A stretch of DNA of 59,500 nucleotides, counting the filler. It is 4 parts of 4 records of this genome, joined end to end, with 100 filler letters (N's around TTAATTAATTAA, not from the genome) between each part and the next. Parts side by side here need not be neighbours in the genome. Positions count along the whole stretch, not along the records: positions 34,227 to 53,339 come from SRR31156797_1147; 3 more parts are not named here. The stretch is one strand, 5' to 3'. Numbering within the stretch: position 1 is the stretch's first letter; each line of letters starts with the position of its first letter. A program made the translations under genes and the position numbers. The notes under the pieces are model-generated. The model ran no database searches and was not told where the DNA came from. It was given only the letters and a program-made list of their open reading frames with translations. Shown piece by piece: positions 1 to 59,500 of this stretch.

Positions 1-586
1 GAGTATAAAAATAGGAATAGCAGGACCAGTTGGAAGTGGTAAAACATCTATTATTGAAAAACTAACAAATATTTTAAAAGATGAATACTCTTTAGGTATT
101 GTTACAAACGATATCTATACTACAGAAGATGCAAACTACTTAAAAGAGAAACTTGATATCAATAGTGAGCAAATTATTGGTGTAGAAACTGGTGGTTGTC
201 CTCATACAGCAATAAGAGATGATATCTCTATGAATCAAAAAGCTATAGAAGAGCTTGAAGAAAAGTTCAACCCTGATATTATCTTTGTAGAAAGTGGTGG
301 AGATAATCTAAGTGCTACCTTTTCTTATGAACTAATTGATTATTATCTTTATGTTATTGATGTTGCTCAAGGAGCAGATATTCCTAGAAAAAAAGGTGCC
401 GGACTTCTTTTTTCAGACCTTTTAGTAGTAAATAAAACTGACCTTTGCCCTTTTGTAAATGTTGATATAGAAAGCTATGAAGAGGATGTAAAAAACAGTA
501 GAAAAAATAAACCAAGTATTTTTTTAACAAACAAAGATGATAATAGTTTTGATAAACTAAAAGAGTGGATTAAAGCTTTAATATAA
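1..586 (+). CDS. ureG: Urease accessory GTPase UreG (start codon cut by window edge)
   Basis: Frame from position 2 reads SIKIGIAGPVGSGKT (P-loop), ETGGCPH, ESGGDNL, NKTD; extends the track ORF 230..586. Confidence 0.95.
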   Translation, partial: SIKIGIAGPVGSGKTSIIEKLTNILKDEYSLGIVTNDIYTTEDANYLKEKLDINSEQIIGVETGGCPHTAIRDDISMNQKAIEELEEKFNPDIIFVESGGDNLSATFSYELIDYYLYVIDVAQGADIPRKKGAGLLFSDLLVVNKTDLCPFVNVDIESYEEDVKNSRKNKPSIFLTNKDDNSFDKLKEWIKALI

Positions 587-991
587 AGTAATTATTGCTA
601 AAAACAAGTATCTAGAAAACTTAGAAATAGCAACCAAAATCAAAAACTTTTTAAAGTCATATTTTAAAATCCCAGCAATAAAAGTAAGTGGGTCTCCAAT
701 AATTGGGGCCCAAGCCAAAAGAAGTGTAACTGCTCCATATTTTGAGAAAAACTTTATATATTTATCTATTTTTTCCCTTTTAAGTAAGTTTTTTCTTTCT
801 AAAAATTCTTCCCCCTTATATCCTAAAATATAGTTTACAACTGAACCTAAAGTATTTCCTAAAGTTGCGAAGAAAAGAAGATAATAGATATTGTAGCCTT
901 GTAAAATATCATAAATAAGCACTGCTTCACTTCCAAATGGAAAAAATGTAGCCGAGAGAAAAGCAGAAAAAAACAGAGTCAAATAGACCAT
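578..991 (-). CDS. YqaA/DedA (VTT) family membrane protein
   Basis: FLSAT..P.GSEA, GNTLGS and W.P.IGDPL motifs. Confidence 0.85.
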   Translation of the reverse strand: MVYLTLFFSAFLSATFFPFGSEAVLIYDILQGYNIYYLLFFATLGNTLGSVVNYILGYKGEEFLERKNLLKREKIDKYIKFFSKYGAVTLLLAWAPIIGDPLTFIAGILKYDFKKFLILVAISKFSRYLFLAIITLY

Positions 992-1100
992 ACAAAACCT
1001 TTTTTTAATTACCCATTCTATTTATAAAAACTTTAAGTTTCTTTAAGATACAATTACAACCTTTTAAAGAATAGCACAAAGAGTATTTAGGTACTTTTTA

Positions 1101-1206
1101 TGCTCTTCTTTAGCCCCTTACAATCATTTTTAGAGATAACGCCCCAGGATGGGAACATAGCAAGGCACCTCTATCTGTGGTGTGTTTGGGTACCTGGAGA
1201 AGAGTA
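1101..1206 (+). ncRNA. ffs: Signal recognition particle 4.5S RNA
   Basis: Long hairpin closed by GCTCTTCT/AGAAGAGT, with SRP domain IV signature GCC-CCAGG-ATG-GGAA-CAT-AGCA-AGGC at 1141-1166; ends approximate. Confidence 0.85.
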
Positions 1207-1224
1207 CTTTTTAAGTACCTCTTT

Positions 1225-1848
1225 TCAAATCAAATCTGAAAAATCACTTTTTAAAATCAATAGTTTTTTATCTTTTTTATTATAAATAAATCTAGAATCT
1301 CTAGTTTGTAATGCTTTTAATATTATAAGTTTTATATCTTTTTCACTTTTATTGTTTCTTTTTAAATATAAAGTAAAATCTTGTAGGGTGATAAACTCTG
1401 TTTTTGGTTTAACTGGTTCATCTATCATAGTCTCTTTTGTTGTTTCGTTTGAGATTTGTGGTTTATATATTGCTCTCATTTCATTGAAAGCACTTTGTAG
1501 AAGCTCTATTTCTCTGTTAAATACACCTATGATTCTTTTCTGATTTTTTTCTAATCTAGATATTTCTGAAGTGTATTGTTTTTTCATCCACTTTATAGAG
1601 CCTTTTAACAGGTCTATTTGCTCATCTTTTGATTTTATAATCTCTTTTACTACATCATAAGAGGGTTGCGTTTCTTTTAGCTCTACGGTAGGTTCAGATT
1701 GATTTTCAAAATTATCACTAACATAAACATATGTTTTGCCTGATTTTTTGATAGATTTTAGTTGGTTTTTTCTTATTCTGTAGTGTACTCCTTGAAGAGA
1801 GAGCCCAAGTATTTGAGCTGCTTGTGCAGTAGTTACTAATCTCTCCAA
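1225..1848 (-). CDS. N-terminal HTH DNA-binding protein with coiled coil
   Basis: TTAQAAQILGLSLQGVHYRIR excisionase/MerR-like HTH. Confidence 0.7.
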   Translation of the reverse strand: MERLVTTAQAAQILGLSLQGVHYRIRKNQLKSIKKSGKTYVYVSDNFENQSEPTVELKETQPSYDVVKEIIKSKDEQIDLLKGSIKWMKKQYTSEISRLEKNQKRIIGVFNREIELLQSAFNEMRAIYKPQISNETTKETMIDEPVKPKTEFITLQDFTLYLKRNNKSEKDIKLIILKALQTRDSRFIYNKKDKKLLILKSDFSDLI

Positions 1849-1857
1849 AGATTTGCC

Positions 1858-2235
1858 TTACATTTTGTCGCTGTCTATTTCGATAACAGTATGAACATTT
1901 CCTCTAGGTTTGAAGTCTGCGATAACTTTCATATATCTAGGTTTTAATTTTTCATATAAAGTATCGAAAATCTCGTTTGCACCATTTTCGTGTGAAACTT
2001 CTCTATACATAAAAGAGTTGATGTAAAGTTTTAATGCTTTAAGCTCAATTACTAGTTCATCTGGAACATACTCTAGTTTAATAGTTGCAAAATCTGGATA
2101 TCCACTTCTTGGACATTTTGCCATAAACTCTGGTAATTCGATATTTATAGTGTAATTTTTCTTATTTTTGTTTGGCCAAAAATTTTCTTCTTTGTTAATA
2201 TCAAAATCAACAATCTCTTTTTCACCATATTTCAT
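1858..2235 (-). CDS. queF: PreQ0 reductase QueF
   Basis: EF..KCPRSGYPDFA, ELKALKLY, SHE, PRG motifs. Confidence 0.95.
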   Translation of the reverse strand: MKYGEKEIVDFDINKEENFWPNKNKKNYTINIELPEFMAKCPRSGYPDFATIKLEYVPDELVIELKALKLYINSFMYREVSHENGANEIFDTLYEKLKPRYMKVIADFKPRGNVHTVIEIDSDKM

Positions 2236-2395
2236 TAGTGTAAACCTTTTCTATTATTTTTCATCAAAGTCCTAATTTTATCTAAAATTCACTTACATAA
2301 TAATCGAGCAAAAATATAAATAAAAACAAACTTTAAAATCAAAGACAACTTTAATAAGCAATACTATAATATTTTTAAAACAAGATTGGTTTGTT

Positions 2396-3253
2396 ATGAT
2401 AGAAAATATAAAACTTTTTTTTCTTATTACTATCACACTTTTTTTCTTTGCCACAAGTTCATTATTAGCTAGAGCAGCACTTGTAGAAGAGCATATCGAT
2501 GCTTTTAGTTTTACTTTTTTTAGACTATTTTTTGGAACCCTTACACTACTTATTGTAGTTTACTTTAGAAATAAAAAATTTGATTTTTCCATAAATAAAA
2601 ACTGGACAAGTTCGCTCTTTCTATTTTTATACGCTATTTGTTTTTCATATGCATATATCAAACTTGATGCAGGAGTTGGAGCCTTAATTTTATTTGCAAT
2701 TATTCAAGTGGTAATAATTCTTGCAGCAATAATAAAAAAACACAAGCTTTCAAAACTAAAACTACTTGGAATAGTTATGGCTTTTGTAGGACTTATTTAT
2801 CTTTTATTACCAGATGAAAAGTTGGAACTTCCAATTTTTTATGTTTTTCTGATGACACTTTCAGGAATAGCTTGGGGGTTTTATACAATTATTGGAAAGA
2901 GTTCAAAAAACCCTTTAGTAGATACAGCAGATAATTTTTTAAAATCTTTGGTTTTTGCATTTTTGTTTTATTTGATTTTTGTACAAAATCTAAATATTAG
3001 TAGTTATGGTTTATTTTTGGCTTTCTTATCTGGTGGAATCACTTCTTCAATAGGTTATTTTATGTGGTACCAAATATTGCCAAAAATTGAGATTATCACT
3101 TCTGGGATAATTCAACTGATTGTTCCTATTTTTGCAATTATTTTAGGAATAATCTTATTAGATGAAATATTTACAATAAAACTATTTATAGCAACTTCGA
3201 TTATACTTTCTGGTATATTTATTGCTATTTTAAGTTCAAAATTAAAAGTCTGA
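2396..3253 (+). CDS. DMT/EamA family transporter
   Basis: About 10 TM helices in two EamA-like repeats. Confidence 0.85.
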   Translation: MIENIKLFFLITITLFFFATSSLLARAALVEEHIDAFSFTFFRLFFGTLTLLIVVYFRNKKFDFSINKNWTSSLFLFLYAICFSYAYIKLDAGVGALILFAIIQVVIILAAIIKKHKLSKLKLLGIVMAFVGLIYLLLPDEKLELPIFYVFLMTLSGIAWGFYTIIGKSSKNPLVDTADNFLKSLVFAFLFYLIFVQNLNISSYGLFLAFLSGGITSSIGYFMWYQILPKIEIITSGIIQLIVPIFAIILGIILLDEIFTIKLFIATSIILSGIFIAILSSKLKV

Positions 3254-3583
3254 ACTTTTTTTATTTTTACAGGTTGTACACTCCAATTCTCTTTCATCTT
3301 TTTTACATTTAACGCAAGATGTAATATTTTTTTCATCAAAATGTCTTTGAATTGTACATTTTGGGTTTAAACTAGCTATATAACTTACATTTAAAACTGG
3401 GTCACTTGCTAAGGCGTCTGCAATATATGAATCTATATAATTATTTTTTGCCACTGCTCTTCTAACATTCATATAAGGAGATCTATATAAAACTTTTAAC
3501 TCATTTAAATCTGTTGATTCAATAGCTTGTGTTAATTGTATCTCTCTTGATTTTCTAATTATCGTCATAATTTCCCCCACCAC
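3242..3583 (-). CDS. Small LRV/HEAT-like protein with C-terminal CxxC-x8-CxxC; start may be ATG at 3568
   Basis: MNVRRAVAKN and DPVLNVSY motifs; paralog at 7322-7645. Confidence 0.6.
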   Translation of the reverse strand: MVGEIMTIIRKSREIQLTQAIESTDLNELKVLYRSPYMNVRRAVAKNNYIDSYIADALASDPVLNVSYIASLNPKCTIQRHFDEKNITSCVKCKKDERELECTTCKNKKSSDF

Positions 3584-3870
3584 AATATATACAAAATTTT
3601 AATAAAAGTGAACTTTTATTCACTTAAATATTGAGACAGAAATGAGACATTTTATAAAATTTTCTTAAATTTAGAGTTTAATATAAATTTATAAAATAAA
3701 AATAACAAATAATTGTAATTAATAATTTATTTAATAATAAGAAATCTTATTTTAGTTAAGAAAGGTAACTTTTTTAAAAATAATTAAAAATTTTATCATT
3801 TTATATAAAATTAAATTATTCTTTAATAATTTATTTAATATTATTAAAAAACTTTTGTTAAAGGAAGATA

Positions 3871-5238
3871 ATGAAAAATCCACATAATATTGAGTTATTT
3901 GATCGTTTTAACATACAAATAGAAAAGTTTAAACAAAATCCACAAGCTCATAAAGAAACTATCAAAAATCGATTTTTGAAAAAAATCTACAATACAAAAG
4001 AAACCTTTGTAGTATGGTTATTGATATCTTTATCTATAAATCTAATATTTATCTATTTTTTTAACAACTCCTCAAATAAAGCAGATACTGCTTCTTTATT
4101 TGCTTTGATATCGTTGCTAATAACCGTTTTAGCTAGAAATCATACAGTAAATTCAATATTATATGACAAAATTGGAAGTTTAGGAAAATACTATTTCTTT
4201 CATCAAATGGCAAACACAATAGGTTTTTTGCATAGACTAATGGCAATATCTACTTTGCTATGGTTTAGTATCCATATTAAATATATGTTAAACACTCTAT
4301 CTGCTGATTATTTATATTTAGCTTTTAACCTTATAATTTTACTTTTAGTGATAATGACAACAGCATTGGCTTTTTTTCGAAGAAAAAACCATAATACATT
4401 TGAAAATATTCATAGATATTTTGGATATACAGCTATATTTTTGATTACAATTTATTATTTACAAATAAACTTTGCATTTGGACATAATCTTTTTCAAACT
4501 ATGACAAAACCCCACTTTTTACTAATTTGCTTGGTGATACTTCTTTTGATAACTCCATGGATAGGAACAAAAAGTGTTTATCCAAAAATAGTACATAAAG
4601 GTCCTCATGTTATTGGTATAAAAATAAATGGACAGCCAAGTTATGGAACATATTCAAAAATCACTTTAGCAAATGGATATTATCATCCTTTTGGGGATTC
4701 TATGATTAATTTTTCTGATTTAGAAAATAGAACGCTTTATATCACACCTTCAGGAGATAGAACCAAAAAGATTGTAAATGATGCAAACAAAGGGGAAAAC
4801 TTATTAGAAAAATGCACTATTAAAAAACAAAGAAACAAAGGTTTTATGTTTAATCATAGTGTTTATGACCATGTACTAATAGTAGTCACAGGGGGAGGAA
4901 TTGCTCCAATAATTCCTTGCTTAGTATTAAACAAAAAAACAAAAATTGATGTTTTGTGGATTGGTAGAAAACAAGATAAAGAGTTTACAAAAGAGCTTTT
5001 AGTTGATTTAACAAATAAAATCAAAGACCAAGAGATTGGACTTCATATTTTAGATACAACAACAAAAGAACTAAAAGGTTTAAAAACTGATTACTATATA
5101 TACCTAACTCTTAAAGCATATAGACACTACAAACCTGAAGCAGTTTTTGTGATGTCCAATCAAAACTTTACAGTAGATATGGTTTATGCTCTAAAAAAAC
5201 AAAATATTAAAGCTTATGGAGCAAACTTTGACTCCTAA
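3871..5238 (+). CDS. Ferric-reductase-like membrane protein with C-terminal FNR/NAD-binding domain
   Basis: TM region with His residues (FLHR, FENIHRYFG), HPF motif, VTGGGIAP NAD-binding motif. Confidence 0.6.
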   Translation: MKNPHNIELFDRFNIQIEKFKQNPQAHKETIKNRFLKKIYNTKETFVVWLLISLSINLIFIYFFNNSSNKADTASLFALISLLITVLARNHTVNSILYDKIGSLGKYYFFHQMANTIGFLHRLMAISTLLWFSIHIKYMLNTLSADYLYLAFNLIILLLVIMTTALAFFRRKNHNTFENIHRYFGYTAIFLITIYYLQINFAFGHNLFQTMTKPHFLLICLVILLLITPWIGTKSVYPKIVHKGPHVIGIKINGQPSYGTYSKITLANGYYHPFGDSMINFSDLENRTLYITPSGDRTKKIVNDANKGENLLEKCTIKKQRNKGFMFNHSVYDHVLIVVTGGGIAPIIPCLVLNKKTKIDVLWIGRKQDKEFTKELLVDLTNKIKDQEIGLHILDTTTKELKGLKTDYYIYLTLKAYRHYKPEAVFVMSNQNFTVDMVYALKKQNIKAYGANFDS

Positions 5239-5244
5239 GCTTTA

Positions 5245-5682
5245 TTATCTCCGTTCCCCTTTGTACTCCATAATTGGAACTGTTAATCCACAATTTGATT
5301 CTATATTTTCAATTTTAAACTCAAAAATATCTCTTACTAGTTTCTTTTTCAAAGTAAATAATTTTAGATACTCTTGAAACTTCTCACTTGTTTTATCAAT
5401 AACATTTGCTTTGCAAAAAATTCTTAAAAGATATGGTTCTCCTTCAAAAGCATTAAATAAAAGTGTAATTTTCCCATCATTTAAAACATCTTTTTGAGTT
5501 CTATTTGTACTTCCTGGATAACTTAAAAAGAGTATAGTATCTTCACTTGCAATAGCAATACTATCATAAGCTTTAGGAGAAAGATTCACCTCTGCATCAC
5601 TACAAGAAGCAATATAAAATAGCTTTTGTTTTTTTATAAACTCAATATCTTCTTGTGTTAAATTTTTATATTGTTTTCCCAT
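5245..5682 (-). CDS. Pyridoxamine 5'-phosphate oxidase family (FMN-binding) protein
   Basis: FIKKQKLFYIAS, NLSPK, AFEG.P..LR, SNCG..VP motifs. Confidence 0.8.
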   Translation of the reverse strand: MGKQYKNLTQEDIEFIKKQKLFYIASCSDAEVNLSPKAYDSIAIASEDTILFLSYPGSTNRTQKDVLNDGKITLLFNAFEGEPYLLRIFCKANVIDKTSEKFQEYLKLFTLKKKLVRDIFEFKIENIESNCGLTVPIMEYKGERR

Positions 5683-5713
5683 TTTTCCTCTTTAATTTAA
5701 TATATGTAAAAAA

Positions 5714-5729
5714 TGCATATTTAATTCCA
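5714..5729 (-). promoter_or_regulatory. Putative sigma54 (-24/-12) promoter
   Basis: Minus strand TGGAATTAAATATGCA = GG-N10-GC; near-copy at 7682-7697. Confidence 0.5.
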
Positions 5730-5837
5730 TTAAGATAAAAAGAGTAAATAAATTTTTACTTTTTTATATATTAACATATAATCCACTTTACAATCTTTTA
5801 AAAGATATATAAATATTAATCACATTATAATTTCAAT

Positions 5838-6662
5838 ATGAAAGAAAAAATATTTACTCAGATCTTTACACATGAAAAACTACCTTTTTTGGAATTAAGA
5901 TATTCAAACAATACAAAACACTACAAAAACCATCTACACGATACACTTTCTGTTGGGATGAACCTAAAAGGTAAAACTATCTACACAAATAAAGACAAGA
6001 TATACAATTTTGATATAGGTATGCTAGCTTTAGTAAACCCAAATGAAATTCACTCTTGTAATCCTATTGATAAAACTCCAAATCTTTACTATATGCTTTA
6101 TTTAGATGAAAACTGGTGTTATGGTATTCAAAAAACAATTTGTGAAGATATAGAGGCTTTTATACCCTTTCAGGAAGACCTTTTAAATGATAAAAACAAA
6201 TATGAAGAGTTTAAAAATCTTTGTGAAACAATTTTTAGTGAGATTACATATCAAGAAAAAGAAGAAGAGTTAATTATATTTTTTACAAATCTATTCAAAA
6301 CTTATTTGAAAGATTTTCATATAAAAGCAACAAACGAAGATGATTTGAAGTTCAAAGAGATTCAAAAATATATCGAAAACAACTACAAAGAAAACATCTC
6401 TTTAGATGAGTTATCAAATTACTTTGGTCTAAATACTTTTTATATTATAAGGCTATTTAAAAATAAACTAAATATGACACCTCACGCATACTTGATAAAC
6501 CTAAAAATCAACAAAGCAAAAGAGTACCTAAAAAGGGGCTATTCTTTAGTTGAAACAGCTTTAGAGTGTGGGTTTAGTGACCAAAGCCATTTTCATAGAA
6601 ACTTCTTAAAAATAGTAGCAACAACTCCAAAACAATACAAACTCAATTTTGTACAAGATTAA
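5838..6662 (+). CDS. AraC family transcriptional regulator
   Basis: Cupin H.H motif, NP.E.HSC, C-terminal GFSDQSHFHR.F HTH. Confidence 0.93.
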   Translation: MKEKIFTQIFTHEKLPFLELRYSNNTKHYKNHLHDTLSVGMNLKGKTIYTNKDKIYNFDIGMLALVNPNEIHSCNPIDKTPNLYYMLYLDENWCYGIQKTICEDIEAFIPFQEDLLNDKNKYEEFKNLCETIFSEITYQEKEEELIIFFTNLFKTYLKDFHIKATNEDDLKFKEIQKYIENNYKENISLDELSNYFGLNTFYIIRLFKNKLNMTPHAYLINLKINKAKEYLKRGYSLVETALECGFSDQSHFHRNFLKIVATTPKQYKLNFVQD

Positions 6663-6702
6663 ATAGAAAACAAAAACTATAATTCTCTTTCAAAGGGGAT
6701 TT

Positions 6703-7338
6703 ATGGATATTTATTTAATGGGCTTTTTAGCCCTTGCTTTAGCTCACTTTATGGCACTACTAAGTCCAGGAGTAGATTTTTTTATTATACTTTCAAACTC
6801 ATCTAAATATGGAAGAGTAAGTGGAGTCATAACCTCTGTAGGTATTGCAGTTGCAAACTTAGTTTATATTTTATTAGCCTTGTTTGGAATCACACTTATA
6901 AAAAACAATGAATTCATTTTTACAATAATCAAAATTCTTGGCTCTTTATATCTTTTGTATATCGGTTTTTTATTACTTAAATCTAAAAAAAGAGAGCTTT
7001 TTGAAAAAAGTATAGAAAAGAAAAAAAATAAAAAAGATTTAATAAAATATTTTACAATGGGATTTTTTTCTGCTATTTTAAATCCTAAAAACTCAATATT
7101 TTACTTTACTATGTTCTCAATATCTATTCAAAATAGTACACCTTTTTTTGTCCAGTCTTTTTATGCCATATGGATGTTTTTAGCAGTACTTTTCTGGGAT
7201 GTTTTTATTGTTTATTTGGTTACAAATATAAAAAGCAAAATTTTTTTAGAAAAATACTCAAATCATATAGAAAAAATCTCAGGTCTTATACTTTTTTGTA
7301 TAGGAGTTTCTATTATATTTACTACAATAAACTTTTAA
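6703..7338 (+). CDS. LysE/RhtB family exporter
   Basis: SPGVDF, G.LYLLYIG, LNPK motifs. Confidence 0.9.
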   Translation: MDIYLMGFLALALAHFMALLSPGVDFFIILSNSSKYGRVSGVITSVGIAVANLVYILLALFGITLIKNNEFIFTIIKILGSLYLLYIGFLLLKSKKRELFEKSIEKKKNKKDLIKYFTMGFFSAILNPKNSIFYFTMFSISIQNSTPFFVQSFYAIWMFLAVLFWDVFIVYLVTNIKSKIFLEKYSNHIEKISGLILFCIGVSIIFTTINF

Positions 7339-7645
7339 GATGGGGACAATTAATACAATCCAATTTTCGTTCATCTATCTCACACTTTACACATGCTGTT
7401 ATGATAGTTGAAGAAAAGTCCCTTTTTTGTGTTGTATTTGGATTTAATGATGCCATATATGAAACATTTAACACTGGATCAAAAAGTAACTTATTAGCTA
7501 CAAATGAATCGATATTTTTATTCCTAGTTAAAGCCCTTCTAACATTCATATTTTGCGAGTTTACTAATAAGCTTAAAACTTTTTTTTCACTACTTGTTAC
7601 AGCCAAATCTATAAGTTCTTTATCAGATTTTTCTAAAAAACTCAT
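7322..7645 (-). CDS. Small LRV/HEAT-like protein with C-terminal CxxC-x8-CxxC
   Basis: Paralog of 3242-3583 (MNVRRAL, DPVLNVSY, CVKC..DER.L.C..C). Confidence 0.6.
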   Translation of the reverse strand: MSFLEKSDKELIDLAVTSSEKKVLSLLVNSQNMNVRRALTRNKNIDSFVANKLLFDPVLNVSYMASLNPNTTQKRDFSSTIITACVKCEIDERKLDCINCPHLKSLL

Positions 7646-7681
7646 TTTTTAAGTCCTTAAAATTATTTTTTATATAGAATA

Positions 7682-7697
7682 TGCATATATTATTCCT
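7682..7697 (-). promoter_or_regulatory. Putative sigma54 (-24/-12) promoter
   Basis: Minus strand AGGAATAATATATGCA = GG-N10-GC, 36 nt upstream of the ATG. Confidence 0.45.
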
Positions 7698-7792
7698 TTA
7701 TTCAATTATTTAAAAAAGCTAAAATTATTGTTCAATTAAAAAATAGTTGTATAACAAAGGATTGATTATTTTTTTCAACTAATTTAACTATA

Positions 7793-8665
7793 ATGTCAAA
7801 AAAGGGGATGATTATGGCTATAGGATTTATAGGATTAGGTAATTTAGGTACTGCAATTGCAAAAAGATTATCTGATATGGGTGAAGAGCTTACTGTATAT
7901 AATAGAACTAAATCTAAAGTAGAACATTTAGGATATCCAATTGTTGACTCACCTAAACAACTTGTTGAAAAGTGTGATATCATTTTTATGTGTTTATTTG
8001 AATCAAGTGCTGTTGAAAACATTCTAGAGATGGAAAATGGGATTTTAAGTGCTGATTTAACAGGAAAAACAATAATAGATTTAACTACAAATCATTATGA
8101 AAAAGTATTAGGTTTTCATAAAAAGATAGATGAAAAAGAAGGGGAATATCTTGAAGCACCAGTATTTGGAAGTGTAGCTCCTGCTTTACAAGGTTTAGTT
8201 ACAATAGTAACTTCTGGTAAAAAAGAAACATATGATTTTTGTAAACCTTTACTAGAAAAAATTGGAAAAGAGATTTTTTACTTAAAAGATGAAGGTAAAG
8301 CATCAAAAATGAAATTAATCAATAATTTATGTTTAGGTTCATTTATGGCAACAATTGCTGAATGTACTGCTTTAGGAGAGGCTTGCGATATAGAAAAAAG
8401 TTCTTTATTAGAAATACTTGGAGTTGGTGGAGGTCAATCACTTGTATTAAAAGCTAAAACGCAAAAACTATTAGAAGAAGACTTCTCAGCACACTTTTCA
8501 AACAATGCAATTTATAAAGATTTACATACATTACAAGATTTGGCATATAGTTTAAATCAACCATTATTTACAGCATCTGTTCCAAAAGAACTATTTGCAA
8601 AAATGAAAAAAGATGGTAAAGGTGAAGAAGATTTTTGCTCTATTTACCAATTGTTTAAAGATTAA
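7793..8665 (+). CDS. 3-hydroxyisobutyrate dehydrogenase family NAD(P)-dependent oxidoreductase
   Basis: IGFIGLGNLG, APVFGS, KLINN motifs. Confidence 0.9.
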   Translation: MSKKGMIMAIGFIGLGNLGTAIAKRLSDMGEELTVYNRTKSKVEHLGYPIVDSPKQLVEKCDIIFMCLFESSAVENILEMENGILSADLTGKTIIDLTTNHYEKVLGFHKKIDEKEGEYLEAPVFGSVAPALQGLVTIVTSGKKETYDFCKPLLEKIGKEIFYLKDEGKASKMKLINNLCLGSFMATIAECTALGEACDIEKSSLLEILGVGGGQSLVLKAKTQKLLEEDFSAHFSNNAIYKDLHTLQDLAYSLNQPLFTASVPKELFAKMKKDGKGEEDFCSIYQLFKD

Positions 8666-8670
8666 AACTT

Positions 8671-9027
8671 ATGTTAAAAGGTTTAATAACATTGCTAATT
8701 TTCCAATTTCTTGGAGGATGTGTAGTTAAGTTTTTTGATTTAATAGTCCCAGGACCAGTTATTGGAATGGTATTACTGTTGTTTTTTCTTATTCTTAGAA
8801 AAGGTAGTTTTCATTCGCTTGATAATGCGGCATTCTTACATTTAAGATATTTGCCACTTTTATTTATACCTGCTGCAATGGGTATTATTACACAAGTTGA
8901 TACTATTTCTAAAGAGTTTTGGGCAATTGTAATCTCACTATTTTTTGGAACTATAATAGCTTTGGCCTTTAGTGCTAAACTAATTGATATATTAACCATA
9001 AGAAAGGAGAAAAAAAATGAACTTTGA
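8671..9027 (+). CDS. CidA/LrgA family membrane protein
   Basis: PGPVIGM, LLFIPA.MG; overlaps lrgB-like gene. Confidence 0.9.
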   Translation: MLKGLITLLIFQFLGGCVVKFFDLIVPGPVIGMVLLLFFLILRKGSFHSLDNAAFLHLRYLPLLFIPAAMGIITQVDTISKEFWAIVISLFFGTIIALAFSAKLIDILTIRKEKKNEL

Positions 9028-9730
9028 TGCTTTAATAGAGTATATAACCTCTACTCCTTTGACTTGGCTCATATTTACCTTAGGGTCATATAAACTAGGT
9101 ATTATTATTTATGAAAAAACAAATAAACATACACTTTTACAACCAATAGTTATCGCATATATACTAATTATGGGTGCAATTTTTATAACAAATACCTCAT
9201 ATAAAGAGTATTTTAAATCTGTTGAGATAATCCACTTTTTTTTAGGACCTGCAACTGTTGCTTTAGCATTACCTTTATATAAAAACTTACAATATATAAA
9301 ATCATTGTTTGTTCCAATAATATTAACCTTATTTATTGCAGGAACATTTTCTGTATTTATAGCTCTAATTTTACTTTGGTCTTTAGATGCAAGTATTAGT
9401 ACAATGTTATCAATGACAACAAAATCTATAACAGCACCAATAGCTATTATCACTTCACAACAAATTGGAGCTATTCCTTCACTTGCTGTTGGTTTTGTAA
9501 TTATAACTGGTATTATAGGTGCTCTTTTTGGAAGTTTTGTATTTAAAGTTATGAAAATAAAACATGAAACTTCAAAAGGCTTTGCTTTGGGTTTAATCTC
9601 TCACGGTATAGGAACTGCAAGAGCTGTAGAGATGGGAGAAAAAGCTGCTGCCTTTTCTGCCCTTGCAATGGGACTTTGTGGTATATTTACCGCTATTTTA
9701 CTTCCTATTGTAATACAATTTATCAAATAA
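9017..9730 (+). CDS. LrgB/CidB family membrane protein
   Basis: LGPATVALA.PLY, KSITAPIA, HGIGTARA. Confidence 0.93.
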   Translation: MNFDALIEYITSTPLTWLIFTLGSYKLGIIIYEKTNKHTLLQPIVIAYILIMGAIFITNTSYKEYFKSVEIIHFFLGPATVALALPLYKNLQYIKSLFVPIILTLFIAGTFSVFIALILLWSLDASISTMLSMTTKSITAPIAIITSQQIGAIPSLAVGFVIITGIIGALFGSFVFKVMKIKHETSKGFALGLISHGIGTARAVEMGEKAAAFSALAMGLCGIFTAILLPIVIQFIK

Positions 9731-9734
9731 TTTA

Positions 9735-9760
9735 TATCAAGAGTAGAATCTACTCTTGAT
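9735..9760. terminator. Bidirectional terminator-like hairpin
   Basis: ATCAAGAGTAG-AAT-CTACTCTTGAT between convergent genes. Confidence 0.6.
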
Positions 9761-9763
9761 AAT

Positions 9764-11293
9764 CTATTTTCTTATAACATCATAAATATCAGTTCTTCTA
9801 TCTTTTAGGTTGTTTACACTTCCAATATTATGAAGTTCATTTAAAAGTTCTAAATCCACATCTGCTATTAAAATCATCTCTGTATTGGGTGTAGATTCTG
9901 CTTTTATTCCATTTGCAGGAAAAGCAAAATCACAAGGAGTAAATACAGCCGATTGTGCATATTGAATATCCATATTAGCAACTTTTGGAAGATTTCCTAC
10001 ACATCCAGCTATTGCTACATAACACTCATTTTCAACTGCTCTAGCTTGGGCACAAATCCTAACTCTTGAGTACCCATTTTGAGTATCAGTTAAAAATGGT
10101 ACAAATAAGATATTCATACCATCTTTTGCAAGTATTCTACTAAGTTCTGGAAACTCTGAATCATAACAAATTAAAACACCAATTTTTCCACAATCTGTAT
10201 CAAAAGTTCTTAATTCATTTGAGCCTTTTAGTCCCCAAACTTTCTCTTCATCTGGAGTTACATGTATTTTTGAATACTTCTCAACGGTACCATCTCTTTT
10301 ACATAAAAATCCAACATTGTATAAAACCCCATCTACAAGTTGAGGCATACTTCCTGTGATAATATTTATATTATAAGAGATTGCAAGTTTTGAAAACTCC
10401 TCTTCAAACTGAGGTGTATATTTTGCAAGTTCTCTAATTGCATCTGCTTCACTCAAATGGTTATATTTTGCCATAAGTGGCGCATTGAAAAACTCAGGAA
10501 ATAGAGCAAAATCACTTCTATATGAAGAGATAGAATTTACAAAGTATTCAGCTTGTTCTAAAACCTCTTCTATGTTGTTATATGGTCTTACTTGCCATTG
10601 GATAAGTCCAAGTCTTATAACTCTTTTTTCAGACATTGGCTCTTTTGTAGGTTTCGAATAGTAGATATTATCCCATCTTAAAAGACAAGCATAATCTTTA
10701 CTATGAATATCCCCTTCAAGATAGTTTTTAATAACTCTTTTTACATAAAAATCGTTTGATAATTGAAAGTTTAATACAGGGTCATAAATCTCTCTAGATT
10801 TTACTTTTTGGATATACTCTTTTGGTGAGATTTTATCTGCATATTTTGAATAATTTGGGATTCTTCCACCAAAAATGATACCTTTTAAATTTTTCTCTTC
10901 ACAAAGTTCTTTTCTAAACTCATAAAGTCTTCTTCCAAGTCTTAAACCTCTATATTTTTTATTTATAAATATATCTACACCATAAAGTAAATTTCCCTTG
11001 TCATCATGAGTATCAAAAGAGTAGTTTCCAGTAATCTCTTTATAACTGTGAGTATCATCAAACTTATTATAATCAACAATAATACTCAAAGCAAAACCTG
11101 CTAGTTCATCGTTTATTTTAATTCCAGCTTGCCCATCAGGAAACTTTTCGATAAGAGAATAAAACTCTTCTTGTGTCCAAACTGAATCATCAAGATATCG
11201 ATATTCATCTTCCATAAGTTTTACAATATCTTCATGGTCTTCTTTTTTTAAATATACTAATTCTATTTTATCTATTGGTTCTTGTTCATTCAT
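9764..11293 (-). CDS. Bifunctional GNAT acetyltransferase / carbon-nitrogen hydrolase
   Basis: N-terminal YRGLRLGRRL; C-terminal FPE, K.H and ICYD.EFPE nitrilase triad. Confidence 0.92.
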   Translation of the reverse strand: MNEQEPIDKIELVYLKKEDHEDIVKLMEDEYRYLDDSVWTQEEFYSLIEKFPDGQAGIKINDELAGFALSIIVDYNKFDDTHSYKEITGNYSFDTHDDKGNLLYGVDIFINKKYRGLRLGRRLYEFRKELCEEKNLKGIIFGGRIPNYSKYADKISPKEYIQKVKSREIYDPVLNFQLSNDFYVKRVIKNYLEGDIHSKDYACLLRWDNIYYSKPTKEPMSEKRVIRLGLIQWQVRPYNNIEEVLEQAEYFVNSISSYRSDFALFPEFFNAPLMAKYNHLSEADAIRELAKYTPQFEEEFSKLAISYNINIITGSMPQLVDGVLYNVGFLCKRDGTVEKYSKIHVTPDEEKVWGLKGSNELRTFDTDCGKIGVLICYDSEFPELSRILAKDGMNILFVPFLTDTQNGYSRVRICAQARAVENECYVAIAGCVGNLPKVANMDIQYAQSAVFTPCDFAFPANGIKAESTPNTEMILIADVDLELLNELHNIGSVNNLKDRRTDIYDVIRK

Positions 11294-11365
11294 AAAAAAT
11301 ATCCTTTTAAAGTGACATCATAAAAGCTATTGTATCTCTTATTTTATAAATATACTATTGAATAT

Positions 11366-11761
11366 CTAAATTTGAGAATATGCAGTTAAAAAAGCTTGTT
11401 CTTGATACTTTTTTAACTCATTTGGGAAAATAATCTCATTTTTTTTCTCAAATGAGCTTATTGCTTGAGATGAGATAAGTTCAACTTCACAAAGTGGATT
11501 TAACTGTATTAAGGCTTCCATCTTAAAAGTTATTGCACCACCTGCAAAGTTTCCTTTTTTTGCTCTTTTTTTAATCATTACTTTATCCACACTATTTTCT
11601 TCTAAAAAAACTAAGAATTGATTACAAAACTCTCTTATATTTTCTTGCTTTTCATCATCTTCTAATATAATCTTCTTCTTTTTTAAATCTATATAGTTTC
11701 CATCATTTATCAAAGTTAATATTAATTGATTGCTTTTTAATTCAATTCCACATATATTCAC
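11366..11761 (-). CDS. DUF3010 family protein
   Basis: ICGIELK and KGNFAGGA.TFK.E.LIQ motifs. Confidence 0.75.
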   Translation of the reverse strand: MNICGIELKSNQLILTLINDGNYIDLKKKKIILEDDEKQENIREFCNQFLVFLEENSVDKVMIKKRAKKGNFAGGAITFKMEALIQLNPLCEVELISSQAISSFEKKNEIIFPNELKKYQEQAFLTAYSQI

Positions 11762-11842
11762 TATACTTTCCTTTTTAATATTTAAGAAAGTATAGTTAAA
11801 AATAAAATTTTTATTTGATTTGATTACAAAATGTAAGAGTTT

Positions 11843-13657
11843 TTATTTTTCATAAGGTAGCGATATTTTAAAAGAGGCTCCCTTATACTCTTTATCACCA
11901 TAAACAATAGTTGTATTTTCTACTTCAAGTTTCCCATCCATATGTTTTTCTATCATCTCTTTTGACATATATAAACCTATACCTGTACCATTTGAGTTAT
12001 GTTTTGTTGTAAAATATGGTTCAAATATTCTGTTTATAACATCTTGTTGTATTCCTCCACCATTATCTTTTACACTAAATACTGCATAATCATTCTCTTT
12101 GTAAATATTAATAAAAATTGCTCTACTCGAAGTTGACTTTTCTATTAAAATATCTTTTGCATTGTTTAAAAGGTTTATTACTACTTGTATAAACTCATTT
12201 TCATAACCAAATGTTTTTACATCATCAATATCTTCTATAAGTTTGATACCCAAAAGGTCAAATTTTCTACTTAAAAGATTTAAACTTTTTGTATATGATT
12301 TTTTCAAATTAAATATTTCTTTATTTTTATTTGGTTTAAAATAGTTTCTAAAATCATCTATAGTTTGGGATAAATACTTTACAGTATCACCAATTTTTTC
12401 TAAATCATGCTCCTCTTCCTCTTTTGTGATTGGAATATCCATCGATTTTCTTAACAATAAAGCACTTGAGGTTGTAGATATGATAGATAAAGGCTGTCTC
12501 CATTGATGTGCTATATTTTCTAGCATTTCGCCCATTGCAGCCATTTTTGATTGTTGTACAAGAAGATGCTCTTTTTCTTTTAATTGTGCTTCTGCTTTTT
12601 TCTGAGGAGTCATATCCAAAAATGAACTTACATAATACATGATTTTACCATCATTATCCAAAATAGTATAGATAGTTAAAAGCTCATTAACAATACTTCC
12701 ATCTTTATGCTTATTGTTAATCTCCCCCATCCAAAAATTGTATTTGTTTAAATTATCATACATGTTATCGTAAAAGCTTTTTCCATGCATGCCAGATTTC
12801 AGAATATTTGGGGTTTTTCCCAAAACTTCCCCCATACTATAACCTGTAATTTTAGTAAATGCTTTGTTTACACGCAGTATATTTAAGTTTTTGTCTGCAA
12901 TCACCATCCCACTTTGAGTTTCAAAAGCAACTGATGCGATTTTTAACTGTTCATGGGCTTTTTCTATTCTATCGAGCATGGTATTAACTTCTTTATAAAG
13001 TCTTCCAAACTCGTTATCTTCGCTTGTTTCTATTCTTTTTACAGAATCAATAAAATAGATTTTTTCTAAAAAAGAGACTAGTTTTAGTATTGGATTTGTG
13101 AACTTTTTTGCAAAATATGTAGCAAGAAGATAAGAAAATATTAACATAGCAAAAACTAGTAAAACTAAAGATAAAAAGTCTTTTTTTAGTAAATCAAAAA
13201 CAGTATAAACTTTAAAATTAAACTCAATCACTCCTAAGTTTCTATTTTCATATAAAGCATCTACATAAAGTTTTAATTCACTATTTTCAATACTTGAAAC
13301 TCTTTTTTCTTTTGGTGGTAAATTTTCAACTTTAAAACTTTTTTGGGATTTACTATATTGTAAAATTGCTTTTCCATTTAATCTATACAAAACAACAGAG
13401 TTTATATTTGAAAAAGACTCAAGTTTTGTAGTTATGTCAGCAGCTGAAGACATATTGTTTAACAAAATCAGTTTTGCTACATCTTGTCCTAAAACAAGAG
13501 CAATGGACTCAGATAAATTTAGTTTTTCTTTATATTGATTTGCCATATACCAGTATATGAAACTTCCATAACCTATTACACCAGTGATTATTGTGACAAG
13601 CATAATAATCTTTGTTAATCTTTTTTTTATTGAGCCTTTATAATTCAAACTAAGCAA
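11843..13657 (-). CDS. HAMP-PAS sensor histidine kinase
   Basis: 2 TM, HAMP, PAS, IAHQWRQPL H-box, N, DNGGG and GTGIGL boxes. Confidence 0.93.
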   Translation of the reverse strand: MLSLNYKGSIKKRLTKIIMLVTIITGVIGYGSFIYWYMANQYKEKLNLSESIALVLGQDVAKLILLNNMSSAADITTKLESFSNINSVVLYRLNGKAILQYSKSQKSFKVENLPPKEKRVSSIENSELKLYVDALYENRNLGVIEFNFKVYTVFDLLKKDFLSLVLLVFAMLIFSYLLATYFAKKFTNPILKLVSFLEKIYFIDSVKRIETSEDNEFGRLYKEVNTMLDRIEKAHEQLKIASVAFETQSGMVIADKNLNILRVNKAFTKITGYSMGEVLGKTPNILKSGMHGKSFYDNMYDNLNKYNFWMGEINNKHKDGSIVNELLTIYTILDNDGKIMYYVSSFLDMTPQKKAEAQLKEKEHLLVQQSKMAAMGEMLENIAHQWRQPLSIISTTSSALLLRKSMDIPITKEEEEHDLEKIGDTVKYLSQTIDDFRNYFKPNKNKEIFNLKKSYTKSLNLLSRKFDLLGIKLIEDIDDVKTFGYENEFIQVVINLLNNAKDILIEKSTSSRAIFINIYKENDYAVFSVKDNGGGIQQDVINRIFEPYFTTKHNSNGTGIGLYMSKEMIEKHMDGKLEVENTTIVYGDKEYKGASFKISLPYEK

Positions 13658-13661
13658 CCTA

Positions 13662-14534
13662 TTATTTTAAAGATGGATTTTCTATTGGAACTTCAAGATC
13701 ATTTCCCCACTCAAACCATGATCCGTCATAAACAGAAGCCTTATAACCTAACTCTTGCAGTACAATAAAGTTTAAAGCAGCCTCAGCTCCTCCATCACAG
13801 TAAAGAACTACCTCTTTGTCTTTTGGGATATCTTTGTAAATCTTTTTTAATTGATTGATATCTTTCATTTTATTTCCATCATCTGTAACTTGATAGTTTT
13901 GAGTACATTCATAATTTTTTGCGGTAGGTATATGTCCATATCTTATTGCATTTGATTTTTTTCCAATATAATGGGCATTTTGTCTTCCATCTATAATTGT
14001 TTTTTCACCTATGGATAAATATGTACTTAGTTTTGTTTCAATTTTTTCATTTGCAATTCTAGGCACAAACTCTTTTCTTTTTGGTTTAAAAATTACTGTT
14101 GAAATTGGAAGTTCCTCTTCAACTTTTTTTCCATAAGAATATTTTAAAATTGATACTTTATCATGACCTAATGCTTGTAATATCCAATAAAATCTAGCAG
14201 CCCAAACAAAATCTCCATTATCATAAGCAACAACCATAGTATCACTGTTGATACCAGCATCACTTATTAGCTCTTTTAAATAATTAAGTCTAGGCATCAT
14301 AAAATTTTCGTCAAACAAAGATGCAAGACCAGGAATATTCACTGCAAATCTTATGTGTCCTTTTAAAAACTCATCTTCTCTTCTTAAGTCAATAATGCGA
14401 AGATTAGGGTCTTCAAAATTTTTTTTCAACCAATTAACTGAGACAATTGCAGGCATTTTATTATTATTTAAGTTTGTAGAAAATAAAGATATTGAAAAGA
14501 ATAAAGAAATAATTATAAAATATCTAATCTTCAT
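13662..14534 (-). CDS. Exported tandem-domain rhodanese/sulfurtransferase
   Basis: Signal peptide, two GHI motifs, YCDGG active site, YDGSW.EW. Confidence 0.9.
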   Translation of the reverse strand: MKIRYFIIISLFFSISLFSTNLNNNKMPAIVSVNWLKKNFEDPNLRIIDLRREDEFLKGHIRFAVNIPGLASLFDENFMMPRLNYLKELISDAGINSDTMVVAYDNGDFVWAARFYWILQALGHDKVSILKYSYGKKVEEELPISTVIFKPKRKEFVPRIANEKIETKLSTYLSIGEKTIIDGRQNAHYIGKKSNAIRYGHIPTAKNYECTQNYQVTDDGNKMKDINQLKKIYKDIPKDKEVVLYCDGGAEAALNFIVLQELGYKASVYDGSWFEWGNDLEVPIENPSLK

Positions 14535-14655
14535 ATGTAACCTTTATTGAGATTACTTCATTTTAACATAAAAAAGGTTTAAAGAATAATAAAAATGTAA
14601 AAAAATCTTATTTTATTATTAAATTGTTTTTGACTAATATATTAAAAATTTCTAA

Positions 14656-15174
14656 TTATTTTATCATTCGTTTTCGAATCACTCTTTCAATCTCTTTTTT
14701 TATAAGAACTGAAGATCTAGTACTAACATTTGTATTTGGGATAGAACCAACAACCTTATTGCACTTATCACAAATAAAATTCATTTTTCCAACTTTTATA
14801 TTATCTCTGCTTGAAGTAACAGTATCATAATACAAATCTTCACCACAAGTTGGACAAGTACACTCAAGATTAACAATTTTGTCTTTTGACCAAGACCAAT
14901 TCCATTTTATGTCATAAATTACATCTTCTTTATAATCAGATCTATTTTTTCGGATAAGATAAATTATAAGATATACAACAAAAGGTGATAAAACAATAGA
15001 AATTTGAGCCCAAAGTGGATATATATCAATATTTGTTTTATAAAAATTTATTGTTTTTTCTTCAAGTAAAGTTATATTATTAAAAAGCTCATAAGATAAA
15101 TACACTAATAATCCAAATAAAATTGTATTAATAATTATCTTTGCTTCATAAGATAACAATCTTTTTTTTCTCAT
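14656..15174 (-). CDS. Hypothetical 2-TM protein with Zn-ribbon
   Basis: Two hydrophobic helices, CPTC...CDKC. Confidence 0.6.
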   Translation of the reverse strand: MRKKRLLSYEAKIIINTILFGLLVYLSYELFNNITLLEEKTINFYKTNIDIYPLWAQISIVLSPFVVYLIIYLIRKNRSDYKEDVIYDIKWNWSWSKDKIVNLECTCPTCGEDLYYDTVTSSRDNIKVGKMNFICDKCNKVVGSIPNTNVSTRSSVLIKKEIERVIRKRMIK

Positions 15175-15211
15175 AAAGTCTCCGAATATAAAAATAAAAT
15201 AAGGGAAAAAT

Positions 15212-15235
15212 AAAAAAGGGCTTTTGCCCTTTTTT
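15212..15235 (-). terminator. Rho-independent terminator after gyrB
   Basis: AAAAAAGGGC-TTTT-GCCCTTTTTT. Confidence 0.7.
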
Positions 15236-15382
15236 ATACGTCTAAGTGTTCAACGTCTTTTGCGTGGTCTTCAATATAGTTTCTTCTTGGTTCTACTTCA
15301 TCACCCATAAATAGTGTAAATGTATCACTTGCAACTTCAGCATCTTCTATATTTACTCTTAATAGTCTTCTATCTTCAGGAG
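15234..15382 (-). CDS. gyrB: DNA gyrase subunit B, C-terminal fragment
   Basis: Manual translation PEDRRLLRVNIEDAEVASDTFTLFMGDEVEPRRNYIEDHAKDVEHLDV*. Confidence 0.93.
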
Positions 15383-15482
15383 NNNNNNNNNNNNNNNNNN
15401 NNNNNNNNNNNNNNNNNNNNNNNNNNTTAATTAATTAANNNNNNNNNNNNNNNNNNNNNNNNNNNNNNNNNNNNNNNNNNNN
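15383..15482. other. Artificial contig linker
   Basis: N44-TTAATTAATTAA-N44. Confidence 0.98.
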
Positions 15483-15483
15483 T

Positions 15484-15726
15484 CCATCAGCTATCGGTTA
15501 TGTATCATTCACATATCTAGACGACACAATCAAAGACGTAACAGTTGATGGTGGTGAAGCTACAGTTGAAGCAGTTTTAGATGGTTCATACCCAGTATCA
15601 AGACCTTTCAACATGGTATGGCACGAAGATGCTCTTTCAGATGCTGCTAAAGCATTCATCGAGTTCACAAAGAGTGATATAGCTAAGGAAATCATTGCTG
15701 AAAAGGGCGGTATTCCTATAAGCTAA
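15484..15726 (+). CDS. pstS: Phosphate-binding protein PstS, C-terminal fragment
   Basis: AIGYVS...DGSYPVSRPF; precedes pstC. Confidence 0.88.
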   Translation, partial: PSAIGYVSFTYLDDTIKDVTVDGGEATVEAVLDGSYPVSRPFNMVWHEDALSDAAKAFIEFTKSDIAKEIIAEKGGIPIS

Positions 15727-15751
15727 TTATTCTTAATAATTTTAGCAATTA

Positions 15752-15787
15752 ATATATGCAGGCAGGCACATCCTGCTTGCATATTAT
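15752..15787 (+). terminator. Hairpin after pstS
   Basis: TATGCAGGCAGG-CACAT-CCTGCTTGCATA. Confidence 0.55.
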
Positions 15788-15959
15788 TGTATTAGGGAGA
15801 GTAATTTAAATAAATATTAATTACAATAAATAATCAAAGTAACTTTATGATGATTTTTGGGGAGTTGTTTTTTTGATTATTTTAAGTGATATATAGAATA
15901 TTGCAGATAAGAAATTCCTATAGTGCCATATCTGCAAATGTGAAAGAAAAGGTGTAAAA

Positions 15960-16856
15960 ATGAGAAAGAAAAGATTACACGAACCTGTGATAGAACTAAT
16001 ATTTAGAATATCATCAGTAATTACAATTCTTGCAGTTATACTGATTGTTGTTTTTATATTAGAAAAGGGTTCACAGCCATTTCTGGCAGGGAATAAGGAA
16101 GGTACATATTCATTTGTTAAGTTTATTACTGGCTTAGAATGGAGACCTAATGATGATTTATCAAAAACTAAATTTGGTATAGGCTACATGATAGTTGCTT
16201 CACTGTTATCAACAAGCGGAGCAATAATATTGGGTGTACCAATTAGCATATTTACTGCAGCTTATTTATCTGAGCTGGCAAACGAGAAAATCAAAAAGGC
16301 AGTTAAGGCAGGAGTATTGTTACTTGCAGGTATACCATCTGTTATTTATGGTGTATTCGGCTTAGGCCTGCTTGTACCTTGGATTAGAAGTTTTTCTCCG
16401 CAGCCGCAGGGACAGTCGCTGTTGGCAACCATTATTGTTCTTACTATGATGATACTGCCTACAATGATTTCACTGTCAGAGAACGCTATTTCATCTGTAC
16501 CAAAAGACTACAGAAATGCATCATATGCATTAGGAGCATCAAAAGTATATACGACTATACATGTTGTAATACCTGCAGCTAGAAGAGGTATTTTAGTTGG
16601 TGTCATACTTGGTGTTGGACGTGCTATTGGCGAGACAATGGCTGTTATCCTAGTTTGCGGTAATGTATTAGGTGGATTACCAGACTCAATCTTTGATAAA
16701 ATCAGACCTATGACAACAAATGTTGTTTTGGAAATGAGTTATGCAGTAGGTATTCACCAGGAAATGCTATTTGCAACAGGTGGTATATTGATGTTGTTTA
16801 TTGTCGGAATCAACATCCTGCTTAGCGTAATGGTAAAGAAAATGGGTCAATACTAA
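15960..16856 (+). CDS. pstC: Phosphate ABC permease PstC
   Basis: LAGIPSVIYG, GRAIGETMA. Confidence 0.95.
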   Translation: MRKKRLHEPVIELIFRISSVITILAVILIVVFILEKGSQPFLAGNKEGTYSFVKFITGLEWRPNDDLSKTKFGIGYMIVASLLSTSGAIILGVPISIFTAAYLSELANEKIKKAVKAGVLLLAGIPSVIYGVFGLGLLVPWIRSFSPQPQGQSLLATIIVLTMMILPTMISLSENAISSVPKDYRNASYALGASKVYTTIHVVIPAARRGILVGVILGVGRAIGETMAVILVCGNVLGGLPDSIFDKIRPMTTNVVLEMSYAVGIHQEMLFATGGILMLFIVGINILLSVMVKKMGQY

Positions 16857-16892
16857 ATAATAAAATTATTTAGCAACCCAAATCGATATAAT

Positions 16893-18008
16893 ATGAAATG
16901 GTATAAATTTATGAAAGCAAAAACACAAGATAAAGTATTTTACTCAATAATGCTTTTTTGCTCAATTCTTGTTATAGGACTGCTGCTACTGATATTAGGC
17001 TATGTAGGATATAAAGGTATCGGATTAATAGACAGACAGTTTATAACAGGTGAATTTGACGCAAAAACAGTATATGTAGATATTGAGGATGCAGAGAATC
17101 TGGGATTAGAGGTCGATGTAGTAACTTATGATACTAAGGATTATATTGAAATAACTTCTATCGCATCTGATTCATCATCAAAGGATGCAATTAGTAATGA
17201 TGAAGAATGGTCATTGAAAAAGGGTGATATTATTCGTCGTATTGACTCAACAAACACACTTGATATGACTGTTGAGCAGTATAATTTGATTGCAAAGAAT
17301 TTGAAGGGAAGTGTACGACTAAAGATTACACGACCAGGTGAGGGTATATTCCCATTGATAATCAACACTTTGATAATGATTGGATTATCATTATTATTCT
17401 CAATGCCTGTATCAATATTCAGTGCGATATTCCTAGCAGAGTATTCAAAGGATGGTTTATTCATCAGAGTAATACGTTTTACAACAAGTTGCCTAGCAGG
17501 TATTCCTTCAATTGTTTTCGGTTTGTTCGGTATGCTGGTATTTGTAACAACACTACATATGGGCTTCTCACTATTAGCAGGTTCGCTGACACTCTCAATT
17601 GTATTGCTACCGACTATTATTACACAAACAGAGGAAGCAATAAAGCGGGTTCCTCGTACATTTAAGGAAGGTTCCCTAGCACTTGGAGCAACTAAGCTTC
17701 AAACAATATTTAAGGTAATACTGCCAAACGCCTTATCTGGTATTACGGTTGGTGTACTTTTGTCAATCGGTAGAATCGTTGCTGAATCAGCGGCGTTGGT
17801 GCTGACTGCTGGTACGGTTGCGGCTATTCCAGAGAGTGTATTCGGATCAGCGTCTACACTTACAGTTAAGGCATACACAGTTGCAAAAGAAACAGGTGAT
17901 ATCAGGCTTGCATGTGCAATGGGTGTAGTAACAATTTTACTGATAATAATAGTTAACTCATTAGTCAAGATAACAGAACGTTTTGACAAAATGAGGGATT
18001 TTAAATAA
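16893..18008 (+). CDS. pstA: Phosphate ABC permease PstA with inserted PDZ-like domain
   Basis: LAGIPSIVFGLFG, EGSLALGAT, RIVAESA; about 90-aa soluble insert after TM1. Confidence 0.93.
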   Translation: MKWYKFMKAKTQDKVFYSIMLFCSILVIGLLLLILGYVGYKGIGLIDRQFITGEFDAKTVYVDIEDAENLGLEVDVVTYDTKDYIEITSIASDSSSKDAISNDEEWSLKKGDIIRRIDSTNTLDMTVEQYNLIAKNLKGSVRLKITRPGEGIFPLIINTLIMIGLSLLFSMPVSIFSAIFLAEYSKDGLFIRVIRFTTSCLAGIPSIVFGLFGMLVFVTTLHMGFSLLAGSLTLSIVLLPTIITQTEEAIKRVPRTFKEGSLALGATKLQTIFKVILPNALSGITVGVLLSIGRIVAESAALVLTAGTVAAIPESVFGSASTLTVKAYTVAKETGDIRLACAMGVVTILLIIIVNSLVKITERFDKMRDFK

Positions 18009-18036
18009 GTTTACTTGATGGTGAAAGGAAATTATC

Positions 18037-18807
18037 ATGGAAAATAAAATAGCAAAGCCTAAAATTCAAATAAAAGATTTAGACTTTTATTACGGAGATT
18101 TTAAGGCACTAAAGAATATCAACCTAGACATAATGGAAAAGGAAGTCATGGCATTTATTGGACCATCAGGTTGTGGTAAATCTACACTTTTACGTACTTT
18201 AAACAGAATTAACGACCTTATTAATGAAGCAAGAGTTGATGGAGAAGTATATTTGGATGGTGAGAACATCTACGAAGATGGATATGATATTATTGGTCTA
18301 AGAACAAAAGTAGGAATGGTATTCCAAAAGCCAAATCCATTCCCAATGAGTATTTATGACAATATTTCATACGGACCAAGGTTAAATGGTATACGAAATA
18401 AGTCTCAGCTGGATGAAATTGTTGAAACTAGCCTGAAGCAAGGAGCTCTTTGGAAGGAAGTAAAAGACATCCTGAATAGAAATGCACTTAGTTTATCAGG
18501 TGGTCAGCAGCAAAGACTTTGTATCTCTAGAGCATTGTCAGTAAACCCAGAGATATTGCTGATGGACGAGCCTACATCTGCTCTGGACCCAATTTCTACA
18601 CTGAAGATTGAGGACCTTATTGCTGAATTGAAAGAGCAATACACAATCGCTATAGTTACACACAACATGCAGCAGGGTGCTCGTGTTTCTGATAAAACTG
18701 CATTCTTCCTACTTGGAGAAATAATGGAATGCGACGAGACAGATATTATCTTCTCTAATCCATCCAATCCTAAGACAGAAGAATACATTACTGGTAAATA
18801 TAGCTAA
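18037..18807 (+). CDS. pstB: Phosphate ABC ATPase PstB
   Basis: [26 protein letters not shown]. Confidence 0.97.
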
Positions 18808-18914
18808 GGTTCTTACAAAACACATGCAATACTAAATAAACTGTAGTATAATTATATATATGCTAATATTTAGTATTTGTAGTTTGATGATGCATAACTA
18901 GAAAGGAATTTATT

Positions 18915-19559
18915 ATGCCAAAAAGAATATTAATGACAGCACAACTAGATGTTATACATAAGTCACTTGCAAAGATGACAGCATTAATATCAAAATCAAT
19001 GAATCAGATGATTATTGCTCTAAAAGAAAAAGACATAGACCTTGCAAATGAAGTTATAGAAGCTGACGAACAAGTTGATGCAATGGAACTAAAGATTGAA
19101 AAGGATTGTATTTTAGTTCTGGCAAGACACCAGCCAATTGCTTCTGATCTAAGAGACGTAACTAGTGTTTTCAGAGTTATTGCTGACCTAGAGCGAATAG
19201 GTGATCAATGTGCAGATATATGCGAGTATATTAAAATGATTGATGAGGAAGAATATATTAAGCCATTAATCGATATTCCACAAATGGCAATGGAATGCGA
19301 AAAGATTATAAATATGTCAATCAGATCTTTTATCAACAAGGACCTAGAACTTGCTAAAGAAGTATTGATGATGGACAATGTAATCGATGAGTATTTCGTT
19401 AATATTCGTGAAGAATTAATTGATATTATGAATGCTGGAAACGAACACGTACGCCAAATAACATACTTGATGTTTATTGTTAAGTATCTGGAAAAGATTG
19501 CTGACCATGCAACAAATATATCTGGTTGGTTGATATATAACGTAACTGGTACTCACTAA
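18915..19559 (+). CDS. phoU: Phosphate signalling protein PhoU
   Basis: QPIASDLR, DLERIGD, LEKIADHATNI. Confidence 0.96.
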   Translation: MPKRILMTAQLDVIHKSLAKMTALISKSMNQMIIALKEKDIDLANEVIEADEQVDAMELKIEKDCILVLARHQPIASDLRDVTSVFRVIADLERIGDQCADICEYIKMIDEEEYIKPLIDIPQMAMECEKIINMSIRSFINKDLELAKEVLMMDNVIDEYFVNIREELIDIMNAGNEHVRQITYLMFIVKYLEKIADHATNISGWLIYNVTGTH

Positions 19560-19579
19560 ATTAATTACAGGAAAAGATT

Positions 19580-20278
19580 ATGAGCAAAATTTTAATTGTA
19601 GACGATGAAGCAAATGTAGCTGAATTAATAAAATATAATTTGGAAATAGCAGGATATGAGACCACTATGGTTCATGATGGCAGAACTGCTGTTGAGACTA
19701 TAAAATCTGAAAAGTTTGATTTGATAGTTCTTGATGTTATGCTGCCAGAGATTGATGGTTTCAGTATTTTACGATATGTTCGCAGCAAAGAAGAGCTCGC
19801 TGATATCCCAATTATCATGCTGACAGCTAAGACATCAGAAAGCGATATAATTCTTGGGCTTGAAATTGGTGCAGATGATTATATAGTTAAGCCGTTCAAG
19901 ATTAATGAGCTCATAGCAAGGATTAAAGTACAGCTAAGGAAGCGTAAGAATGCGCTTGAGACAGCACCGGATATTATTAATCTAGACAATATTGTTATTG
20001 ATAATGACAGCCATACTGTGACAAAGGATCAATTAGTAGTGCCGCTTACAAATAAGGAATATGAGCTGCTCTGCTACTTGGTTACCAGGGTGGGCAAGGT
20101 TTGCACAAGGGATTATATTTTGGCTAATATCTGGGGCTATGAATATATTGGCGGTACAAGAACTGTGGATGTACACATAAGAAGCCTTAGAAAGAAACTC
20201 TTTACTGATGATAATGTAAAATACAAGATAGAAACCATAATCGGAGTGGGGTATAAACTTGAGGAAAGCATTAGTTAG
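19580..20278 (+). CDS. phoP: OmpR-family response regulator (PhoP/PhoB-like)
   Basis: Receiver domain plus winged helix; pho operon context. Confidence 0.85.
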   Translation: MSKILIVDDEANVAELIKYNLEIAGYETTMVHDGRTAVETIKSEKFDLIVLDVMLPEIDGFSILRYVRSKEELADIPIIMLTAKTSESDIILGLEIGADDYIVKPFKINELIARIKVQLRKRKNALETAPDIINLDNIVIDNDSHTVTKDQLVVPLTNKEYELLCYLVTRVGKVCTRDYILANIWGYEYIGGTRTVDVHIRSLRKKLFTDDNVKYKIETIIGVGYKLEESIS

Positions 20279-22013
20279 AAGCAGTCTAATATCTCTATTG
20301 CTGCTCTTAGTACTAGTAGGAATATTCGTACAGAATACAATAAAATCATCTTATGAAGATGAAATTAGAAATGAACTTCAGCTAGGTGTTGCTGGATTCG
20401 AAACAATGGTAGATAATCATGGGTTCGATAATGTAGACGCTCTGGCAAAGGAATTTTATGATTACACAAATATCAGAATTACTGTTATAGATTCTGATGG
20501 ACTTGTATTGGCAGACAGTATTAATGATATTACTACTATGGATAATCATCGCTACAGGTCAGAGGTGAAAGAAGCCTTTTTGAATGGAAGCGGTTCATCT
20601 GAGCGGTATTCAAATACTGAAAAAGAAGGATATATGTACTATGCTCAAATAGTCACTGTGAATGATATTGAATATATATTCCGAACTGCAATGCCTGTAC
20701 ATGTAGTAAATAATGTATACAGGAGTTTGTTTCTTGCACTGATTATTTCAGGAGTAGTTTCCGGAGCAGCAGCATTTGTTGTAGCGTATAAGTATAATAA
20801 CAGAGTTATTGAGCCAATAAATGATATAGTTGATGTTGCACTGGACATTGCTGATGGTGATTATGGTAAAGCAGTATATATCAATTCATATGAAGAGGTT
20901 ATTGTACTGTCAAAAGCTCTTAATAAATTGTCAAAAAATTTGCAGAAATCCTTTAGGAAAATAACCACTCGAAATGCTCAATTAGAAGCAATACTTCATA
21001 GCTTCAGCAATGGCATTTTGGTGTGTGATTATGAAGGTTATGTTAAATATACAAATGTAAATTTCCTCAAAATTTTAGATATTAAGGATAATATTGAAAA
21101 ACTAAATATTTATAATTTTTTGTTTGATGAGTATATTTATAGTATTATCAATGAATTAAAGGATTCTGATGATGACAGGCTTGCATCCAGAGATAATATC
21201 AAATTTTCTGATGATACCTACAGAACGTACAGAGGTTCATTGATAAAGGATGAGGAGAATTTGGTTGAAGGTTTTCTGCTGACTGTTGAAGATGTTACAA
21301 ATATCAGAAAGCTGGAGACTATGCGATCAAATTTCGCAACAAATGTTACACACGAATTGAAAACACCTATTACTTGTATTTCTGGTTATACACAGACCTT
21401 GATGAATGGTGCAATTAAGGATGAAAAGAATGCATTAAGATTCCTAGGAATTATTAATGATGAGACTGAGCGTCTTAACTTGTTGATAGATGATATTCTT
21501 ACATTGTCAGAGATTGAGAGTGATGACAGCAGTGAGTTCATGAAGCCAATTAATCTATTACCTATTGGTGAGGATGTTGTAAATCTGATGAAGTTAAAAT
21601 ATCCTGATACTGAAAGTGTAAAGATTCAAATAGCTACTGATGGATTTAATAAGTATACTATAAACGGAGAATCGAATAAGATTAAGCAGATAATGATTAA
21701 TCTGCTGGATAATTCTCTTCGTCATACTAAAGAAGGTCACGTACAGCTATCTCTAGGTAAGGCTGATAATAAAGTAGTAATGAAAGTAATAGATACAGGT
21801 ATTGGTATAGAAAAATCACATCATGACAGAATATTTGAAAGATTTTACAGGGTAGACAAGCATCGTTCAAGGGAAACCGGTGGTACTGGCTTGGGATTAT
21901 CAATTGTTAAGCATCTAACACTGCTGCATAAAGGAGTGATATCGCTAAAGTCAAAACCAGGAGTTGGAACAAGTATAACAATCAAATTCCCTGCTTTGGA
22001 TGATGATATATAA
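20259..22013 (+). CDS. phoR: Sensor histidine kinase (PhoR-like)
   Basis: DNH..R.EV, HAMP/PAS, THELKTP, RFYRVDK..SR..GGTGLGL. Confidence 0.88.
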   Translation: MRKALVRSSLISLLLLLVLVGIFVQNTIKSSYEDEIRNELQLGVAGFETMVDNHGFDNVDALAKEFYDYTNIRITVIDSDGLVLADSINDITTMDNHRYRSEVKEAFLNGSGSSERYSNTEKEGYMYYAQIVTVNDIEYIFRTAMPVHVVNNVYRSLFLALIISGVVSGAAAFVVAYKYNNRVIEPINDIVDVALDIADGDYGKAVYINSYEEVIVLSKALNKLSKNLQKSFRKITTRNAQLEAILHSFSNGILVCDYEGYVKYTNVNFLKILDIKDNIEKLNIYNFLFDEYIYSIINELKDSDDDRLASRDNIKFSDDTYRTYRGSLIKDEENLVEGFLLTVEDVTNIRKLETMRSNFATNVTHELKTPITCISGYTQTLMNGAIKDEKNALRFLGIINDETERLNLLIDDILTLSEIESDDSSEFMKPINLLPIGEDVVNLMKLKYPDTESVKIQIATDGFNKYTINGESNKIKQIMINLLDNSLRHTKEGHVQLSLGKADNKVVMKVIDTGIGIEKSHHDRIFERFYRVDKHRSRETGGTGLGLSIVKHLTLLHKGVISLKSKPGVGTSITIKFPALDDDI

Positions 22014-22053
22014 GTAATGTGATTAGGTTCAAAGGAAAGATAAATATAGTTTT

Positions 22054-22080
22054 AAACAGCAGTCATAAAGCTGCTGTTTT
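22054..22080. terminator. Terminator between convergent genes
   Basis: AAACAGCAG...CTGCTGTTTT. Confidence 0.6.
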
Positions 22081-22120
22081 GTTTATTACATATTTAATTG
22101 TTACTAAGCAATTATTTATA

Positions 22121-22939
22121 TTAAGAGGCGGGGTTAAGGTATCTTGATTTGTCTTCTTCATCATTCCATGTCAGTACAACACCAATAATAAACAACAGCG
22201 CACCTAACCATATTATTATCTGCAGCAGAGCATACATCCATGTTGATAGGAAATATGTATTTGTTAGTGAAAGCCCAATTATCAGATTATACAGCATCAT
22301 ACTGCCATAAATTATAATTTGAGGTATTACCAGTGCCAGCAAAAGCATGAAAAACAACTTCTTAAAATTCGCTAGTGTATACATAAATGACGATTTAACC
22401 ATATCTACAACAGATAAATTAGTATTTAGGAAAATCATAAAAACTGTGCTGTACATCCCAGTGAAAAATACAAATAAAATATAAATAATTCCTTTTACTA
22501 AAATACCTATACCGTAGAGTATAATACCAATTATGGTTATATCAGCAGGAATATTTGAAAATATTGCAATACCAATAATATTAGGTATGAGCATTATAAA
22601 TATTATAATGCCAACTATAAATACTGCTACAAAAATGATAAGCACGTATAGAAGCGTCTTAGGGATACCGAAGCTAAGAGTTTTCATTATATTCACTTCA
22701 TAGTCTGTACCAATATCATCTCTCACAATAAATGCAGTTTTGCTTATTAGTAATATGGCGAATAGTGAGAATATACTGATTAATAATGAATATATACTCA
22801 AAATCAGTAGATTTGAACCAGATGAAGCATCCTTACTTAAAATTGTGTAAAAGACTGACAGTATGATTAGTGGTGAATAGAATAACATAATTATTGGATA
22901 CGAATTAATAAGTTTGTATGCATTCTTCAAATATTTCAT
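22121..22939 (-). CDS. Hypothetical multi-TM membrane protein
   Basis: 272-aa hydrophobic ORF. Confidence 0.65.
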   Translation of the reverse strand: MKYLKNAYKLINSYPIIMLFYSPLIILSVFYTILSKDASSGSNLLILSIYSLLISIFSLFAILLISKTAFIVRDDIGTDYEVNIMKTLSFGIPKTLLYVLIIFVAVFIVGIIIFIMLIPNIIGIAIFSNIPADITIIGIILYGIGILVKGIIYILFVFFTGMYSTVFMIFLNTNLSVVDMVKSSFMYTLANFKKLFFMLLLALVIPQIIIYGSMMLYNLIIGLSLTNTYFLSTWMYALLQIIIWLGALLFIIGVVLTWNDEEDKSRYLNPAS

Positions 22940-23062
22940 ATTTTTTCCTTAGTTTTATCTCTATTGTTGTAAAGTATAACATAAATAAATCTAAAGGTAC
23001 ATACGATAAATGTTCAAAAACAAGCAAAATTCTCGGTAAATCTATTGTCGCTTTGCTTGTAA

Positions 23063-24112
23063 ATGACAGGTATTGATGATAGACTGTATTTATTGTTAGT
23101 AAATAAAAATGATAGGATTATGATAATGGATAGAAACAATTATGCGATTTTTATAGATTTGGAAAATTGCGGAGGTAACGTAGAAACGTTTAAAGATGTA
23201 ATAGATAAGGTCAAAATGCGTGGAGATATTCTGCTGGGCAAAGCCTACGGATATAACGAAAGATATTCAGGATTAAAGCAGTCACTTTTGAGTAATACTT
23301 TTACTGTTGTGCCTTCACTTCGTCATGGATATAATCAAAAGAATAATCAGGATATTCAACTGGTTATTGATGCACTGGAGATTGCATTCAAAAATGATTT
23401 GATAGATTGTTTTTGTATCGTTTCTGGTGATTCAGACTACACACCGCTTGTAGGCAAATTAAAATCAATGGGGAAATATGTACTAGGAATCTCAAGGTCT
23501 GAGGTGGCAAGTAAAATATTTATCAATGCATGTAATGAATTTGTGTTTTTAGAAAATGTTGCAGTTTCCTCAAAGAAATCAAGGAAGAAAAATAAGTCTT
23601 CGGATGAAACGACTTACTCTTCTGAAGAGCTAAATAGTTTGATTGTAAGGATACTAAATGATCAAGGCGGAGATGACAGCACCATATATGCAAGTGAACT
23701 GAAAAAAACATTGAAGAGACTAAAGCCTGATTTTGACGAAAATGAATATGGCTCAACAACATTTGGAAAGCTACTGAAAAATCTAAGCAGTAAATACAAA
23801 ACTATAAAATTAATAGATGATAATAATATTATTATGGTTCAACTATCTCAGGTAGAATCGGCTTCAAAGAAAATTGGAAAAAGTAATTGGAAAAAGATTT
23901 TCACACAAAAACTGATGGAATTCAAGGAAGAGGGCTTCGAGAGAGTTAATCCATCAATTGTAAAAAGTGCAATACAGGCTGATTATCCTGGGTTTGACGA
24001 AAAAGATATAGGGTTTAAAAGGTTTTCCGATATAATGAAGGACCTAGAAAAGGATAAAGTGGTAATGGTTGAATTTGATGATACTCATTCAATGCTGCTA
24101 AAGATAAAATGA
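23063..24112 (+). CDS. NYN (PIN-like) domain protein with two OST-HTH/LOTUS domains; true start probably about 23120-23126
   Basis: FID.EN, KN..DI.L.ID, SGDSDY.PL, and two (P/G)FDE...G...F repeats. Confidence 0.85.
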   Translation: MTGIDDRLYLLLVNKNDRIMIMDRNNYAIFIDLENCGGNVETFKDVIDKVKMRGDILLGKAYGYNERYSGLKQSLLSNTFTVVPSLRHGYNQKNNQDIQLVIDALEIAFKNDLIDCFCIVSGDSDYTPLVGKLKSMGKYVLGISRSEVASKIFINACNEFVFLENVAVSSKKSRKKNKSSDETTYSSEELNSLIVRILNDQGGDDSTIYASELKKTLKRLKPDFDENEYGSTTFGKLLKNLSSKYKTIKLIDDNNIIMVQLSQVESASKKIGKSNWKKIFTQKLMEFKEEGFERVNPSIVKSAIQADYPGFDEKDIGFKRFSDIMKDLEKDKVVMVEFDDTHSMLLKIK

Positions 24113-24134
24113 TATTTAACATAAGGAGAATGGT

Positions 24135-25007
24135 ATGGCTATCATAAAGACAGAAAAGCTCAGTAAATATTATGGAAAAGCAAGAGGCATTATTGATGTA
24201 GATTTGGAAGTGAATGAAGGCGAAATATTCGGATTTATTGGCCCAAATGGTGCTGGAAAGTCAACAACTATCAGATTGCTTTTATCATTGATTTATGCAA
24301 GCGGCGGGTCAGCCACAATCTTCGGTAAAGATATTGTAAAGCATGGTCATGAAATCAGACAAGATATTGGTTATTTACCCTCAGAGGTATTCTATTATGA
24401 TGGTATGAAGGTTAGGGATTTGCTTAATTATTCAGCCAGTTTCTATGGTAAGGACTGCAAAGCTAGGATAAATGAATTAGCTGAAATAATGGAACTGGAT
24501 ACAAGCAGACCAATTGATGATTTATCTTATGGTAATAAGAAAAAGGTTGGTATTGTTCAGGGGTTGCTGCACTCACCAAAATTAATTATTCTTGACGAAC
24601 CAACATCAGGGCTTGACCCATTAATGCAGCAGAAATTCTTTGAGCTGATAAAGCAGGAAAATGAAAATGGTGTAACCATATTCTTCTCATCTCATATATT
24701 GAGTGAAGTACAGAAATTGTGTGACCGAGTTGCAATTATAAAAGAGGGCAGGATTATCCGTGTGGATGATGTTGCAAATATGAATGATTCAAAGTACAAG
24801 AATATTGCTGTTACTGGTATTAATTTGAATGAGAAGATTTTTCAAATTGATGGAGTAAATCAACTAAAAGTGAAAGATAACACAGCTAGCTTTATATATG
24901 GCGGTGATCTGAATAAAATAATTGAGATTATCAATACACAGAACTTACTGGATGTATCTATTTCTGAGCCTACCCTTGAAGAGATATTTATGCACTATTA
25001 TAAATAG
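24135..25007 (+). CDS. ABC transporter ATP-binding protein
   Basis: GPNGAGKST, LDEPTSGLDP. Confidence 0.93.
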   Translation: MAIIKTEKLSKYYGKARGIIDVDLEVNEGEIFGFIGPNGAGKSTTIRLLLSLIYASGGSATIFGKDIVKHGHEIRQDIGYLPSEVFYYDGMKVRDLLNYSASFYGKDCKARINELAEIMELDTSRPIDDLSYGNKKKVGIVQGLLHSPKLIILDEPTSGLDPLMQQKFFELIKQENENGVTIFFSSHILSEVQKLCDRVAIIKEGRIIRVDDVANMNDSKYKNIAVTGINLNEKIFQIDGVNQLKVKDNTASFIYGGDLNKIIEIINTQNLLDVSISEPTLEEIFMHYYK

Positions 25008-25021
25008 GGGAGGGTAAGCAT

Positions 25022-25819
25022 ATGAATGTATATTTACAAGAATTAAAAATCAAGCTGAAATCAGTAATAATCTGGACATTCGCTGTATTGTTTTATTCTC
25101 TGATAATAGTTGGATTTGCCCCTACAATGCTTGACTTAAGCGATGAATTGTCTGAAGTTATTAAGGGGATGGGTGCTTTAGGCGAAATGATGAATATGGA
25201 TATTACGACATTTACATCATTGGCTGGAATAATGAGTATGTATTTTGGAATGCTTATGATTTGCTTTGGAATACAGGCATCTAATTATGGGTTTGGATTA
25301 GTGACTATTGAAGAAAGTGAACTAACAGCTGATTTCTTATTAACAAAGCCTGTTAAGCGGGAAGTACTCTTAACACAGAAGATATTAGCATCTGTGACAG
25401 CATTGCTAATGACATCACTGTTGTTTACTGGAATTACTTATCTAGCAATGATGATATTTACAGGTGATTATCTTGATAACGAGAAGGCAACAATTATGCT
25501 TTTATTATCTAGTGTCTTTTATCAGTTTTTCTTTTTCTTTGTATCGCTGCTTATATCATTGTTCATTAAGAAAATAAAAAGTGTAACACCTTACTCAATG
25601 GCTTTTGCATTTGGTATGTTTATAGTAGGCGGATTTGCCAGATCATTTGAGATAGAAGCACTAAAATATATTAACCCATTTTCATACTTTGACTCTGCAT
25701 ATATAGCAAAAAATGCTTCCTATGATACGAAGTATCTAATAATCAGCGGAAGTATTGTCGCAGTATCAATTGCCTTAAGCTACATACTCTATAAAAAAAG
25801 AGATATATCATCGGTATAG
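25022..25819 (+). CDS. ABC-2 type permease
   Basis: 6 TM, EE...TADFLLTKP, KRDI end. Confidence 0.85.
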   Translation: MNVYLQELKIKLKSVIIWTFAVLFYSLIIVGFAPTMLDLSDELSEVIKGMGALGEMMNMDITTFTSLAGIMSMYFGMLMICFGIQASNYGFGLVTIEESELTADFLLTKPVKREVLLTQKILASVTALLMTSLLFTGITYLAMMIFTGDYLDNEKATIMLLLSSVFYQFFFFFVSLLISLFIKKIKSVTPYSMAFAFGMFIVGGFARSFEIEALKYINPFSYFDSAYIAKNASYDTKYLIISGSIVAVSIALSYILYKKRDISSV

Positions 25820-25827
25820 GAGAGGTT

Positions 25828-26622
25828 ATGAATATTTTTTTACGCGAATTAAAAGCGAATTTAAAGGGATTGTTAATCTGGTCTATTGTAATAATAGCAT
25901 TCTGTGCCATGGCATTTACTGAAGCAAAGGCTTTCATTAATATTGAAACTGTTGATGAGATGATGGCTGCATTTCCTGATGAATTGATGAAAGCCTTCTC
26001 TATGGATTCATTTGATATATCAACTCCCGAAGGTTACTATGGTCTGCTGGCAACATATTTAGCATTAGCATTGACAATATATTCTGTTATGCGGGGTTGT
26101 ACAAGCATTATAAGTGAGGAACGGGACAAGACAGTAGAATTTTCTTTGGTTCTTCCTATAAAAAGACAAAAATTATTAACAGCAAAATTATTAGTAGTAT
26201 TTATATATGGAACAATACTGAATCTGGTAGCAATAGGATGTGGATTTGTATTTGGCATGATAGTAGAAGCCAGCGATATATATTACGATTTTGTATTACT
26301 CTCAGGCTTAGCAATGCTATTTATGCAAATACTCTACTTAGCAGTTGGATTCTGTATTGGATGTTTGTTTAGAAACCATAAGAGAGCTACCTCTCTAGGG
26401 CTGGGAATATTATTAGCAACATACATATTTTCAGTGTTTTCTGAAATGCATGAGAAACTGGAATTTCTTAAGTATTTTACACCATTTAAATTCTTTGATT
26501 TTGTTATGATACTGGAAAAAAGTAAAATTAATATCGCTTATATAATAATTAGTTTAGTATTAGCTATAGTTCTGGTTACTGCAGGCTATTTAGGATATGG
26601 GAAACGAGATATGAGGATATAA
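25828..26622 (+). CDS. ABC-2 type permease
   Basis: Paralog of the preceding permease (EERDKTVEF...P). Confidence 0.85.
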   Translation: MNIFLRELKANLKGLLIWSIVIIAFCAMAFTEAKAFINIETVDEMMAAFPDELMKAFSMDSFDISTPEGYYGLLATYLALALTIYSVMRGCTSIISEERDKTVEFSLVLPIKRQKLLTAKLLVVFIYGTILNLVAIGCGFVFGMIVEASDIYYDFVLLSGLAMLFMQILYLAVGFCIGCLFRNHKRATSLGLGILLATYIFSVFSEMHEKLEFLKYFTPFKFFDFVMILEKSKINIAYIIISLVLAIVLVTAGYLGYGKRDMRI

Positions 26623-26657
26623 AAGTAAAGGAGCAAAATAAATCAGCTCCTTTTTTA

Positions 26658-27767
26658 CTAGTTAAATGATTTAATTACTGAAAATGCTATCAGTCCAAAT
26701 ACTACAATAATCACAACCCAGCTTTGCCATCTTGCCCAGTTGTTAGTCCAGCCAATACCAAAGCGTTTCTCAACAAATATTGCAGGATCATCTGGGTTAA
26801 AGTACAGCGAGCCTAGCTTCCAATACTTATCATCATCACGATTTATTTTCTCGTTTATCTTAGTTTTGCCAGTTTTTATATGACTGCCTGACTGACCAGT
26901 TTTGATTGCTAGAAATAGTGCACCAGCTACAATAATTATGGTGAATACAATTGGTACTATTATAATAATGCTTGGATTAATAGGGTTAAGTATACTATAT
27001 ATAGCAAATGTAAATAATAACAGCATAATAAGTCCCATAATATAAAGGTATTTGGACCAGCACTGCTTCATTTTTTTATTCTGTATAATACTTACTTTGA
27101 GATTTGAAGGGTCATATGTTTCCTTTGCTTTCCCCATTAGAAGATTTATACCAAAAAATATTATTAACATCAGTATTTGAATCATTATAAACTGATGTAC
27201 AACGCTCATATCCTTTGGCACTGTGTTTGTCACATTACCATTTAAATCGTATTGTAATGGTAACATGTCTGGAGCAGTTTTGTACCATGAAAGAGATGCG
27301 AAATATGTACTTACAATTACTAATAGGTATAGTAGATACCACAACGGATTCAAAGAACGTGTTTTGATTGATTTTTTAGTATCGGCTAATGCAATATTTA
27401 TTGCTTCGACTGACCAGTTCATCTTTTCTTTATACTTCTTGGTAAATTGCCAAGATACAATGTATATAATTGCATAAATGGCAATATAACTGAATGTTAA
27501 ACCTGATATCAGCCATACGCTTTTACTTTCATCCATCTTTCCAATAAAAAAAGCAATAATTAGCAGGGCTAGTATACCGAAAGCTGATACTATTAACGAA
27601 TGATTCCTTCGCAATTTTTTCAGATACTCATCGTCCCATCTAGCTGTTGGTATACGAATGCCAAAGCAGATATCTCGTCTAGTTAGATAGGGCATAAAAG
27701 CAAATATCAGTATTAATGGTAATATTGATATACTGCCTGTAAAAATTCCTGTAAAATTTACTTGCAT
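26658..27767 (-). CDS. DUF1648/DUF5808 membrane protein
   Basis: DDKYWKLG..YFNPDDP..FVEKRFGIGWT.N motif. Confidence 0.8.
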   Translation of the reverse strand: MQVNFTGIFTGSISILPLILIFAFMPYLTRRDICFGIRIPTARWDDEYLKKLRRNHSLIVSAFGILALLIIAFFIGKMDESKSVWLISGLTFSYIAIYAIIYIVSWQFTKKYKEKMNWSVEAINIALADTKKSIKTRSLNPLWYLLYLLVIVSTYFASLSWYKTAPDMLPLQYDLNGNVTNTVPKDMSVVHQFIMIQILMLIIFFGINLLMGKAKETYDPSNLKVSIIQNKKMKQCWSKYLYIMGLIMLLLFTFAIYSILNPINPSIIIIVPIVFTIIIVAGALFLAIKTGQSGSHIKTGKTKINEKINRDDDKYWKLGSLYFNPDDPAIFVEKRFGIGWTNNWARWQSWVVIIVVFGLIAFSVIKSFN

Positions 27768-28156
27768 TAGCTCTTTTCCTCCTTTATTTCATTAATACAT
27801 ACATTGATTAAATTTATAATATCATCGTTTGACATATTACGTGCTAAACATTCAGCGATAGCAGGAGCAAGGGAAGACTTAATACTGCTTATACGCTCAT
27901 CTGTTGCCAAGAATCTATCTATAGTATTTATTGTGGCACCTTTGCTTCTGTTGATACTTAAGAAGCCCTTTTGCTTTAGGATGTTATATGATTTGCTTAC
28001 AGTGTGCATGTTAATGCCAAGATCAGATGAAAGCTGTCTTACAGTGGGCAGACTCTCACCTGATTGTAATTCACCTATTGCAATTGCTTCTATTATCGCA
28101 GAACACAACTGCTGATACAGAGGTGTATCTGATTGTAAATCGATTTTAATTATCAT
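27767..28156 (-). CDS. GntR (YtrA subfamily) regulator
   Basis: PLYQQL, LPTVRQL...LGIN..TV.K.Y. Confidence 0.92.
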   Translation of the reverse strand: MIIKIDLQSDTPLYQQLCSAIIEAIAIGELQSGESLPTVRQLSSDLGINMHTVSKSYNILKQKGFLSINRSKGATINTIDRFLATDERISSIKSSLAPAIAECLARNMSNDDIINLINVCINEIKEEKS

Positions 28157-28170
28157 TATTTCACTTCTTA

Positions 28171-29016
28171 CTAGTAGTTAGATTCCAGAGCTTCCTGATC
28201 CTTTTCTACAGGGTGTATTTTGTCACCAAAACGTTTCTTTGACGTCTTGATATAAATCAATGAGCCGATTGCAAATACAGATAGGACTGCTTCTATTATC
28301 CACATATTTACTTCATTAATTGCCAGTATTACTGCAATAGTATCTAGTGCTGTATGAAGGAACAGAACTATTGCTGCAAATTTCATATCCTTTTTACGAA
28401 CAATTCCTTCCATTATAAGAAGTGACATTGCAATGTGAAATGTCAGTGCAATTACTCTCTCAATAATTGCTACCAAGTATAGACTTGGAGGAGAGGATAT
28501 TAATGTCTGTTGTACTGTTTCCAATGCACTAACTGCAGCTGGCTGAATCTCGGCTACTTTGTTGATTGTGTCTTGGAAAGTACCTGCATTAATCTGTATG
28601 GAGTAAATAATATTGTTGACATATGAAAATCCTACAAGCATTATCATTTCTATTCCGCCATGACCGATACCATGGCTGATACCGCTGTAGTATGCCAATC
28701 TGTCTTTTAGTACAAACTTAATCGTAAAGTACCTGCCAACCGTTTCAAAAAGCGCTGCAGTGAAACCTAGAAATAATGCATATAGGATAACAGACTTCTC
28801 AGGAAGTTCAACAAACCACTTCATCTTAGGCATAACGTATTGCAGCAAAGGTATTCTGATTACTACCTGAAAAAGGTAAAAAGACAGTACACCTGCAAAG
28901 AATGCACCGACTACTTTTTTACTTCTACTGCGCACAATGAGCAACAGTATTATAGGAATTGCAAAGCAAAGAAATCCAACTATACCCATTACTAACATAC
29001 TTGTATTTGATACCAT
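28171..29016 (-). CDS. YhfC family intramembrane metalloprotease
   Basis: FET.GR, GIGHGGIE, ER...H, H..D motifs. Confidence 0.85.
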   Translation of the reverse strand: MVSNTSMLVMGIVGFLCFAIPIILLLIVRSRSKKVVGAFFAGVLSFYLFQVVIRIPLLQYVMPKMKWFVELPEKSVILYALFLGFTAALFETVGRYFTIKFVLKDRLAYYSGISHGIGHGGIEMIMLVGFSYVNNIIYSIQINAGTFQDTINKVAEIQPAAVSALETVQQTLISSPPSLYLVAIIERVIALTFHIAMSLLIMEGIVRKKDMKFAAIVLFLHTALDTIAVILAINEVNMWIIEAVLSVFAIGSLIYIKTSKKRFGDKIHPVEKDQEALESNY

Positions 29017-29025
29017 TTTTGGCCC

Positions 29026-29343
29026 CTAATCTTCGTATACTACTGCTGTACCATACGCTACGAATTCAGACGCTCCCTGCATTACTGTAGCTGACTCAAA
29101 TCTCATAGAAATAATTGCATTAGCGCCTAGATTCTCTGCTTCTTTGACCATTCTGGTTATTGATATCTTACGTGATTCGTCCATCATTTCAGTGTACTCA
29201 GCTATTTCGCCGCCTACCAAAGTCTTTAGTCCAGCCATTATATCCTTGCCAATGTGCTTTGCACGTACTGTTGAGCCCTTTACATATCCAATGACTTTAA
29301 CTATTTTCTTACCAGGGATATCGTTTGTTGTTAAAATAAGCAT
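29026..29343 (-). CDS. YbjQ/UPF0145 family protein
   Basis: G+D..AGLK..VGGE..EY, GANAI, AYGTAV. Confidence 0.92.
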   Translation of the reverse strand: MLILTTNDIPGKKIVKVIGYVKGSTVRAKHIGKDIMAGLKTLVGGEIAEYTEMMDESRKISITRMVKEAENLGANAIISMRFESATVMQGASEFVAYGTAVVYED

Positions 29344-29360
29344 AATAAAACTCCTTACTG

Positions 29361-29391
29361 ATATTTGTTATACTTGAACTATAACAAATAT
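29361..29391. promoter_or_regulatory. Inverted-repeat operator, probably for the YtrA-type GntR
   Basis: ATATTTGTTATA-N7-TATAACAAATAT directly upstream of the operon containing the GntR gene. Confidence 0.7.
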
Positions 29392-29462
29392 AATACAAGA
29401 AATCAATAAGGAAGTCTGAAAAATACATAGTTTTGATTCAAAACTACAAGATTTGAGCTGAA

Positions 29463-30662
29463 CTAAAACTTATCCTGTATATGTGTAATACGTAATTTAA
29501 ATAATGATTCTAGTGCTTTAGAATTATTAGTTACTGTAATTTTATTTAAGGCAATAAGAGTATCAATATCTCTATAGCCAGTTATAAGCTGAGTCAGAGC
29601 TTTGATTGAGCATTCTATATCGAAATTCTTACAGTCAGAGATATAAACACTACCATTAGAATTTATAACGAAAGTATTATTGTTGGCACTTATAATATTA
29701 TCATTAACTTTTATCGAAATATCAGTTTGTAAATTTTGATTATTGATTAATCCCAATGCATCTTTCGCATTAATTATCCGAGCCATCCCTCCTGCTTCAT
29801 ATGAAATACTTGCATCATGAGGTTCATCTAATATATCTAGGATTTTCATATCAGCAGGTATATTTACTTTTATTGATTTTACATAGGGCAGCTGCCTGGA
29901 CATAAAGCCTAGAATATTAAGTAATGATTCGAAATTAGTATATGCTATATCTAATATGTTAATATTTACATCTATTATGCTTAATTTATTATACTGATAT
30001 TTTATATAAGAGCATGGATTACTCTTTTCATCATAATAGACATATGTTTTGATATCACTTTTATGAGCATCATCATTATAGAGTCTTTTCCATCTGGAAT
30101 ATCCTCTTTGTATCATCAGATTATACTTATAAGCATATTTGTCATAAATAGATATAATATCATCCAGTCTATCGTTAACTGAATTTGGTATATGCTGATG
30201 TATTGTATTTTTCCTATCATACTTTAATAATTGTTCAGTTGGAATATTATAGAAGATAAAATCGTGAGAACAGCCATATCCATATTTACGATAGAAAGGA
30301 TGGCTGAATGGATATAAATATGATAATACATAGTCAGATGAATACATTTCATTCATTACATTTTTGAATAAATAAGATATATTTCCTTGTTTTCTGTATT
30401 CGGGGTAGGACGCAACTGAACCAATACCGTCGCATTTTACAGGTTTACTGTCAATATACATTTTAAATTCTAATAATCTTAAACCTGATACCATTGTTTC
30501 ATCTTCATTAAACACACCACGAATTTCATCAATATTGTAATTATCTTCTTTTATTCGTTTCTCTGAATTGTCTATAGTCAGGTAGTATGCGGATGCACAC
30601 AGTTTGGCAAATTCTATTGCTTCCTCATTTGTTATATTTCTATATATTATATTGCACCTCAT
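29463..30662 (-). CDS. Eis-like GNAT acetyltransferase
   Basis: VASYPEYRKQG, LYPF...FYRKYGY, C-terminal SCP2-like region. Confidence 0.85.
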   Translation of the reverse strand: MRCNIIYRNITNEEAIEFAKLCASAYYLTIDNSEKRIKEDNYNIDEIRGVFNEDETMVSGLRLLEFKMYIDSKPVKCDGIGSVASYPEYRKQGNISYLFKNVMNEMYSSDYVLSYLYPFSHPFYRKYGYGCSHDFIFYNIPTEQLLKYDRKNTIHQHIPNSVNDRLDDIISIYDKYAYKYNLMIQRGYSRWKRLYNDDAHKSDIKTYVYYDEKSNPCSYIKYQYNKLSIIDVNINILDIAYTNFESLLNILGFMSRQLPYVKSIKVNIPADMKILDILDEPHDASISYEAGGMARIINAKDALGLINNQNLQTDISIKVNDNIISANNNTFVINSNGSVYISDCKNFDIECSIKALTQLITGYRDIDTLIALNKITVTNNSKALESLFKLRITHIQDKF

Positions 30663-30678
30663 CCTATTCTAAATAAAA

Positions 30679-30703
30679 AAGCACAAAGCTATGCTTTGTG
30701 CTT
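30679..30703 (-). terminator. Terminator after rpoD
   Basis: AAGCACAAAGC-TAT-GCTTTGTGCTT flanked by A runs. Confidence 0.7.
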
Positions 30704-30725
30704 AAAAAGTTTCAAAATCATAACT

Positions 30726-31862
30726 TTAGTCTAAATAGTCTTTTAGTTTCTTACTTCTGCTTGGGTGGCGAAGCTTACGCAATGCCTTGGCTTCAATTTG
30801 TCTGATTCTTTCACGAGTAACTTCAAATTCACGACCAACTTCCTCTAATGTTCTGGCTCTTCCGTCATCAAGTCCAAATCTAAGGCGCAGAACTTTTTCC
30901 TCTCTGGGTGTAAGTGTATCCAGTACTTCTGTTAACTGTTCCTTAAGCATTGTAAATGCTGCAGCTTCAGATGGAGCAGGAGCATCATCATCAGGAATAA
31001 AGTCTCCCAAGTGGCTGTCCTCTTCTTCGCCAATAGGAGTCTCCAGCGATACTGGTTCTTGTGCAATTTTCATTATCTCACGAACTTTTTCTACAGATAC
31101 GCCCATTACTTCAGCGATTTCTTCTGGCTGAGGATCTCTGCCTAACTGCTGCAGAAGCTGACGTGATACTTTAATTAGTTTATTTATGGTTTCAACCATA
31201 TGTACAGGAATACGTATTGTTCTGGCTTGGTCAGCTATAGCTCTGGTGATAGCCTGTCTTATCCACCAAGTTGCATATGTGGAGAATTTATATCCTTTAC
31301 GATAATCGAATTTCTCAACAGCTTTAATTAAACCCAGATTACCCTCTTGGATTAAGTCCAGAAACTGCATACCGCGACCTACGTATCTTTTTGCTATTGA
31401 GACAACTAACCTAAGGTTAGCTTCTGCCAATTTCTTTTTAGCTGCTTCTTCACCATTTTCCATACGCTTAGCAAGGATTATTTCCTCTTCAGCTGTAAGA
31501 AGGGGCACTTTTCCGATTTCCTTTAAATACATTCTGACAGGGTCATCAACATTTATTGTCTCAGGAGCAGAGATATCCATCTCTTCAGCAACCATTCTAT
31601 CAGAAACACCGGCGCCAATATATTCGATTTTTAATTGGCTTAGTCTTTCATATATTCTATCAATTTCTTCGGTAATAAGCTCTATGCCGTCAAGTGCCAT
31701 AGCAATATCACTCTCGGTTAATTGACCCTGCTTTTTTCCGATGTCAATTAATATATCGATACGCTCATCTTTGCCTTTACCTGCAAACATCTTCTTAGTT
31801 ACTTTGATTTTCTTTGAAGATTCTTCATTATTGTTTGTATTCTGCTTTTTTTCGCTCATCAA
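30726..31862 (-). CDS. rpoD: Primary sigma factor SigA/RpoD
   Basis: [39 protein letters not shown]. Confidence 0.98.
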
Positions 31863-33670
31863 ACCTCTCCTTTATAATTTGGATTTTTAATCTTTTTGTC
31901 TACTTGCTGCAGTTGATTAATATAATCAATTCTCTGTTTGTTGTCAATAACTTTGCTTTCAATTTTCATTATTAATTCTTGCCTTTTTTTTCTAAGTGCG
32001 GCTAATTCGATTGCAATAAGGCACTCATTTATTACTTTAATATTATCCGGTGAAGTTTCAATACTCTCAGCACCCAATTCCTTATAACACGCTGTATCAA
32101 CTAACGACATAAATCGTCCGATTGTTGTTTCCTTGCTGCCAAGTGCTAAAATCTGCTTAGAAATTTCTTTCCTTTCAGGACTGGTAAAATTATTGGAATC
32201 CATCTTGTTTTCTAAATATTTCCTTACCTTTACATCAACAATTGCTAACTCCAGAATTATTCTTTCTGCCCTGATAGCGGATTCGTAGTCGCTGTGACTA
32301 TGTACGTTCTCTCTATTAGTCTTATCTATCTCTTCATCAATATTATAACTCTTATAATCTGCTCTATACATCTTGTCAAGGGCTTTTTTTGCAATATTTG
32401 CTTCAGCTTCAATTGCAACTTTTGAGACACCTGTCAGATTGTGAAGAATATCAACATACATTGAAAACTCAATTGGTGAGTTAATTATTGCCAGAACATC
32501 TTTACAGCTTCTCTCCAAAAACTGTTTTCGCTCTTCCTGAATATCCAGATTATATTCCTTTTTAATGGTTAAAATCTTATAATCAAATATTGGTTTTGCT
32601 TCTTGTTTTCTATCCTCAAATCCTATTAATCCATGCTGTTTTATGTAATCATCCGGGTCGATTCCTACAGGCAACGTTATAACCTTTGGACTGATACCTG
32701 CACCGTACAGCACATCCAATGCTTTTTCTGTAGCTGCTTGTCCAGCTTTATCACCGTCGTAACATATATATACGTTATTTGTGTATCTTTTAATCAATTT
32801 TGCCTGATTTTGTGTAAATGCAGTACCTAATGATGCTACAACGTTCTCAACACCCCATTGATTTAGCGAAATCACATCCATATATCCTTCAACAATAATA
32901 ATGTCAGCTATACTCTTTTTTTTGTTTATTAAGTTAATACCATATAGATTATATCTCTTATTAAATACTGGAGTATCAGATGAGTTTAAATATTTTGGCT
33001 TTGAGTCGTCCAAGACTCTGCCGCCGAATGCAATAACTCTTCCTCGTTTATCTATAATAGGAAACATTAATCTATTTCTAAAAGTATCGTAATACTTTCC
33101 GTTTTTTTCATTAACCAGACTAATACTTTGTAATAAGGTATCATTTGCATCTTTGGATTTCAGATACTCACGGAGCATGTTCCAGTCATCAGGAGCGTAC
33201 CCTATACCAAATCTCTTCCTTATAGCAGGAGATATTTGTCTTTTAGCTAAGTATTCTTTTGCAGTGCTTCCAATTTCCTTGTCAAGATTAGCGTAAAACC
33301 ATCTGGCAGCTTCTGTCATCAGTGAATACATCTTTGTTTTCTCATCTGTAGATATAGCGGATTTACTGTTATTACTTTCAGGTATTTGGAGTCTGGCACG
33401 TTCTGCAAGAAGCACAACAGCCTCAACAAAATCTAGTCTCTCGATTTTTTTCACAAAATTAATAACATCACCGCCTGCGTGGCAGCCAAAACAGTGGAAA
33501 TACTGCTGAGAGGGATTGACAGAGAAACTAGGCGTTTTCTCACCATGAAATGGACACAGCCCCCAAAAGCTGTTGCCTTTCTTTTTCAGAGAGATATAAG
33601 ATGAAATTACATCAACTATATCATTCCTGTCTAATACCTCATCTATAAAATCTTGTCCAAAATAAGCCAA
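31859..33670 (-). CDS. dnaG: DNA primase
   Basis: CPFH..C..C zinc finger, KYLNS, EGYMD, DGD TOPRIM. Confidence 0.97.
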
Positions 33671-33948
33671 GTATTTTCACTCCTTTATATTGTGTATTCG
33701 ACTATTTCTATGATTACCCTTTTTATTTTTAAAATAATATAAAAGAGGGTATAATATATTTTATTAATGTATGTTTTTTATCTGAAAGTTGTACTATAAT
33801 AATAATGATAGTATTAAATGATTTTAGTTTTGGCTTTGTCAATATGATGACATTCGGTAATAATTAATCGTTAAATACTGATGCCTGTTATACCATAATG
33901 GTATAGCTGTTAGTGTGATTTTTTGTGGCAAAAAAACGATAAAAAGTA

Positions 33949-33978
33949 TTGACATTTTGGTTGTATATATGATACAAT
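33949..33978 (+). promoter_or_regulatory. Sigma70-type promoter of tRNA operon
   Basis: TTGACA-N18-TACAAT with TG extension. Confidence 0.65.
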
Positions 33979-34003
33979 TTACCATGCTGTTGAATTAAGT
34001 CAT

Positions 34004-34080
34004 GCGTCTGTAGCTCAGCAGGATAGAGCAACGGCCTTCTAAGCCGTGGGCCAGGGGTTCGAATCCCTTCAGGCGCGCCA
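34004..34080 (+). tRNA. tRNA-Arg(TCT)
   Basis: Cloverleaf; anticodon arm ACGGC-CTTCTAA-GCCGT, GTTCGAATC, CCA end. Confidence 0.96.
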
Positions 34081-34097
34081 TAATTTATTATTTGCAT

Positions 34098-34126
34098 GGT
34101 GGGTATAGCTCAGTTGGTTAGAGCGC
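34098..34126 (+). tRNA. Partial tRNA, probably His (cut at contig end)
   Basis: GGTGGGTATAGCTCAGTTGGTTAGAGCGC acceptor plus D-arm; anticodon not visible. Confidence 0.65.
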
Positions 34127-34226
34127 NNNNNNNNNNNNNNNNNNNNNNNNNNNNNNNNNNNNNNNNNNNNTTAATTAATTAANNNNNNNNNNNNNNNNNN
34201 NNNNNNNNNNNNNNNNNNNNNNNNNN
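34127..34226. other. Artificial contig linker
   Basis: N44-TTAATTAATTAA-N44. Confidence 0.98.
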
Positions 34227-34374
34227 ATTCCATGTCCTTGAAGCCTCCATGTTCAATGTGTGGCGATTATTGATGGTTCAGCCAAAAGATCCGATATGCC
34301 ATTATTTAACCCTCTATATTCCCTGAAATTTACCTAAAATACCGTACCCATATGGATAGATACTGCATTAACTT

Positions 34375-36873
34375 CTATGCTGCGGCCTGCCGTTCCATAT
34401 CAAACAACGTCGGTATGCCAATTTCCATTTCAGCCGCTTGTAAATATCTAATGCCGTCCATAAAGGAATCAGGGTTGAGTTCTACCCCCCGTCCCTTACG
34501 CCCCAATTCTAATGCCCTTAACGGCACAGTCCCTAAGCCTGCGAATGGATCGAAAACCAAATCATCCGGATTGCTGTACCGGGTGATGATCCGGTCAACA
34601 ATATCAAACTGCAGGGGACAGATATGGAGCTGAACGTTTCGCCTTGACTGTTCGCTATTGAGGGTCCTCATACGGTTGACATTATGCCAAACGTCCGGAT
34701 GATGGGAGCCCGGCTGTAAAGACATGAAAGTAGCGGGGAGAGCACCCTTTGCATCCAACCTTTCACCTAATTTTACATGCAGGTCATAATCATAAAGGTT
34801 TTCAAGGCTGTATTTTTGAAAGACCCTGTAAAGGGTGTCTTGGGGATATCCCGCCATCTCATTACCATTCAGAAGCCTCTCCCCGCTCGATCGCCAAAAC
34901 GCATGAGCATCCGTCTGCCACCGGGCACGGGAAAATTCCTTTTTGGATTTCTTCACGGGGACATCGGCATAACCTTTCGTCCTGTCGGTCTGGGGTTTCC
35001 GCATGATAACGATATATTCGGGGCTTCCCACGCCCATCTTGGTGCCGTCCTTGCACTGCTCGGACCAACCAAGCCGGTACGTTTGATTGTTTTCACGGAC
35101 CACATCTGTGACGATGGTAATCATCCCCAGGTAGTCAAAACCGTGCTTCTGGTAGTGAAAGATGGTTTCCGCGTGAAAGGGGCTCACGGTTGGAACACCC
35201 TTCCCCGTGGTGTTGCCAAACCGGATCCGGTCTTTCACATGAACCGCGCAAATCCGACCGGGCTGAAGTATCCTCAGAAGCTCCGGTGTGAGAAAATCCA
35301 TTTGTTGCCAGAAATGATCATTGTTTTCCGTGTGGCCGAAGTCATTGTAGGAGGGCGTGTATTCGTAGTGGTTTGCAAATGGGATAGAGGTATGGATAAG
35401 ACCGACGCTGTTGTCTTTCATCAAAAGACATTCTTCAACACAATCATTGTTAGCGAGCATCCACCCATCTCCGGATGCTTCAACCCGTTCAACACCGATG
35501 GATCTCTTAAACTCTTTCGCCATTTCATCCTGAGATAAACCATATTTTTTGATGATCTCTGTCATTTTCCCCACCATTTCCTTATGTTGTTTCCACTTTT
35601 TTAACAGCACATCCAGTACAGCTGTTTCCGATTGCGCGTAAATAATGTGAACATGACATTCTTCGGTTTGCAGAAAGCGGAAGATACGGTGAATAGATTG
35701 AATAAAATCGTTAAACTTGAATCCGATCCCCAGGAAAATGGCCTTGTGGCAATGCCTTTGAAAATTACACCCGGACCCGGAAAGGATGGGCTTGGTGGCG
35801 AGGTACTGAATCTTTCCATCTGAGAAATCCATGACGTTTTGTTCACGGTTTTCCAGCTTTTGAGATCCGTAAACCTCAATCGCCGATGGAACTGCTTTCT
35901 TAATGGCATGGCGTTCCGCCTCCTGGTCATGCCATAACAGATAATTTGTTTCAGGATCTTCGGCCAATATTTCAACCATCTTTTCAACACGAGGTTGAAG
36001 ACTTTCCCGCTTCTCTTTCGCTGCATCTTTAAGCGATAAAGCCGCATTTGAGAACATACCTAATTGTCCGTCTCGGTCCACCGGTGGGGAGGTAAAACAC
36101 TGTACTTTGTGGTAATGGATATGCAGTTTCGGCATATCATACCCATCATCGGAATATCCAAGGTCCGACGGGTTTTGAAGGAAGATCGCCCATGATGACA
36201 CCCACAGCCAGAACTCTCTTTCTTTATGTGGGTATAGGGTTAGGTTGTTGGCTTTGGTCGAATCCCGTTTAAAAAATCGGGTGAGTGCCTGCCCGGTATC
36301 CATGATTCCCAGAAAACCGGCGTAATGGATCAGCTCTTTGTATTTATTGGGTGAAGGCGTAGCCGTTGCCACAAAACGGTATTTGACGTTTGAGAATAAT
36401 GTGAGAAAATTCTGATAGGTTTTTGAACCGAAAGACCGTAACACGCTGGCTTCATCCAGCGATACGGCATTGAATCGGTTTACGTCGAGACGGCCGTCTC
36501 TGACGCTCTCATAATTCGTAATATAGACCCCGGGCCCGGATAGCTCGCATGTTCGCCGGATAAACCGCGGAGGCTCTGGATACCCCATTTTTTCAGCATC
36601 AGCTTTAAATTCCTGACGGACCCCCAAGGGGCATATGATCAGCTGCCGGCCACCTTCACGATCTCCGATAATCCGCAATATCTCAAGCTGCTGGCACGTC
36701 TTTCCGAGCCCAAAGCTTTCAAACAGCGCCCTCCGACCGCCCTTGATCGCCCATTGGACACAATCCGGTTGATGTCGATCAAGGAATGGATTGATTTCTG
36801 CCCTATCAATATCGAACCCTGATTTGATCGCTAAAGCGGTTTTGGCCTTTAAAAACTCGTGGTATTTCTTCAT
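34375..36873 (-). CDS. SF2 helicase - N4/N6 DNA methyltransferase fusion (phage type)
   Basis: GLGKT, DEAS, TATP; TSIPF (motif IV), HICP, DPFAGLGT (motif I). Confidence 0.88.
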   Translation of the reverse strand: MKKYHEFLKAKTALAIKSGFDIDRAEINPFLDRHQPDCVQWAIKGGRRALFESFGLGKTCQQLEILRIIGDREGGRQLIICPLGVRQEFKADAEKMGYPEPPRFIRRTCELSGPGVYITNYESVRDGRLDVNRFNAVSLDEASVLRSFGSKTYQNFLTLFSNVKYRFVATATPSPNKYKELIHYAGFLGIMDTGQALTRFFKRDSTKANNLTLYPHKEREFWLWVSSWAIFLQNPSDLGYSDDGYDMPKLHIHYHKVQCFTSPPVDRDGQLGMFSNAALSLKDAAKEKRESLQPRVEKMVEILAEDPETNYLLWHDQEAERHAIKKAVPSAIEVYGSQKLENREQNVMDFSDGKIQYLATKPILSGSGCNFQRHCHKAIFLGIGFKFNDFIQSIHRIFRFLQTEECHVHIIYAQSETAVLDVLLKKWKQHKEMVGKMTEIIKKYGLSQDEMAKEFKRSIGVERVEASGDGWMLANNDCVEECLLMKDNSVGLIHTSIPFANHYEYTPSYNDFGHTENNDHFWQQMDFLTPELLRILQPGRICAVHVKDRIRFGNTTGKGVPTVSPFHAETIFHYQKHGFDYLGMITIVTDVVRENNQTYRLGWSEQCKDGTKMGVGSPEYIVIMRKPQTDRTKGYADVPVKKSKKEFSRARWQTDAHAFWRSSGERLLNGNEMAGYPQDTLYRVFQKYSLENLYDYDLHVKLGERLDAKGALPATFMSLQPGSHHPDVWHNVNRMRTLNSEQSRRNVQLHICPLQFDIVDRIITRYSNPDDLVFDPFAGLGTVPLRALELGRKGRGVELNPDSFMDGIRYLQAAEMEIGIPTLFDMERQAAA

Positions 36874-37125
36874 GTAAGATCATCCTCAGCAACCAAAAAA
36901 ACTTTTTCTTGGCAGGCCCTGGCTTTTACCCCAAGGCCCACCAAAAGCAGAAAAAAACCGCCTGCCCCGCTTACTCTTTCATGAAATCCCGCCTGATTAT
37001 CTGAGCAGGGCTTGGTTTGCTGGGGTCGGCGCCGGGTGACCCCGAGGCATCAGGCGGTTGACAACACTTTATGTCCAAAACTTTTCTTTAGAATCCAGAG
37101 GTTCGACGATCATAAGACTTTTTTA

Positions 37126-37341
37126 TTACCTCTGTTTTATTGATTTCCTGTCATCAAATTGAATACGATTAACCAAGCTCGGGGTAGCCATCACAGTATC
37201 GAGGGAAAGAAGGATGCAGCAGCGAATGACTTCACTTTTACTCTTGTCCATCTCAAACGCAGCACCTGAAAGCCATTCCGCCATATCATCGGATACCTTG
37301 AATGTGACTGACACATCCGTAGCCATGTTCTCAACTCCCAT
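37126..37341 (-). CDS. Ribbon-helix-helix (CopG-like) protein
   Basis: VTFKVSDDMAEWL...KSKSEVIR. Confidence 0.65.
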   Translation of the reverse strand: MGVENMATDVSVTFKVSDDMAEWLSGAAFEMDKSKSEVIRCCILLSLDTVMATPSLVNRIQFDDRKSIKQR

Positions 37342-37356
37342 GCTTAGAAAAGCCCC

Positions 37357-37854
37357 TTATCCCAATGCTGCAACCTTTTTAGATCTCTCCATTTCTCTCT
37401 GGGCCAGGCACAGCACTTCGTCCCACTCACGGCGCAGCTCATCTCCCTTAAGTATCAACTTGTGCCAATCCTCTTCGTCTATCCTTCCGTCTGCAAGAGA
37501 TTCCCGGAGGGTTACGTTCAGGTTGGCGGCTGCAATATGGATATCCCCCATTTCCTTTTCCCAATCGGGTTTTTCATTCGCTTTAGCATTAGCTTTCGGG
37601 TTTAATGCCCATCCATCCGGTTCGAGAAACCGTTTGACTCGGGGGTGTCCATTTGATGCGATAACGGATGCGTGTAGGAAGAACGTCGACATCCGGATTT
37701 TACCATCCAGATAGTCGTAAACTGTGCGCTTTCCATACCCAGTAATGTCAGCGATTCTGGAAACAACGCCATCGTCAATATCGCTGTCAAATAGGAGCGT
37801 ATTCTTTAATTCACGCGCGATTTCCTTATCGTTCATCCGCATCATCAGAACCAT
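37357..37854 (-). CDS. Phage regulatory protein, CII-like
   Basis: N-terminal HTH (IADITGYGKRTVYDYL), C-terminal LADGRIDEEDW. Confidence 0.6.
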   Translation of the reverse strand: MVLMMRMNDKEIARELKNTLLFDSDIDDGVVSRIADITGYGKRTVYDYLDGKIRMSTFFLHASVIASNGHPRVKRFLEPDGWALNPKANAKANEKPDWEKEMGDIHIAAANLNVTLRESLADGRIDEEDWHKLILKGDELRREWDEVLCLAQREMERSKKVAALG

Positions 37855-37904
37855 ATTTTGAGTAGTATTAACAATATGTTTTGCTTATATTCCCCTAAAA
37901 CAAA

Positions 37905-38126
37905 TCACGCCCAAGGGTTCTGAATCCCAAGGGCGTGACAAGCTGCTTTATTGTGATATTTGCCAGCCAACCATTTCGCAATTGCTGTATGTGATTGCGA
38001 AATGTGAGATGCAAATGAACTTTTTGACCCAAAATGGCGAAGTATCAGGGCTTCCATCACTGTTTTGACTGGCCAGCCGCTTTCACGTAGGTAATTGAAC
38101 ACGTTTTGATTTTCGTTTGTTTCCAT
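37905..38126 (-). CDS. Small HTH protein
   Basis: FGSKSSFASHISQSHTAIAKWLAG. Confidence 0.55.
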   Translation of the reverse strand: METNENQNVFNYLRESGWPVKTVMEALILRHFGSKSSFASHISQSHTAIAKWLAGKYHNKAACHALGIQNPWA

Positions 38127-38158
38127 TTGAAACCTGTGGTAATGTTCTCTAATTTGAG

Positions 38159-38392
38159 ATGATAGAAGGGAAAACCATGGATAAATACTCTCAAGTTGAT
38201 ACTGCGAATGCTATTACTCTGGTATCTTTGGTAAAATTCCTAATTAGCAAAAACGTCATAGATGAAGGTGAATTCATTGAGTTCATGGACAAACGGGCAA
38301 CCAAAGCAGCGAGTGAAAAAGAATATCCTGAATTGGCAAAATCCCTAAAATGGATTACGAATCACATTCAAGGATCTTCTCAGCCCACTTAA
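38159..38392 (+). CDS. Hypothetical protein
   Basis: ORF with SD-like AGGG before ATG. Confidence 0.5.
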   Translation: MIEGKTMDKYSQVDTANAITLVSLVKFLISKNVIDEGEFIEFMDKRATKAASEKEYPELAKSLKWITNHIQGSSQPT

Positions 38393-38485
38393 GTATCTTC
38401 TCTTTTTCTTGAGGGCTTCCAGCCGACCCTTGAATGAGACATCGGATGGCCCGGAGTTCTTTCAAAATTTCGGATAGCAATTTTT

Positions 38486-38713
38486 TCATGCAGCACGTTC
38501 CTTTTTCGGTAGATTGACCAGGTATTTATAGAGCCGTCGCAGAATATCCTGGTAAAACTCTGAATCCCTGTACCCGGTCAACGCCATACTGATGGCATTC
38601 CGAGGAATACCCAGCACAGGTGTAAAGACATCTGTGATCGCGCCCTTGTAATCAAGGTCGTGATCCACCATGAGCTTTTTGACTGTTTTCCGTAACGGTT
38701 CTTGTTGTGGCAT
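38486..38713 (-). CDS. Cro-like HTH protein
   Basis: LGIPRNAISMALTG; phage-typical ERAA C-terminus. Confidence 0.55.
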   Translation of the reverse strand: MPQQEPLRKTVKKLMVDHDLDYKGAITDVFTPVLGIPRNAISMALTGYRDSEFYQDILRRLYKYLVNLPKKERAA

Positions 38714-38721
38714 AATGATAT

Positions 38722-39099
38722 TTGGAGTTTTTTTCTATGACCTACGCTTTGGTTGTGATTGAGAGACCTGACCTTTCAAACCCCGATAATATAGAAGCAT
38801 GGAATGATCTCTTATCAATTCTTTCGTGTAATAAAGGATCGAAAGTAGACCACCCCAGCCTCGACGACCCCAGAATAATTGGCGAAGGTATATTCCAAAT
38901 GAATATACGTGACGACGCAGGCATCCTTGTAGGTATGCTATCCTTCGCTCAAGAAATTGGGCTTCCATATCGGCTGGCACTTCTCGACCGTAAGCCGGAC
39001 TGGATTTATCCTGAAAACGATCAAGTTGAGGCGATAAGAGAAATATTCGTAGATTGTTTACAAAAACATCGTAGAAATACTGCTTCCGGTCTTCTTTAG
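38722..39099 (+). CDS. Hypothetical protein (conflicts with antisense ORF 38735-39259)
   Basis: GGAG SD before ATG at 38737; globular composition. Confidence 0.45.
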   Translation: MEFFSMTYALVVIERPDLSNPDNIEAWNDLLSILSCNKGSKVDHPSLDDPRIIGEGIFQMNIRDDAGILVGMLSFAQEIGLPYRLALLDRKPDWIYPENDQVEAIREIFVDCLQKHRRNTASGLL

Positions 39100-39265
39100 T
39101 CCGAAGGTCTTTGAATCTGCGTCTATCGCGATAGTCGTAATAATTGTCGTGGGTGATTTTGTGCAGTTTCATTAAGTGCCCCAGGTTGTAAGCGCCGCGT
39201 AAGGTCGATAATCGACATAGGCATCCGATTTCATGGTTTTCATATAGAGCATTCCTCATTTGATG

Positions 39266-39323
39266 TTGAGGGGATATTACACGAAATGAAATTTACTGTC
39301 AAGGTGGTATTTCATTATGAAAT
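39266..39323 (-). promoter_or_regulatory. Leftward early promoter plus operator
   Basis: Minus strand TTGACA-N17-TAATAT; palindrome ATTTCA-TTA-TGAAAT at 39309-39323. Confidence 0.8.
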
Positions 39324-39850
39324 CTAGTCAAGAAGATATTATTCAGCGGATAATGAAGGCATATAGCGCTACCGATGACGAGATGATGTCCAAATGCATG
39401 GGGTGTACTAAATCATCGGTTTCAAATTATCGGCATGGGCGGCGGAAGATTCCTATTAACCTGATAATGAAAGTATCCGAAGAAACGGGTCATTCAACCG
39501 ACTGGCTTTTAACCGGTAATTCGCCAAAAGCAAACGACACCCCCGTTGCTCATCAAGTTGTAGACCATGAAACATATCAGCAAGACACTGAAAGTCTCCT
39601 GGAAATCTACAAACACGGGAACCCAAAGACAATCTCGGCCATTCACGCAAATTTGGAAGAATTTGTTGAGAAAGTTCGTTACGAGAAGAAAGTCGCAGAA
39701 CTGGAAGAAACCGTTGCAAGTCAAGGTGTTGCCATAGAAGCCTATGGGAAAGCCCAGGAATCCATGAAGGAAGAGTTGAAAGAACTGAAATCCCAACTGT
39801 CTACAATGATACACGAGGTCCCCAAGAAAACGGCCAACGGGGGTGCGTGA
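39317..39850 (+). CDS. CI-like phage repressor (XRE HTH)
   Basis: MGCTKSSVSNYRHGRRKIP...STDWLLTG; coiled-coil C-terminus, no S24 peptidase. Confidence 0.8.
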   Translation: MKSSQEDIIQRIMKAYSATDDEMMSKCMGCTKSSVSNYRHGRRKIPINLIMKVSEETGHSTDWLLTGNSPKANDTPVAHQVVDHETYQQDTESLLEIYKHGNPKTISAIHANLEEFVEKVRYEKKVAELEETVASQGVAIEAYGKAQESMKEELKELKSQLSTMIHEVPKKTANGGA

Positions 39851-39997
39851 TTTACAAAGTGGTTGTAATGAACCATTATCCGGCTCTTTTGAAAGACAGT
39901 ATCTTCAGGAGATTTCGCTCGTATGGCCGTTATAAACTGTGGGCAATTCATAGAGATGGGGCAGTTATCTTAATATTAAGGATGGTGAGGAAACCCA

Positions 39998-41281
39998 ATG
40001 GACGAACATATTCCGAGGTGGAAGGTTTTTAGAGTCGATCACATAGATTACAAAGATAGATTGTTTTTCACTAAGGATTATGACGAAAAGTTCAATTTAA
40101 TTGAAAATGAGGCGTGTGATGTTCAAGAGTTTCTGGAAAGCGATTTAAATTTTGCGAAAACGCTCTATCCAGAATTTGTATATGATTTAGGCTTTTGTAA
40201 ATCCTGGAGGGAGCTTTGGAAAAAGTCGATTGAAAGTGATTTTACCAAAGAGTCGATTGCGAACCACGGTGCAAAAAAAAGACATATGAAGAAGTCACTC
40301 AAAGGAACTTCAAAAGAAGCTTTTTTGGAAGGGCCTGCTGGTTGGGATAGAGACTTCACCGATAATTTCGCTATATGGCCTTATTGGGACGAATATCGTT
40401 TCGAAATAGGCCGTTATGAAACGATTAACGGGATTGCGAAACAAAAACTAATCGATGAAGGTGGGTATGATTGGAGGGGTTTTGCTGTTTTTGTCGCAAA
40501 AGATAAAGGTGTTTTTTATGTTAATTTCGAGGTTAAACAGGATTGGTCCAAAGAGAGAGAAAACGAATTTTTTAAATGGATTGAGTCTGATGACCCCGGA
40601 CCTGTTATATTCAACGATCTTCTTTACGCCAAAGACCTTACAGATGTCTACACTGGTAAAGGCAACGTTGGTCATTGCATCGGATTCAATGAAAATAAGA
40701 TCGATATGGATGTTTTTGTTGGTGCAGATTACAAGAATTCAGATTACTTAAACCCACACCGGTATGCAGTTTTTACTGTGGATCGCGAATGGACGGTATG
40801 CTACCGAGAGGTATGGAAAAAAAGAAAAGCTGAACAGGACCGTATAGTAAAAGAAGCAAAACTTAATTTCGCAAGAATGGTCCTCAAGGATCGTTCTAAC
40901 AATCTTTCCATGGAAGCTATTCTGGAAAAAATCAGTTCATCCGATTTGGTCAGCGAGGAAGCATTGGAACTCATTGCCAAAGCATATGACCCTGTAGGGA
41001 TGGTTTATAAAAACGCCTATCAAGATGAAATCAATCGAATACGAGGTGAAAGCCATTGGACTTTCGGAACATCAATTCAGACTATAGAAGATCCTGAAAC
41101 AGGGTTACTGCGATTGGCTACGGGAACCAAAGGTGCATCTTTTTTGCTTGGCGTGACCCAAAGCACTGTTCGTAATCGGTTCAACAAAGGGAAGCTTGCC
41201 GGGATAAAGAACGATTCGATTTGGATATGGCTTGACACCATTAAAGACTCGGAGGAATTTGCAAATGTCGAAAGATTATGA
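39998..41281 (+). CDS. Hypothetical protein with C-terminal HTH
   Basis: 427 aa; GASFLLGVTQSTVRNRFNKGKL. Confidence 0.65.
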   Translation: MDEHIPRWKVFRVDHIDYKDRLFFTKDYDEKFNLIENEACDVQEFLESDLNFAKTLYPEFVYDLGFCKSWRELWKKSIESDFTKESIANHGAKKRHMKKSLKGTSKEAFLEGPAGWDRDFTDNFAIWPYWDEYRFEIGRYETINGIAKQKLIDEGGYDWRGFAVFVAKDKGVFYVNFEVKQDWSKERENEFFKWIESDDPGPVIFNDLLYAKDLTDVYTGKGNVGHCIGFNENKIDMDVFVGADYKNSDYLNPHRYAVFTVDREWTVCYREVWKKRKAEQDRIVKEAKLNFARMVLKDRSNNLSMEAILEKISSSDLVSEEALELIAKAYDPVGMVYKNAYQDEINRIRGESHWTFGTSIQTIEDPETGLLRLATGTKGASFLLGVTQSTVRNRFNKGKLAGIKNDSIWIWLDTIKDSEEFANVERL

Positions 41282-41402
41282 TAAAGATAGTGAAAATAAT
41301 GATGATTTTATCTTTGAGCATAACCCGGAAGAAAGAAACACGATCATAGACACCTTGCCACCACCGACGGAACCACCGGGGCAGGAAACCAATGATGAAT
41401 AG
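41265..41402 (+). CDS. 45-aa acidic Pro-rich peptide (not in ORF track)
   Basis: GGAGG SD at 41251; MSKDYDKDSENNDDFIFEHNPEERNTIIDTLPPPTEPPGQETNDE*. Confidence 0.55.
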   Translation: MSKDYDKDSENNDDFIFEHNPEERNTIIDTLPPPTEPPGQETNDE

Positions 41403-41413
41403 GAGAAAAACCT

Positions 41414-41935
41414 ATGTCAAACACAGCCTTTCACACCCTGCTATTTGGCGTTCGTCGTTCTATCCGATACCATTTGAGGCGCAGATCTTTTTTTGACCGT
41501 CTCAGTAAATTTTCGACATTCTTTGCCGCGTTGGCTGGAACCGCTACTGTTGCTTCTGTTCTGGGTAAAGCAGGTTATGGATGGACCGTTGCCTTTTCCG
41601 TGGCCGTGGCCGTCTTCTCAGTCATCGATCTGGTAATCGGATCCGCGCAGTCCGCCAGGTTGCATCACGATCTCGCGAGGCGATTTATCAATCTGGAAAA
41701 AGACATGGTTTCCCTGAAAAGCCCCACCCAAGAGGAGATTGACGGGCTAACCGGACGTCGGCTTGACATTGAAGCGGATGAACCTCCGCCTTTAAAGGTC
41801 TTGGATTGTATTTGTCATAATGAGTTATTGCGGGCCATGGGATACGACGAAAAAAAGTTTGCAAGAATACGCTGGTATCAACGCCTATTCTCCCAACTGT
41901 TTGATATTCGGGAGAATGTTATCACACGAAATTAA
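41414..41935 (+). CDS. SLATT-like 2-TM protein
   Basis: Basic N-terminal helix (YH..RR.F), two TM helices, A..H..L...F..L helix. Confidence 0.6.
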   Translation: MSNTAFHTLLFGVRRSIRYHLRRRSFFDRLSKFSTFFAALAGTATVASVLGKAGYGWTVAFSVAVAVFSVIDLVIGSAQSARLHHDLARRFINLEKDMVSLKSPTQEEIDGLTGRRLDIEADEPPPLKVLDCICHNELLRAMGYDEKKFARIRWYQRLFSQLFDIRENVITRN

Positions 41936-42366
41936 CCTATACAACGATCACCCATTTCCACCAGATATTTTTCAACCGCAGCGCAGAATAATTTTGAGCG
42001 GTCCAAACCTTTGGTTTCCTTGACGACTTTACCGGCCTTTTCCAACAGGTCCACCGGCACCATGACATTAATCCGCTTTTTCGGTTTATACGCTTCCATC
42101 ATTTTCTCATTTGGTACAACCGGGAAAACCAATTCCCCATCTCCGGCTTCCGTTTTGATTTTTTCATACGAACGTGGTGCCTGATATTCACGCCCCAGGC
42201 GACCGATCACGATCATACCACTTAATGCATCGGTGGCCATATGCAGGGCTTCATCCAGGTCCCCACCTTCAGTATGAACCCCTGGCGCATCCGGGAAGCT
42301 AACCCCCCAGCCTGTTTTCAAACGAAAAAATATACCGTAATAATGTTTCATTGTCGTTACCTCCAT
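41932..42366 (-). CDS. hicB: HicB family antitoxin
   Basis: VSFPD.PG..T.G....EA..MA.DAL plus C-terminal RHH (RINV.VP..LL, RS.L). Confidence 0.9.
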   Translation of the reverse strand: MEVTTMKHYYGIFFRLKTGWGVSFPDAPGVHTEGGDLDEALHMATDALSGMIVIGRLGREYQAPRSYEKIKTEAGDGELVFPVVPNEKMMEAYKPKKRINVMVPVDLLEKAGKVVKETKGLDRSKLFCAAVEKYLVEMGDRCIG

Positions 42367-42455
42367 TATTTATCGGCCTGTTTCAATATCCCTTTTGCCG
42401 TGTATTCATCAATTTCAGAGTGACGGGGGACGGGGCATCTGTAACCCTTCCGGCT
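42366..42455 (-). pseudogene. hicA: Truncated hicA toxin (C-terminal half only)
   Basis: Manual translation ...KGYRCPVPRHSEIDEYTAKGILKQADK*; in-frame stop upstream and no start codon. Confidence 0.7.
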
Positions 42456-42570
42456 TGATTATTACATACGTGTGTAAATATGCCAAGTCATGGCTATACG
42501 TTTTCGCAAAAGAATCATACTCACCACATGGCACTGAGTTTCGTGAAGGGTGTTTTTTTTTGCCTGAAAG

Positions 42571-42629
42571 ATTTCAATTTGAAATCTTCTCTTGACATAA
42601 AATTTCAATACGTGTAATATCCCCCTCAA
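42571..42629 (+). promoter_or_regulatory. Rightward early promoter plus operator
   Basis: ATTTCA-ATT-TGAAAT at 42571-42585; TTGACA(42592)-N17-TAATAT(42615). Confidence 0.8.
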
Positions 42630-42931
42630 GTTGTTCGAACACCCCCTGCGCCGCCGGATTGCCGAAACAATAACAGAATCCGGAGCGGGCCGCAAAAACA
42701 GGACGCACTGCGGAATGATCCGAGTACCCTGAGCGGTTGCGGGTGGAAGCAACGAGCAGTTGAAATGTCGCGGGTTAGCCAAGAGGGAACACGATGGAAA
42801 CAAAAGAGATCAAGTACAGCACCATCAATGGCATGGTGTCATGGAGTGGCAAAACCGAAAAACATGGGTTTATTGGGGTAATGAAGGGCAGCGTAGAACG
42901 GTTACAAGAAGCAATGGAAAAGGAATTCCCT

Positions 42932-43117
42932 TCATTCAGGGTCTCTCTTGTTCCCAAGTAACTCGTCCCGCGCTTCTTGGAGCCATATGATCAGGGTGTC
43001 TATTTGCTCCGGTGGGAATGTTACGCGATGGTAGTCTTCTTCGGCGGGCTCTCTCCCGTCAATAACGACAACATCTCCTTCGGTGGATACTGAAATTTCG
43101 TACATGTCTTTTTTCAT
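42932..43117 (-). CDS. Hypothetical small protein
   Basis: AGAGGA SD, globular 61 aa. Confidence 0.5.
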   Translation of the reverse strand: MKKDMYEISVSTEGDVVVIDGREPAEEDYHRVTFPPEQIDTLIIWLQEARDELLGNKRDPE

Positions 43118-43588
43118 TCTCTGATCCTCTTTTTAAAAAAAAGGGGGGGGGGTTGCTCGGAAATGTAAAACAAATTTCACCTGATGACAAGATTTTTTAA
43201 CCGTTTCGCGCAAGAGAGGCAGCAATGCCCCAGAGACGCGGAACAATAGCGCATTCACACCTAAACCCACAAACCTTTAACGCATAACCTCACGGGCAAA
43301 GGGCCGGGCGGTCCGGCCAGCGCGGAGAGACCTTCTTTCAGTTGGTGGATAGCTGGGATCTTCGATAATAGAGTACCGCACTTTGCCGGAAACCGTTAAC
43401 GTTAAGTAATCCTTAGAGAATTAATCGTCCAACCGCATGACGACGGGTAAAAACTGCGGATGATATGCCGGGGCAGCGCCGGCACGCCTGACGAGCGGAC
43501 AATGTCAACGCCATTTGGTTTACCAGAGTTGTAAAGCCCGGCGGTTACTTTGCCGTTCCGCCTGGCTTTACAAAAAAAAAGGAGGACC

Positions 43589-43699
43589 ATGGAAACCATA
43601 TTCGAATTCATAAATGCAATCTGGCCGGTTCTGGGCAGTACAATACTTGTCAGTGCTCTTTTTGCCCTGGTTCACCTGATAAAGGCCATTTTTTCATAA
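43589..43699 (+). CDS. 36-aa single-TM peptide (not in ORF track)
   Basis: AGGAGG SD; METIFEFINAIWPVLGSTILVSALFALVHLIKAIFS*. Confidence 0.6.
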   Translation: METIFEFINAIWPVLGSTILVSALFALVHLIKAIFS

Positions 43700-43724
43700 A
43701 CCCGTTTTGCACCTGGAGGTCGTC

Positions 43725-44822
43725 ATGAACGCGCAAGAATTGCAGGCGACATTAGAGTCGTTTCAAAAGGAAGGGGCACATTTGCTCCTACCGTCCACAT
43801 ACATTCCCGATATCCCTAAATATCATACGGTTGCGGTTGAGAGGGTATTCCTATCTCCCGATAAAAGCGAAGGCGATGTTTACACCCAAAAACAGAAACT
43901 CGCTTTAACCCGCCAGGGCCTCATGAAACTGGCCAATGCTGCCGGAATGATATGGGACCCCTCTGGCTCAAAGCGGTTGGATGATCGAACCGACAAAGAT
44001 TATGTGGTGTACCAAGCTGTGGGCGGATTAAAAAAACTCGACGGCACCCCGCTTTTTATGAAAGCGGAGTATGACCTGGATTTTGAAATTATCCGGGAAG
44101 AGACTGAAGAGGGATATGAGGAAAAAAAAAGGAAGGATTGGGTTACTGGAAAATGGAAAAAAGACTGGTTCATCAGGATGTCTGATGACCAAAAGGACGA
44201 ATATATCAATAAATGCATCCGGCGGGATGTACTTCAGAAACGTAAACATAAGATCAAGTTGGCCGAAACGGGTGCCATGACCCGGGTAATCCGGGGTTTG
44301 CTAAATCTCAAATCCACCTACACCGTTGAGGAACTGACAAAACCGTTCATCGTTGTCCGTCTGGTCTTCCAACCGGATTATGATGACCCTGAGATTAAAA
44401 GCCGCATGGCCGCCGCAGCCGTGGGTGCGGTTGCAGGAATATTTGGCCCGGCATCAACACAGCCGGCGCTCCCCCCGGCATCCCAGGCTTGCCCGGTATC
44501 TGATGCGGAGATCCCGGATGCTCTACCGATGGATGATGATATCCCCGGTGACATTCCAACCGGTGCGGATCCCGAGGCTACAAATGAAGGCCCTGATCTT
44601 GGGGAGTTCCTGGGAATGTCCGCAAAAAACCGACTTTCCCTTCTCGGGGCAATGGCGAAAAACCGCGGCATGAACGATTCAGCAGCACTATGGGCCTTTT
44701 GGACGAAAACAACGGGCAAGCCCGCGCCGCAAAACGCGTTGAAAATGCCCGAGGATGACATGGTTTCGCTGTTTGAAGCACTAGAATCGTTCAGCCCTGT
44801 TGATGACGATATCCCATTTTAG
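43725..44822 (+). CDS. Phage protein, probably recombination/ssDNA-annealing associated
   Basis: GGAGG SD before ATG 43725; SSB-like DDDIPF C-terminus; precedes sbcD/sbcC. Confidence 0.55.
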   Translation: MNAQELQATLESFQKEGAHLLLPSTYIPDIPKYHTVAVERVFLSPDKSEGDVYTQKQKLALTRQGLMKLANAAGMIWDPSGSKRLDDRTDKDYVVYQAVGGLKKLDGTPLFMKAEYDLDFEIIREETEEGYEEKKRKDWVTGKWKKDWFIRMSDDQKDEYINKCIRRDVLQKRKHKIKLAETGAMTRVIRGLLNLKSTYTVEELTKPFIVVRLVFQPDYDDPEIKSRMAAAAVGAVAGIFGPASTQPALPPASQACPVSDAEIPDALPMDDDIPGDIPTGADPEATNEGPDLGEFLGMSAKNRLSLLGAMAKNRGMNDSAALWAFWTKTTGKPAPQNALKMPEDDMVSLFEALESFSPVDDDIPF

Positions 44823-44833
44823 GAGCTGATATT

Positions 44834-46021
44834 ATGAAAGTACTCCATTTTGCAGATGTCCATGCCCGCGATAAGGATTTGCCCGAAATCGAAGAATGCC
44901 TAATCGAAATCATCCAGGTTGCACACGATGAAAATCCGGACCTGATTGTCATGGCCGGGGACACATTTGACAGTCGAATGGTTCGCCTGGACTCACTATC
45001 ATCGAAGCTCATCTTTGAGAGCTACAAACACTTGGCCGATATAGCTCCGATGATAGTGATCGTGGGCACTCCGTCACATGACGGCATGGCGCCGGAAGTC
45101 CTGGAACACATCAAAGCAGATCATGAAATCTATGTAGCAGAAATTCCCGAACAGATACTCTTGACCGCTGACAATCATTTTACAGTTTCCCCCGTAATCG
45201 AGACCCCTAAAGCTGTTATTTCGATGGTCCCTGCCCCTACCAAACAATTTTGGGAACAGGCGGGAAACGGCAACCAGGATATTGAAGAAGCTGACCAGGG
45301 GATAGCGAATGCTTTGGGTGTCATGATGGCAGGCTTCGGCGCCACAGCTTATGATCACGATTGCCCCCACATTATAGCCGGTCATTTTACAGTGGGTGGC
45401 GCCCAGGTTTCCGAAACGCAGGTGATGACCGGCAGGGAGATCGAGGTCTCCCGTGAACAAATCGGATACGCAAATGCCGACCTGGTGGCATTAGGCCACA
45501 TTCATTATGCCCAAAAGATAGACAGCAACATTTTCTATTCCGGATCGATTTACAGAAAAGATTGGGGTGAATTGGAAGACAAAGGATGCTTTATCCACAC
45601 CCTTGAAAGCGGCACCCTTCATAGCGTATTTCACGAAACCCCGTCAAAAAAGCGCATGAAAGTGTCGGCCGATCTTACAAACGGTTGTCGGTCCCTGGAA
45701 GATGCTCTCAGCAAATATGACCACCTGGAATTGCTCGATGCCCGAGTCCGTTTTGAAATCCGCGTCTTTCAGGATGAGGCTGGGAACATCGATACGGATT
45801 CGCTCATAAAGCAGTACCCGGACCTCGATATTAAAATTCAGCAGGTCCCCAGGGAATCCGTTAGATCATCCGCGATCCTCAAGGTTGAAACGCTTCCGGA
45901 CAAGATCAAAGCTATGGCGGAACTTCGACGGGAAACAGTCCCGGCAACCATCCTTGCCAAAGCTGAACACCTGGAACTCATGCATGCGGATGAACTTTTA
46001 AAAATGGTGGTCAATGGCTAA
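44834..46021 (+). CDS. SbcD/Mre11-like metallophosphoesterase nuclease
   Basis: D.H, AGD.FD, GTPSHD, ALGHIH, YSGS motifs. Confidence 0.88.
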   Translation: MKVLHFADVHARDKDLPEIEECLIEIIQVAHDENPDLIVMAGDTFDSRMVRLDSLSSKLIFESYKHLADIAPMIVIVGTPSHDGMAPEVLEHIKADHEIYVAEIPEQILLTADNHFTVSPVIETPKAVISMVPAPTKQFWEQAGNGNQDIEEADQGIANALGVMMAGFGATAYDHDCPHIIAGHFTVGGAQVSETQVMTGREIEVSREQIGYANADLVALGHIHYAQKIDSNIFYSGSIYRKDWGELEDKGCFIHTLESGTLHSVFHETPSKKRMKVSADLTNGCRSLEDALSKYDHLELLDARVRFEIRVFQDEAGNIDTDSLIKQYPDLDIKIQQVPRESVRSSAILKVETLPDKIKAMAELRRETVPATILAKAEHLELMHADELLKMVVNG

Positions 46022-46244
46022 AGCCAAATGGATGCCAATGGAAAAGCTTTGTTGTAACTGCCATTCGTACGACCTTTTCCATCATAAACGACCGCCAGAA
46101 GACAACGAATACGGTCAGGCATTTTGTGAATATTACGACAAATTCTTTCCAAACCAGGGGCCGGGGAACGATCCTGCCGGATTGAGGACCTGCATTCACT
46201 GGAAACAGAAATGGAAACCGGAGGAAAAGGATGAAGATAAATAG
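46014..46244 (+). CDS. Small Cys-rich protein
   Basis: CCNC...C...C; overlaps both neighbours. Confidence 0.55.
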   Translation: MAKAKWMPMEKLCCNCHSYDLFHHKRPPEDNEYGQAFCEYYDKFFPNQGPGNDPAGLRTCIHWKQKWKPEEKDEDK

Positions 46245-48516
46245 ATTGGCACTCAAGGGGTTCATCGGCATTAAAAAAGGAATGGGTCTTGACGAAATTG
46301 AATTGGACCTTTCCATGCTTAACGGCCTGATCGCATTAAGCGGGAAGAACGGCGCGGGAAAAACTTCCGTGTTGGAATCACTTACGCCGTACAGAACTCT
46401 CGCCAGCCGGAAAAAGGCACTAACCGCGCATTGTTTCATGAAGGATTCTAAAAAAGAGTTGGATTTTGATTTCCAGGGTGACAGCTATCAAACCCGGATC
46501 AAAATCAATGCGGATTCGGGTAAACAGGAAGGGTTTATTTGGCAAAACGGCGCCAGCCTCGTGAACGGAAGCGCACGGGAATATGACCGAAAGATTGCTG
46601 AGATATTTGGTTCAAAGGACCTCTTTTTCAATTCCATCTTTTGCGCCCAAAACGCACAGAAACTATCAGACCTGACCACCTCGAAACTGAAAGAGCTTTT
46701 TTCAGAATTCCTACAGCTGAACAAATACATTGCATACGAGAATACTGTCAAGAAATGCCTTGGGGCACTGGATGCACAACTTGGTGCCTACGAACGTCAA
46801 ACCGAGTCCCTGCAAGAAAAGATTGCACTATTGATAGGGTGTGAAGGGCAGCTTGAGGGAACCATTAAGGCTCAAGGTGAAGAAAAGACACGGCTGCAGC
46901 GGGTTGAAATTGAAATCGAAGCAAACGGGAAAGCCATTATAACTCTGAAAGAACGCATTGCCGCCATGGAAGCCATGGAAGCGAGATCAGATGATTTCCG
47001 GCAAAGGATCTATTCCACCGAATGCGCTCTTTCCGATGAAAAAACAGCGTATGAAGGGCGTGTAGGGGGTATCCGCAGCGACCTGCGAAAATGCAAAAAT
47101 GATCTTTCCAAAATAGAAACCATCCTGAAAATGAAAGACGAAATTGAAACGGCCGTATCTCAGAAAGCGGAGGTTGAAACACGTATTGAAGCACAAACAT
47201 CTAAGGCTGAAAATTGCCAAACAGAGCTATCAGAGATCCGGGAGAAAATCTATCAGCATGATCAAACTATTCTACCGTCAATCCAATCCCATAAGCGGGA
47301 AATGGATATTCCGATCTTGAAAGAGCGTATCATCAACGCAGAGGCCAAGGCCGTGGAATTAGAGAAGCGGGATCAGGAATGCACATCAAGCGTTTGTTCT
47401 TTCATCGTCGGTGCATTGCAAGCTCAGGAATCGATTGATGGATTGCGGAAGGACCTTGCAGCACTTGAAACAGAAGTGGCGAAACATAACGAGCATGTTG
47501 AAACCGTGAGAAAAAAAGCGGCCGAAGAGAAAGCCGAAATGCAGGGGATTGAAAAAGAGGTCTTACTCAAAATGACCTTACTGAAGAACAGACTTTCCAA
47601 GGCGAAAGTCGAACTTGCTGAGCATGCGCGACGAGCGGAACATCACGACGATTTAAAAGTAGCAATGGCTCAAAAATCCGCAATTGAGGCGCGGGCTTCC
47701 GAATTGACCGGTCAGGGGATGAAGGAAAAGCGTACATTTGATGCGAAAACCGTCAAATTACAGGCAGAAATGTCAAAATTTAAGGCTTCCTTGGAAGAAA
47801 TTACATCAAAAATCGACAATTCCGCGAAAGAAAGGCTTGGGGAACTGTTGGGAGTAAACACGAATAAAATCAACGAAAGAACATTTCTAAGAGACAATAT
47901 CAACAGGCTTGAAGCCGAAATACAACAATGCCGAAATGATATCGAAAGAGAAAAAGCTTACCGGGAGCAAAAAGCCGAAATCATCACGAAAATTGAAACC
48001 TTAAAAACCCAGATATCAGAATGGACCTACCTTCGCAATGCTGTATCAAAAGACGGACTCCGGGCCCTGGAGATTGATGGGGTTGCGCCGTCCATTTCCG
48101 CCTACGCAAACCAAATCCTTTTCAACACATTCGGTCCGGCTTATTCCGTGAAATTGCGGACACAGGACGATGAAGGCCGGGAAACCTTGGATATCTTGGC
48201 GCTTGAGGAAGACGGCCGGGAAACCCTCCTTGACGATTTGAGTGGTGGGGAAAAGGTTTGGAGTCTAAAGGCTCTGCGCCTAGCCATGACGCTGATCAGC
48301 AAAGAGAAAAGCGGGAAGGCATTTTTTACCGCCATGGCAGATGAGGAAGATGGGGCACTTGACGCTGGAAACTCACAAAATTTCGTCCATATGTATCGCT
48401 CTTTCATGGAAACCGGAGGATTCGATGACTGCTTTTTCATCTCTCACCGGCCGGAATGCGTAGCGCTCAGTGACCACGTTCTTTCGTTCGAAAGTGGCTG
48501 CATAAACATCAACTAA
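46231..48516 (+). CDS. SbcC/Rad50-like SMC ATPase
   Basis: GKNGAGKT, Q-loop, coiled coil with central C-x4-C, LSGGE, DE.DG.LD, ISH. Confidence 0.9.
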   Translation: MKINRLALKGFIGIKKGMGLDEIELDLSMLNGLIALSGKNGAGKTSVLESLTPYRTLASRKKALTAHCFMKDSKKELDFDFQGDSYQTRIKINADSGKQEGFIWQNGASLVNGSAREYDRKIAEIFGSKDLFFNSIFCAQNAQKLSDLTTSKLKELFSEFLQLNKYIAYENTVKKCLGALDAQLGAYERQTESLQEKIALLIGCEGQLEGTIKAQGEEKTRLQRVEIEIEANGKAIITLKERIAAMEAMEARSDDFRQRIYSTECALSDEKTAYEGRVGGIRSDLRKCKNDLSKIETILKMKDEIETAVSQKAEVETRIEAQTSKAENCQTELSEIREKIYQHDQTILPSIQSHKREMDIPILKERIINAEAKAVELEKRDQECTSSVCSFIVGALQAQESIDGLRKDLAALETEVAKHNEHVETVRKKAAEEKAEMQGIEKEVLLKMTLLKNRLSKAKVELAEHARRAEHHDDLKVAMAQKSAIEARASELTGQGMKEKRTFDAKTVKLQAEMSKFKASLEEITSKIDNSAKERLGELLGVNTNKINERTFLRDNINRLEAEIQQCRNDIEREKAYREQKAEIITKIETLKTQISEWTYLRNAVSKDGLRALEIDGVAPSISAYANQILFNTFGPAYSVKLRTQDDEGRETLDILALEEDGRETLLDDLSGGEKVWSLKALRLAMTLISKEKSGKAFFTAMADEEDGALDAGNSQNFVHMYRSFMETGGFDDCFFISHRPECVALSDHVLSFESGCININ

Positions 48517-48528
48517 GGGGGAAGCAGG

Positions 48529-49437
48529 ATGAAAATACAAGAATCAATAGAAACGTCTATCTCCTGCTTGAGCGATGGAGATTTAGTGGACAAGGCTTAC
48601 AGCGGGTTACTTTCTATCCTTGAACTGGTGAAAACAGACAAAAACACAGGTAAAATTGGCAACATGTGGATAAACAATGGGGGCAGGATACGGAGGGATT
48701 GGGATGTGTTTGAGCCTCTTGTGAAAGGGATCTATATACCGGGGTCGGAAAGATGTTTTTGGAGCGGTTTTTTGGACCCTGTTGATCACCCACCACCAGA
48801 ATCAGGATGTGTTTACATTAAACCAAGATATACCAATTACAGCTTTGAGTTTATTACAATTAAAAGAATCCGACGATTTCCAAAGCATGCGGTATGTCAG
48901 TGTAAGAATCCGGCTTTTATTTATAAGACAATCAATGTTTTTGTCCCAAGCAACAGTTCCGACGATGTTTTTTGTGAACCTGGATATGTCGCTATCGATA
49001 AAGACGGACTCTTTCACACAGTTACCGATAGATTGAAATTGAGAAACAACCTTCTTGGCAATATCATAACTTCAATTAAAGAAGATTTCCAAAACGCAAA
49101 TCATTTTGCCGGGGGTGCAATATCCCTGCTGTCTGACAGGCGCTACCTCTGGAATGTTAGAACAGAAGAGGATTCAGGGTTTTCTGCTCCAGCAGTCGTG
49201 AATTTCGGTGTGGAAAAAGAATTGATAAAGAGCCTTTTTTTCGCAAGGGATGAACCTATGACGAAATTGGGCCGAAAAAGACCAATTTTACATTGGGTTA
49301 AAGCCCATGAAAGAAGGATCAAGAAAGGAATCGGGATAGAAATAGACCGCTATTTGAGGGGTATAACAAAATTCAAAATGGGTGAGCTTGAATTTTCGAT
49401 CACCAAACCAATAAAAGGCGGCATAAGCATCAATTGA
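48529..49437 (+). CDS. Hypothetical phage protein
   Basis: 302-aa ORF in operon; C-terminal HWVKAHER motif. Confidence 0.6.
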   Translation: MKIQESIETSISCLSDGDLVDKAYSGLLSILELVKTDKNTGKIGNMWINNGGRIRRDWDVFEPLVKGIYIPGSERCFWSGFLDPVDHPPPESGCVYIKPRYTNYSFEFITIKRIRRFPKHAVCQCKNPAFIYKTINVFVPSNSSDDVFCEPGYVAIDKDGLFHTVTDRLKLRNNLLGNIITSIKEDFQNANHFAGGAISLLSDRRYLWNVRTEEDSGFSAPAVVNFGVEKELIKSLFFARDEPMTKLGRKRPILHWVKAHERRIKKGIGIEIDRYLRGITKFKMGELEFSITKPIKGGISIN

Positions 49438-49561
49438 TATCGACAATATGCCGTTTGCCCTCTGCGCTATGACGGCCCACCTTGGGGACGGTGCAAGACC
49501 AATACAAGGCGCCCGCGCGTATCAAAGGCCATGATAATGAGTCGAAGGGAAAGAGAGAGAG

Positions 49562-49912
49562 TTGGCAAGGCAAACGGCATTGAAAAAAAGGAGCACCCCA
49601 ATGACATTCGAAGAAATAGACACCCTGCAGCATCGAATAGAAACGCTATTCATGGATCAATGGGAGGGAATGCCCGAATCCAAACCCACCTACACCGAAT
49701 GGTTTTACAGCGATGGCGGTCCACGGGATGCGATTGACACGCTCTTGAACAAAATGCGGGATGCTGTAATTCAAAAAACGTATGTCCCGGGATGTATCAG
49801 GTCAAAAAATCAATTTTTCCGGCCGATTCAGGTGTGTGAGAGATGCAAGGATAAAGACTCTTGTGCCCCCTATATGGAAACAAAAGAGCGCCTTGACGAG
49901 GTGGCGGCATGA
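49562..49912 (+). CDS. Hypothetical protein (start probably ATG at 49601)
   Basis: AGGAG SD; Cys cluster; ATGA overlap with the helicase. Confidence 0.55.
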   Translation: MARQTALKKRSTPMTFEEIDTLQHRIETLFMDQWEGMPESKPTYTEWFYSDGGPRDAIDTLLNKMRDAVIQKTYVPGCIRSKNQFFRPIQVCERCKDKDSCAPYMETKERLDEVAA

Positions 49913-51588
49913 GCCTCCGGAAGCATCAGAAAGAATTTGGCGAAACAATTGACGGGATCATAGAGGGATCCGGCGTGAAAACAATTGTCCTGGACGTAAC
50001 ACCCGGCGGCGGGAAGTCTGCCATTCCTCCTATTGCCGGAAAACTCATTAAAGCAGGCCTGGCCGACGCGATAGCATGGATTGTGCCTCGGAAGGCATTA
50101 CAAGATCAGGGTGAGAGAACGTTTCTTGACCCTTTTTTTCGAGACATACTCGGGCATAAACTCACAATCCGCACAAGCACGAACGATGTGGACCCGTGCC
50201 GCGGGCTTAATGGCCTGATCACGACATATCAAGCCCTCGGTTTGTCCAACTGGAACCTCGTCGAAGATTTCAGTCGGAAGCGATACATTTTAATCCTTGA
50301 TGAGTTCCATCATGTGGCAAAAGCCGGGACGTGGCATAAGGCCCTCGCCCCGTTGGTCGAAAAAGCCGCGTTTAAGGTCTTCATGACTGGAACCATGGCC
50401 AGGGGGGACCGGGAAGACATCGCTTTTTTGAAATACCAGATGGGAAGGCCGGTTTTCGGCCCCGAAACCAAATATATTGGGTACGGCCGTACCATGGCCC
50501 TGCAGGAACGGGCAATCATCCCGTTGCGCTTCCGTCTTTCCGATGCACAAGCGGCTTGGAGGAACGAAAGCAATGAAAAAGTCGAAGTTGAAAGTATCGC
50601 TAGAGTATACCGCCCTAAAGAGCTTTCAGCCGCCATTTACACGGCAGTGCGGACAGATTTCGCAAAAGCCCTTCTGGAAAGCAGCCTGGCTGACTGGCGC
50701 CAATACCGGTCGCGTACCGGCCATATGTCGGCCTTCCTGGCGGTAACCGCGGATGTGAAGCATGCCAAGCAAGTATTGAAATACCTTCAGGCCCGCGGCC
50801 TTCACGCGGAAATCGCAACCAGCCATGACAGTCCGCAGGCGCACAGGGCAATCAAAGGGTATAAGGCTGGAGAGTTCGATATTTTAGTCTCGGTGGCCAT
50901 GGCTTATGAAGGTCTCGATGTCCCGAGAATTACACATATCGCGAGTCTGACGCAGATCCGCAGTGAGCCTTGGATAATTCAGATGCTTGCCCGCGCGGTA
51001 AGAGTTGATCGCGCCATTCCATACGAGCAGCAAGAGGCTTTCATCTATGCCCCGGATGACCACCTTTTCAGGAAGATCGTGAACAATATCAAAGCCGAGC
51101 AGACAGCCATGGCTGGAAAATTCGGGCTCGAAATCGAAAGAGAATCCAAATCAGAAGGCGGCGGTGGACCGGACGTAATCCCCATTGGATCCACTCTCAC
51201 CGGGGACCGTTCCATCTTCCTGGGCGGAGGAAACGGAAACGCCTTCACACCTCCGCCCCCGGCGCCCATGCCGAAAACCCCGACAGAAATTGAGGCGGAA
51301 TTGAGAACGGAGATTGAGGAACACATCCGGAAATACTGCTACACGCACCACATTAAGATCCAGAAGATCAACGCCAGGATAAAACGGGAAACGGGGAAAG
51401 CCCGGCCGGAAATGACTTTGGCGGAGCTGGAGACGACCCTTGCCTTAGTTCGGGATCGGTATCCTTTGGACCGGAAGGGTAGGAAGCCAATAAGGCCCGT
51501 TATCAGCAAGCCAAGGACGGTTGTATGTGAGGGTCCGGGGGTACATGTGCAGGGGATTCTTTGGGAAACTCCGGAATGGCGAGCGTGA
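49909..51588 (+). CDS. SF2 DExH helicase (ResIII-like)
   Basis: TPGGGKS, DEFHH, TGT, EGLDVP, Q.L.RA.R. Confidence 0.88.
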   Translation: MSLRKHQKEFGETIDGIIEGSGVKTIVLDVTPGGGKSAIPPIAGKLIKAGLADAIAWIVPRKALQDQGERTFLDPFFRDILGHKLTIRTSTNDVDPCRGLNGLITTYQALGLSNWNLVEDFSRKRYILILDEFHHVAKAGTWHKALAPLVEKAAFKVFMTGTMARGDREDIAFLKYQMGRPVFGPETKYIGYGRTMALQERAIIPLRFRLSDAQAAWRNESNEKVEVESIARVYRPKELSAAIYTAVRTDFAKALLESSLADWRQYRSRTGHMSAFLAVTADVKHAKQVLKYLQARGLHAEIATSHDSPQAHRAIKGYKAGEFDILVSVAMAYEGLDVPRITHIASLTQIRSEPWIIQMLARAVRVDRAIPYEQQEAFIYAPDDHLFRKIVNNIKAEQTAMAGKFGLEIERESKSEGGGGPDVIPIGSTLTGDRSIFLGGGNGNAFTPPPPAPMPKTPTEIEAELRTEIEEHIRKYCYTHHIKIQKINARIKRETGKARPEMTLAELETTLALVRDRYPLDRKGRKPIRPVISKPRTVVCEGPGVHVQGILWETPEWRA

Positions 51589-51604
51589 TGATCTTAAAGT
51601 TTAT

Positions 51605-51708
51605 GCGGCTGGGCTCACAGCCGAAGGGTGAGGGCTACCCAGCCACTCACCAACCTAACAACCACTATAGGTGAAACATTTCAACCTGTATAGCATCAAG
51701 ATGTTGGG
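51605..51708 (+). ncRNA. tracrRNA-like scaffold, copy A
   Basis: Shares a 29-nt identical block, CACTCACCAACCT, GGTGAAACA and ATCAAGATGTTGGG with 53157-53281; hairpins; anti-repeat GGTGAAAC. Confidence 0.7.
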
Positions 51709-51793
51709 GTTTCACTCACGGGCGCGGGGATGAGTCGTTACATGTTAACAAGGGAAGGAAGGGGCATTAGTTTCACCCACGGGCGCGGAACCG
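51709..51793 (+). CRISPR. Mini CRISPR array: 29-nt repeat, 32-nt spacer, degenerate repeat
   Basis: GTTTCACTCACGGGCGCGGGGATGAGTCG (51709-51737); TTACATGTTAACAAGGGAAGGAAGGGGCATTA (51738-51769); GTTTCACCCACGGGCGCGGAACCG (51770-51793). Confidence 0.8.
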
Positions 51794-51831
51794 CACAAAT
51801 CAAGACCCGGAGCTACTATTAGGAGGGAAAA

Positions 51832-53223
51832 TTGAAGACACATACAAGGACAATAAAACCGCAATTGAAAATCAAAGCTTCTTCCCCCGACGCAAAAAAA
51901 CGGGCGTACAAACGTTTGTATCAGATATCAAATGATGCATGGCGGGCGGCCAATTGGGTCATCGGTGGCCAATATTTAAACGATTTACTTATGCGCCGGG
52001 TTTATGCTCGGAAAAAGATTAACGCAAAAAAAGACACGGATGCGATACAGGCGGTTGAAAAAGAAATTTTCGATAAAACGGGATTCTTCGGGTTAAAACG
52101 TCAAGCGTCAACGGAAAGGGATATTAAAGAAGCTTTCCCTGAGTTGCCGCCGTGTGTGACAAATTCTATGAATAGTGTGCTTTTCGCAAATTACAAAAAA
52201 GACAAACCGGATATGCTCATGGGAAAACGATCTTTACGCTCATATAAAGAGGGCATGCCTATCCAGGTTTCCAAAGCATCCGTGACGTTTTTTAAAGAAG
52301 GCAACAATCATTACATTCGATGGAAGTTGAGTAGGTCTGAGGAAATTCTATTCACCATTGAATACGGCAAAGACAAAGCGAACTTCCAGGGAACCGTTTC
52401 AGCTATCTTAGAGGGCGATCTCGATTTTTCAGCGCCACAAATTCAAATAAAAAAAAGAAAAACCTTCCTTTGTTTACCTGCCAAAGAACCTGAAAGACCG
52501 GCAGAGATAGACCCGGAATTATCCGTGGGGGTCAATCTGGGGATGCTCACGCCTGCTTACGTTGTGCTTGCCGACAATTCCGAACATCAACCCATCGGTT
52601 CGGGTAACGATTTTGGTCGGGTCAGATTGCAGATGCAGGACCGTCGAAAACGCCTGCAAAAAGACTTAAAATCGGCAAGGGGCGGTAAAGGCAGGAAAAA
52701 GAAGATGAAGGCCATGTCTCGAATCCGAGACAAAGAACGGAATTTTGCGCGAAGCTACAATCATTTTGTCAGCAAGGAAATACTCAATTTTACTACGAAA
52801 AACCGGGCGGGAGTGATCAAGCTGGAGATGTTGGAAGGTTTTGGAAAGTCCGAAAGAAATGCTTTGGTTCTGCGGAACTGGTCATATTTCGAGTTACAGG
52901 AAATGGTGAAATACAAGGCCAAACGATTAGGCATCAAGGTTGTAAAAGTGGACCCGTATATGTCCAGCCAAACTTGTGCCTTATGTGGGCATCACGAAAA
53001 AGGTCAGGTAGATAACGTATCCAAGACGTTCCTTTGTAAAGCGTGCAACAAAATTATGGATTCTGACCACAATGCGGCTCTGAACAATGCGAAATCGACC
53101 AATATCGTTACCAAGAAAGAGCAATGCGTTGTTTGGAAAAAAAATATGAAAAAAAAGCGGCTGGGCTCACAGCCGAAGGGTGAGGCTGAGGGTGAAGCCC
53201 TTGAGCACTCACCAACCTCGTAA
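51832..53223 (+). CDS. Cas12f/TnpB-family RNA-guided protein, RuvC-I Asp replaced by Asn (predicted nuclease-dead)
   Basis: SLRSYKEGMPI, GVNLG (N235), GGKGRKKK, NH.VSK, IKLE (E332), LRNWSYFELQ..V.YKA, CALC/CKAC zinc finger, DSDHNAALN (D412); AGGAGG SD, TTG start. Confidence 0.88.
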   Translation: MKTHTRTIKPQLKIKASSPDAKKRAYKRLYQISNDAWRAANWVIGGQYLNDLLMRRVYARKKINAKKDTDAIQAVEKEIFDKTGFFGLKRQASTERDIKEAFPELPPCVTNSMNSVLFANYKKDKPDMLMGKRSLRSYKEGMPIQVSKASVTFFKEGNNHYIRWKLSRSEEILFTIEYGKDKANFQGTVSAILEGDLDFSAPQIQIKKRKTFLCLPAKEPERPAEIDPELSVGVNLGMLTPAYVVLADNSEHQPIGSGNDFGRVRLQMQDRRKRLQKDLKSARGGKGRKKKMKAMSRIRDKERNFARSYNHFVSKEILNFTTKNRAGVIKLEMLEGFGKSERNALVLRNWSYFELQEMVKYKAKRLGIKVVKVDPYMSSQTCALCGHHEKGQVDNVSKTFLCKACNKIMDSDHNAALNNAKSTNIVTKKEQCVVWKKNMKKKRLGSQPKGEAEGEALEHSPTS

Positions 53224-53281
53224 CCCTTTTTCAGGCGCTATGTGTTGCGGGTGAAACAGATATCCCTATCAAGATGTTGGG
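53157..53281 (+). ncRNA. tracrRNA-like scaffold, copy B (overlaps the 3' end of the cas12f-like ORF)
   Basis: Same conserved blocks as copy A; anti-repeat GGGTGAAAC at 53249-53257. Confidence 0.72.
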
Positions 53282-53339
53282 GTTTCACCCACGGGCGCGG
53301 GGATGAGTCGGTCATTGGTGGCGGCATCGGATAGCAGCC
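53282..53339 (+). CRISPR. Start of a CRISPR array, truncated at contig end
   Basis: Repeat GTTTCACCCACGGGCGCGGGGATGAGTCG (53282-53310, 28/29 identical to 51709-51737) plus 29 nt of putative spacer. Confidence 0.72.
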
Positions 53340-53439
53340 NNNNNNNNNNNNNNNNNNNNNNNNNNNNNNNNNNNNNNNNNNNNTTAATTAATTAANNNNN
53401 NNNNNNNNNNNNNNNNNNNNNNNNNNNNNNNNNNNNNNN
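53340..53439. other. Artificial contig linker
   Basis: N44-TTAATTAATTAA-N44. Confidence 0.98.
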
Positions 53440-54253
53440 TTCTATAAGCATATGCTGTAACTGCTGCATAATATGGAGATTTTGTACGACCTTCTATTTT
53501 AATAGAATCTACTGATCCACTATCTACGATCTCTTTTACATGTGAAGCTAGATTCATATCTTTTGCATTAAAAATATATGTCCCCACACCAGGGTCTTCT
53601 TCAAGTCTAAATAATGTGCTATGATCTTCATTAGCTGCATATAAAGTATACTCAAATCGACAATCATTGGCACAAGATCCACGATTTGGAACTCTTCCCA
53701 TTTGTACTGCACTAATCAAACATCGTCCACTATAAGCAAAACACATAGAACCATGAACAAACACTTCAATTTCTAGATCAGGAAGTCGTCTTTTGATCTC
53801 TTCTACATCCTTAAGGCTAATCTCCCTTGCAGCTATGATTCTTCTTACACCCATATCGTAATAGACTTTTGCATCCAAATAGTTCATTACATTTGCTTGT
53901 GTAGAAAGGTGTATTGGAATATTTGGAGCAAGTTCATTACACAAAGCTACAACTCCAGGTGTTGCTACAATAAGTGCATCTGGTTGCAACTCAGCTACAT
54001 TTACAATATGTTTTTTTAATAACTCTATTTGAGAATTAAAAGGAAATCCATTTATCGTCGCATATACTTTTTTCCCCTTTGAGTGGGCATAATCAATCCC
54101 CTCTTTAAATGTCTCAAAGGTAAACTCTTTTCCACTTCTTATTCGTAAACTAAAATGACTTACCCCTCCATATACAGCGTCTGCACCAAAGGCAAGGGCT
54201 ATTTTTAGTTTTTCTAAATTTCCAGCAGGACTTAGTAGTTCTATTTTTTTCAA
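53440..54253 (-). CDS. Peptidase U32 family (TrhP/YegQ-like) protein, 3' truncated
   Basis: ELLSPAG, GADAVY, HGSMC.AYSGRC, NRG.C...CR, KIEGR. Confidence 0.92.
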
Positions 54254-54262
54254 ATTCTTTCC

Positions 54263-55279
54263 TTACTTTAACATAAACCGTTGGAGATCTTTTGTAAGGT
54301 TTGGATCATACTCACCTGGTCCATACTCTTTTTTCTGATCCTCCTCTTCCATATCATCATCTATTGGTTCGATCATAGTCTCTTCATTCATATCCCTAAA
54401 AGCGATATCATGAACACAACGAACTTTTCCTTTATCAAAATTTTGAACAGATCTTTTTACCTCTCCATCAACTGTAAAATCTTTTACTTGAGAATAGTTC
54501 CATACCCCTGAATCTCCAATAGAAATATCAGAACTCCAGTAAAATGGTTCTCCATATCCATTGTATATATCATCTTTATATGTTTCATATAAAGTATTCA
54601 ATTCTTCTAAAGTTGGAATTCTCCAATCTTTTAAAAAAGCTATCTCTAGATTTTCACAATAGCGCTGTGCATCAGAATAATTCATACTAGTATTAACAGC
54701 TTCTAAAGTATCTTCCCAAATAAGATTCCCTAAATAGCTTGTATATATCTTTATCTCTTTTGGAGTATTTTTTAAAGTATATCTAATCTCTGTAAACTTA
54801 TCTGCTTTAAGGTCTCTTTTGAACTGTATCTGTTTCTCTTTGTTATAGATTCCAAAAAGAAGATTTGGTGAAGCATCTACTTTCATCACTCTATTATTTC
54901 CATGAAGTTTTTTTTCAAACTTTCCATTTAAATATAAAAACCCATCTTCTCCTACTAAAAATACTTCTGTTTTTAAAGGTTTAAATTCAAACTTGATCGT
55001 TTGAAGTTCATTAGTAGCTAATAATATCTTTTGCGTCAATTCTGTCTCATGGTAACTATCACTATTTATAGCTTTTAAAGTATGCTCTTTATGAGACTCT
55101 ATTGCAAAGTTTTTAAGTGGTGCTATTCCTATCTCTTTATCATCAAGAAAGATCTTAGTATTTTCTAGGTTTGAAGTCACATTAATATAGGTTGCCTTTG
55201 GATCATCTTTTTTCACCTCATCTTGCGCGTAAGAGAAACTTATGATAAATAGCATTAAAAATATAGGGACAAGTCTCAT
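54263..55279 (-). CDS. Secreted PEGA plus DUF1566/Lcl-C domain protein
   Basis: Signal peptide, PEGA-like N-terminus, L.W, A..YC..L, DWRIPT..EL, YWSS, VRCV. Confidence 0.75.
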   Translation of the reverse strand: MRLVPIFLMLFIISFSYAQDEVKKDDPKATYINVTSNLENTKIFLDDKEIGIAPLKNFAIESHKEHTLKAINSDSYHETELTQKILLATNELQTIKFEFKPLKTEVFLVGEDGFLYLNGKFEKKLHGNNRVMKVDASPNLLFGIYNKEKQIQFKRDLKADKFTEIRYTLKNTPKEIKIYTSYLGNLIWEDTLEAVNTSMNYSDAQRYCENLEIAFLKDWRIPTLEELNTLYETYKDDIYNGYGEPFYWSSDISIGDSGVWNYSQVKDFTVDGEVKRSVQNFDKGKVRCVHDIAFRDMNEETMIEPIDDDMEEEDQKKEYGPGEYDPNLTKDLQRFMLK

Positions 55280-55289
55280 TTTATCTTCC

Positions 55290-56057
55290 TTACACGAACC
55301 AAATTAGAAGTATTGTACCAAAAATTATCCTATAGACTCCAAAAGCTACAAAGGTAAAACGTTGTAAAAAAGCTAAAAAGAGCTTTATAGTTAGATACGC
55401 TACAATAAATGCCACCACAAATCCTACAAGTAATACGACTAAATTTGCTCCAGTAAAATCTTGATAATGCTTTAATAGATCATATCCAGTTGTAGCACAC
55501 ATTACAGGAAGGGCTAAAAGAAAGCTAAACTCAGCACTTGCTTTTCTATTAAGCCCCACAAGCATCGCTCCAATAATAGTACTTCCAGCTCGACTAGTTC
55601 CTGGGATCAAAGCAAAGATCTGTGCAATCCCTATCCACAAAGCCTGTTTGTAACTTACCTTTTCCACATCATCAATAAAATGTTCTTTTTCAGTATAAAA
55701 CTTTTCTACTATTAAAAAAATAATCCCACCTGCTATAAACATCCAAGCAACAATTACGATATCAAACATCGCTTTAATCTGGGAAGCAAAAAGAAAGCCA
55801 ACCGCCCCTATTGGGATAAAAGCTAAAATAAGCTTTTTCCATAGTTCGATCTTTTCTAGAGTAAATTTCTCTTTATAAGTTAAAACTACTGCTAAGATCG
55901 CAGCAAACTGGATGATCACTTCATAGGCTGTAGTTACTTTTGTCTGATCAATTCCTAAAGCTTCACTTGCTACAATTAAATGACCAGTTGAACTAATAGG
56001 AAGAAACTCTGTAAAACCTTCAATAATTCCTAAGATAATAGAATCAAATATATCCAA
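55290..56057 (-). CDS. uppP: Undecaprenyl-diphosphate phosphatase
   Basis: [22 protein letters not shown]. Confidence 0.96.
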
Positions 56058-56058
56058 A

Positions 56059-56718
56059 CTAAAGTCCCTTTTGTTTGATCTGTTTAAAAAATAGTTTTAG
56101 GGCTCTTTTTTCTCTATATCCCATAGTATATTTTATCTTTGTAAGGTACTCTTGTATTTGCACAGCAGATAAACCGCTTCTTTTCACATACTTTTTTAAA
56201 ATATATTGAGGGATAAATATTTTTTGCTTTGAAAACTTTTTTGCAAGCTTACAGAGATGTTTTTGATTTCCATTAAAACAAAGTCTTGCAAATACAAAGG
56301 GGAGTCCATATTTTTCTTTCCAAGCATGTGCAAGATCGATAAACTCTTTTGAGAGATCATTGTGATAATATAGTAATGCTTTATCACCTATAAGTACTTT
56401 TCCTTTTATATCTAAAACCTTTGCTAAGATATTTGAAGTATCTGATTGATAATCCTCTTCATATTTCCCCTGAAGAGCAAGTACCGAAAGAACTTCCCCA
56501 TCAGCAATAATTCCTAGATCAGCACACTTTTCATTTTTAGATTTAATAGATGAAATAAATGCAGCATCTATTTTTCTTTTTTTAAACTTTTTATTAATAT
56601 TTGAAGGGTATGACTTATGATAATTAACTATATGTTGTAACTGTGAAGAACCAATATTTTTTTTTAAAAATACAGTAAAAGGTAAAAGATTAATAAAATC
56701 GATTTTAGCAAATATCAT
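56059..56718 (-). CDS. mqnA: MqnA-like menaquinone (futalosine pathway) protein
   Basis: [21 protein letters not shown]....LPFVFA. Confidence 0.8.
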
Positions 56719-56801
56719 TGCAAATAGAGTCCTTATTTAAAATAAGATATAATAGCCAAAACTTGATAAAATCACTATTATTATAAGGGGTAAGATTTTT
56801 T

Positions 56802-57587
56802 ATGAGAGTTGATCTTCATAACCATACAACACTATGTAACCATGCAGCTGGAACCATGGAAGAATACATACAAAAAGCCATTGAACTTGGGATCGACATC
56901 TATGGATTTAGTGAACATGCCCCTATGAAAAACTTTGAAGATGGATATCGACTAGAGTTGTGTGATAAAGATTATTATGAAAACTCTATCCTTTCTTTAA
57001 AAGAGAAATATAAAGATGAGATTACTATTCTTTTAGGCTATGAGGTTGATTATTTAGAGGGTGATTATCTCTTAGATGTGATCAAAGATGCTCCAGTTGA
57101 TTATCTAATAGGATCTGTTCACTATCTTGGAAACTGGGGATTTGATAATCCTGAATATATAGGGCAGTATGAAAACAAAGATATTGACCAAGTTTGGGAA
57201 GAGTATTTTGACGCAATCAAACAAATGGCTGCTACAAAACTATTTAATATAGTAGGTCACCTTGATCTTATAAAAATCTTTAACTTTTTTCCAAAACAAG
57301 ATATCAACTCTTTAGCACTAGAAGCTCTAAAAGAGATCAAAAAAGCGAATATGGCTATAGAGATAAATGCAGCAGGTTTTAGAAAACCAGTAAAAGAGCA
57401 ATACCCCTCAACATCTCTTTTACGTATAGCTTATGAGCTTGGTATCCCTGTTACATTTAGTAGTGATGCTCATAGTATAGATCAGATTGGATTTTATTAT
57501 GAAGAAGCAGTAAAAGTTGCTAAAGAGGTTGGATATACTGAGTGTGTATATTTTAAAAATAAAGAAGCTATTAAAGTGAAATTTTAA
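56802..57587 (+). CDS. Histidinol-phosphatase, PHP family
   Basis: D.HNHT..C.HA, SEH.P, GSVH, GH.D, SDAH. Confidence 0.88.
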   Translation: MRVDLHNHTTLCNHAAGTMEEYIQKAIELGIDIYGFSEHAPMKNFEDGYRLELCDKDYYENSILSLKEKYKDEITILLGYEVDYLEGDYLLDVIKDAPVDYLIGSVHYLGNWGFDNPEYIGQYENKDIDQVWEEYFDAIKQMAATKLFNIVGHLDLIKIFNFFPKQDINSLALEALKEIKKANMAIEINAAGFRKPVKEQYPSTSLLRIAYELGIPVTFSSDAHSIDQIGFYYEEAVKVAKEVGYTECVYFKNKEAIKVKF

Positions 57588-57590
57588 CAG

Positions 57591-58673
57591 ATGCTACGAT
57601 CAAAAATATTTTTTACCCTTTTTTTTATTATGGTTTCCACTTTTATCTTTATAGGACTAAACCATGAAAAAAATCAAAAGATAAAAGAATACCTTAGTCA
57701 AAAAACAGCCCTATATACTCAAAACTATAATGTGATCTATGATCAATATAAAAAACTCTCCCGCGTGATCTTTGAGATTGAAGTGAATACCCCTGAAGTA
57801 CTTAAGATCCTTTCAAATATTGAAGAGACAAATAAAAATGAACAAAGAGAAAAACTCTATGCAAAACTAAAAAACACTTATACAATGCTCCAAGAATATA
57901 ATTTAAAACAACTCCATTTCCATCTTCCTAATAATGATAGTTTTTTACGATTTCACCGTCCTAAAAAATTTGGAGATGATCTATCAGGGATTCGCCAAAC
58001 AGTAAGTTATGTGAATCAATACCAAAAATTTATTGATGGTTTTGAAGAGGGAAGGATCTATAATGGGTATAGATTTGTCTATCCTCTTTTTTATGATAAA
58101 AAACATCTTGGAAGTGTAGAGATATCTTTTAGTACTCATGCTATGAGTGCTACAGTTTCTCAAAAGTATAATCTACCAAGCTACTTTTTAATAAAAAAAG
58201 AGGTTGTGGATAAAAAACTTTTCAAAAGTGAAAAACACAACTATACAAATTCAAATCTTGAAAAATTTTATATCGAAAACAATATCTTTGACTATGTGGA
58301 TAACCTTACTAATCAAAATACTCTTGATCATATCTCAAACGAGTTAGAAGAACAAATATATTCACTAGTCGATTCACAAAAAAAAGCTTTTAGTATTTAT
58401 AATCCAGAAGATAAACACCTTTTGACCTTTATTAAAGTAAATAATGCAGTTACAGCAGAGAATATTGGACTCTTTGTAATAGCAAGTGATTCTCACTATA
58501 TTGATAATAAAAAAAATAACTTTTATTATTCTCTTTTAGTTTCTAATCTTTTGCTTTTTATCATTATATTTTTTATCTATGCAGAGCTTCTTCATAAAGT
58601 AAAGATTAATGAATTGAATGAAAAAATTGAACAGCTCAATCATAAACTACTAGAATGTGTAAAATCAAACTAA
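57591..58673 (+). CDS. Cache-domain membrane protein with no output domain
   Basis: 2 TM flanking QLHFH...SFLR.H.P.K.GD.L..R...GFEEG; ends after a short coiled coil. Confidence 0.7.
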   Translation: MLRSKIFFTLFFIMVSTFIFIGLNHEKNQKIKEYLSQKTALYTQNYNVIYDQYKKLSRVIFEIEVNTPEVLKILSNIEETNKNEQREKLYAKLKNTYTMLQEYNLKQLHFHLPNNDSFLRFHRPKKFGDDLSGIRQTVSYVNQYQKFIDGFEEGRIYNGYRFVYPLFYDKKHLGSVEISFSTHAMSATVSQKYNLPSYFLIKKEVVDKKLFKSEKHNYTNSNLEKFYIENNIFDYVDNLTNQNTLDHISNELEEQIYSLVDSQKKAFSIYNPEDKHLLTFIKVNNAVTAENIGLFVIASDSHYIDNKKNNFYYSLLVSNLLLFIIIFFIYAELLHKVKINELNEKIEQLNHKLLECVKSN

Positions 58674-58814
58674 GCTTTAATTTTACTTAATTTGATATAT
58701 TCTTATATCTTCAAAATCCCTTATTTTAGGGGTTTTATTCTTTTCCTCTTAAGTAATATTAAAGCTTTAGTTCACTATCATTCCAAACTTAATTAAAAAG
58801 AGGAGTATTTAAAA

Positions 58815-59500
58815 GTGTTTGATAGTTTAACCAGTTCTTTTAAAAATGTTGTTGGAAAGATTCGTCATAAAGATGATGCTAACGCATTAAAAAGAGCCTT
58901 AGCAGAGTTAAAAAAATCTCTTTTGACGTTTGATGTACACCATAAAACCACCAAAGAGCTTTTAAAACAAATAGAACTAGAAACAAAAGCCAATGGGATC
59001 GGTCAAGACTCATTTTTAAATGCACTTAAAAACTCTCTTACAAATATTTTAACCACAAATGGAAATCAAGGATTTATTTACAGCAATAAATCTACACTTA
59101 CCACTATTTTAATGACAGGTCTTCAAGGAAGTGGTAAAACAACTACTACAGGAAAACTTGCAAACTACCTAAAAATCAGAAAGAAAAAAGTACTTATCGC
59201 TGCAGCCGATCTTCAAAGATTAGCAGCAGTTGAACAGTTAAAACAAATAGGTAGCCAGATCGAAGTAGATGTATACTTTGAAGATGGAGAAACTGATCCA
59301 GTAAAGATCGCTTTAAATGCTAAGAAAAAAGCTGAAACTGAGATGTATGATGTTCTTTTTATAGATACCGCTGGGCGACTTGCTATTGATGAAGAGCTTA
59401 TGGATCAGCTAAAAGATGTAAAAGATGCAGTAGAACCTGATGAGATCTTTTATGTGGCTGATTCTTTAACTGGACATGATGCTACAAAAACAGCAACTAC
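58815..59500 (+). CDS. ffh: Signal recognition particle protein Ffh (3' truncated; not in ORF track)
   Basis: GTG start with AGGAG SD; GLQGSGKTTT.GKLA, D.QR.AA.EQL, DTAGR. Confidence 0.95.
   Translation, partial: MFDSLTSSFKNVVGKIRHKDDANALKRALAELKKSLLTFDVHHKTTKELLKQIELETKANGIGQDSFLNALKNSLTNILTTNGNQGFIYSNKSTLTTILMTGLQGSGKTTTTGKLANYLKIRKKKVLIAAADLQRLAAVEQLKQIGSQIEVDVYFEDGETDPVKIALNAKKKAETEMYDVLFIDTAGRLAIDEELMDQLKDVKDAVEPDEIFYVADSLTGHDATKTAT

Follow-up and report, generated by a model that had tools for sequence, protein, structure and literature searches.

Type V-F1 CRISPR effectors are small TnpB-like proteins (about 400-700 aa) in which WED and REC domains are combined with a split RuvC and a zinc-finger TNB, and Cas12f1 works as a homodimer on one guide RNA, with an array beside the gene and a tracrRNA that pairs with the repeat. 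Arrays of the type I-E style combine a 29-nt repeat, which contains an internal hairpin, with spacers of 32-33 nt, and their protospacers carry an AAG PAM. The published PAMs of Cas12f1 are described as T-rich (PMC13186708), and that of AsCas12f1 is given as GTTG (10.1101/2023.07.03.547593). Members of the family that have lost cleavage are also on record: the Bacteroidota dCas12f proteins are presented as carrying C-terminal truncations that remove part of RuvC, most of them without arrays and with rpoE or HTH partners, and the same source notes a cluster of dead Cas12f adjoining CRISPR arrays (PMC13472631). RNA-guided DNA binding that silences without cleavage is likewise reported for Cas12m and TldR (PMC10691335, PMC13472631). 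Moreover, the Lalka phages of Thermus are described as encoding Cas12r, a small type V effector beside a short array (repeats of 29 bp, spacers of 32-33 bp), which lacks adaptation genes, whose PAM overlaps the I-E AAG and for which adaptation by the type I-E system of the host was proposed. This 564-aa protein is placed in another TnpB branch and characterised as a tracrRNA-free, active nuclease whose interference is abolished by D238A (10.64898/2026.04.20.719267).

A cas12f1-like gene between two arrays in a phage-like contig

The locus reported here was found in a window of 59,500 nucleotides (the whole stretch of DNA analysed), which comprises four contigs set apart by N linkers. The contig under study, at positions 34227-53339, is phage-like and carries a cas12f1-like gene with a guide scaffold and CRISPR repeats on either side (Table 1). 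In our reading, which we consider fairly probable, the phage carries here a type V-F1-like effector that is dead as a nuclease, binds DNA under RNA guidance and depends on a type I-E system for adaptation in trans.

Table 1. Features of the locus, numbered along the window
Feature	Position	Strand	Remarks
Upstream tracrRNA-like scaffold	51605-51708	+	Covariation; covariance model R1, 73.3 bits, E 2.6e-20
Upstream 29-nt CRISPR repeat	51709-51737	+	Type I-E-like; 17/29 positions shared with the I-E repeat of E. coli K-12 (shuffle mean 8.0)
Spacer 1, 32 nt	51738-51769	+	
Degenerate terminal repeat	51770-51798	+	First 19 nt match the repeat; 3' part diverged
cas12f1-like gene	51832-53223	+	463 aa; TTG start behind AGGAGG
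N235 codon	52534-52536	+	RuvC-I Asp to Asn
E332 codon	52825-52827	+	
V393 codon	53008-53010	+	TNB Arg to Val
D412 codon	53065-53067	+	
Downstream tracrRNA-like scaffold	53157-53281	+	Covariance model R1, 67.9 bits, E 1e-18; starts in the 3'-terminal codons of the ORF
First repeat of the downstream array	53282-53310	+	18/29 identical to the E. coli I-E repeat
Spacer 2	53311-53339	+	Truncated here where the contig stops; complete spacer of 33 nt in contigs of the sample

The open reading frame is full length and preceded by a strong Shine-Dalgarno sequence, and its final 22 codons overlap the downstream scaffold. The encoded protein, which has the size and domains of a type V-F1 effector, matches the Pfam family Cas12f1-like_TNB (4.5e-20) and shows the CxxC...CxxC zinc finger at C382/C385/C402/C405. 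Its best sequence match in the PDB is CnCas12f1 (8hr5, E 1.9e-61), followed by 9nzo/9nzr (1.8e-60) and 9nzp (2.8e-58), with Cas12f1 chains spanning from 1.9e-61 to 1e-23. A structure predicted for the 463 residues (pLDDT 86.2) led to the same neighbours, and Foldseek placed CnCas12f1 8hr5 at the top (7.6e-28) and the TnpB structure 8h1j behind (1.5e-13). By sequence and by fold, the protein groups with the Cas12f1 nucleases (CnCas12f1, Al3Cas12f, RhCas12f, AsCas12f) ahead of TnpB, in agreement with the type V-F-like identity first assigned to it.

None of the 72 ORFs of at least 60 aa in the contig had a Pfam match to Cas1, Cas2, Cas4 or an IS200/IS607 transposase, as the initial annotation had stated, and neither Cascade nor Cas1-Cas2 genes occur in the contig. 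Its remark that the partner genes of other dead homologues were not visible also held: no sigma-factor family was detected among the 72 ORFs of this contig, which stops inside the downstream array, nor was an oppF or csrA partner seen in it, and none of these is needed to explain the locus. Scans for promoters and terminators returned nothing above shuffle level, and an Rfam scan of positions 51300-53339 gave chance-level matches only. In the related locus L090 a homologous helicase (33% identity, 3e-58) lies directly upstream, which we count as support for a stable phage module. An IMG/VR search with the single protein recovered no relatives, a profile of the family found four loci, and a profile of the second N-E-D clade described below found no loci.

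Guide scaffolds, arrays and their protospacers

The same cassette had been claimed for both sides of the gene, in the form of a scaffold, a 29-nt repeat and then a different spacer, and this arrangement is found at both flanks. The block at 51605-51633 is identical to that at 53157-53185 (29/29), the one at 51695-51737 matches 53268-53310 in 42/43 positions, and the cassettes measure 133 nt upstream and 154 nt downstream through the end of the repeat, after which the spacers differ. In the upstream scaffold, helix 1 is formed by 51606-51611 with 51618-51623 and helix 2 by 51627-51635 with 51642-51651. Both helices are kept in the two scaffolds of the window, yet these share only 72% column identity. 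Across the family the two helices covary, with 97.7% of cells pairing and 9/15 pairs changed on both sides, a result matched by 0/500 shuffles. The covariance model R1 gave 64 matches in 54/98 loci, every one of them (64/64) on the strand of the gene, and just two in the window. Among the 20 closest loci, 17 carry the scaffold motif beside the gene, several of them on both sides. The stretches at 51670-51677 (GGTGAAAC) and 53249-53257 (GGGTGAAAC) are complementary to the first 8 and the first 9 nt of the repeat, respectively, so a tracrRNA-like pairing of 8-9 nt may be predicted, although a control on the longest anti-repeat helix did not discriminate own repeats (mean 8.3) from foreign ones (7.8).

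The units had been read at first as single repeat-spacer guides. While the scaffolds do stand on both sides, the upstream unit is rather a one-spacer mini-array, made of a repeat, a 32-nt spacer and a degenerate repeat, a layout with which the upstream arrays of L091 and L094 also end, and the downstream unit is a longer array: beyond position 53339, where an extension of the contig had been suggested, contigs of the probable source sample continue it to at least four repeats. The 19-nt core of the repeat occurs three times in the window against none expected from 100 shuffles. Arrays accompany 16/20 of the closest loci, the largest with 21 repeats. The 29-nt repeats match the I-E repeat of E. 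coli K-12, as read from L174, at 12-23/29 positions (shuffle mean about 8), and spacers are 31-33 nt long. The locus joins two formats, an array next to the gene, here on both of its sides, as for type V-F1, and the 29-nt repeats, 32-33-nt spacers and AAG flanks of type I-E.

The AAG comes from two perfect protospacers. Spacer 2 has a perfect second copy in the same sample, on a piece of 317 nt, with a 5' AAG flank (...AAAATCAA then G), and a spacer of the related locus L008 matches 33/33 nt elsewhere in its MAG, behind the flank ...CAAG. A 5' AAG is thus present in 2/2 perfect protospacers, a PAM derived from n=2, which fits type I-E acquisition and says little about the PAM of the effector itself. 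The suggestion of searching the same metagenome was fruitful for spacer 2. For spacer 1, no match appeared in the window, IMG/VR or 50,697 phage records (the latter by blastn). With 3 mismatches allowed over 24 nt, or with seeds of 16-20 nt, the window contains no further match to either spacer, and IMG/VR contains no exact 20-mer of them. In other loci, the array of L007 showed no self match, and the spacers of L006 matched a short repetitive motif of its MAG at 20-25/32 nt, which we did not count as protospacers. The second copy of spacer 2 has a sequencing depth of 38.3, against 36.7-37.3 for the phage contigs, and its persistence at phage depth fits a non-cutting effector. Its composition is only suggestive of where it comes from (joint probability 0.015 for a phage-like origin, 0.0005-0.004 for low-GC contigs). 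Regarding the adaptation-less module originally proposed, adaptation genes are indeed missing in cis, but to judge from the spacer length and the AAG flanks, adaptation would be of type I-E and act in trans.

Loss of two catalytic residues and its alternative explanations

The full TnpB/Cas12f layout attributed to the 463-aa protein has to be amended in one respect: the ORF, the CxxC...CxxC motif and the family stand, but RuvC is not intact, with N235 in place of the first catalytic Asp. In the alignment, N235 corresponds to D225 and V393 to R383 of AsCas12f1, where D225A and R383A are each reported to abolish cleavage (10.1101/2023.07.03.547593). The protein therefore departs from the intact RuvC D-E-D triad and TNB Arg at two positions, and keeps E332 and D412. 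The two losses go together in the family. Among 121 relatives, Asp is found at RuvC-I in 106, the TNB Arg is kept in 101/101 full-length D-E-D proteins, and it is missing from 9/9 full-length N-E-D proteins, replaced by L in seven, V in one and I in one, all nine retaining the equivalents of E332 and D412. These N-E-D proteins fall in two separate clades (support 0.986 and 0.999). The window protein arose inside a clade that is mostly D-E-D, separately from the dead Cas12f of Bacteroidota. N235 is not an error, because the sister protein P0001 of locus L091 (58% identity) agrees with the window protein in N, E, D and the Cys residues, besides having arrays on both sides of its gene, and the sample's contigs show no variant letters. 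With two cleavage-essential positions changed, the protein most likely binds its targets rather than cutting them. The DNA-binding role, initially postulated over a cutting one with no evidence given, gains support from N235, V393 and their perfect co-occurrence throughout the family, binding without cutting being what we infer from sequence.

Since only 2/4 of the residues essential in AsCas12f1 are changed, residual or altered activity could be left, and the module may be conceived as a still active nuclease, perhaps weakened or nicking, which the phage turns against rival mobile elements as in the Cas12r of Thermus phages. The protein retains E332, D412 and its zinc finger, most relatives are D-E-D, those of L090 and L006 among them, and phage type V nucleases acting on rival elements have been documented (10.64898/2026.04.20.719267; Cas12p, 10.1101/2025.01.20.633832). 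We regard this possibility as unlikely, given that the equivalents of D225A and R383A both abolish AsCas12f1 cleavage, that Asp and Arg were jointly lost in 9/9 N-E-D proteins of two clades, and that the second copy of spacer 2, perfect and flanked by AAG, is maintained at phage depth.

The same two losses could also be those of a decaying, non-functional Cas12f remnant that rides in the phage. The protein keeps 125/141 near-invariant columns of the family (88.7%, against a median of 97.5%), which might be a sign of decay and not of a new role, and the upstream array is down to one spacer. Decay is difficult to reconcile with a full-length ORF behind a strong Shine-Dalgarno sequence, with a sister that conserves the relevant residues and both arrays, and with two scaffolds that have diverged while holding helices 1 and 2. 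Moreover, the second N-E-D clade has seven diverged members (53-65% identity), which argues for a long-lived state, and we consider the remnant quite improbable.

A phage scaffold pairing with type I-E repeats of the host, so that the dead protein would sequester or misuse host crRNAs, is very improbable as an anti-CRISPR or decoy strategy. The I-E-like repeats, the scaffold stretches complementary to them and an effector that probably does not cut are all compatible with it, whereas the arrays belong to the locus itself and hold unique spacers, and the architecture is shared by chromosomal D-E-D relatives. Finally, the option against which the initial annotation had itself set its proposal, a conventional TnpB of IS200/IS605 or IS607 accompanied by its omega RNA, with transposon ends as duplicated blocks, is scarcely credible: the downstream scaffold does begin inside the 3' end of the ORF, in an omega-RNA-like manner, and the NCBIfam guided_TnpB subfamily model does match (2.7e-46), but TnpA is missing from the 72 ORFs, IS200_TnpB and IS607_TnpB score 71 and 53 bits, far below their cut-offs of 425 and 350, Cas12f structures rank above TnpB, and the blocks are not transposon ends, because CRISPR repeats and spacers come after the scaffolds both in this locus and in its relatives, in arrays of up to 21 repeats.

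Proposed mechanism and implications

For the nuclease-dead, RNA-guided binder that we favour, one or a few transcripts of the + strand would contain the first scaffold and array, the cas12f-like mRNA, and the second scaffold and array. Each scaffold would provide a tracrRNA part, and through its pairing to the 29-nt repeat guide RNAs would arise that carry the spacer at their 3' end. The protein, with its Cas12f fold and zinc finger, would then bind AAG-flanked DNA complementary to the spacer without cutting it, and the bound complex might prevent a target from being transcribed or replicated, whether this target lies in the phage itself, in its host or in a rival element. As the spacers have type I-E format and PAM, new guides would probably be obtained through the host I-E Cas1-Cas2 acting in trans.

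A more speculative proposal, which we advance tentatively and would not call likely, is that a temperate phage carries here a self-contained programmable repressor, in which a dead Cas12f uses guides renewed by the host I-E system, at least one of them aimed at DNA present once per phage genome (its own genome or the lysogen), CRISPR memory being used for control of phage or host genes and not for defence. If this were true, the convergent disappearance of both Asp and Arg from two clades would represent a repeated evolution of natural CRISPRi modules from Cas12f nucleases.

Natural nuclease-dead relatives of Cas12 and TnpB, such as Cas12m, TldR and dCas12f-sigmaE, have put RNA-guided DNA binding at the service of gene control. 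To these the present locus adds an independent route of inactivation in a full-length protein, by joint loss of RuvC-I Asp and TNB Arg, as observed in two clades. It also adds a phage context, a recurring layout of guide scaffold and array on both sides of the gene, and arrays that resemble clients of type I-E adaptation with AAG-flanked targets. Should non-cutting binding be confirmed, the 463-aa protein would count as a natural CRISPRi effector of very small size whose PAM is unusual, and the phage would be one that exploits spacer acquisition by its host. The perfect, tolerated copy of spacer 2 present in this sample provides a direct way of approaching the natural target of the protein.

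Comparison with known systems

The window protein has the size, domain order, zinc-finger TNB and fold of the Cas12f1 nucleases (CnCas12f1 8hr5, Al3Cas12f 9nzo/9nzr, RhCas12f 9nzp, AsCas12f1 8j12/7wju), and its locus shares with their systems a tracrRNA-like scaffold beside the gene, a spacer 3' of the repeat and no adaptation genes nearby. It differs from them in N235 and V393, at two positions required for cleavage, in its type I-E style repeats and two protospacers with AAG, and in a scaffold that abuts the first repeat and is present on both sides of the gene.

With the Bacteroidota dead Cas12f (dCas12f-sigmaE, 9n9c, matched at 2.6e-34) it has in common a derivation from Cas12f and a binding without cutting that is either predicted or demonstrated. 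However, instead of being truncated in its C-terminal RuvC, the window protein extends over the full length, its losses are limited to point changes and D412 is present, and in place of an rpoE operon with extended CTD and a single chimeric gRNA, we find arrays on both sides and no sigma factor in a phage-like contig that ends inside an array.

Cas12r, compared here by its description alone, resembles the window locus in phage setting, array format, AAG and lack of adaptation genes, but it is a protein of 564 instead of 463 aa, active, devoid of a tracrRNA and from another TnpB branch. Cas12m and TldR also belong to other branches of the TnpB/Cas12 tree, the Cas12m2 structure being a distant Foldseek match to the window model (3.8e-08), and TldR uses omega-RNA-like guides without arrays, whereas the window locus has arrays. 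What both have in common with the window module is the proposed mode of action, an RNA-guided silencing without cleavage.

A Cas12f1-type gene on a phage-like contig

The locus lies on the third of the four contigs, which are separated by N/ttaattaattaa linkers, and the gene set of this 19.1-kb contig looks like that of a phage or similar mobile element. Its GC content is 42-53%, versus 24-36% in the other three contigs, with which it was probably binned by coverage, so that its host may be an organism other than the bin. A Pfam scan of its 15 larger ORFs and the 57 remaining ORFs of at least 60 aa (72) gave no match to Cas1, Cas2, Cas4 or an IS200/IS607 transposase, bearing out the initial annotation in this regard, and the duplicated cassette that it described around the gene proved real, with two almost identical blocks and a repeat core found three times versus none expected from 100 shuffles. 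The helicase-methyltransferase fusion lies near the CI-type repressor and HicB genes of the same contig, and the 302-aa and 116-aa ORFs between the SbcC-like gene and a helicase have no match in Pfam or PHROG.

Features of the window, with positions along the whole stretch
Feature	Position	Strand	Remarks
N linkers	15383-15482, 34127-34226, 53340-53439		
Third contig	34227-53339		carries the Cas12f-like locus
SNF2-type helicase + N6/N4 DNA methyltransferase fusion	34375-36873	-	832 aa; phrog_16 at 2.8e-127
CI-type repressor	39317-39850		third contig
HicB antitoxin-like gene			third contig; no obvious HicA
SbcD- and SbcC-like proteins	44834-48516		third contig
302-aa ORF	48529-49437	+	
116-aa ORF	49562-49912	+	
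Two helicases			third contig
Two strong PHROG families			third contig; function unknown
cas12f1-like ORF	51832-53223	+	463 aa; TTG start after AGGAGG box
First cassette block	51605-51633 = 53157-53185		identity 29/29
Second cassette block	51695-51737 = 53268-53310		identity 42/43
19-nt repeat core	51709, 51770, 53282		

In the upstream unit a tracrRNA-like scaffold is followed by a 29-nt repeat, a 32-nt spacer and, at the end, a degenerate repeat; the downstream unit begins 64 nt upstream of the stop codon and extends to the contig end. The encoded protein matches Pfam Cas12f1-like_TNB (4.5e-20) and NCBIfam guided_TnpB (2.7e-46), and scores far under the cut-offs of IS200_TnpB and IS607_TnpB. 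By sequence search its closest solved structures are Cas12f1 nucleases: 8hr5 (1.9e-61; CnCas12f1, as named in the Foldseek match), Al3Cas12f (9nzo/9nzr, 1.8e-60) and RhCas12f (9nzp, 2.8e-58), followed by AsCas12f1 (AsCas12f chains, about 1e-34), dCas12f (9n9c, 2.6e-34) and ISDra2 TnpB (3.9e-10); the accessible text of PMC13186708 assigns the 9nz* entries to Al3, Os and Rh proteins. An AlphaFold2 model built from 38 relatives (mean pLDDT 86.2) likewise put Cas12f structures on top in Foldseek (8hr5, 7.6e-28, versus 1.5e-13 for TnpB 8h1j). At an E-value threshold of 1e-10 a database search returned 207 relatives, the nearest of them 58% identical. GenBank phages held no close relative (6 of 50,697 records match, at 31.7% identity at best).

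CRISPR association among relatives

DNA around the relatives' genes was taken from IMG/VR, one-genome-per-species contigs and metagenome contigs. Among the window and its 19 closest loci, the scaffold motif adjoins the gene in 17 of 20 and a CRISPR array in 16. At three loci (L006, L007, L008) the scaffold starts at the stop codon and passes straight into arrays whose repeats measure 29 nt and whose spacers measure 32 nt; the L008 array has 21 repeats. Relatives that share the window's two-sided layout are L001/L094 (two instances of a single element, with 4 differences in 5372 nt), L090, L098, L091, where arrays lie on both sides, and, by covariance model, L099. The genomic settings vary, some being chromosomal (L086, L087) and others phage-like, such as L094 with its gp32-like, RecA, HNH and SMC-like ATPase genes; in L090 a helicase lies directly upstream, 33% identical to that of the window (E 3e-58). 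Judged from this surrounding DNA, the window gene is CRISPR-associated and not part of a transposon. A TnpB transposon, which the guided_TnpB match might recall, is scarcely credible, as CRISPR arrays adjoin the gene in relatives and no TnpA, nor Cas1, Cas2 or Cas4, occurs in 48 neighbouring ORFs of 13 related CRISPR-associated loci.

The arrays themselves have a type I-E style. The family's 29-nt repeats share 12-23 of 29 positions with the E. coli K-12 repeat, taken from its genome record (shuffle means about 8; window repeats 17/29 and 18/29), and units are spaced by 61-62 nt in both. In the MAG that holds L008 the I-E-like repeat occurs solely beside the cas12f-like gene, and a 3.3-kb contig without array (L165, G004 contig 96) encodes a Cas6e (9.6e-51), so that a type I-E system and the Cas12f-like effector may both draw on the L008 array. 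That the window's module acts as a decoy for host I-E crRNAs, for which the repeat format would be suitable, seems very improbable, as the locus has arrays of its own with unique spacers.

Scaffold RNA

Two helices persist across 20 scaffold 5' modules, pairing in 97.7% of cells, and both sides change in 9 of 15 pairs; these values were reached by none of 500 shuffles, slid controls pair in 26-49% of cells, and RNAalifold agrees. The covariance model finds exactly two matches in the window (73.3 and 67.9 bits) and, on 98 loci, 64 matches in 54 loci, all on the gene's strand, 20 of the 64 being training sequences; nine of the 98 loci carry at least two copies. Helices 1 and 2 fold in both window scaffolds, yet helix 2 size and linker are unlike. 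Each has a stretch of 8-9 nt that could pair with the first bases of its repeat; in L094 and L088 a change in this pairing is compensated, and other relatives have complementarity to the repeat's 3' end instead. A simple control of own versus foreign repeats (8.3 versus 7.8) did not discriminate, so that repeat:anti-repeat pairing is no more than plausible.

A third copy of the 5' module lies at L094:7338-7401, about 1.5 kb past the second array (45 bits). The module (helix 1, GAAGGGTGAGG, hairpin, CACTCACY) is also kept beside distant Cas12f-like genes of 30-40% identity in Bacteroidota, Clostridia and other MAGs (L009-L012, L019, L026, L028, L101, L107 and others), where the repeats are not I-E-like.

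A paired loss in the nuclease site

Catalytic columns were counted in an alignment of the window protein with 120 relatives. RuvC-I holds D in 106, N in 12 and H in 3, RuvC-II holds E in 115 and RuvC-III holds D in 113; the window protein has N235, E332 and D412. In the HMMER alignment N235 corresponds to AsCas12f1 D225 and V393 to R383 (chain numbering +10), and according to 10.1101/2023.07.03.547593, in its accessible part, D225A, E324A, R383A and D401A each abolish cleavage. The Arg is present in all 101 full-length D-E-D proteins (residues at RuvC-I, -II and -III) and missing in all nine full-length N-E-D proteins, replaced by Leu (7), Val (window) or Ile (the relative P0001); the remaining sequences are H-E-D with Arg (2), N-A-D with Arg (1), N-E-N with Lys (1), H-C-G with Glu (1) and fragments (6). 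In a FastTree phylogeny of 112 sequences, nine fragments under 400 aa being dropped, P0001 is the sister of the window protein (support 0.986), and the seven N-E-D proteins that remain group in a clade of their own (0.999), which indicates at least two joint losses of Asp and Arg. A sequencing slip does not explain N235, because P0001, from another record (L091) and 58% identical, also has N and arrays on both sides, and the contigs of the probable source sample show no other letters.

A nuclease that is still active nevertheless has some basis, as E332 and D412 are kept in all nine N-E-D proteins, which counts against a clean dead reading; given the paired loss, we regard it as unlikely. Of 141 near-invariant columns the window protein retains 125, versus a family median of 97.5%, again at odds with a clean dead reading, and a decaying remnant appears improbable in view of the recurrence in two clades.

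Spacer targets

Contigs of the probable source sample come from one DNA run, possibly the window's own source, and so are not independent of it. A 20,935-nt contig stops exactly at window position 53339, and the repeat reappears at 61-nt spacing in a 22,991-nt contig of the same depth (37) and in small graph pieces. This gives the downstream array a minimum of four repeats and three complete spacers (33, 32 and 31 nt). The two contigs are joined through this array, which makes an element of at least 44 kb probable.

Two perfect protospacers were found. In E. coli, the G of the PAM becomes the last base of the repeat. A 34-nt graph piece at double depth (77.5) comprises the last repeat base G and the whole of spacer 2, from the downstream unit, and is entered both from the repeat on the phage contig (36.7) and from a 317-nt piece (38.3) with a non-repeat flank ending ...AAAATCAA before the G. 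This second copy is thus perfect, AAG-flanked and present about once per phage genome, and in composition it resembles phage-like DNA more than the bin's low-GC contigs (joint probability 0.015 versus 0.0005-0.004). The other protospacer matches an L008 spacer over 33/33 nt on another contig of the same MAG (L175:3001-3033, G004 contig 20; 5' flank ...CAAG), inside a 627-aa right-handed beta-helix ORF, perhaps a tailspike-like gene of a prophage or a self-target, even though the D-E-D site of the L008 effector is intact. AAG is the type I-E PAM, as the Cas12r preprint (10.64898/2026.04.20.719267) states for Thermus.

The initial annotation had proposed an RNA-guided DNA-binding module with one guide unit on each side, to be checked beyond the contig end and by spacer matches in the same metagenome. 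The proposal is supported overall, refined in that the downstream unit is an array and the RuvC-I Asp is replaced.

Proposed mechanism

We favour, with some reserve, a phage-borne Cas12f1-type effector that would bind DNA in an RNA-guided manner without cutting it, because of the paired Asp/Arg loss, its recurrence in two clades and the perfect target tolerated at equal depth. The phage would carry this effector together with two arrays and the tracrRNA scaffolds belonging to it, the effector would bind guide-matched DNA with no cleavage, and spacers would be supplied in trans by a type I-E adaptation complex, to which the array format and the AAG flanks point. Such a supply was proposed for Thermus phages by the Cas12r authors (10.64898/2026.04.20.719267).

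Comparison with known systems

Dead Cas12f proteins are already known (PMC13472631, PMC10691335): dCas12f-sigmaE is C-terminally truncated, with arrays mostly lost, and a separate array-associated dead Cas12f cluster has been noted, bioinformatically only. Phage-borne small type V systems are known as well; Cas12r (10.64898/2026.04.20.719267) and Cas12p (10.1101/2025.01.20.633832) are described there as active nucleases of other branches. In the literature searched, supplements aside and as far as its texts were accessible, no full-length Cas12f1 clade had scaffolds and I-E style arrays flanking the gene on either side together with Asp/Arg-pair inactivation and a phage location. What appears to be new is this combination: a full-length Cas12f1 clade with two-sided I-E style arrays and scaffolds, a predicted inactivation through the Asp/Arg pair, and a phage setting.

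Follow-up and report, generated by a model that had tools for sequence, protein, structure and literature searches.

Scaffolds on both sides of a Cas12f-clade gene on a phage-like contig are probably tracrRNA-like guide RNAs

A Cas12f-clade gene with a structured element on each side, each element leading into a CRISPR repeat, raises the question of what these elements are: guide RNA scaffolds, parts of a TnpB transposon, DNA sites, or the remains of a decaying locus. If they are guide RNA scaffolds, it must also be asked whether they serve their arrays in trans or are read together with the guide as a single molecule. Such a locus is found in the window analyzed here (the whole stretch of 59,500 nucleotides, made up of contigs joined by N spacers), on the piece spanning positions 34227 to 53339. 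Two plus-strand scaffold copies flank a gene encoding a 463-aa protein, and each copy continues on the plus strand directly into a 28-nt CRISPR repeat (Table 1). The order from 5' to 3' is the same in both, namely, hairpin 1, stem 2, a linker that contains the anti-repeat, and the 28-nt repeat ending in TGAGTC, and scaffold plus repeat total 131 to 152 nt. Copy A covers positions 51606 to 51736, and copy B (53158 to 53309) starts within the last 22 codons of the cas12f-like open reading frame. All the elements named in a preliminary description of this DNA were recognized in both copies by sequence inspection and alignment, including an inner hairpin of stem 2 that differs between the copies yet remains paired. 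The unit that had been placed at 51605 to 51737 is indeed there, but its bounds are those given above, position 51737 being the first base of the spacer. Mean column identity between the aligned copies was 76%, with a near-identical 5' module and repeat and a variable middle.

Table 1. Coordinates, in window positions, of the scaffold, CRISPR and gene features of the locus
Feature	Position	Strand	Remarks
Copy A hairpin 1, 6-bp stem	51606-51623	+	CGGCTG 51606-51611, CAGCCG 51618-51623
Copy A hairpin 1 loop, GGCTCA	51612-51617	+	5' strand of the pseudoknot
Copy A stem 2	51627-51651	+	GGTGAG 51627-51632/CTCACC 51646-51651, inner GGCT-ACCC-AGCC
Copy A anti-repeat, GGTGAAAC	51670-51677	+	Pairs with repeat positions 1 to 8, one G-U
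CRISPR repeat A1, 28 nt	51709-51736	+	Tail TGAGTC 51731-51736, 3' strand of the pseudoknot
Spacer A1, 33 nt	51737-51769	+	Bounded by repeats; no target found
Array A terminal repeat	51770-51797	+	3' third degenerate, without pseudoknot tail
cas12f-like gene, 463 aa	51832-53223	+	TTG start after GGAGGG; stop 53221-53223
Copy B hairpin 1	53158-53175	+	Loop 53164-53169; lies within the cas12f frame, at its 3' end
Copy B stem 2	53179-53213	+	Longer inner hairpin, different in sequence, still pairs; within the cas12f frame
Copy B anti-repeat, GGGTGAAAC	53249-53257	+	9 bp with repeat positions 1 to 9; paired in the MFE fold
CRISPR repeat B1, 28 nt	53282-53309	+	Pseudoknot tail 53304-53309
Spacer B1	53310-53339	+	Cut by the contig end

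The repeat core occurs three times in the window, where zero occurrences are expected. Array A consists of one 33-nt spacer after copy A, followed by a terminal repeat without its 3' third. The spacer after copy B is truncated where its contig stops; in further contigs from the same sequencing run, probably the source sample, it has a length of 34 nt and is followed by at least three more repeats, and the continuation bridges to a contig of 22,991 nt from the same run. The array extending from copy B is thus an ongoing one, with full repeats present. Targets for the spacers were searched for in three collections: neither spacer matched the window a second time when up to three mismatches were allowed, there were no exact 22-mers in IMG/VR, and the sole match among GenBank phages (18 nt, E value of 0.6) was not meaningful. 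A comparison of the scaffold region with Rfam gave no family, the sole match being a chance microRNA (E value of 0.43). Genes on the contig encode a CI-type repressor, HicB, an SNF2-methylase fusion, SbcCD-like proteins and a helicase, and two phage protein families of unknown function are found on the same contig as cas12f.

Related loci were taken from metagenome, genome and viral contigs and were searched with a covariance model built on hairpin 1 and stem 2, counting matches with E values up to 1. The window and 99 loci, 100 sources in all, gave 76 matches, of which 75 lie on the gene strand, and 62 further sources, mostly distant TnpB loci, gave 6. Only two of these six were strong, both in one viral relative. 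Scanning viral contigs with a single sequence found no relative, and an alignment-based search of them found one (L161). Among the 48 close loci (window included; several near-duplicates are counted here), 44 contained the scaffold, which flanked the gene on both sides in 11 and was confined to the upstream side in 10 and to a position at or over the 3' end of the gene in 23, leaving 4 with none. Given that 11 of the 48 carry it on both sides, the two-copy layout is a family trait. The scaffold continues on the same strand into a CRISPR array in nearly all loci, and most relatives have at least three repeats behind a single scaffold. L013 and L014 share the order of array A, that is, scaffold, repeat, spacer, degenerate repeat and gene.

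Covariation was evaluated in an alignment of 33 units of the 28-nt-repeat family, each starting where hairpin 1 starts and ending where the first repeat ends, with the 3' ends of the repeats set from array periodicity and homology (L054 and L075 by homology alone). This alignment omits near-identical duplicates (L020, L021, L161, L023, L025, L083 and L030), units cut by contig ends (L028:1, L031 and L033), the first of the two tandem modules of L037, and uncertain truncated units of L023 to L026 and L032; the row of L016, misaligned at its 3' end, was counted as a gap. The preliminary description had pointed to homologous loci as the place to look for covariation, and it was found in hairpin 1, stem 2 and the pseudoknot. 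In hairpin 1, 96.0% of the cells were paired and four of the six pairs had changes on both sides. The values for stem 2 were 96.6% and five of nine pairs, and in a second family with 36-nt repeats (12 units, proteins 25 to 44% identical), both helices were 100% paired.

The proposed pairing of the hairpin 1 loop with the 3' end of the repeat withstood the same analysis. In the 28-nt-repeat family, 94.8% of 192 cells were paired between the loop and the last 6 nt of the repeat, with changes on both sides in four of the six pairs (33 cells). None of 500 shuffles reached the observed pairing or covariation score, and controls in which the pairing was slid along the sequence were only 7 to 44% paired. 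The 36-nt-repeat family uses an entirely different loop and tail (GYTGYA/TRCARC versus GGCYCA/TGRGTC), and 98.6% of its cells were paired (12 units). Pooling the 45 units gave 22 distinct loop/tail combinations, every one of which pairs at five or six of the six positions (14 at all six), while loops set against foreign tails formed a mean of 3.86 pairs and the observed total was reached in none of 20,000 permutations. Because the sequences are related, the shuffle controls overstate significance, and the stronger argument for the pseudoknot is the combination of the slid controls with the complete change of sequence between the repeat families. Together, these comparisons support a real loop-to-repeat-end pseudoknot and support the scaffold as a real, conserved RNA structure.

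Thermodynamic folding pointed the same way. Copy A has a minimum free energy (MFE) of -47.5 kcal/mol (z score of -2.54; 4 of 200 shuffles fold as well), and copy B has one of -67.1 kcal/mol (z score of -3.29; 1 of 200). Hairpin 1 and stem 2 are recovered in the MFE folds of both; RNAalifold, applied to the first 17 units, recovered only these two helices and a small hairpin internal to the repeat. The plus strand folds better than the minus strand in 33 of 34 units, with a mean advantage of 9.3 kcal/mol, and G-U pairs fill 23 of 32 cells at position 2 of the pseudoknot and 12 of 33 at the base of stem 2. On the grounds of these G-U pairs, the fold energies and the 75 of 76 model matches on the gene strand, we read the RNA as plus-strand, and this orientation, already proposed in the preliminary description, is supported by the comparative data.

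The same observations bear on the idea that the element works at the DNA level, as a CRISPR leader or promoter or as a minus-strand terminator, and is not a structured RNA. A terminator-like score is indeed obtained on the minus strand for hairpin 1 of copy B with its T run, and the linker contains a conserved TATAT-like motif that would suit a DNA site. However, neither copy A nor the relatives have this T run, compensatory changes in three helices, one of them a long-range pseudoknot, are unexpected for a DNA site, and the plus strand is favored by G-U pairs and fold energies. A scan for promoters and terminators gave counts that were not above those of shuffles. We therefore consider a purely DNA-level element extremely improbable.

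The second proposed contact, between the anti-repeat and the repeat's 5' end, lies in the linker, which MAFFT aligns too poorly for a column test. Given this variability, it was assessed by the energy of the duplex between each linker and nucleotides 1 to 14 of its own repeat. Copy A gave -10.7 kcal/mol (z score of -1.98) for 8 bp located 30 nt before the repeat, and copy B gave -17.5 kcal/mol (z score of -3.37) for 9 bp located 23 nt before it, so that both the pairing and the spacing of ca. 25 to 30 nt claimed earlier agree with the measured values. The z score was below -2 in 14 of 36 units, copy B among them, and the anti-repeat was weak or undetectable in the other 22. In copy A, it also has an alternative local fold with TTCAACC. 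By these duplex energies, the anti-repeat is real but variable across the family.

The complementary CCAAC and GTTGG segments had also been put forward as a helix. The sequences are present, and 79.3% of the cells were paired, with a few compensatory changes, but two of the C's of CCAAC (51650 and 51651) also close the GGTGAG/CTCACC helix of stem 2, so the two helices cannot both form in full. The closing pairs of stem 2 show clear compensatory changes in the 36-nt-repeat family and, within the 28-nt-repeat alignment, in L037. The comparison thus lends the CCAAC/GTTGG helix weak support. A shifted register for a third helix, AACC with GGTT across the start of the repeat, was rejected (61.4% paired, versus 61.7% in shuffles).

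The protein encoded between the two copies matches the Pfam family Cas12f1-like_TNB (E value of 4.5e-20) and the NCBIfam family guided_TnpB (2.7e-46). When a profile of the protein and 38 homologs was compared with the PDB, the best values were for 8hr5 (1e-105) and 9nzo/9nzr (ca. 5e-104), followed by AsCas12f-type entries (ca. 1e-62) and Un1Cas12f1 (ca. 1e-42), and only remote similarity was found for ISDra2 TnpB and LaTranC (ca. 1e-10, with ca. 3e-10 for LaTranC). Searching with the single sequence (phmmer) again gave 8hr5 (1.9e-61) and 9nzo (1.8e-60), with the dCas12f entry 9n9c more distant (2.6e-34). Entry 8HR5 we take to be CnCas12f1, although its structure file names the protein "Transposase." The protein shows moderate identity to the solved Cas12f members, with a poor alignment over its N-terminal third, yet these profile matches place the effector in the Cas12f clade. 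Entries 9NZO and 9NZR are described as Cas12f-MG119-28, an obligate dimer, from a family of 433- to 488-aa proteins with guide RNAs of 129 to 156 nt (bioRxiv 10.1101/2025.08.14.670346).

Given these names, it could be asked whether the locus is an IS200/IS605-type TnpB element, in which the scaffold would be an omegaRNA or right end and the supposed spacers merely flanking DNA. The closest database proteins (58 to 59% identical, all metagenomic) are called transposase or TnpB where they are named at all, the protein matches guided_TnpB, and copy B, like an omegaRNA, extends over the gene's 3' end. Against this, the guides in the window and in its relatives are bounded by 28-nt repeats in regular arrays, the CRISPR-associated Cas12f structures score far ahead of ISDra2 TnpB, and none of the 14 contig open reading frames covered by a nonexhaustive scan belonged to a transposase family. 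A TnpB element is accordingly a very improbable explanation.

The active site of the protein carries a substitution. In the RuvC-I motif GVNLG, aligned to GVDLG in 8hr5, the Asp is replaced by Asn (residue 235, codon AAT, 52534 to 52536); from the motif as well as from this alignment, we presume the residue to be the catalytic one. The RuvC-II Glu, the RuvC-III Asp and both CxxC pairs are kept and the C terminus is intact, so the window protein reads Asn-Glu-Asp in place of the intact triad Asp-Glu-Asp. Of 121 clade proteins, Asp-Glu-Asp is present in 101, and the RuvC-I position is Asn in 12 and His in 3; 9 of the 12 Asn proteins, the window protein included, keep the Glu and the Asp. This change bears on nuclease activity and not on the identity of the RNA. 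With Asn at RuvC-I, cleavage may be lost or weakened and DNA binding left.

Could the whole locus then be decaying, with a broken active site, eroded miniarrays and an RNA whose shape is inherited but unused? The Asn itself would fit, as would the one spacer and degenerate terminal repeat of array A, the failure to find a target for either spacer, and the long terminal branches of the window protein (0.74) and its sister (0.62) relative to the median (0.32) in a quick tree. The reading frame of 463 aa is nevertheless intact and still encodes the cysteines of the zinc finger as well as the remaining two catalytic residues, and every helix is preserved in both copies, with compensatory differences in the inner hairpin. 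Moreover, the Asn is common to the sister protein P0001 (58% identical; SH-aLRT of 99 in the quick tree) and recurs in the clade. Decay is improbable on balance, and because of this sharing and recurrence the Asn may be a maintained variant, possibly of an enzyme that binds without cutting.

The reading that we prefer is that the scaffold is the tracrRNA-like guide RNA of a miniature type V-F-like Cas12f on a phage-like contig, to which we assign a probability of roughly 0.85. It draws on the helices with their covariation, on the strand, on the family to which the protein belongs and on the layout of the locus. By its gene content, the contig resembles a temperate phage or another mobile element of that kind. 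Expression, processing, use in cis or in trans, the PAM and the action of the enzyme on its target we infer. By homology with solved Cas12f and TnpB complexes, the plus strand would be transcribed, hairpin 1 and stem 2 would fold, and the anti-repeat would pair with the first 8 to 9 nt of the repeat (R:AR-2). The 6-nt loop of hairpin 1 would then pair with the last 6 nt of the repeat (R:AR-1, the pseudoknot), and the start of the guide would be fixed directly 3' of the pseudoknot, on a probably dimeric Cas12f.

Since scaffold and first repeat form one uninterrupted stretch in the same orientation, the first spacer could be read in cis as a natural single guide. Since array B has at least three further repeats, the scaffold would also have to serve in trans as a tracrRNA; the later repeats of an array would have to pair in trans, unless spacers beyond the first go unused. 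That a cis-folded guide with the first spacer exists besides the tracrRNA action is possible, if somewhat short of an even chance. The preliminary description had gone further and suggested a natural single-guide RNA, which is plausible for the one-spacer unit A, and relatives have fused, omegaRNA-like units of ca. 70 nt, but array B goes on beyond its first spacer.

In its strict form, this suggestion would have the scaffold work only in cis, making the locus a hard-wired, nonadaptive device with two guides. Unit A does offer just one usable spacer, the next repeat being devoid of the pseudoknot tail, and the window and 10 other loci have a scaffold copy for each array, a duplication that would be needless for a trans-acting RNA. 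In addition, relatives contain units of ca. 68 to 80 nt (two in L027, one each in L016 and L019, and two in L032) made of hairpin 1 and stem 2 joined to no more of the repeat than its 3' part, followed by the guide and without an anti-repeat. The upstream loop in L023 to L026 fits its own tail at five of six positions versus four of six for the tail of the downstream array (compared by eye), and a fusion of half a repeat to the tracrRNA has a described precedent in sigma-associated dead Cas12f (PMC10691335; PMC13472631). However, a scaffold restricted to cis use is difficult to reconcile with the further repeats of array B, recovered on other contigs of the probable source sample, or with the three or more repeats per scaffold of most relatives, and we consider it unlikely.

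Combining such guides with the RuvC-I substitution, one may picture a phage-borne Cas12f in which binding has replaced cutting and which has true natural single-guide RNAs at both first spacers. We regard this as doubtful; if true, the locus would be a living intermediate in the collapse of dual-guide Cas12f back into omegaRNA-like single guides, used for gene control and not for defense.

How does the preferred reading, a tracrRNA-like Cas12f guide RNA, compare with known systems? In the Cas12f single-guide RNA, the pseudoknot is described as repeat:anti-repeat 1 and stem 5 as repeat:anti-repeat 2, the omegaRNA is called a natural single-guide RNA, and the guide-pseudoknot-stem arrangement is presented as conserved among Cas12 guide RNAs (Nakagawa 2023, PMC10097598). 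The parallel with the pseudoknots of Cas12f and TnpB drawn in the preliminary description was therefore apt, since the layout of guide, pseudoknot and stem is the same. In Cas12f loci described previously, the region for the tracrRNA separates the nuclease gene from the repeats (PMC7229846). The likeness to the type V-F guide RNA lies in the same-clade effector and a tracrRNA region by the array on the gene strand, as given there, and in the anti-repeat duplex and the pseudoknot next to the guide, as given in PMC10097598. The Cas12f-MG119-28 guide RNA is of similar scaffold size (ca. 130 to 155 nt), a comparison made by layout and size. Unlike type V-F loci, the present one has its scaffold doubled, one on each side of the gene and each leading into its own array, with the 3' copy starting inside the reading frame and with Asn at RuvC-I.

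With the ISDra2 TnpB omegaRNA, the locus and many of its relatives share an RNA that begins within the 3' end of the nuclease gene on the same strand, and a 5' segment pseudoknotted to the bases just before the guide (PMC10097598). Here, however, the guide is a CRISPR spacer between repeats and not transposon-flanking DNA, and neither transposon ends nor a TnpA were seen. The contiguity of scaffold and guide would allow one molecule for the first spacer of each array, with trans pairing needed for the later spacers of array B. Another point of reference is the scenario described for dCas12f-sigmaE and Sigma-TnpB, in which the array was minimized, half a repeat was fused to the tracrRNA and RuvC was inactivated (PMC10691335; PMC13472631). 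The Cas12f-derived effector, the one-spacer array and the RuvC-I change of the window, together with the fused units of relatives, resemble this scenario, whereas the window has no rpoE or helix-turn-helix partner seen adjoining the cas12f-like gene, retains an intact C terminus and RuvC-II and -III, and still has full repeats and an ongoing array. TranC (LaTranC) is reportedly a transposon-CRISPR intermediate, a small TnpB-derived effector with both omegaRNA-like and CRISPR-type RNAs; its remote match to the window protein places it in a different family. Cas12p "hacker" and Cas-delta were set aside, as the relevant passages of their papers describe other families.

The architecture is thus already known for Cas12f and TnpB guide RNAs and its principle is published. 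What the locus adds, from natural variation alone, is a pseudoknot kept across two repeat families with unrelated pairing sequences, along with a covariance model that is ready for locating the guide scaffolds of miniature Cas12f genes that are still uncharacterized. Stages that have been discussed for exchange between omegaRNA and CRISPR can also be seen next to each other in this locus and its relatives, namely, a scaffold over the gene end, a scaffold with a full array, one with a single spacer and one fused to half a repeat, which makes these loci useful comparative material.

Distant relatives (L035, L036, L038 to L041, L052, L054, L069, L070 and L075), with a protein identity of 25 to 44%, retain the pseudoknot together with hairpin 1 and stem 2, although their repeats are 36 nt long and the pairing sequence is entirely different. 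Within this set, L052, L054, L069 and L070 have a linker of just 41 to 43 nt, and the 5' end of their repeat looks self-complementary. A clear anti-repeat was not found in L052, L054 and L070, while L069 does carry one (z, -2.36).

Other relatives contain compact omegaRNA-like units of ca. 68 to 80 nt, in which hairpin 1 and stem 2 are joined to the 3' part of the repeat only; the pseudoknot tail is present, the anti-repeat is absent, and unique sequence comes next. In the upstream unit of L032, the "guide" extends into the ribosome-binding site and the start of that locus's own cas12f gene.

The linker of most homologs also holds a short A/T-rich motif (CTATA/TATAT-like), conserved in sequence across many scaffold units and frequently located within the stem or loop of a small palindrome. 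Candidate roles for it are an RNA contact, an internal promoter, or neither. A terminator-like site was scored on the minus strand at window positions 53149 to 53175, where hairpin 1 of scaffold copy B precedes the complement of a lysine-codon A run; since no such site was seen at copy A or in the relatives, it is probably incidental.

Contigs from the one sequencing run in which this DNA is present showed that array B (window positions 53282 to 53339) extends past the contig end. They gave a full length of 34 nt for spacer B1, its first spacer, followed by at least three further repeats, and the array joins the 20.9-kb contig to one of 22,991 nt. The assembly break is inside the CRISPR array. 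Around the Cas12f locus (34227 to 51600), the contig resembles a temperate phage or a mobile element; all but two of the genes listed below are on the plus strand. The window itself is not a single molecule; its four contig pieces are joined by N runs around the TTAATTAATTAA linker.

Features by window position or, for the compact units, by position in related loci
Feature	Position	Strand	Remark
A/T-rich motif	51664-51669; 53239-53245		just 5' of anti-repeat
SNF2-helicase/DNA-methylase fusion	34375-36873	-	
CI-type repressor	39317-39850	+	
HicB-like antitoxin	41932-42366	-	
SbcD/SbcC-like pair	44834-48516	+	
Helicase	49909-51588	+	
Joins between pieces	15383-15482; 34127-34226; 53340-53439		
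Compact unit	L027:3788-3858		
Compact unit	L027:2111-2178	-	
Compact unit	L016:1597-1671		
Compact unit	L019:5840-5913		
Compact units	L032, near 2388 and near 4500		

In the Cas12f protein of the window (ORF 51832 to 53223), residue 235 (codon 52534 to 52536) is Asn in place of the RuvC-I catalytic Asp (motif GVNLG), with the RuvC-II Glu and RuvC-III Asp both retained. The sister protein P0001 shares this Asn, and among 121 clade proteins the site is Asn in 12 and His in 3. The substitution is therefore recurrent and looks like a maintained variant. The window Cas12f may bind DNA without cleaving it.

Follow-up and report, generated by a model that had tools for sequence, protein, structure and literature searches.

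Does a Cas12f-like protein that carries asparagine in place of the first catalytic aspartate of its RuvC domain still cut DNA, does it bind DNA without cutting, or does the substitution reflect an error or a gene in decay? This question is raised by a locus near the end of one contig in the window, the whole stretch of 59,500 nucleotides (filler included) that we analysed and that consists of four contigs joined by artificial linkers (Table 1). The contig with the cas12f-like gene at its end is phage- or plasmid-like, and its GC content of about 39-54% contrasts with 22-37% in the other three contigs of the window.

Table 1. Positions along the window of the cas12f-like gene, its active-site residues, the guide RNA and CRISPR features and their surroundings
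Feature	Position	Strand	Remarks
Contig carrying the locus	34227..53339		19.1 kb, separate; mobile-element-like gene content
SF2 helicase gene (ResIII/Helicase_C)	49909..51588	+	same strand as the cas12f-like gene
Upstream tracr/omega-like guide scaffold	51605..51737	+	ends in CRISPR repeat 1 (51709-51737, 29 nt)
Spacer, upstream mini-array	51738..51769	+	32 nt
Degenerate terminal repeat	51770..51797	+	agrees with the repeat over its first 19 nt; the start codon follows after 34 nt
cas12f-like gene	51832..53223	+	full length, 463 aa; predicted nuclease-inactive (N235, V393)
Asn235 (AAT)	52534..52536	+	in place of the catalytic Asp of RuvC-I; opposite AsCas12f1 D225 in the alignment; motif GVNLG
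Glu332	52825..52827	+	RuvC-II, kept
Val393 (GTA)	53008..53010	+	in the TNB/Nuc zinc ribbon, where the family has an invariant Arg; opposite AsCas12f1 R383 in the alignment
Asp412	53065..53067	+	RuvC-III, kept
Downstream guide scaffold	53157..53310	+	overlaps the gene over its final 22 codons; ends in repeat 53282-53310
First downstream spacer	53311..53339	+	cut by the contig end
Artificial linker, not biology	53340..53439		N44-TTAATTAATTAA-N44, joining contigs

By profile and by fold, the 463-aa protein is a true Cas12f, a type V-F effector of the CnCas12f1/Al3Cas12f clade. It matches the NCBIfam family guided_TnpB (E 2.7e-46; 158.6 bits against a cut-off of 100) and the Pfam family Cas12f1-like_TNB (E 4.5e-20). 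A profile of its homologs (alignment A1) retrieved from the PDB the structures of Al3Cas12f (9nzo, E 5.7e-132; about 6e-132 for 9nzo and 9nzr) and CnCas12f1 (8hr5, E 1.5e-120), as well as a natural dCas12f (9n9c, E 1.5e-72), 7wju (E 5.9e-70) and 7l48 (E 1.3e-49), and a search with the single sequence gave 8hr5 at E 1.9e-61 and 9n9c at E 2.6e-34. When the AlphaFold (AF2) model of the protein (pLDDT 94.3, pTM 0.82) was submitted to Foldseek, CnCas12f1, Al3Cas12f and AsCas12f occupied ranks 1-9 with probability 1.00, led by 8hr5, 9nzr and 9nzo and then by AsCas12f structures. Profile matches, model and fold ranking uphold the Cas12f call of the initial annotation; in terms of function, however, this member of Cas12f by descent is not a predicted nuclease. 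TranC, the transposon-CRISPR intermediate, was considered since the scaffold overlaps the gene end, and was not adopted as primary label because LaTranC (E 3e-9) falls some 120 orders of magnitude short of the Cas12f structures; ISDra2 TnpB (E 2.4e-8) is likewise a far weaker match. We also rejected a transposon-borne TnpB: IS200_TnpB (71 bits against 425) and IS607_TnpB (53 against 350) stay far under their cut-offs, no TnpA-like match occurs on the contig, and the guides come from spacers set between CRISPR repeats, not from the DNA flanking a transposon as with an omega RNA.

The gene is a single, unbroken ORF with a TTG start and an AGGAGG ribosome-binding site ahead of it. Positions 52525-52542 read gtg ggg gtc aat ctg ggg, which bears out the AAT codon and the GVNLG motif reported for residue 235 in the initial annotation, and translation together with alignment A1 confirms that Glu332 and Asp412 are present in an uninterrupted frame, as it had also stated. 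The RuvC-I column of A1 (121 rows) holds aspartate in 106 rows, asparagine in 12, the query included, and histidine in three; it is flanked by G233 and G237, both invariant, and Asn235 therefore sits at the RuvC-I aspartate of the family. A phmmer alignment with 8j3r, a chain of AsCas12f, places N235/E332/V393/D412 opposite D235/E334/R393/D411, and the 10-residue offset of this chain relative to the 422-aa chain 7wju translates these into D225/E324/R383/D401 of AsCas12f1.

A second loss, absent from the initial annotation, is the exchange of arginine for Val393. All 102 Asp-bearing rows of A1 with a residue in this column have arginine, and the other Asn clades have isoleucine or leucine there, while the four zinc-ribbon cysteines (C382, C385, C402 and C405) are intact. 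The Asp-Glu-Asp set plus the Nuc/TNB arginine thus reads N235, E332, V393 and D412, and the active site is not intact. RuvC, RNase H and retroviral integrases become inactive when the aspartate that supplies the first carboxylate is exchanged for asparagine. In AsCas12f1, D225A and R383A each abolish cleavage as single changes; two residues that are each needed for cleavage are therefore replaced in the present protein, which is predicted not to cut. The corresponding acidic triad of Un1Cas12f1 is D326/E422/D510, and its R490A variant loses cleavage (PMC8053092). The TldR preprint states, in its text on the DED motif, that mutating any of these residues abolishes nuclease activity (10.1101/2023.11.30.569447).

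The CRISPR content adjoining the gene comprises two repeats and one spacer upstream, and one repeat with a cut spacer downstream. Since the downstream repeat also occurs in further contigs of the same run (22,991 nt and 88 nt; depth about 37), the downstream array continues beyond the contig end. Both scaffold copies contain the anti-repeat GGGTGAAAC upstream of the repeat GTTTCACCC; in the MFE fold of the downstream copy these two elements pair, and in that of the upstream copy the anti-repeat is taken up by local pairing. Conservation of the scaffold extends over eight sequences, in which stems 1 and 2 stay paired through compensatory changes that affect 6 of the 26 predicted pairs; a search against Rfam gave nothing at the gathering threshold. 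Asp-bearing relatives carry the same scaffold and repeat at the 3' end of the gene, followed by true arrays with a period of 61 (at least 11 repeats in locus L002, six in L003 and 22 in L004), and in several of them arrays flank the gene on both sides. The scaffold and repeat are likewise present in an Asn-bearing sister locus (L081), which has multi-spacer arrays on both sides of its gene and the same layout of the degenerate terminal repeat. Predicted promoters and terminators between 51300 and 53339 were no more numerous than in shuffles, and no RNA run containing the stretch is listed among public runs.

Within the window, neither readable spacer has a second match at up to three or up to nine mismatches, and the longest exact internal matches (12 and 11 nt) lie off the 5' end of the guide and are at about chance level. 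The first 20 nt of either spacer had no exact match in viral_contigs, and 69 spacers from the arrays of the fetched relatives, a set that does not include the window's own spacer, matched the same arrays in related loci alone.

Asparagine at the RuvC-I position is shared with the sister protein from L081 (P0002), which is 58% identical to the query (P0001; SH-aLRT 99), reads GVNLG with the identical AAT codon and has isoleucine in place of the arginine. A comparison of the two genes gives a dN of 0.34 and a saturated dS; the segment from RuvC-II to RuvC-III has a dN of 0.29 and a dS of 3.6, and RuvC-TNB is the most conserved part, its dN of 0.29-0.30 lying below the 0.39 of the N-terminal half. 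Purifying selection has kept the fold, the zinc ribbon, the RuvC-II glutamate, the RuvC-III aspartate and the guide-RNA genes. A1 also contains a separate, all-Asn clade (seven rows, support 100, 53-65% pairwise identity), in which glutamate, aspartate and cysteines are kept and leucine occupies the arginine position in 7/7. Monophyly of the two Asn clades is rejected (delta lnL 251, p-AU 0.0003) in an AU test whose group was picked after the tree had been seen. When the query was combined with 150 representatives at 50% identity, 13 of the 151 rows, the query among them, had asparagine; ten of these 13 are without the arginine and three keep it. Across phylogenetically independent pairs on supported branches, the arginine changes in the same direction in 2.6 cases on average and in the opposite direction in 0.0, and the association of the two losses is not significant in this underpowered set of five pairs (p 0.25).

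Scanning viral_contigs and genome_contigs with the single protein returned no close relative, and the A4 search for other Asn lineages returned none from viral_contigs and one locus from genome_contigs (L087), which is Asp-bearing and frameshifted. The A6 search of genome_contigs found nothing closer than 32%, and curated phage and plasmid records gave distant TnpB-family matches alone, at 40% identity or less.

The caveat attached to Asn235 in the initial annotation was an error of sequencing or assembly, or else a mutation that arose very recently in a single strain. It would fit the facts that GAT to AAT is a single transition and that the sequence is present in one public run only. We regard this explanation as close to refuted. 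A second assembler gives the same letters: a Logan contig that is 20,935 nt long and has a word depth of 36.7 matches 51600-53330 with no differing letter, has AAT at 52534 and lists no variant, although this is a comparison of contigs, not raw reads, within the single public run that contains the stretch, probably the source sample, and is not independent sequencing. The caveat is further contradicted by the AAT-encoded asparagine of the sister, the saturated dS and the second lost catalytic residue, and the asparagine recurs elsewhere in the family. A neutral loss of the nuclease on the way to a pseudogene, with no function maintained, also appears highly improbable. The loss of two catalytic residues and an upstream array reduced to a single spacer with a degenerate terminal repeat would be compatible with such decay, but the ORF runs unbroken through all 463 aa and yields a model of high pLDDT, and its dN relative to a sister with the same asparagine remains low against a saturated dS. 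Moreover, the scaffold stems are conserved, the sister has multi-spacer arrays, the array of this locus continues in the sample, and the separate seven-member Asn clade retains its glutamate, aspartate and cysteines.

It is less far-fetched, and still unlikely, that the protein is a nuclease of weak or altered activity, in which Asn235, Glu332 and Asp412 hold one metal ion for slow cleavage, nicking or RNA processing. Glu332, Asp412, Ser379 and the zinc ribbon are kept in every Asn clade, and these three residues and the whole RuvC/TNB region are as conserved as in active relatives, which would also fit a pocket whose catalytic role has been retained or altered; the lower dN of RuvC-TNB points in the same direction, and multi-spacer arrays resemble immune arrays more than single regulatory guides. 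The inactivation of RuvC, RNase H and retroviral integrases by the same exchange argues against residual cleavage, as do the two AsCas12f1 variants, both of whose positions are changed here. The TldR preprint's statement on the DED motif does so as well. A dead effector could also act as a targeting module that recruits in trans an enzyme, such as the SF2 helicase, or a transcription factor, which we consider rather improbable. The helicase variant is proposed by analogy with type IV CasDinG or Cas3, and 16 nt separate the end of the helicase gene from the upstream scaffold, which lies on the same strand; the transcription-factor variant follows dCas12f-sigmaE, where recruitment of sigmaE by a natural dCas12f is a published precedent (PMC13472631). 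However, the helicase neighbourhood rests on one locus, the 2.2-kb sister contig holds no neighbours, an Asn-bearing relative (L029) is without a helicase in the 4 kb upstream, and helicases are common phage and plasmid cargo. For the sigma factor, a Pfam scan of 15 ORFs from the contig, at whose end the gene lies, gave no match to a family of this kind.

Our preferred reading, which we consider probable, is that this full-length Cas12f is a guide-directed DNA binder that does not cut, like other natural dead Cas12f proteins, and that it acts in a CRISPRi-like manner and is carried on a mobile element. The natural dCas12f proposed in the initial annotation is thereby supported, and strengthened by Val393 and by the sister, with binding without cutting predicted from the sequence. 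The effector would assemble with guides from the scaffold-repeat-spacer unit and from the CRISPR arrays that flank its gene. The complex might then form R-loops on matching DNA, remain bound without cutting and block transcription or replication of its targets. As the contig is phage- or plasmid-like, these targets would probably be competing mobile elements, or else host or own promoters.

More tentatively, full-length Cas12f proteins of the type N-E-(V/I/L)-D could represent a convergent, uncharacterised class of cleavage-free CRISPR effectors with multi-spacer arrays on phages and plasmids, a possibility to which we give distinctly less weight. Independent lineages have in common the changes of aspartate to asparagine, of arginine to an aliphatic residue, of alanine to serine beside RuvC-III and of isoleucine to asparagine, with glutamate and aspartate kept. 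If such a class exists, its active site would have been remodelled for a new job and not simply lost. It might hold the displaced strand and so lock the R-loop for a durable silencing of rival elements, or alternatively pass this strand on to a partner, for example the helicase encoded next to it.

CnCas12f1 and Al3Cas12f (8hr5, 9nzo, 9nzr; PMC13186708), the best matches in sequence and fold, are of similar size and have a CCCC zinc ribbon. The locus resembles this nuclease-active clade in its tracr-like scaffold with anti-repeat and in the 29-nt repeats and 32-nt spacers that adjoin the gene. It differs from active Cas12f in the exchanges of the RuvC-I aspartate for asparagine and of the Nuc/TNB arginine for valine, in a first repeat that is covalently joined to the scaffold and in a scaffold that overlaps the 3' end of the gene. 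Furthermore, arrays lie on both sides of the gene, as they also do in several Asp-bearing relatives, and no match to cas1, cas2 or cas4 occurs among 15 ORFs scanned on the 19-kb contig.

For natural nuclease-dead derivatives of TnpB and Cas12f, RNA-guided roles have recently been shown, namely as repressors in TldR (10.1101/2023.11.30.569447) and as activators in dCas12f-sigmaE (PMC13472631). The dCas12f-sigmaE system (Hoffmann et al., Nature 2026, PMC13472631; 9n9c, 9n9m) belongs to the same Cas12f branch and is naturally nuclease-inactive, and its guide RNA, like the one predicted here, has the scaffold 5' and the guide 3'. The paper deals with the natural dCas12f of Bacteroidota in sigmaE-associated RNA-guided transcription, and also mentions an uncharacterised putative dCas12f cluster near CRISPR arrays that is proposed to repress efflux promoters (PMC13472631). 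Published dCas12f is described there as C-terminally truncated (365 aa), so that RuvC-III and the TNB domain are missing, with arrays mostly lost and located in rpoE operons, often together with an HTH gene, whereas the protein studied here is full length, carries point substitutions only and has kept its arrays, its TNB and Asp412; the 365-aa chain 9n9c aligns to residues 4-371 only of the 463-aa protein. TldR proteins arose by repeated, independent inactivation of TnpB-type RuvC domains with guide binding retained, are often phage-borne and block RNA polymerase; they have one adjacent guide, no CRISPR arrays and a tie to fliC or oppF (Wiegand et al., 10.1101/2023.11.30.569447). The TldR screen of the same preprint selected a protein only if fewer than two of its DED residues were conserved, and an N-E-D protein, which keeps two, would not have been picked by this rule. 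We did not assign the present protein to TldR: it retains two of the three DED residues, its gene has CRISPR repeats on either side, and fliC and oppF are absent from the locus contig.

Natural dCas12f is already known from these publications, and what appears to be new in the present locus is the combination of full length, predicted inactivation by point changes and flanking arrays. It would represent a different route to a dead effector, in which a full-length Cas12f is switched off via two point changes that recur in separate lineages. If confirmed, the effector would provide a CRISPRi-type interference module that occurs in nature, measures about 460 aa and has its single-guide architecture already built in. 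Screens that consider Asp-Glu-Asp only, or that need two lost residues, would then undercount dead effectors, because the Nuc-domain arginine is a second marker.

Guide-directed binding without cutting is also a property of Cas12m (type V-M), Cas12k and type IV systems, which often reside on or act against mobile elements. They share the proposed mode of action with the present effector and differ from it in lineage and guide architecture: the A1 profile matched Cas12m chains at E 7.5e-11 to 2.6e-6, in the TNB region alone, and Cas12k at E 5e-5.

The reading frame of the Cas12f-like protein in the window runs uninterrupted over 463 residues, and nucleotides 52525-52542 (GTG GGG GTC AAT CTG GGG) encode GVNLG, so that the RuvC-I position holds asparagine, as the initial annotation had read it. 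Also as annotated, E332 and D412, the other members of the RuvC catalytic Asp-Glu-Asp (DED), are kept. Four cysteines (382, 385, 402, 405) are present too. When the protein is aligned with its 120 best database relatives (alignment A1), 106 rows have Asp at column 235, 12 have Asn (the window protein included) and three have His, between glycines that are invariant on both sides.

Features of the third contig around the cas12f-like gene
Feature	Position	Strand	Remarks
SNF2-helicase/N6-N4 DNA-methylase fusion	34375-36873	-	832 aa
CI-type repressor	39317-39850		
HicB-like antitoxin	41932-42366	-	
SbcD/SbcC-like pair	44834-48516	+	
SF2 helicase (ResIII/Helicase_C)	49909-51588	+	559 aa; ends 16 nt before upstream scaffold
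Upstream guide module	51605-51737		just 5' of gene; ends in 29-nt CRISPR repeat
cas12f-like gene	51832-53223	+	one open frame, 463 aa; TTG start after AGGAGG site
Codon 235, AAT (Asn)	52534-52536	+	RuvC-I position
Downstream guide module	53157-53310		begins 22 codons before stop; ends in 29-nt CRISPR repeat

The assignment to Cas12f was right. NCBIfam assigns the protein to guided_TnpB, a broad subfamily (E 2.7e-46), and Pfam finds a Cas12f1-like TNB domain, and comparison of an A1 profile with all PDB chains scores Cas12f structures far above all else: Al3Cas12f (9nzo/9nzr, 6e-132), CnCas12f1 (8hr5, 1.5e-120), the natural dCas12f (9n9c, 1.5e-72), AsCas12f (7wju, 6e-70) and Un1Cas12f1 (7l48, 1e-49), against 3e-9 for LaTranC and 2e-8 for ISDra2 TnpB. 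A Foldseek search with the confident AlphaFold2 model (mean pLDDT 94.3) ranks the same structures at the top.

A second catalytic residue is replaced as well. When each column of A1 is compared between the Asp-bearing rows and the 15 rows with Asn or His, position 393, which lies in a loop that separates the two Cys pairs, is among the strongest differences after column 235. Every one of the 102 Asp-bearing rows with a residue at this position has Arg, but it is Val in the window protein, Ile in its sister protein P0002, Leu in 7/7 members of a separate all-Asn clade and Lys in the homologue P0048; the singletons P0035 (Asn), P0040 (His) and P0058 (His) keep Arg. With phmmer, N235/E332/V393/D412 stand opposite D235/E334/R393/D411 of the 432-residue AsCas12f chain 8j3r, whose numbering is offset by 10 residues from that of the 422-residue chain 7wju, and thus correspond to D225/E324/R383/D401 of AsCas12f1. 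For Un1Cas12f1, one study gives the acidic triad as D326/E422/D510 and reports loss of cleavage in R490A (PMC8053092). By this alignment, two of four individually essential residues, at 235 and 393, are replaced in the window protein. Near the active site, further changes are common to both Asn clades of A1: Ala to Ser at 411, beside RuvC-III, Ile to Asn at 419, and Thr378 to Ser, Val or Ile. Gln to His at 356 and Gln to Asn at 392 are confined to the seven-row clade. The changes in these two independent clades may reflect convergent remodelling around RuvC-III.

The initial annotation had allowed for an assembly error or a recent mutation, which our data do not bear out. A second assembler's contig (20,935 nt, depth 36.7) is letter-identical to the window over 51600-53330; it comes from the sole public run with this DNA, probably its source, and is an assembled contig rather than reads, so it argues against an assembly slip without being independent sequencing. 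The closest relative, P0002 (58% identity, supported sister with SH-aLRT 99), shares the Asn, with GVNLG and the same AAT codon, in a gene that lies between two multi-spacer arrays on its contig. Sequencing or assembly error is accordingly very improbable. Compared with each other, the two genes have a dN of 0.34 and saturated dS (0.29 and 3.6 in the RuvC-II to RuvC-III segment), and this low dN against saturated dS indicates that Asn235 was maintained through long purifying selection; gene decay we regard as improbable.

Asn at this position has arisen repeatedly. A tree built from 113 A1 rows, with column 235 omitted, requires at least four changes to Asn: in the pair of P0001 (the window protein) and P0002, in two singletons and in a seven-row clade (support 100). 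A tree constrained to unite the pair with the seven-row clade is 251 log-likelihood units worse (p-AU 0.0003; the seven columns that discriminate most were left out, and the test group was named after the tree was seen). When 1.84 billion cluster representatives were searched exhaustively, 273 proteins matched at E 1e-30 or better; among the best 150 of these plus the window protein, 118/151 carry D-E-R-D at the four positions and 13, the window protein included, Asn at RuvC-I, with the Arg missing in 10 of these 13. Of five phylogenetically independent pairs, too few for significance (p 0.25), on average 2.6 show Arg changing in the same direction as Asp and 0.0 in the opposite one. At fetched loci, Asn occurred in one of 80 from genomes (L029), one of six from metagenomes (the sister) and none of a further 81 (80 viral loci and L087). 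The gene of L087 (Cytophagales, 6001-7415) has a perfect 23-nt tandem duplication (6876-6921) that shifts the frame, a short N run and a small array of 36-nt repeats downstream; the copy is broken, or else the assembly is at fault. Several Chryseobacterium genomes (L176, L178, L182-L184), some with two copies each, have shorter matches that end near residue 380-393 of the window protein; these may be the published dCas12f of the sigmaE type, which is C-terminally truncated.

A guide module of about 135-155 nt is present in two copies around the gene. Behind the upstream copy come a 32-nt spacer and a terminal repeat that is degenerate; behind the downstream copy comes a spacer cut by the contig end. 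The same repeat occurs at equal depth in 22,991-nt and 88-nt contigs of the public run, so that the array continues with more spacers. In Asp-bearing relatives from public genomes the same module lies at the gene's 3' end and leads straight into true arrays (at least 11 repeats in locus L002, six in L003 and 22 in L004, all of period 61), and several relatives also have an upstream array. Locus L001 (Asp-bearing, 57% identity) has its only array (143-420) upstream of the gene and no recognisable scaffold downstream of the gene; array position thus varies within the clade. The scaffold has two conserved 5' stems, in which 6 of 26 predicted pairs show compensatory changes across eight sequences. 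Both copies carry the anti-repeat GGGTGAAAC upstream of the matching repeat GTTTCACCC; the downstream copy's MFE fold pairs the two, and in the upstream copy's fold the anti-repeat forms local pairs, not pairs with the repeat.

The protein has lost two catalytic residues but keeps its fold, zinc ribbon, RNA scaffold and arrays. It is best read as a Cas12f that would load guides and form R-loops on target DNA without cutting, acting by occupancy of a promoter, gene or origin. The natural dCas12f that the initial annotation proposed gains support from the second lost residue, the sister's Asn and the recurrence in other lineages. Our data show its sequence, family, architecture and retention in evolution, and from these we infer loss of cleavage, retained binding and role. 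Residual or altered catalysis, for which the still conserved Glu, Asp and whole pocket would speak, is unlikely, and it is less likely still that a dead effector recruits a partner, for instance the helicase encoded upstream. For the non-cutting binder, the several different spacers in the arrays here and in the sister look more like interference against other elements than one fixed regulatory guide; spacer targets were not found in the window, viral contigs or fetched loci.

Natural nuclease-dead relatives have been published, namely the TldR repressors (10.1101/2023.11.30.569447) and a dCas12f that recruits sigmaE for RNA-guided transcription (PMC13472631). Unlike these, the window protein is full length, seemingly inactivated by point changes and flanked by arrays on a mobile-element-like contig, with no sigma factor in view. 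The TldR screen retained only proteins with <2 conserved DED residues (10.1101/2023.11.30.569447), a rule that does not cover N-E-D proteins. The lineage might already stand in the trees of the TldR and dCas12f papers.

The third contig (34227-53339, 19.1 kb), which carries the gene at its right end, has a G+C of about 39-54%, higher than the 22-37% of the other three; depth within the locus is about 37. Linkers (N44-TTAATTAATTAA-N44) at 15383-15482, 34127-34226 and 53340-53439 join the four contigs, so that the window is not one molecule and adjacency across these points is artificial, as with the tRNA-Arg (34004-34080) before the third contig and the peptidase U32 gene after 53440; ORFs crossing linkers, such as 53384-54253 (-), have artefactual ends. 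The gene content of the third contig is phage- or plasmid-like cargo, and its scanned ORFs gave no match to cas1, cas2, cas4, a transposase or a sigma factor. The contig may belong to the same organism, as a phage or plasmid, or be mis-binned from another; the relatives of its Cas12f are from MAGs of Desulfobacterota, Phycisphaerae and Anaerolineales. Asp-bearing relatives with 51% identity (L085, 1818-4626, and the IMG/VR contig L088) lie on phage-like DNA, with an array on each side of the gene, near gp32-like SSB, HNH and RecA/UvsX-like genes, and in L003 genes for a resolvase and a tyrosine integrase are close by. All of the subclade seems to reside on mobile elements without nearby adaptation genes. 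On the low-GC contigs, a bacterial small SRP RNA (Rfam, 45 bits; 1107-1203) and the tRNA-Arg, with anticodon TCT, are ordinary.
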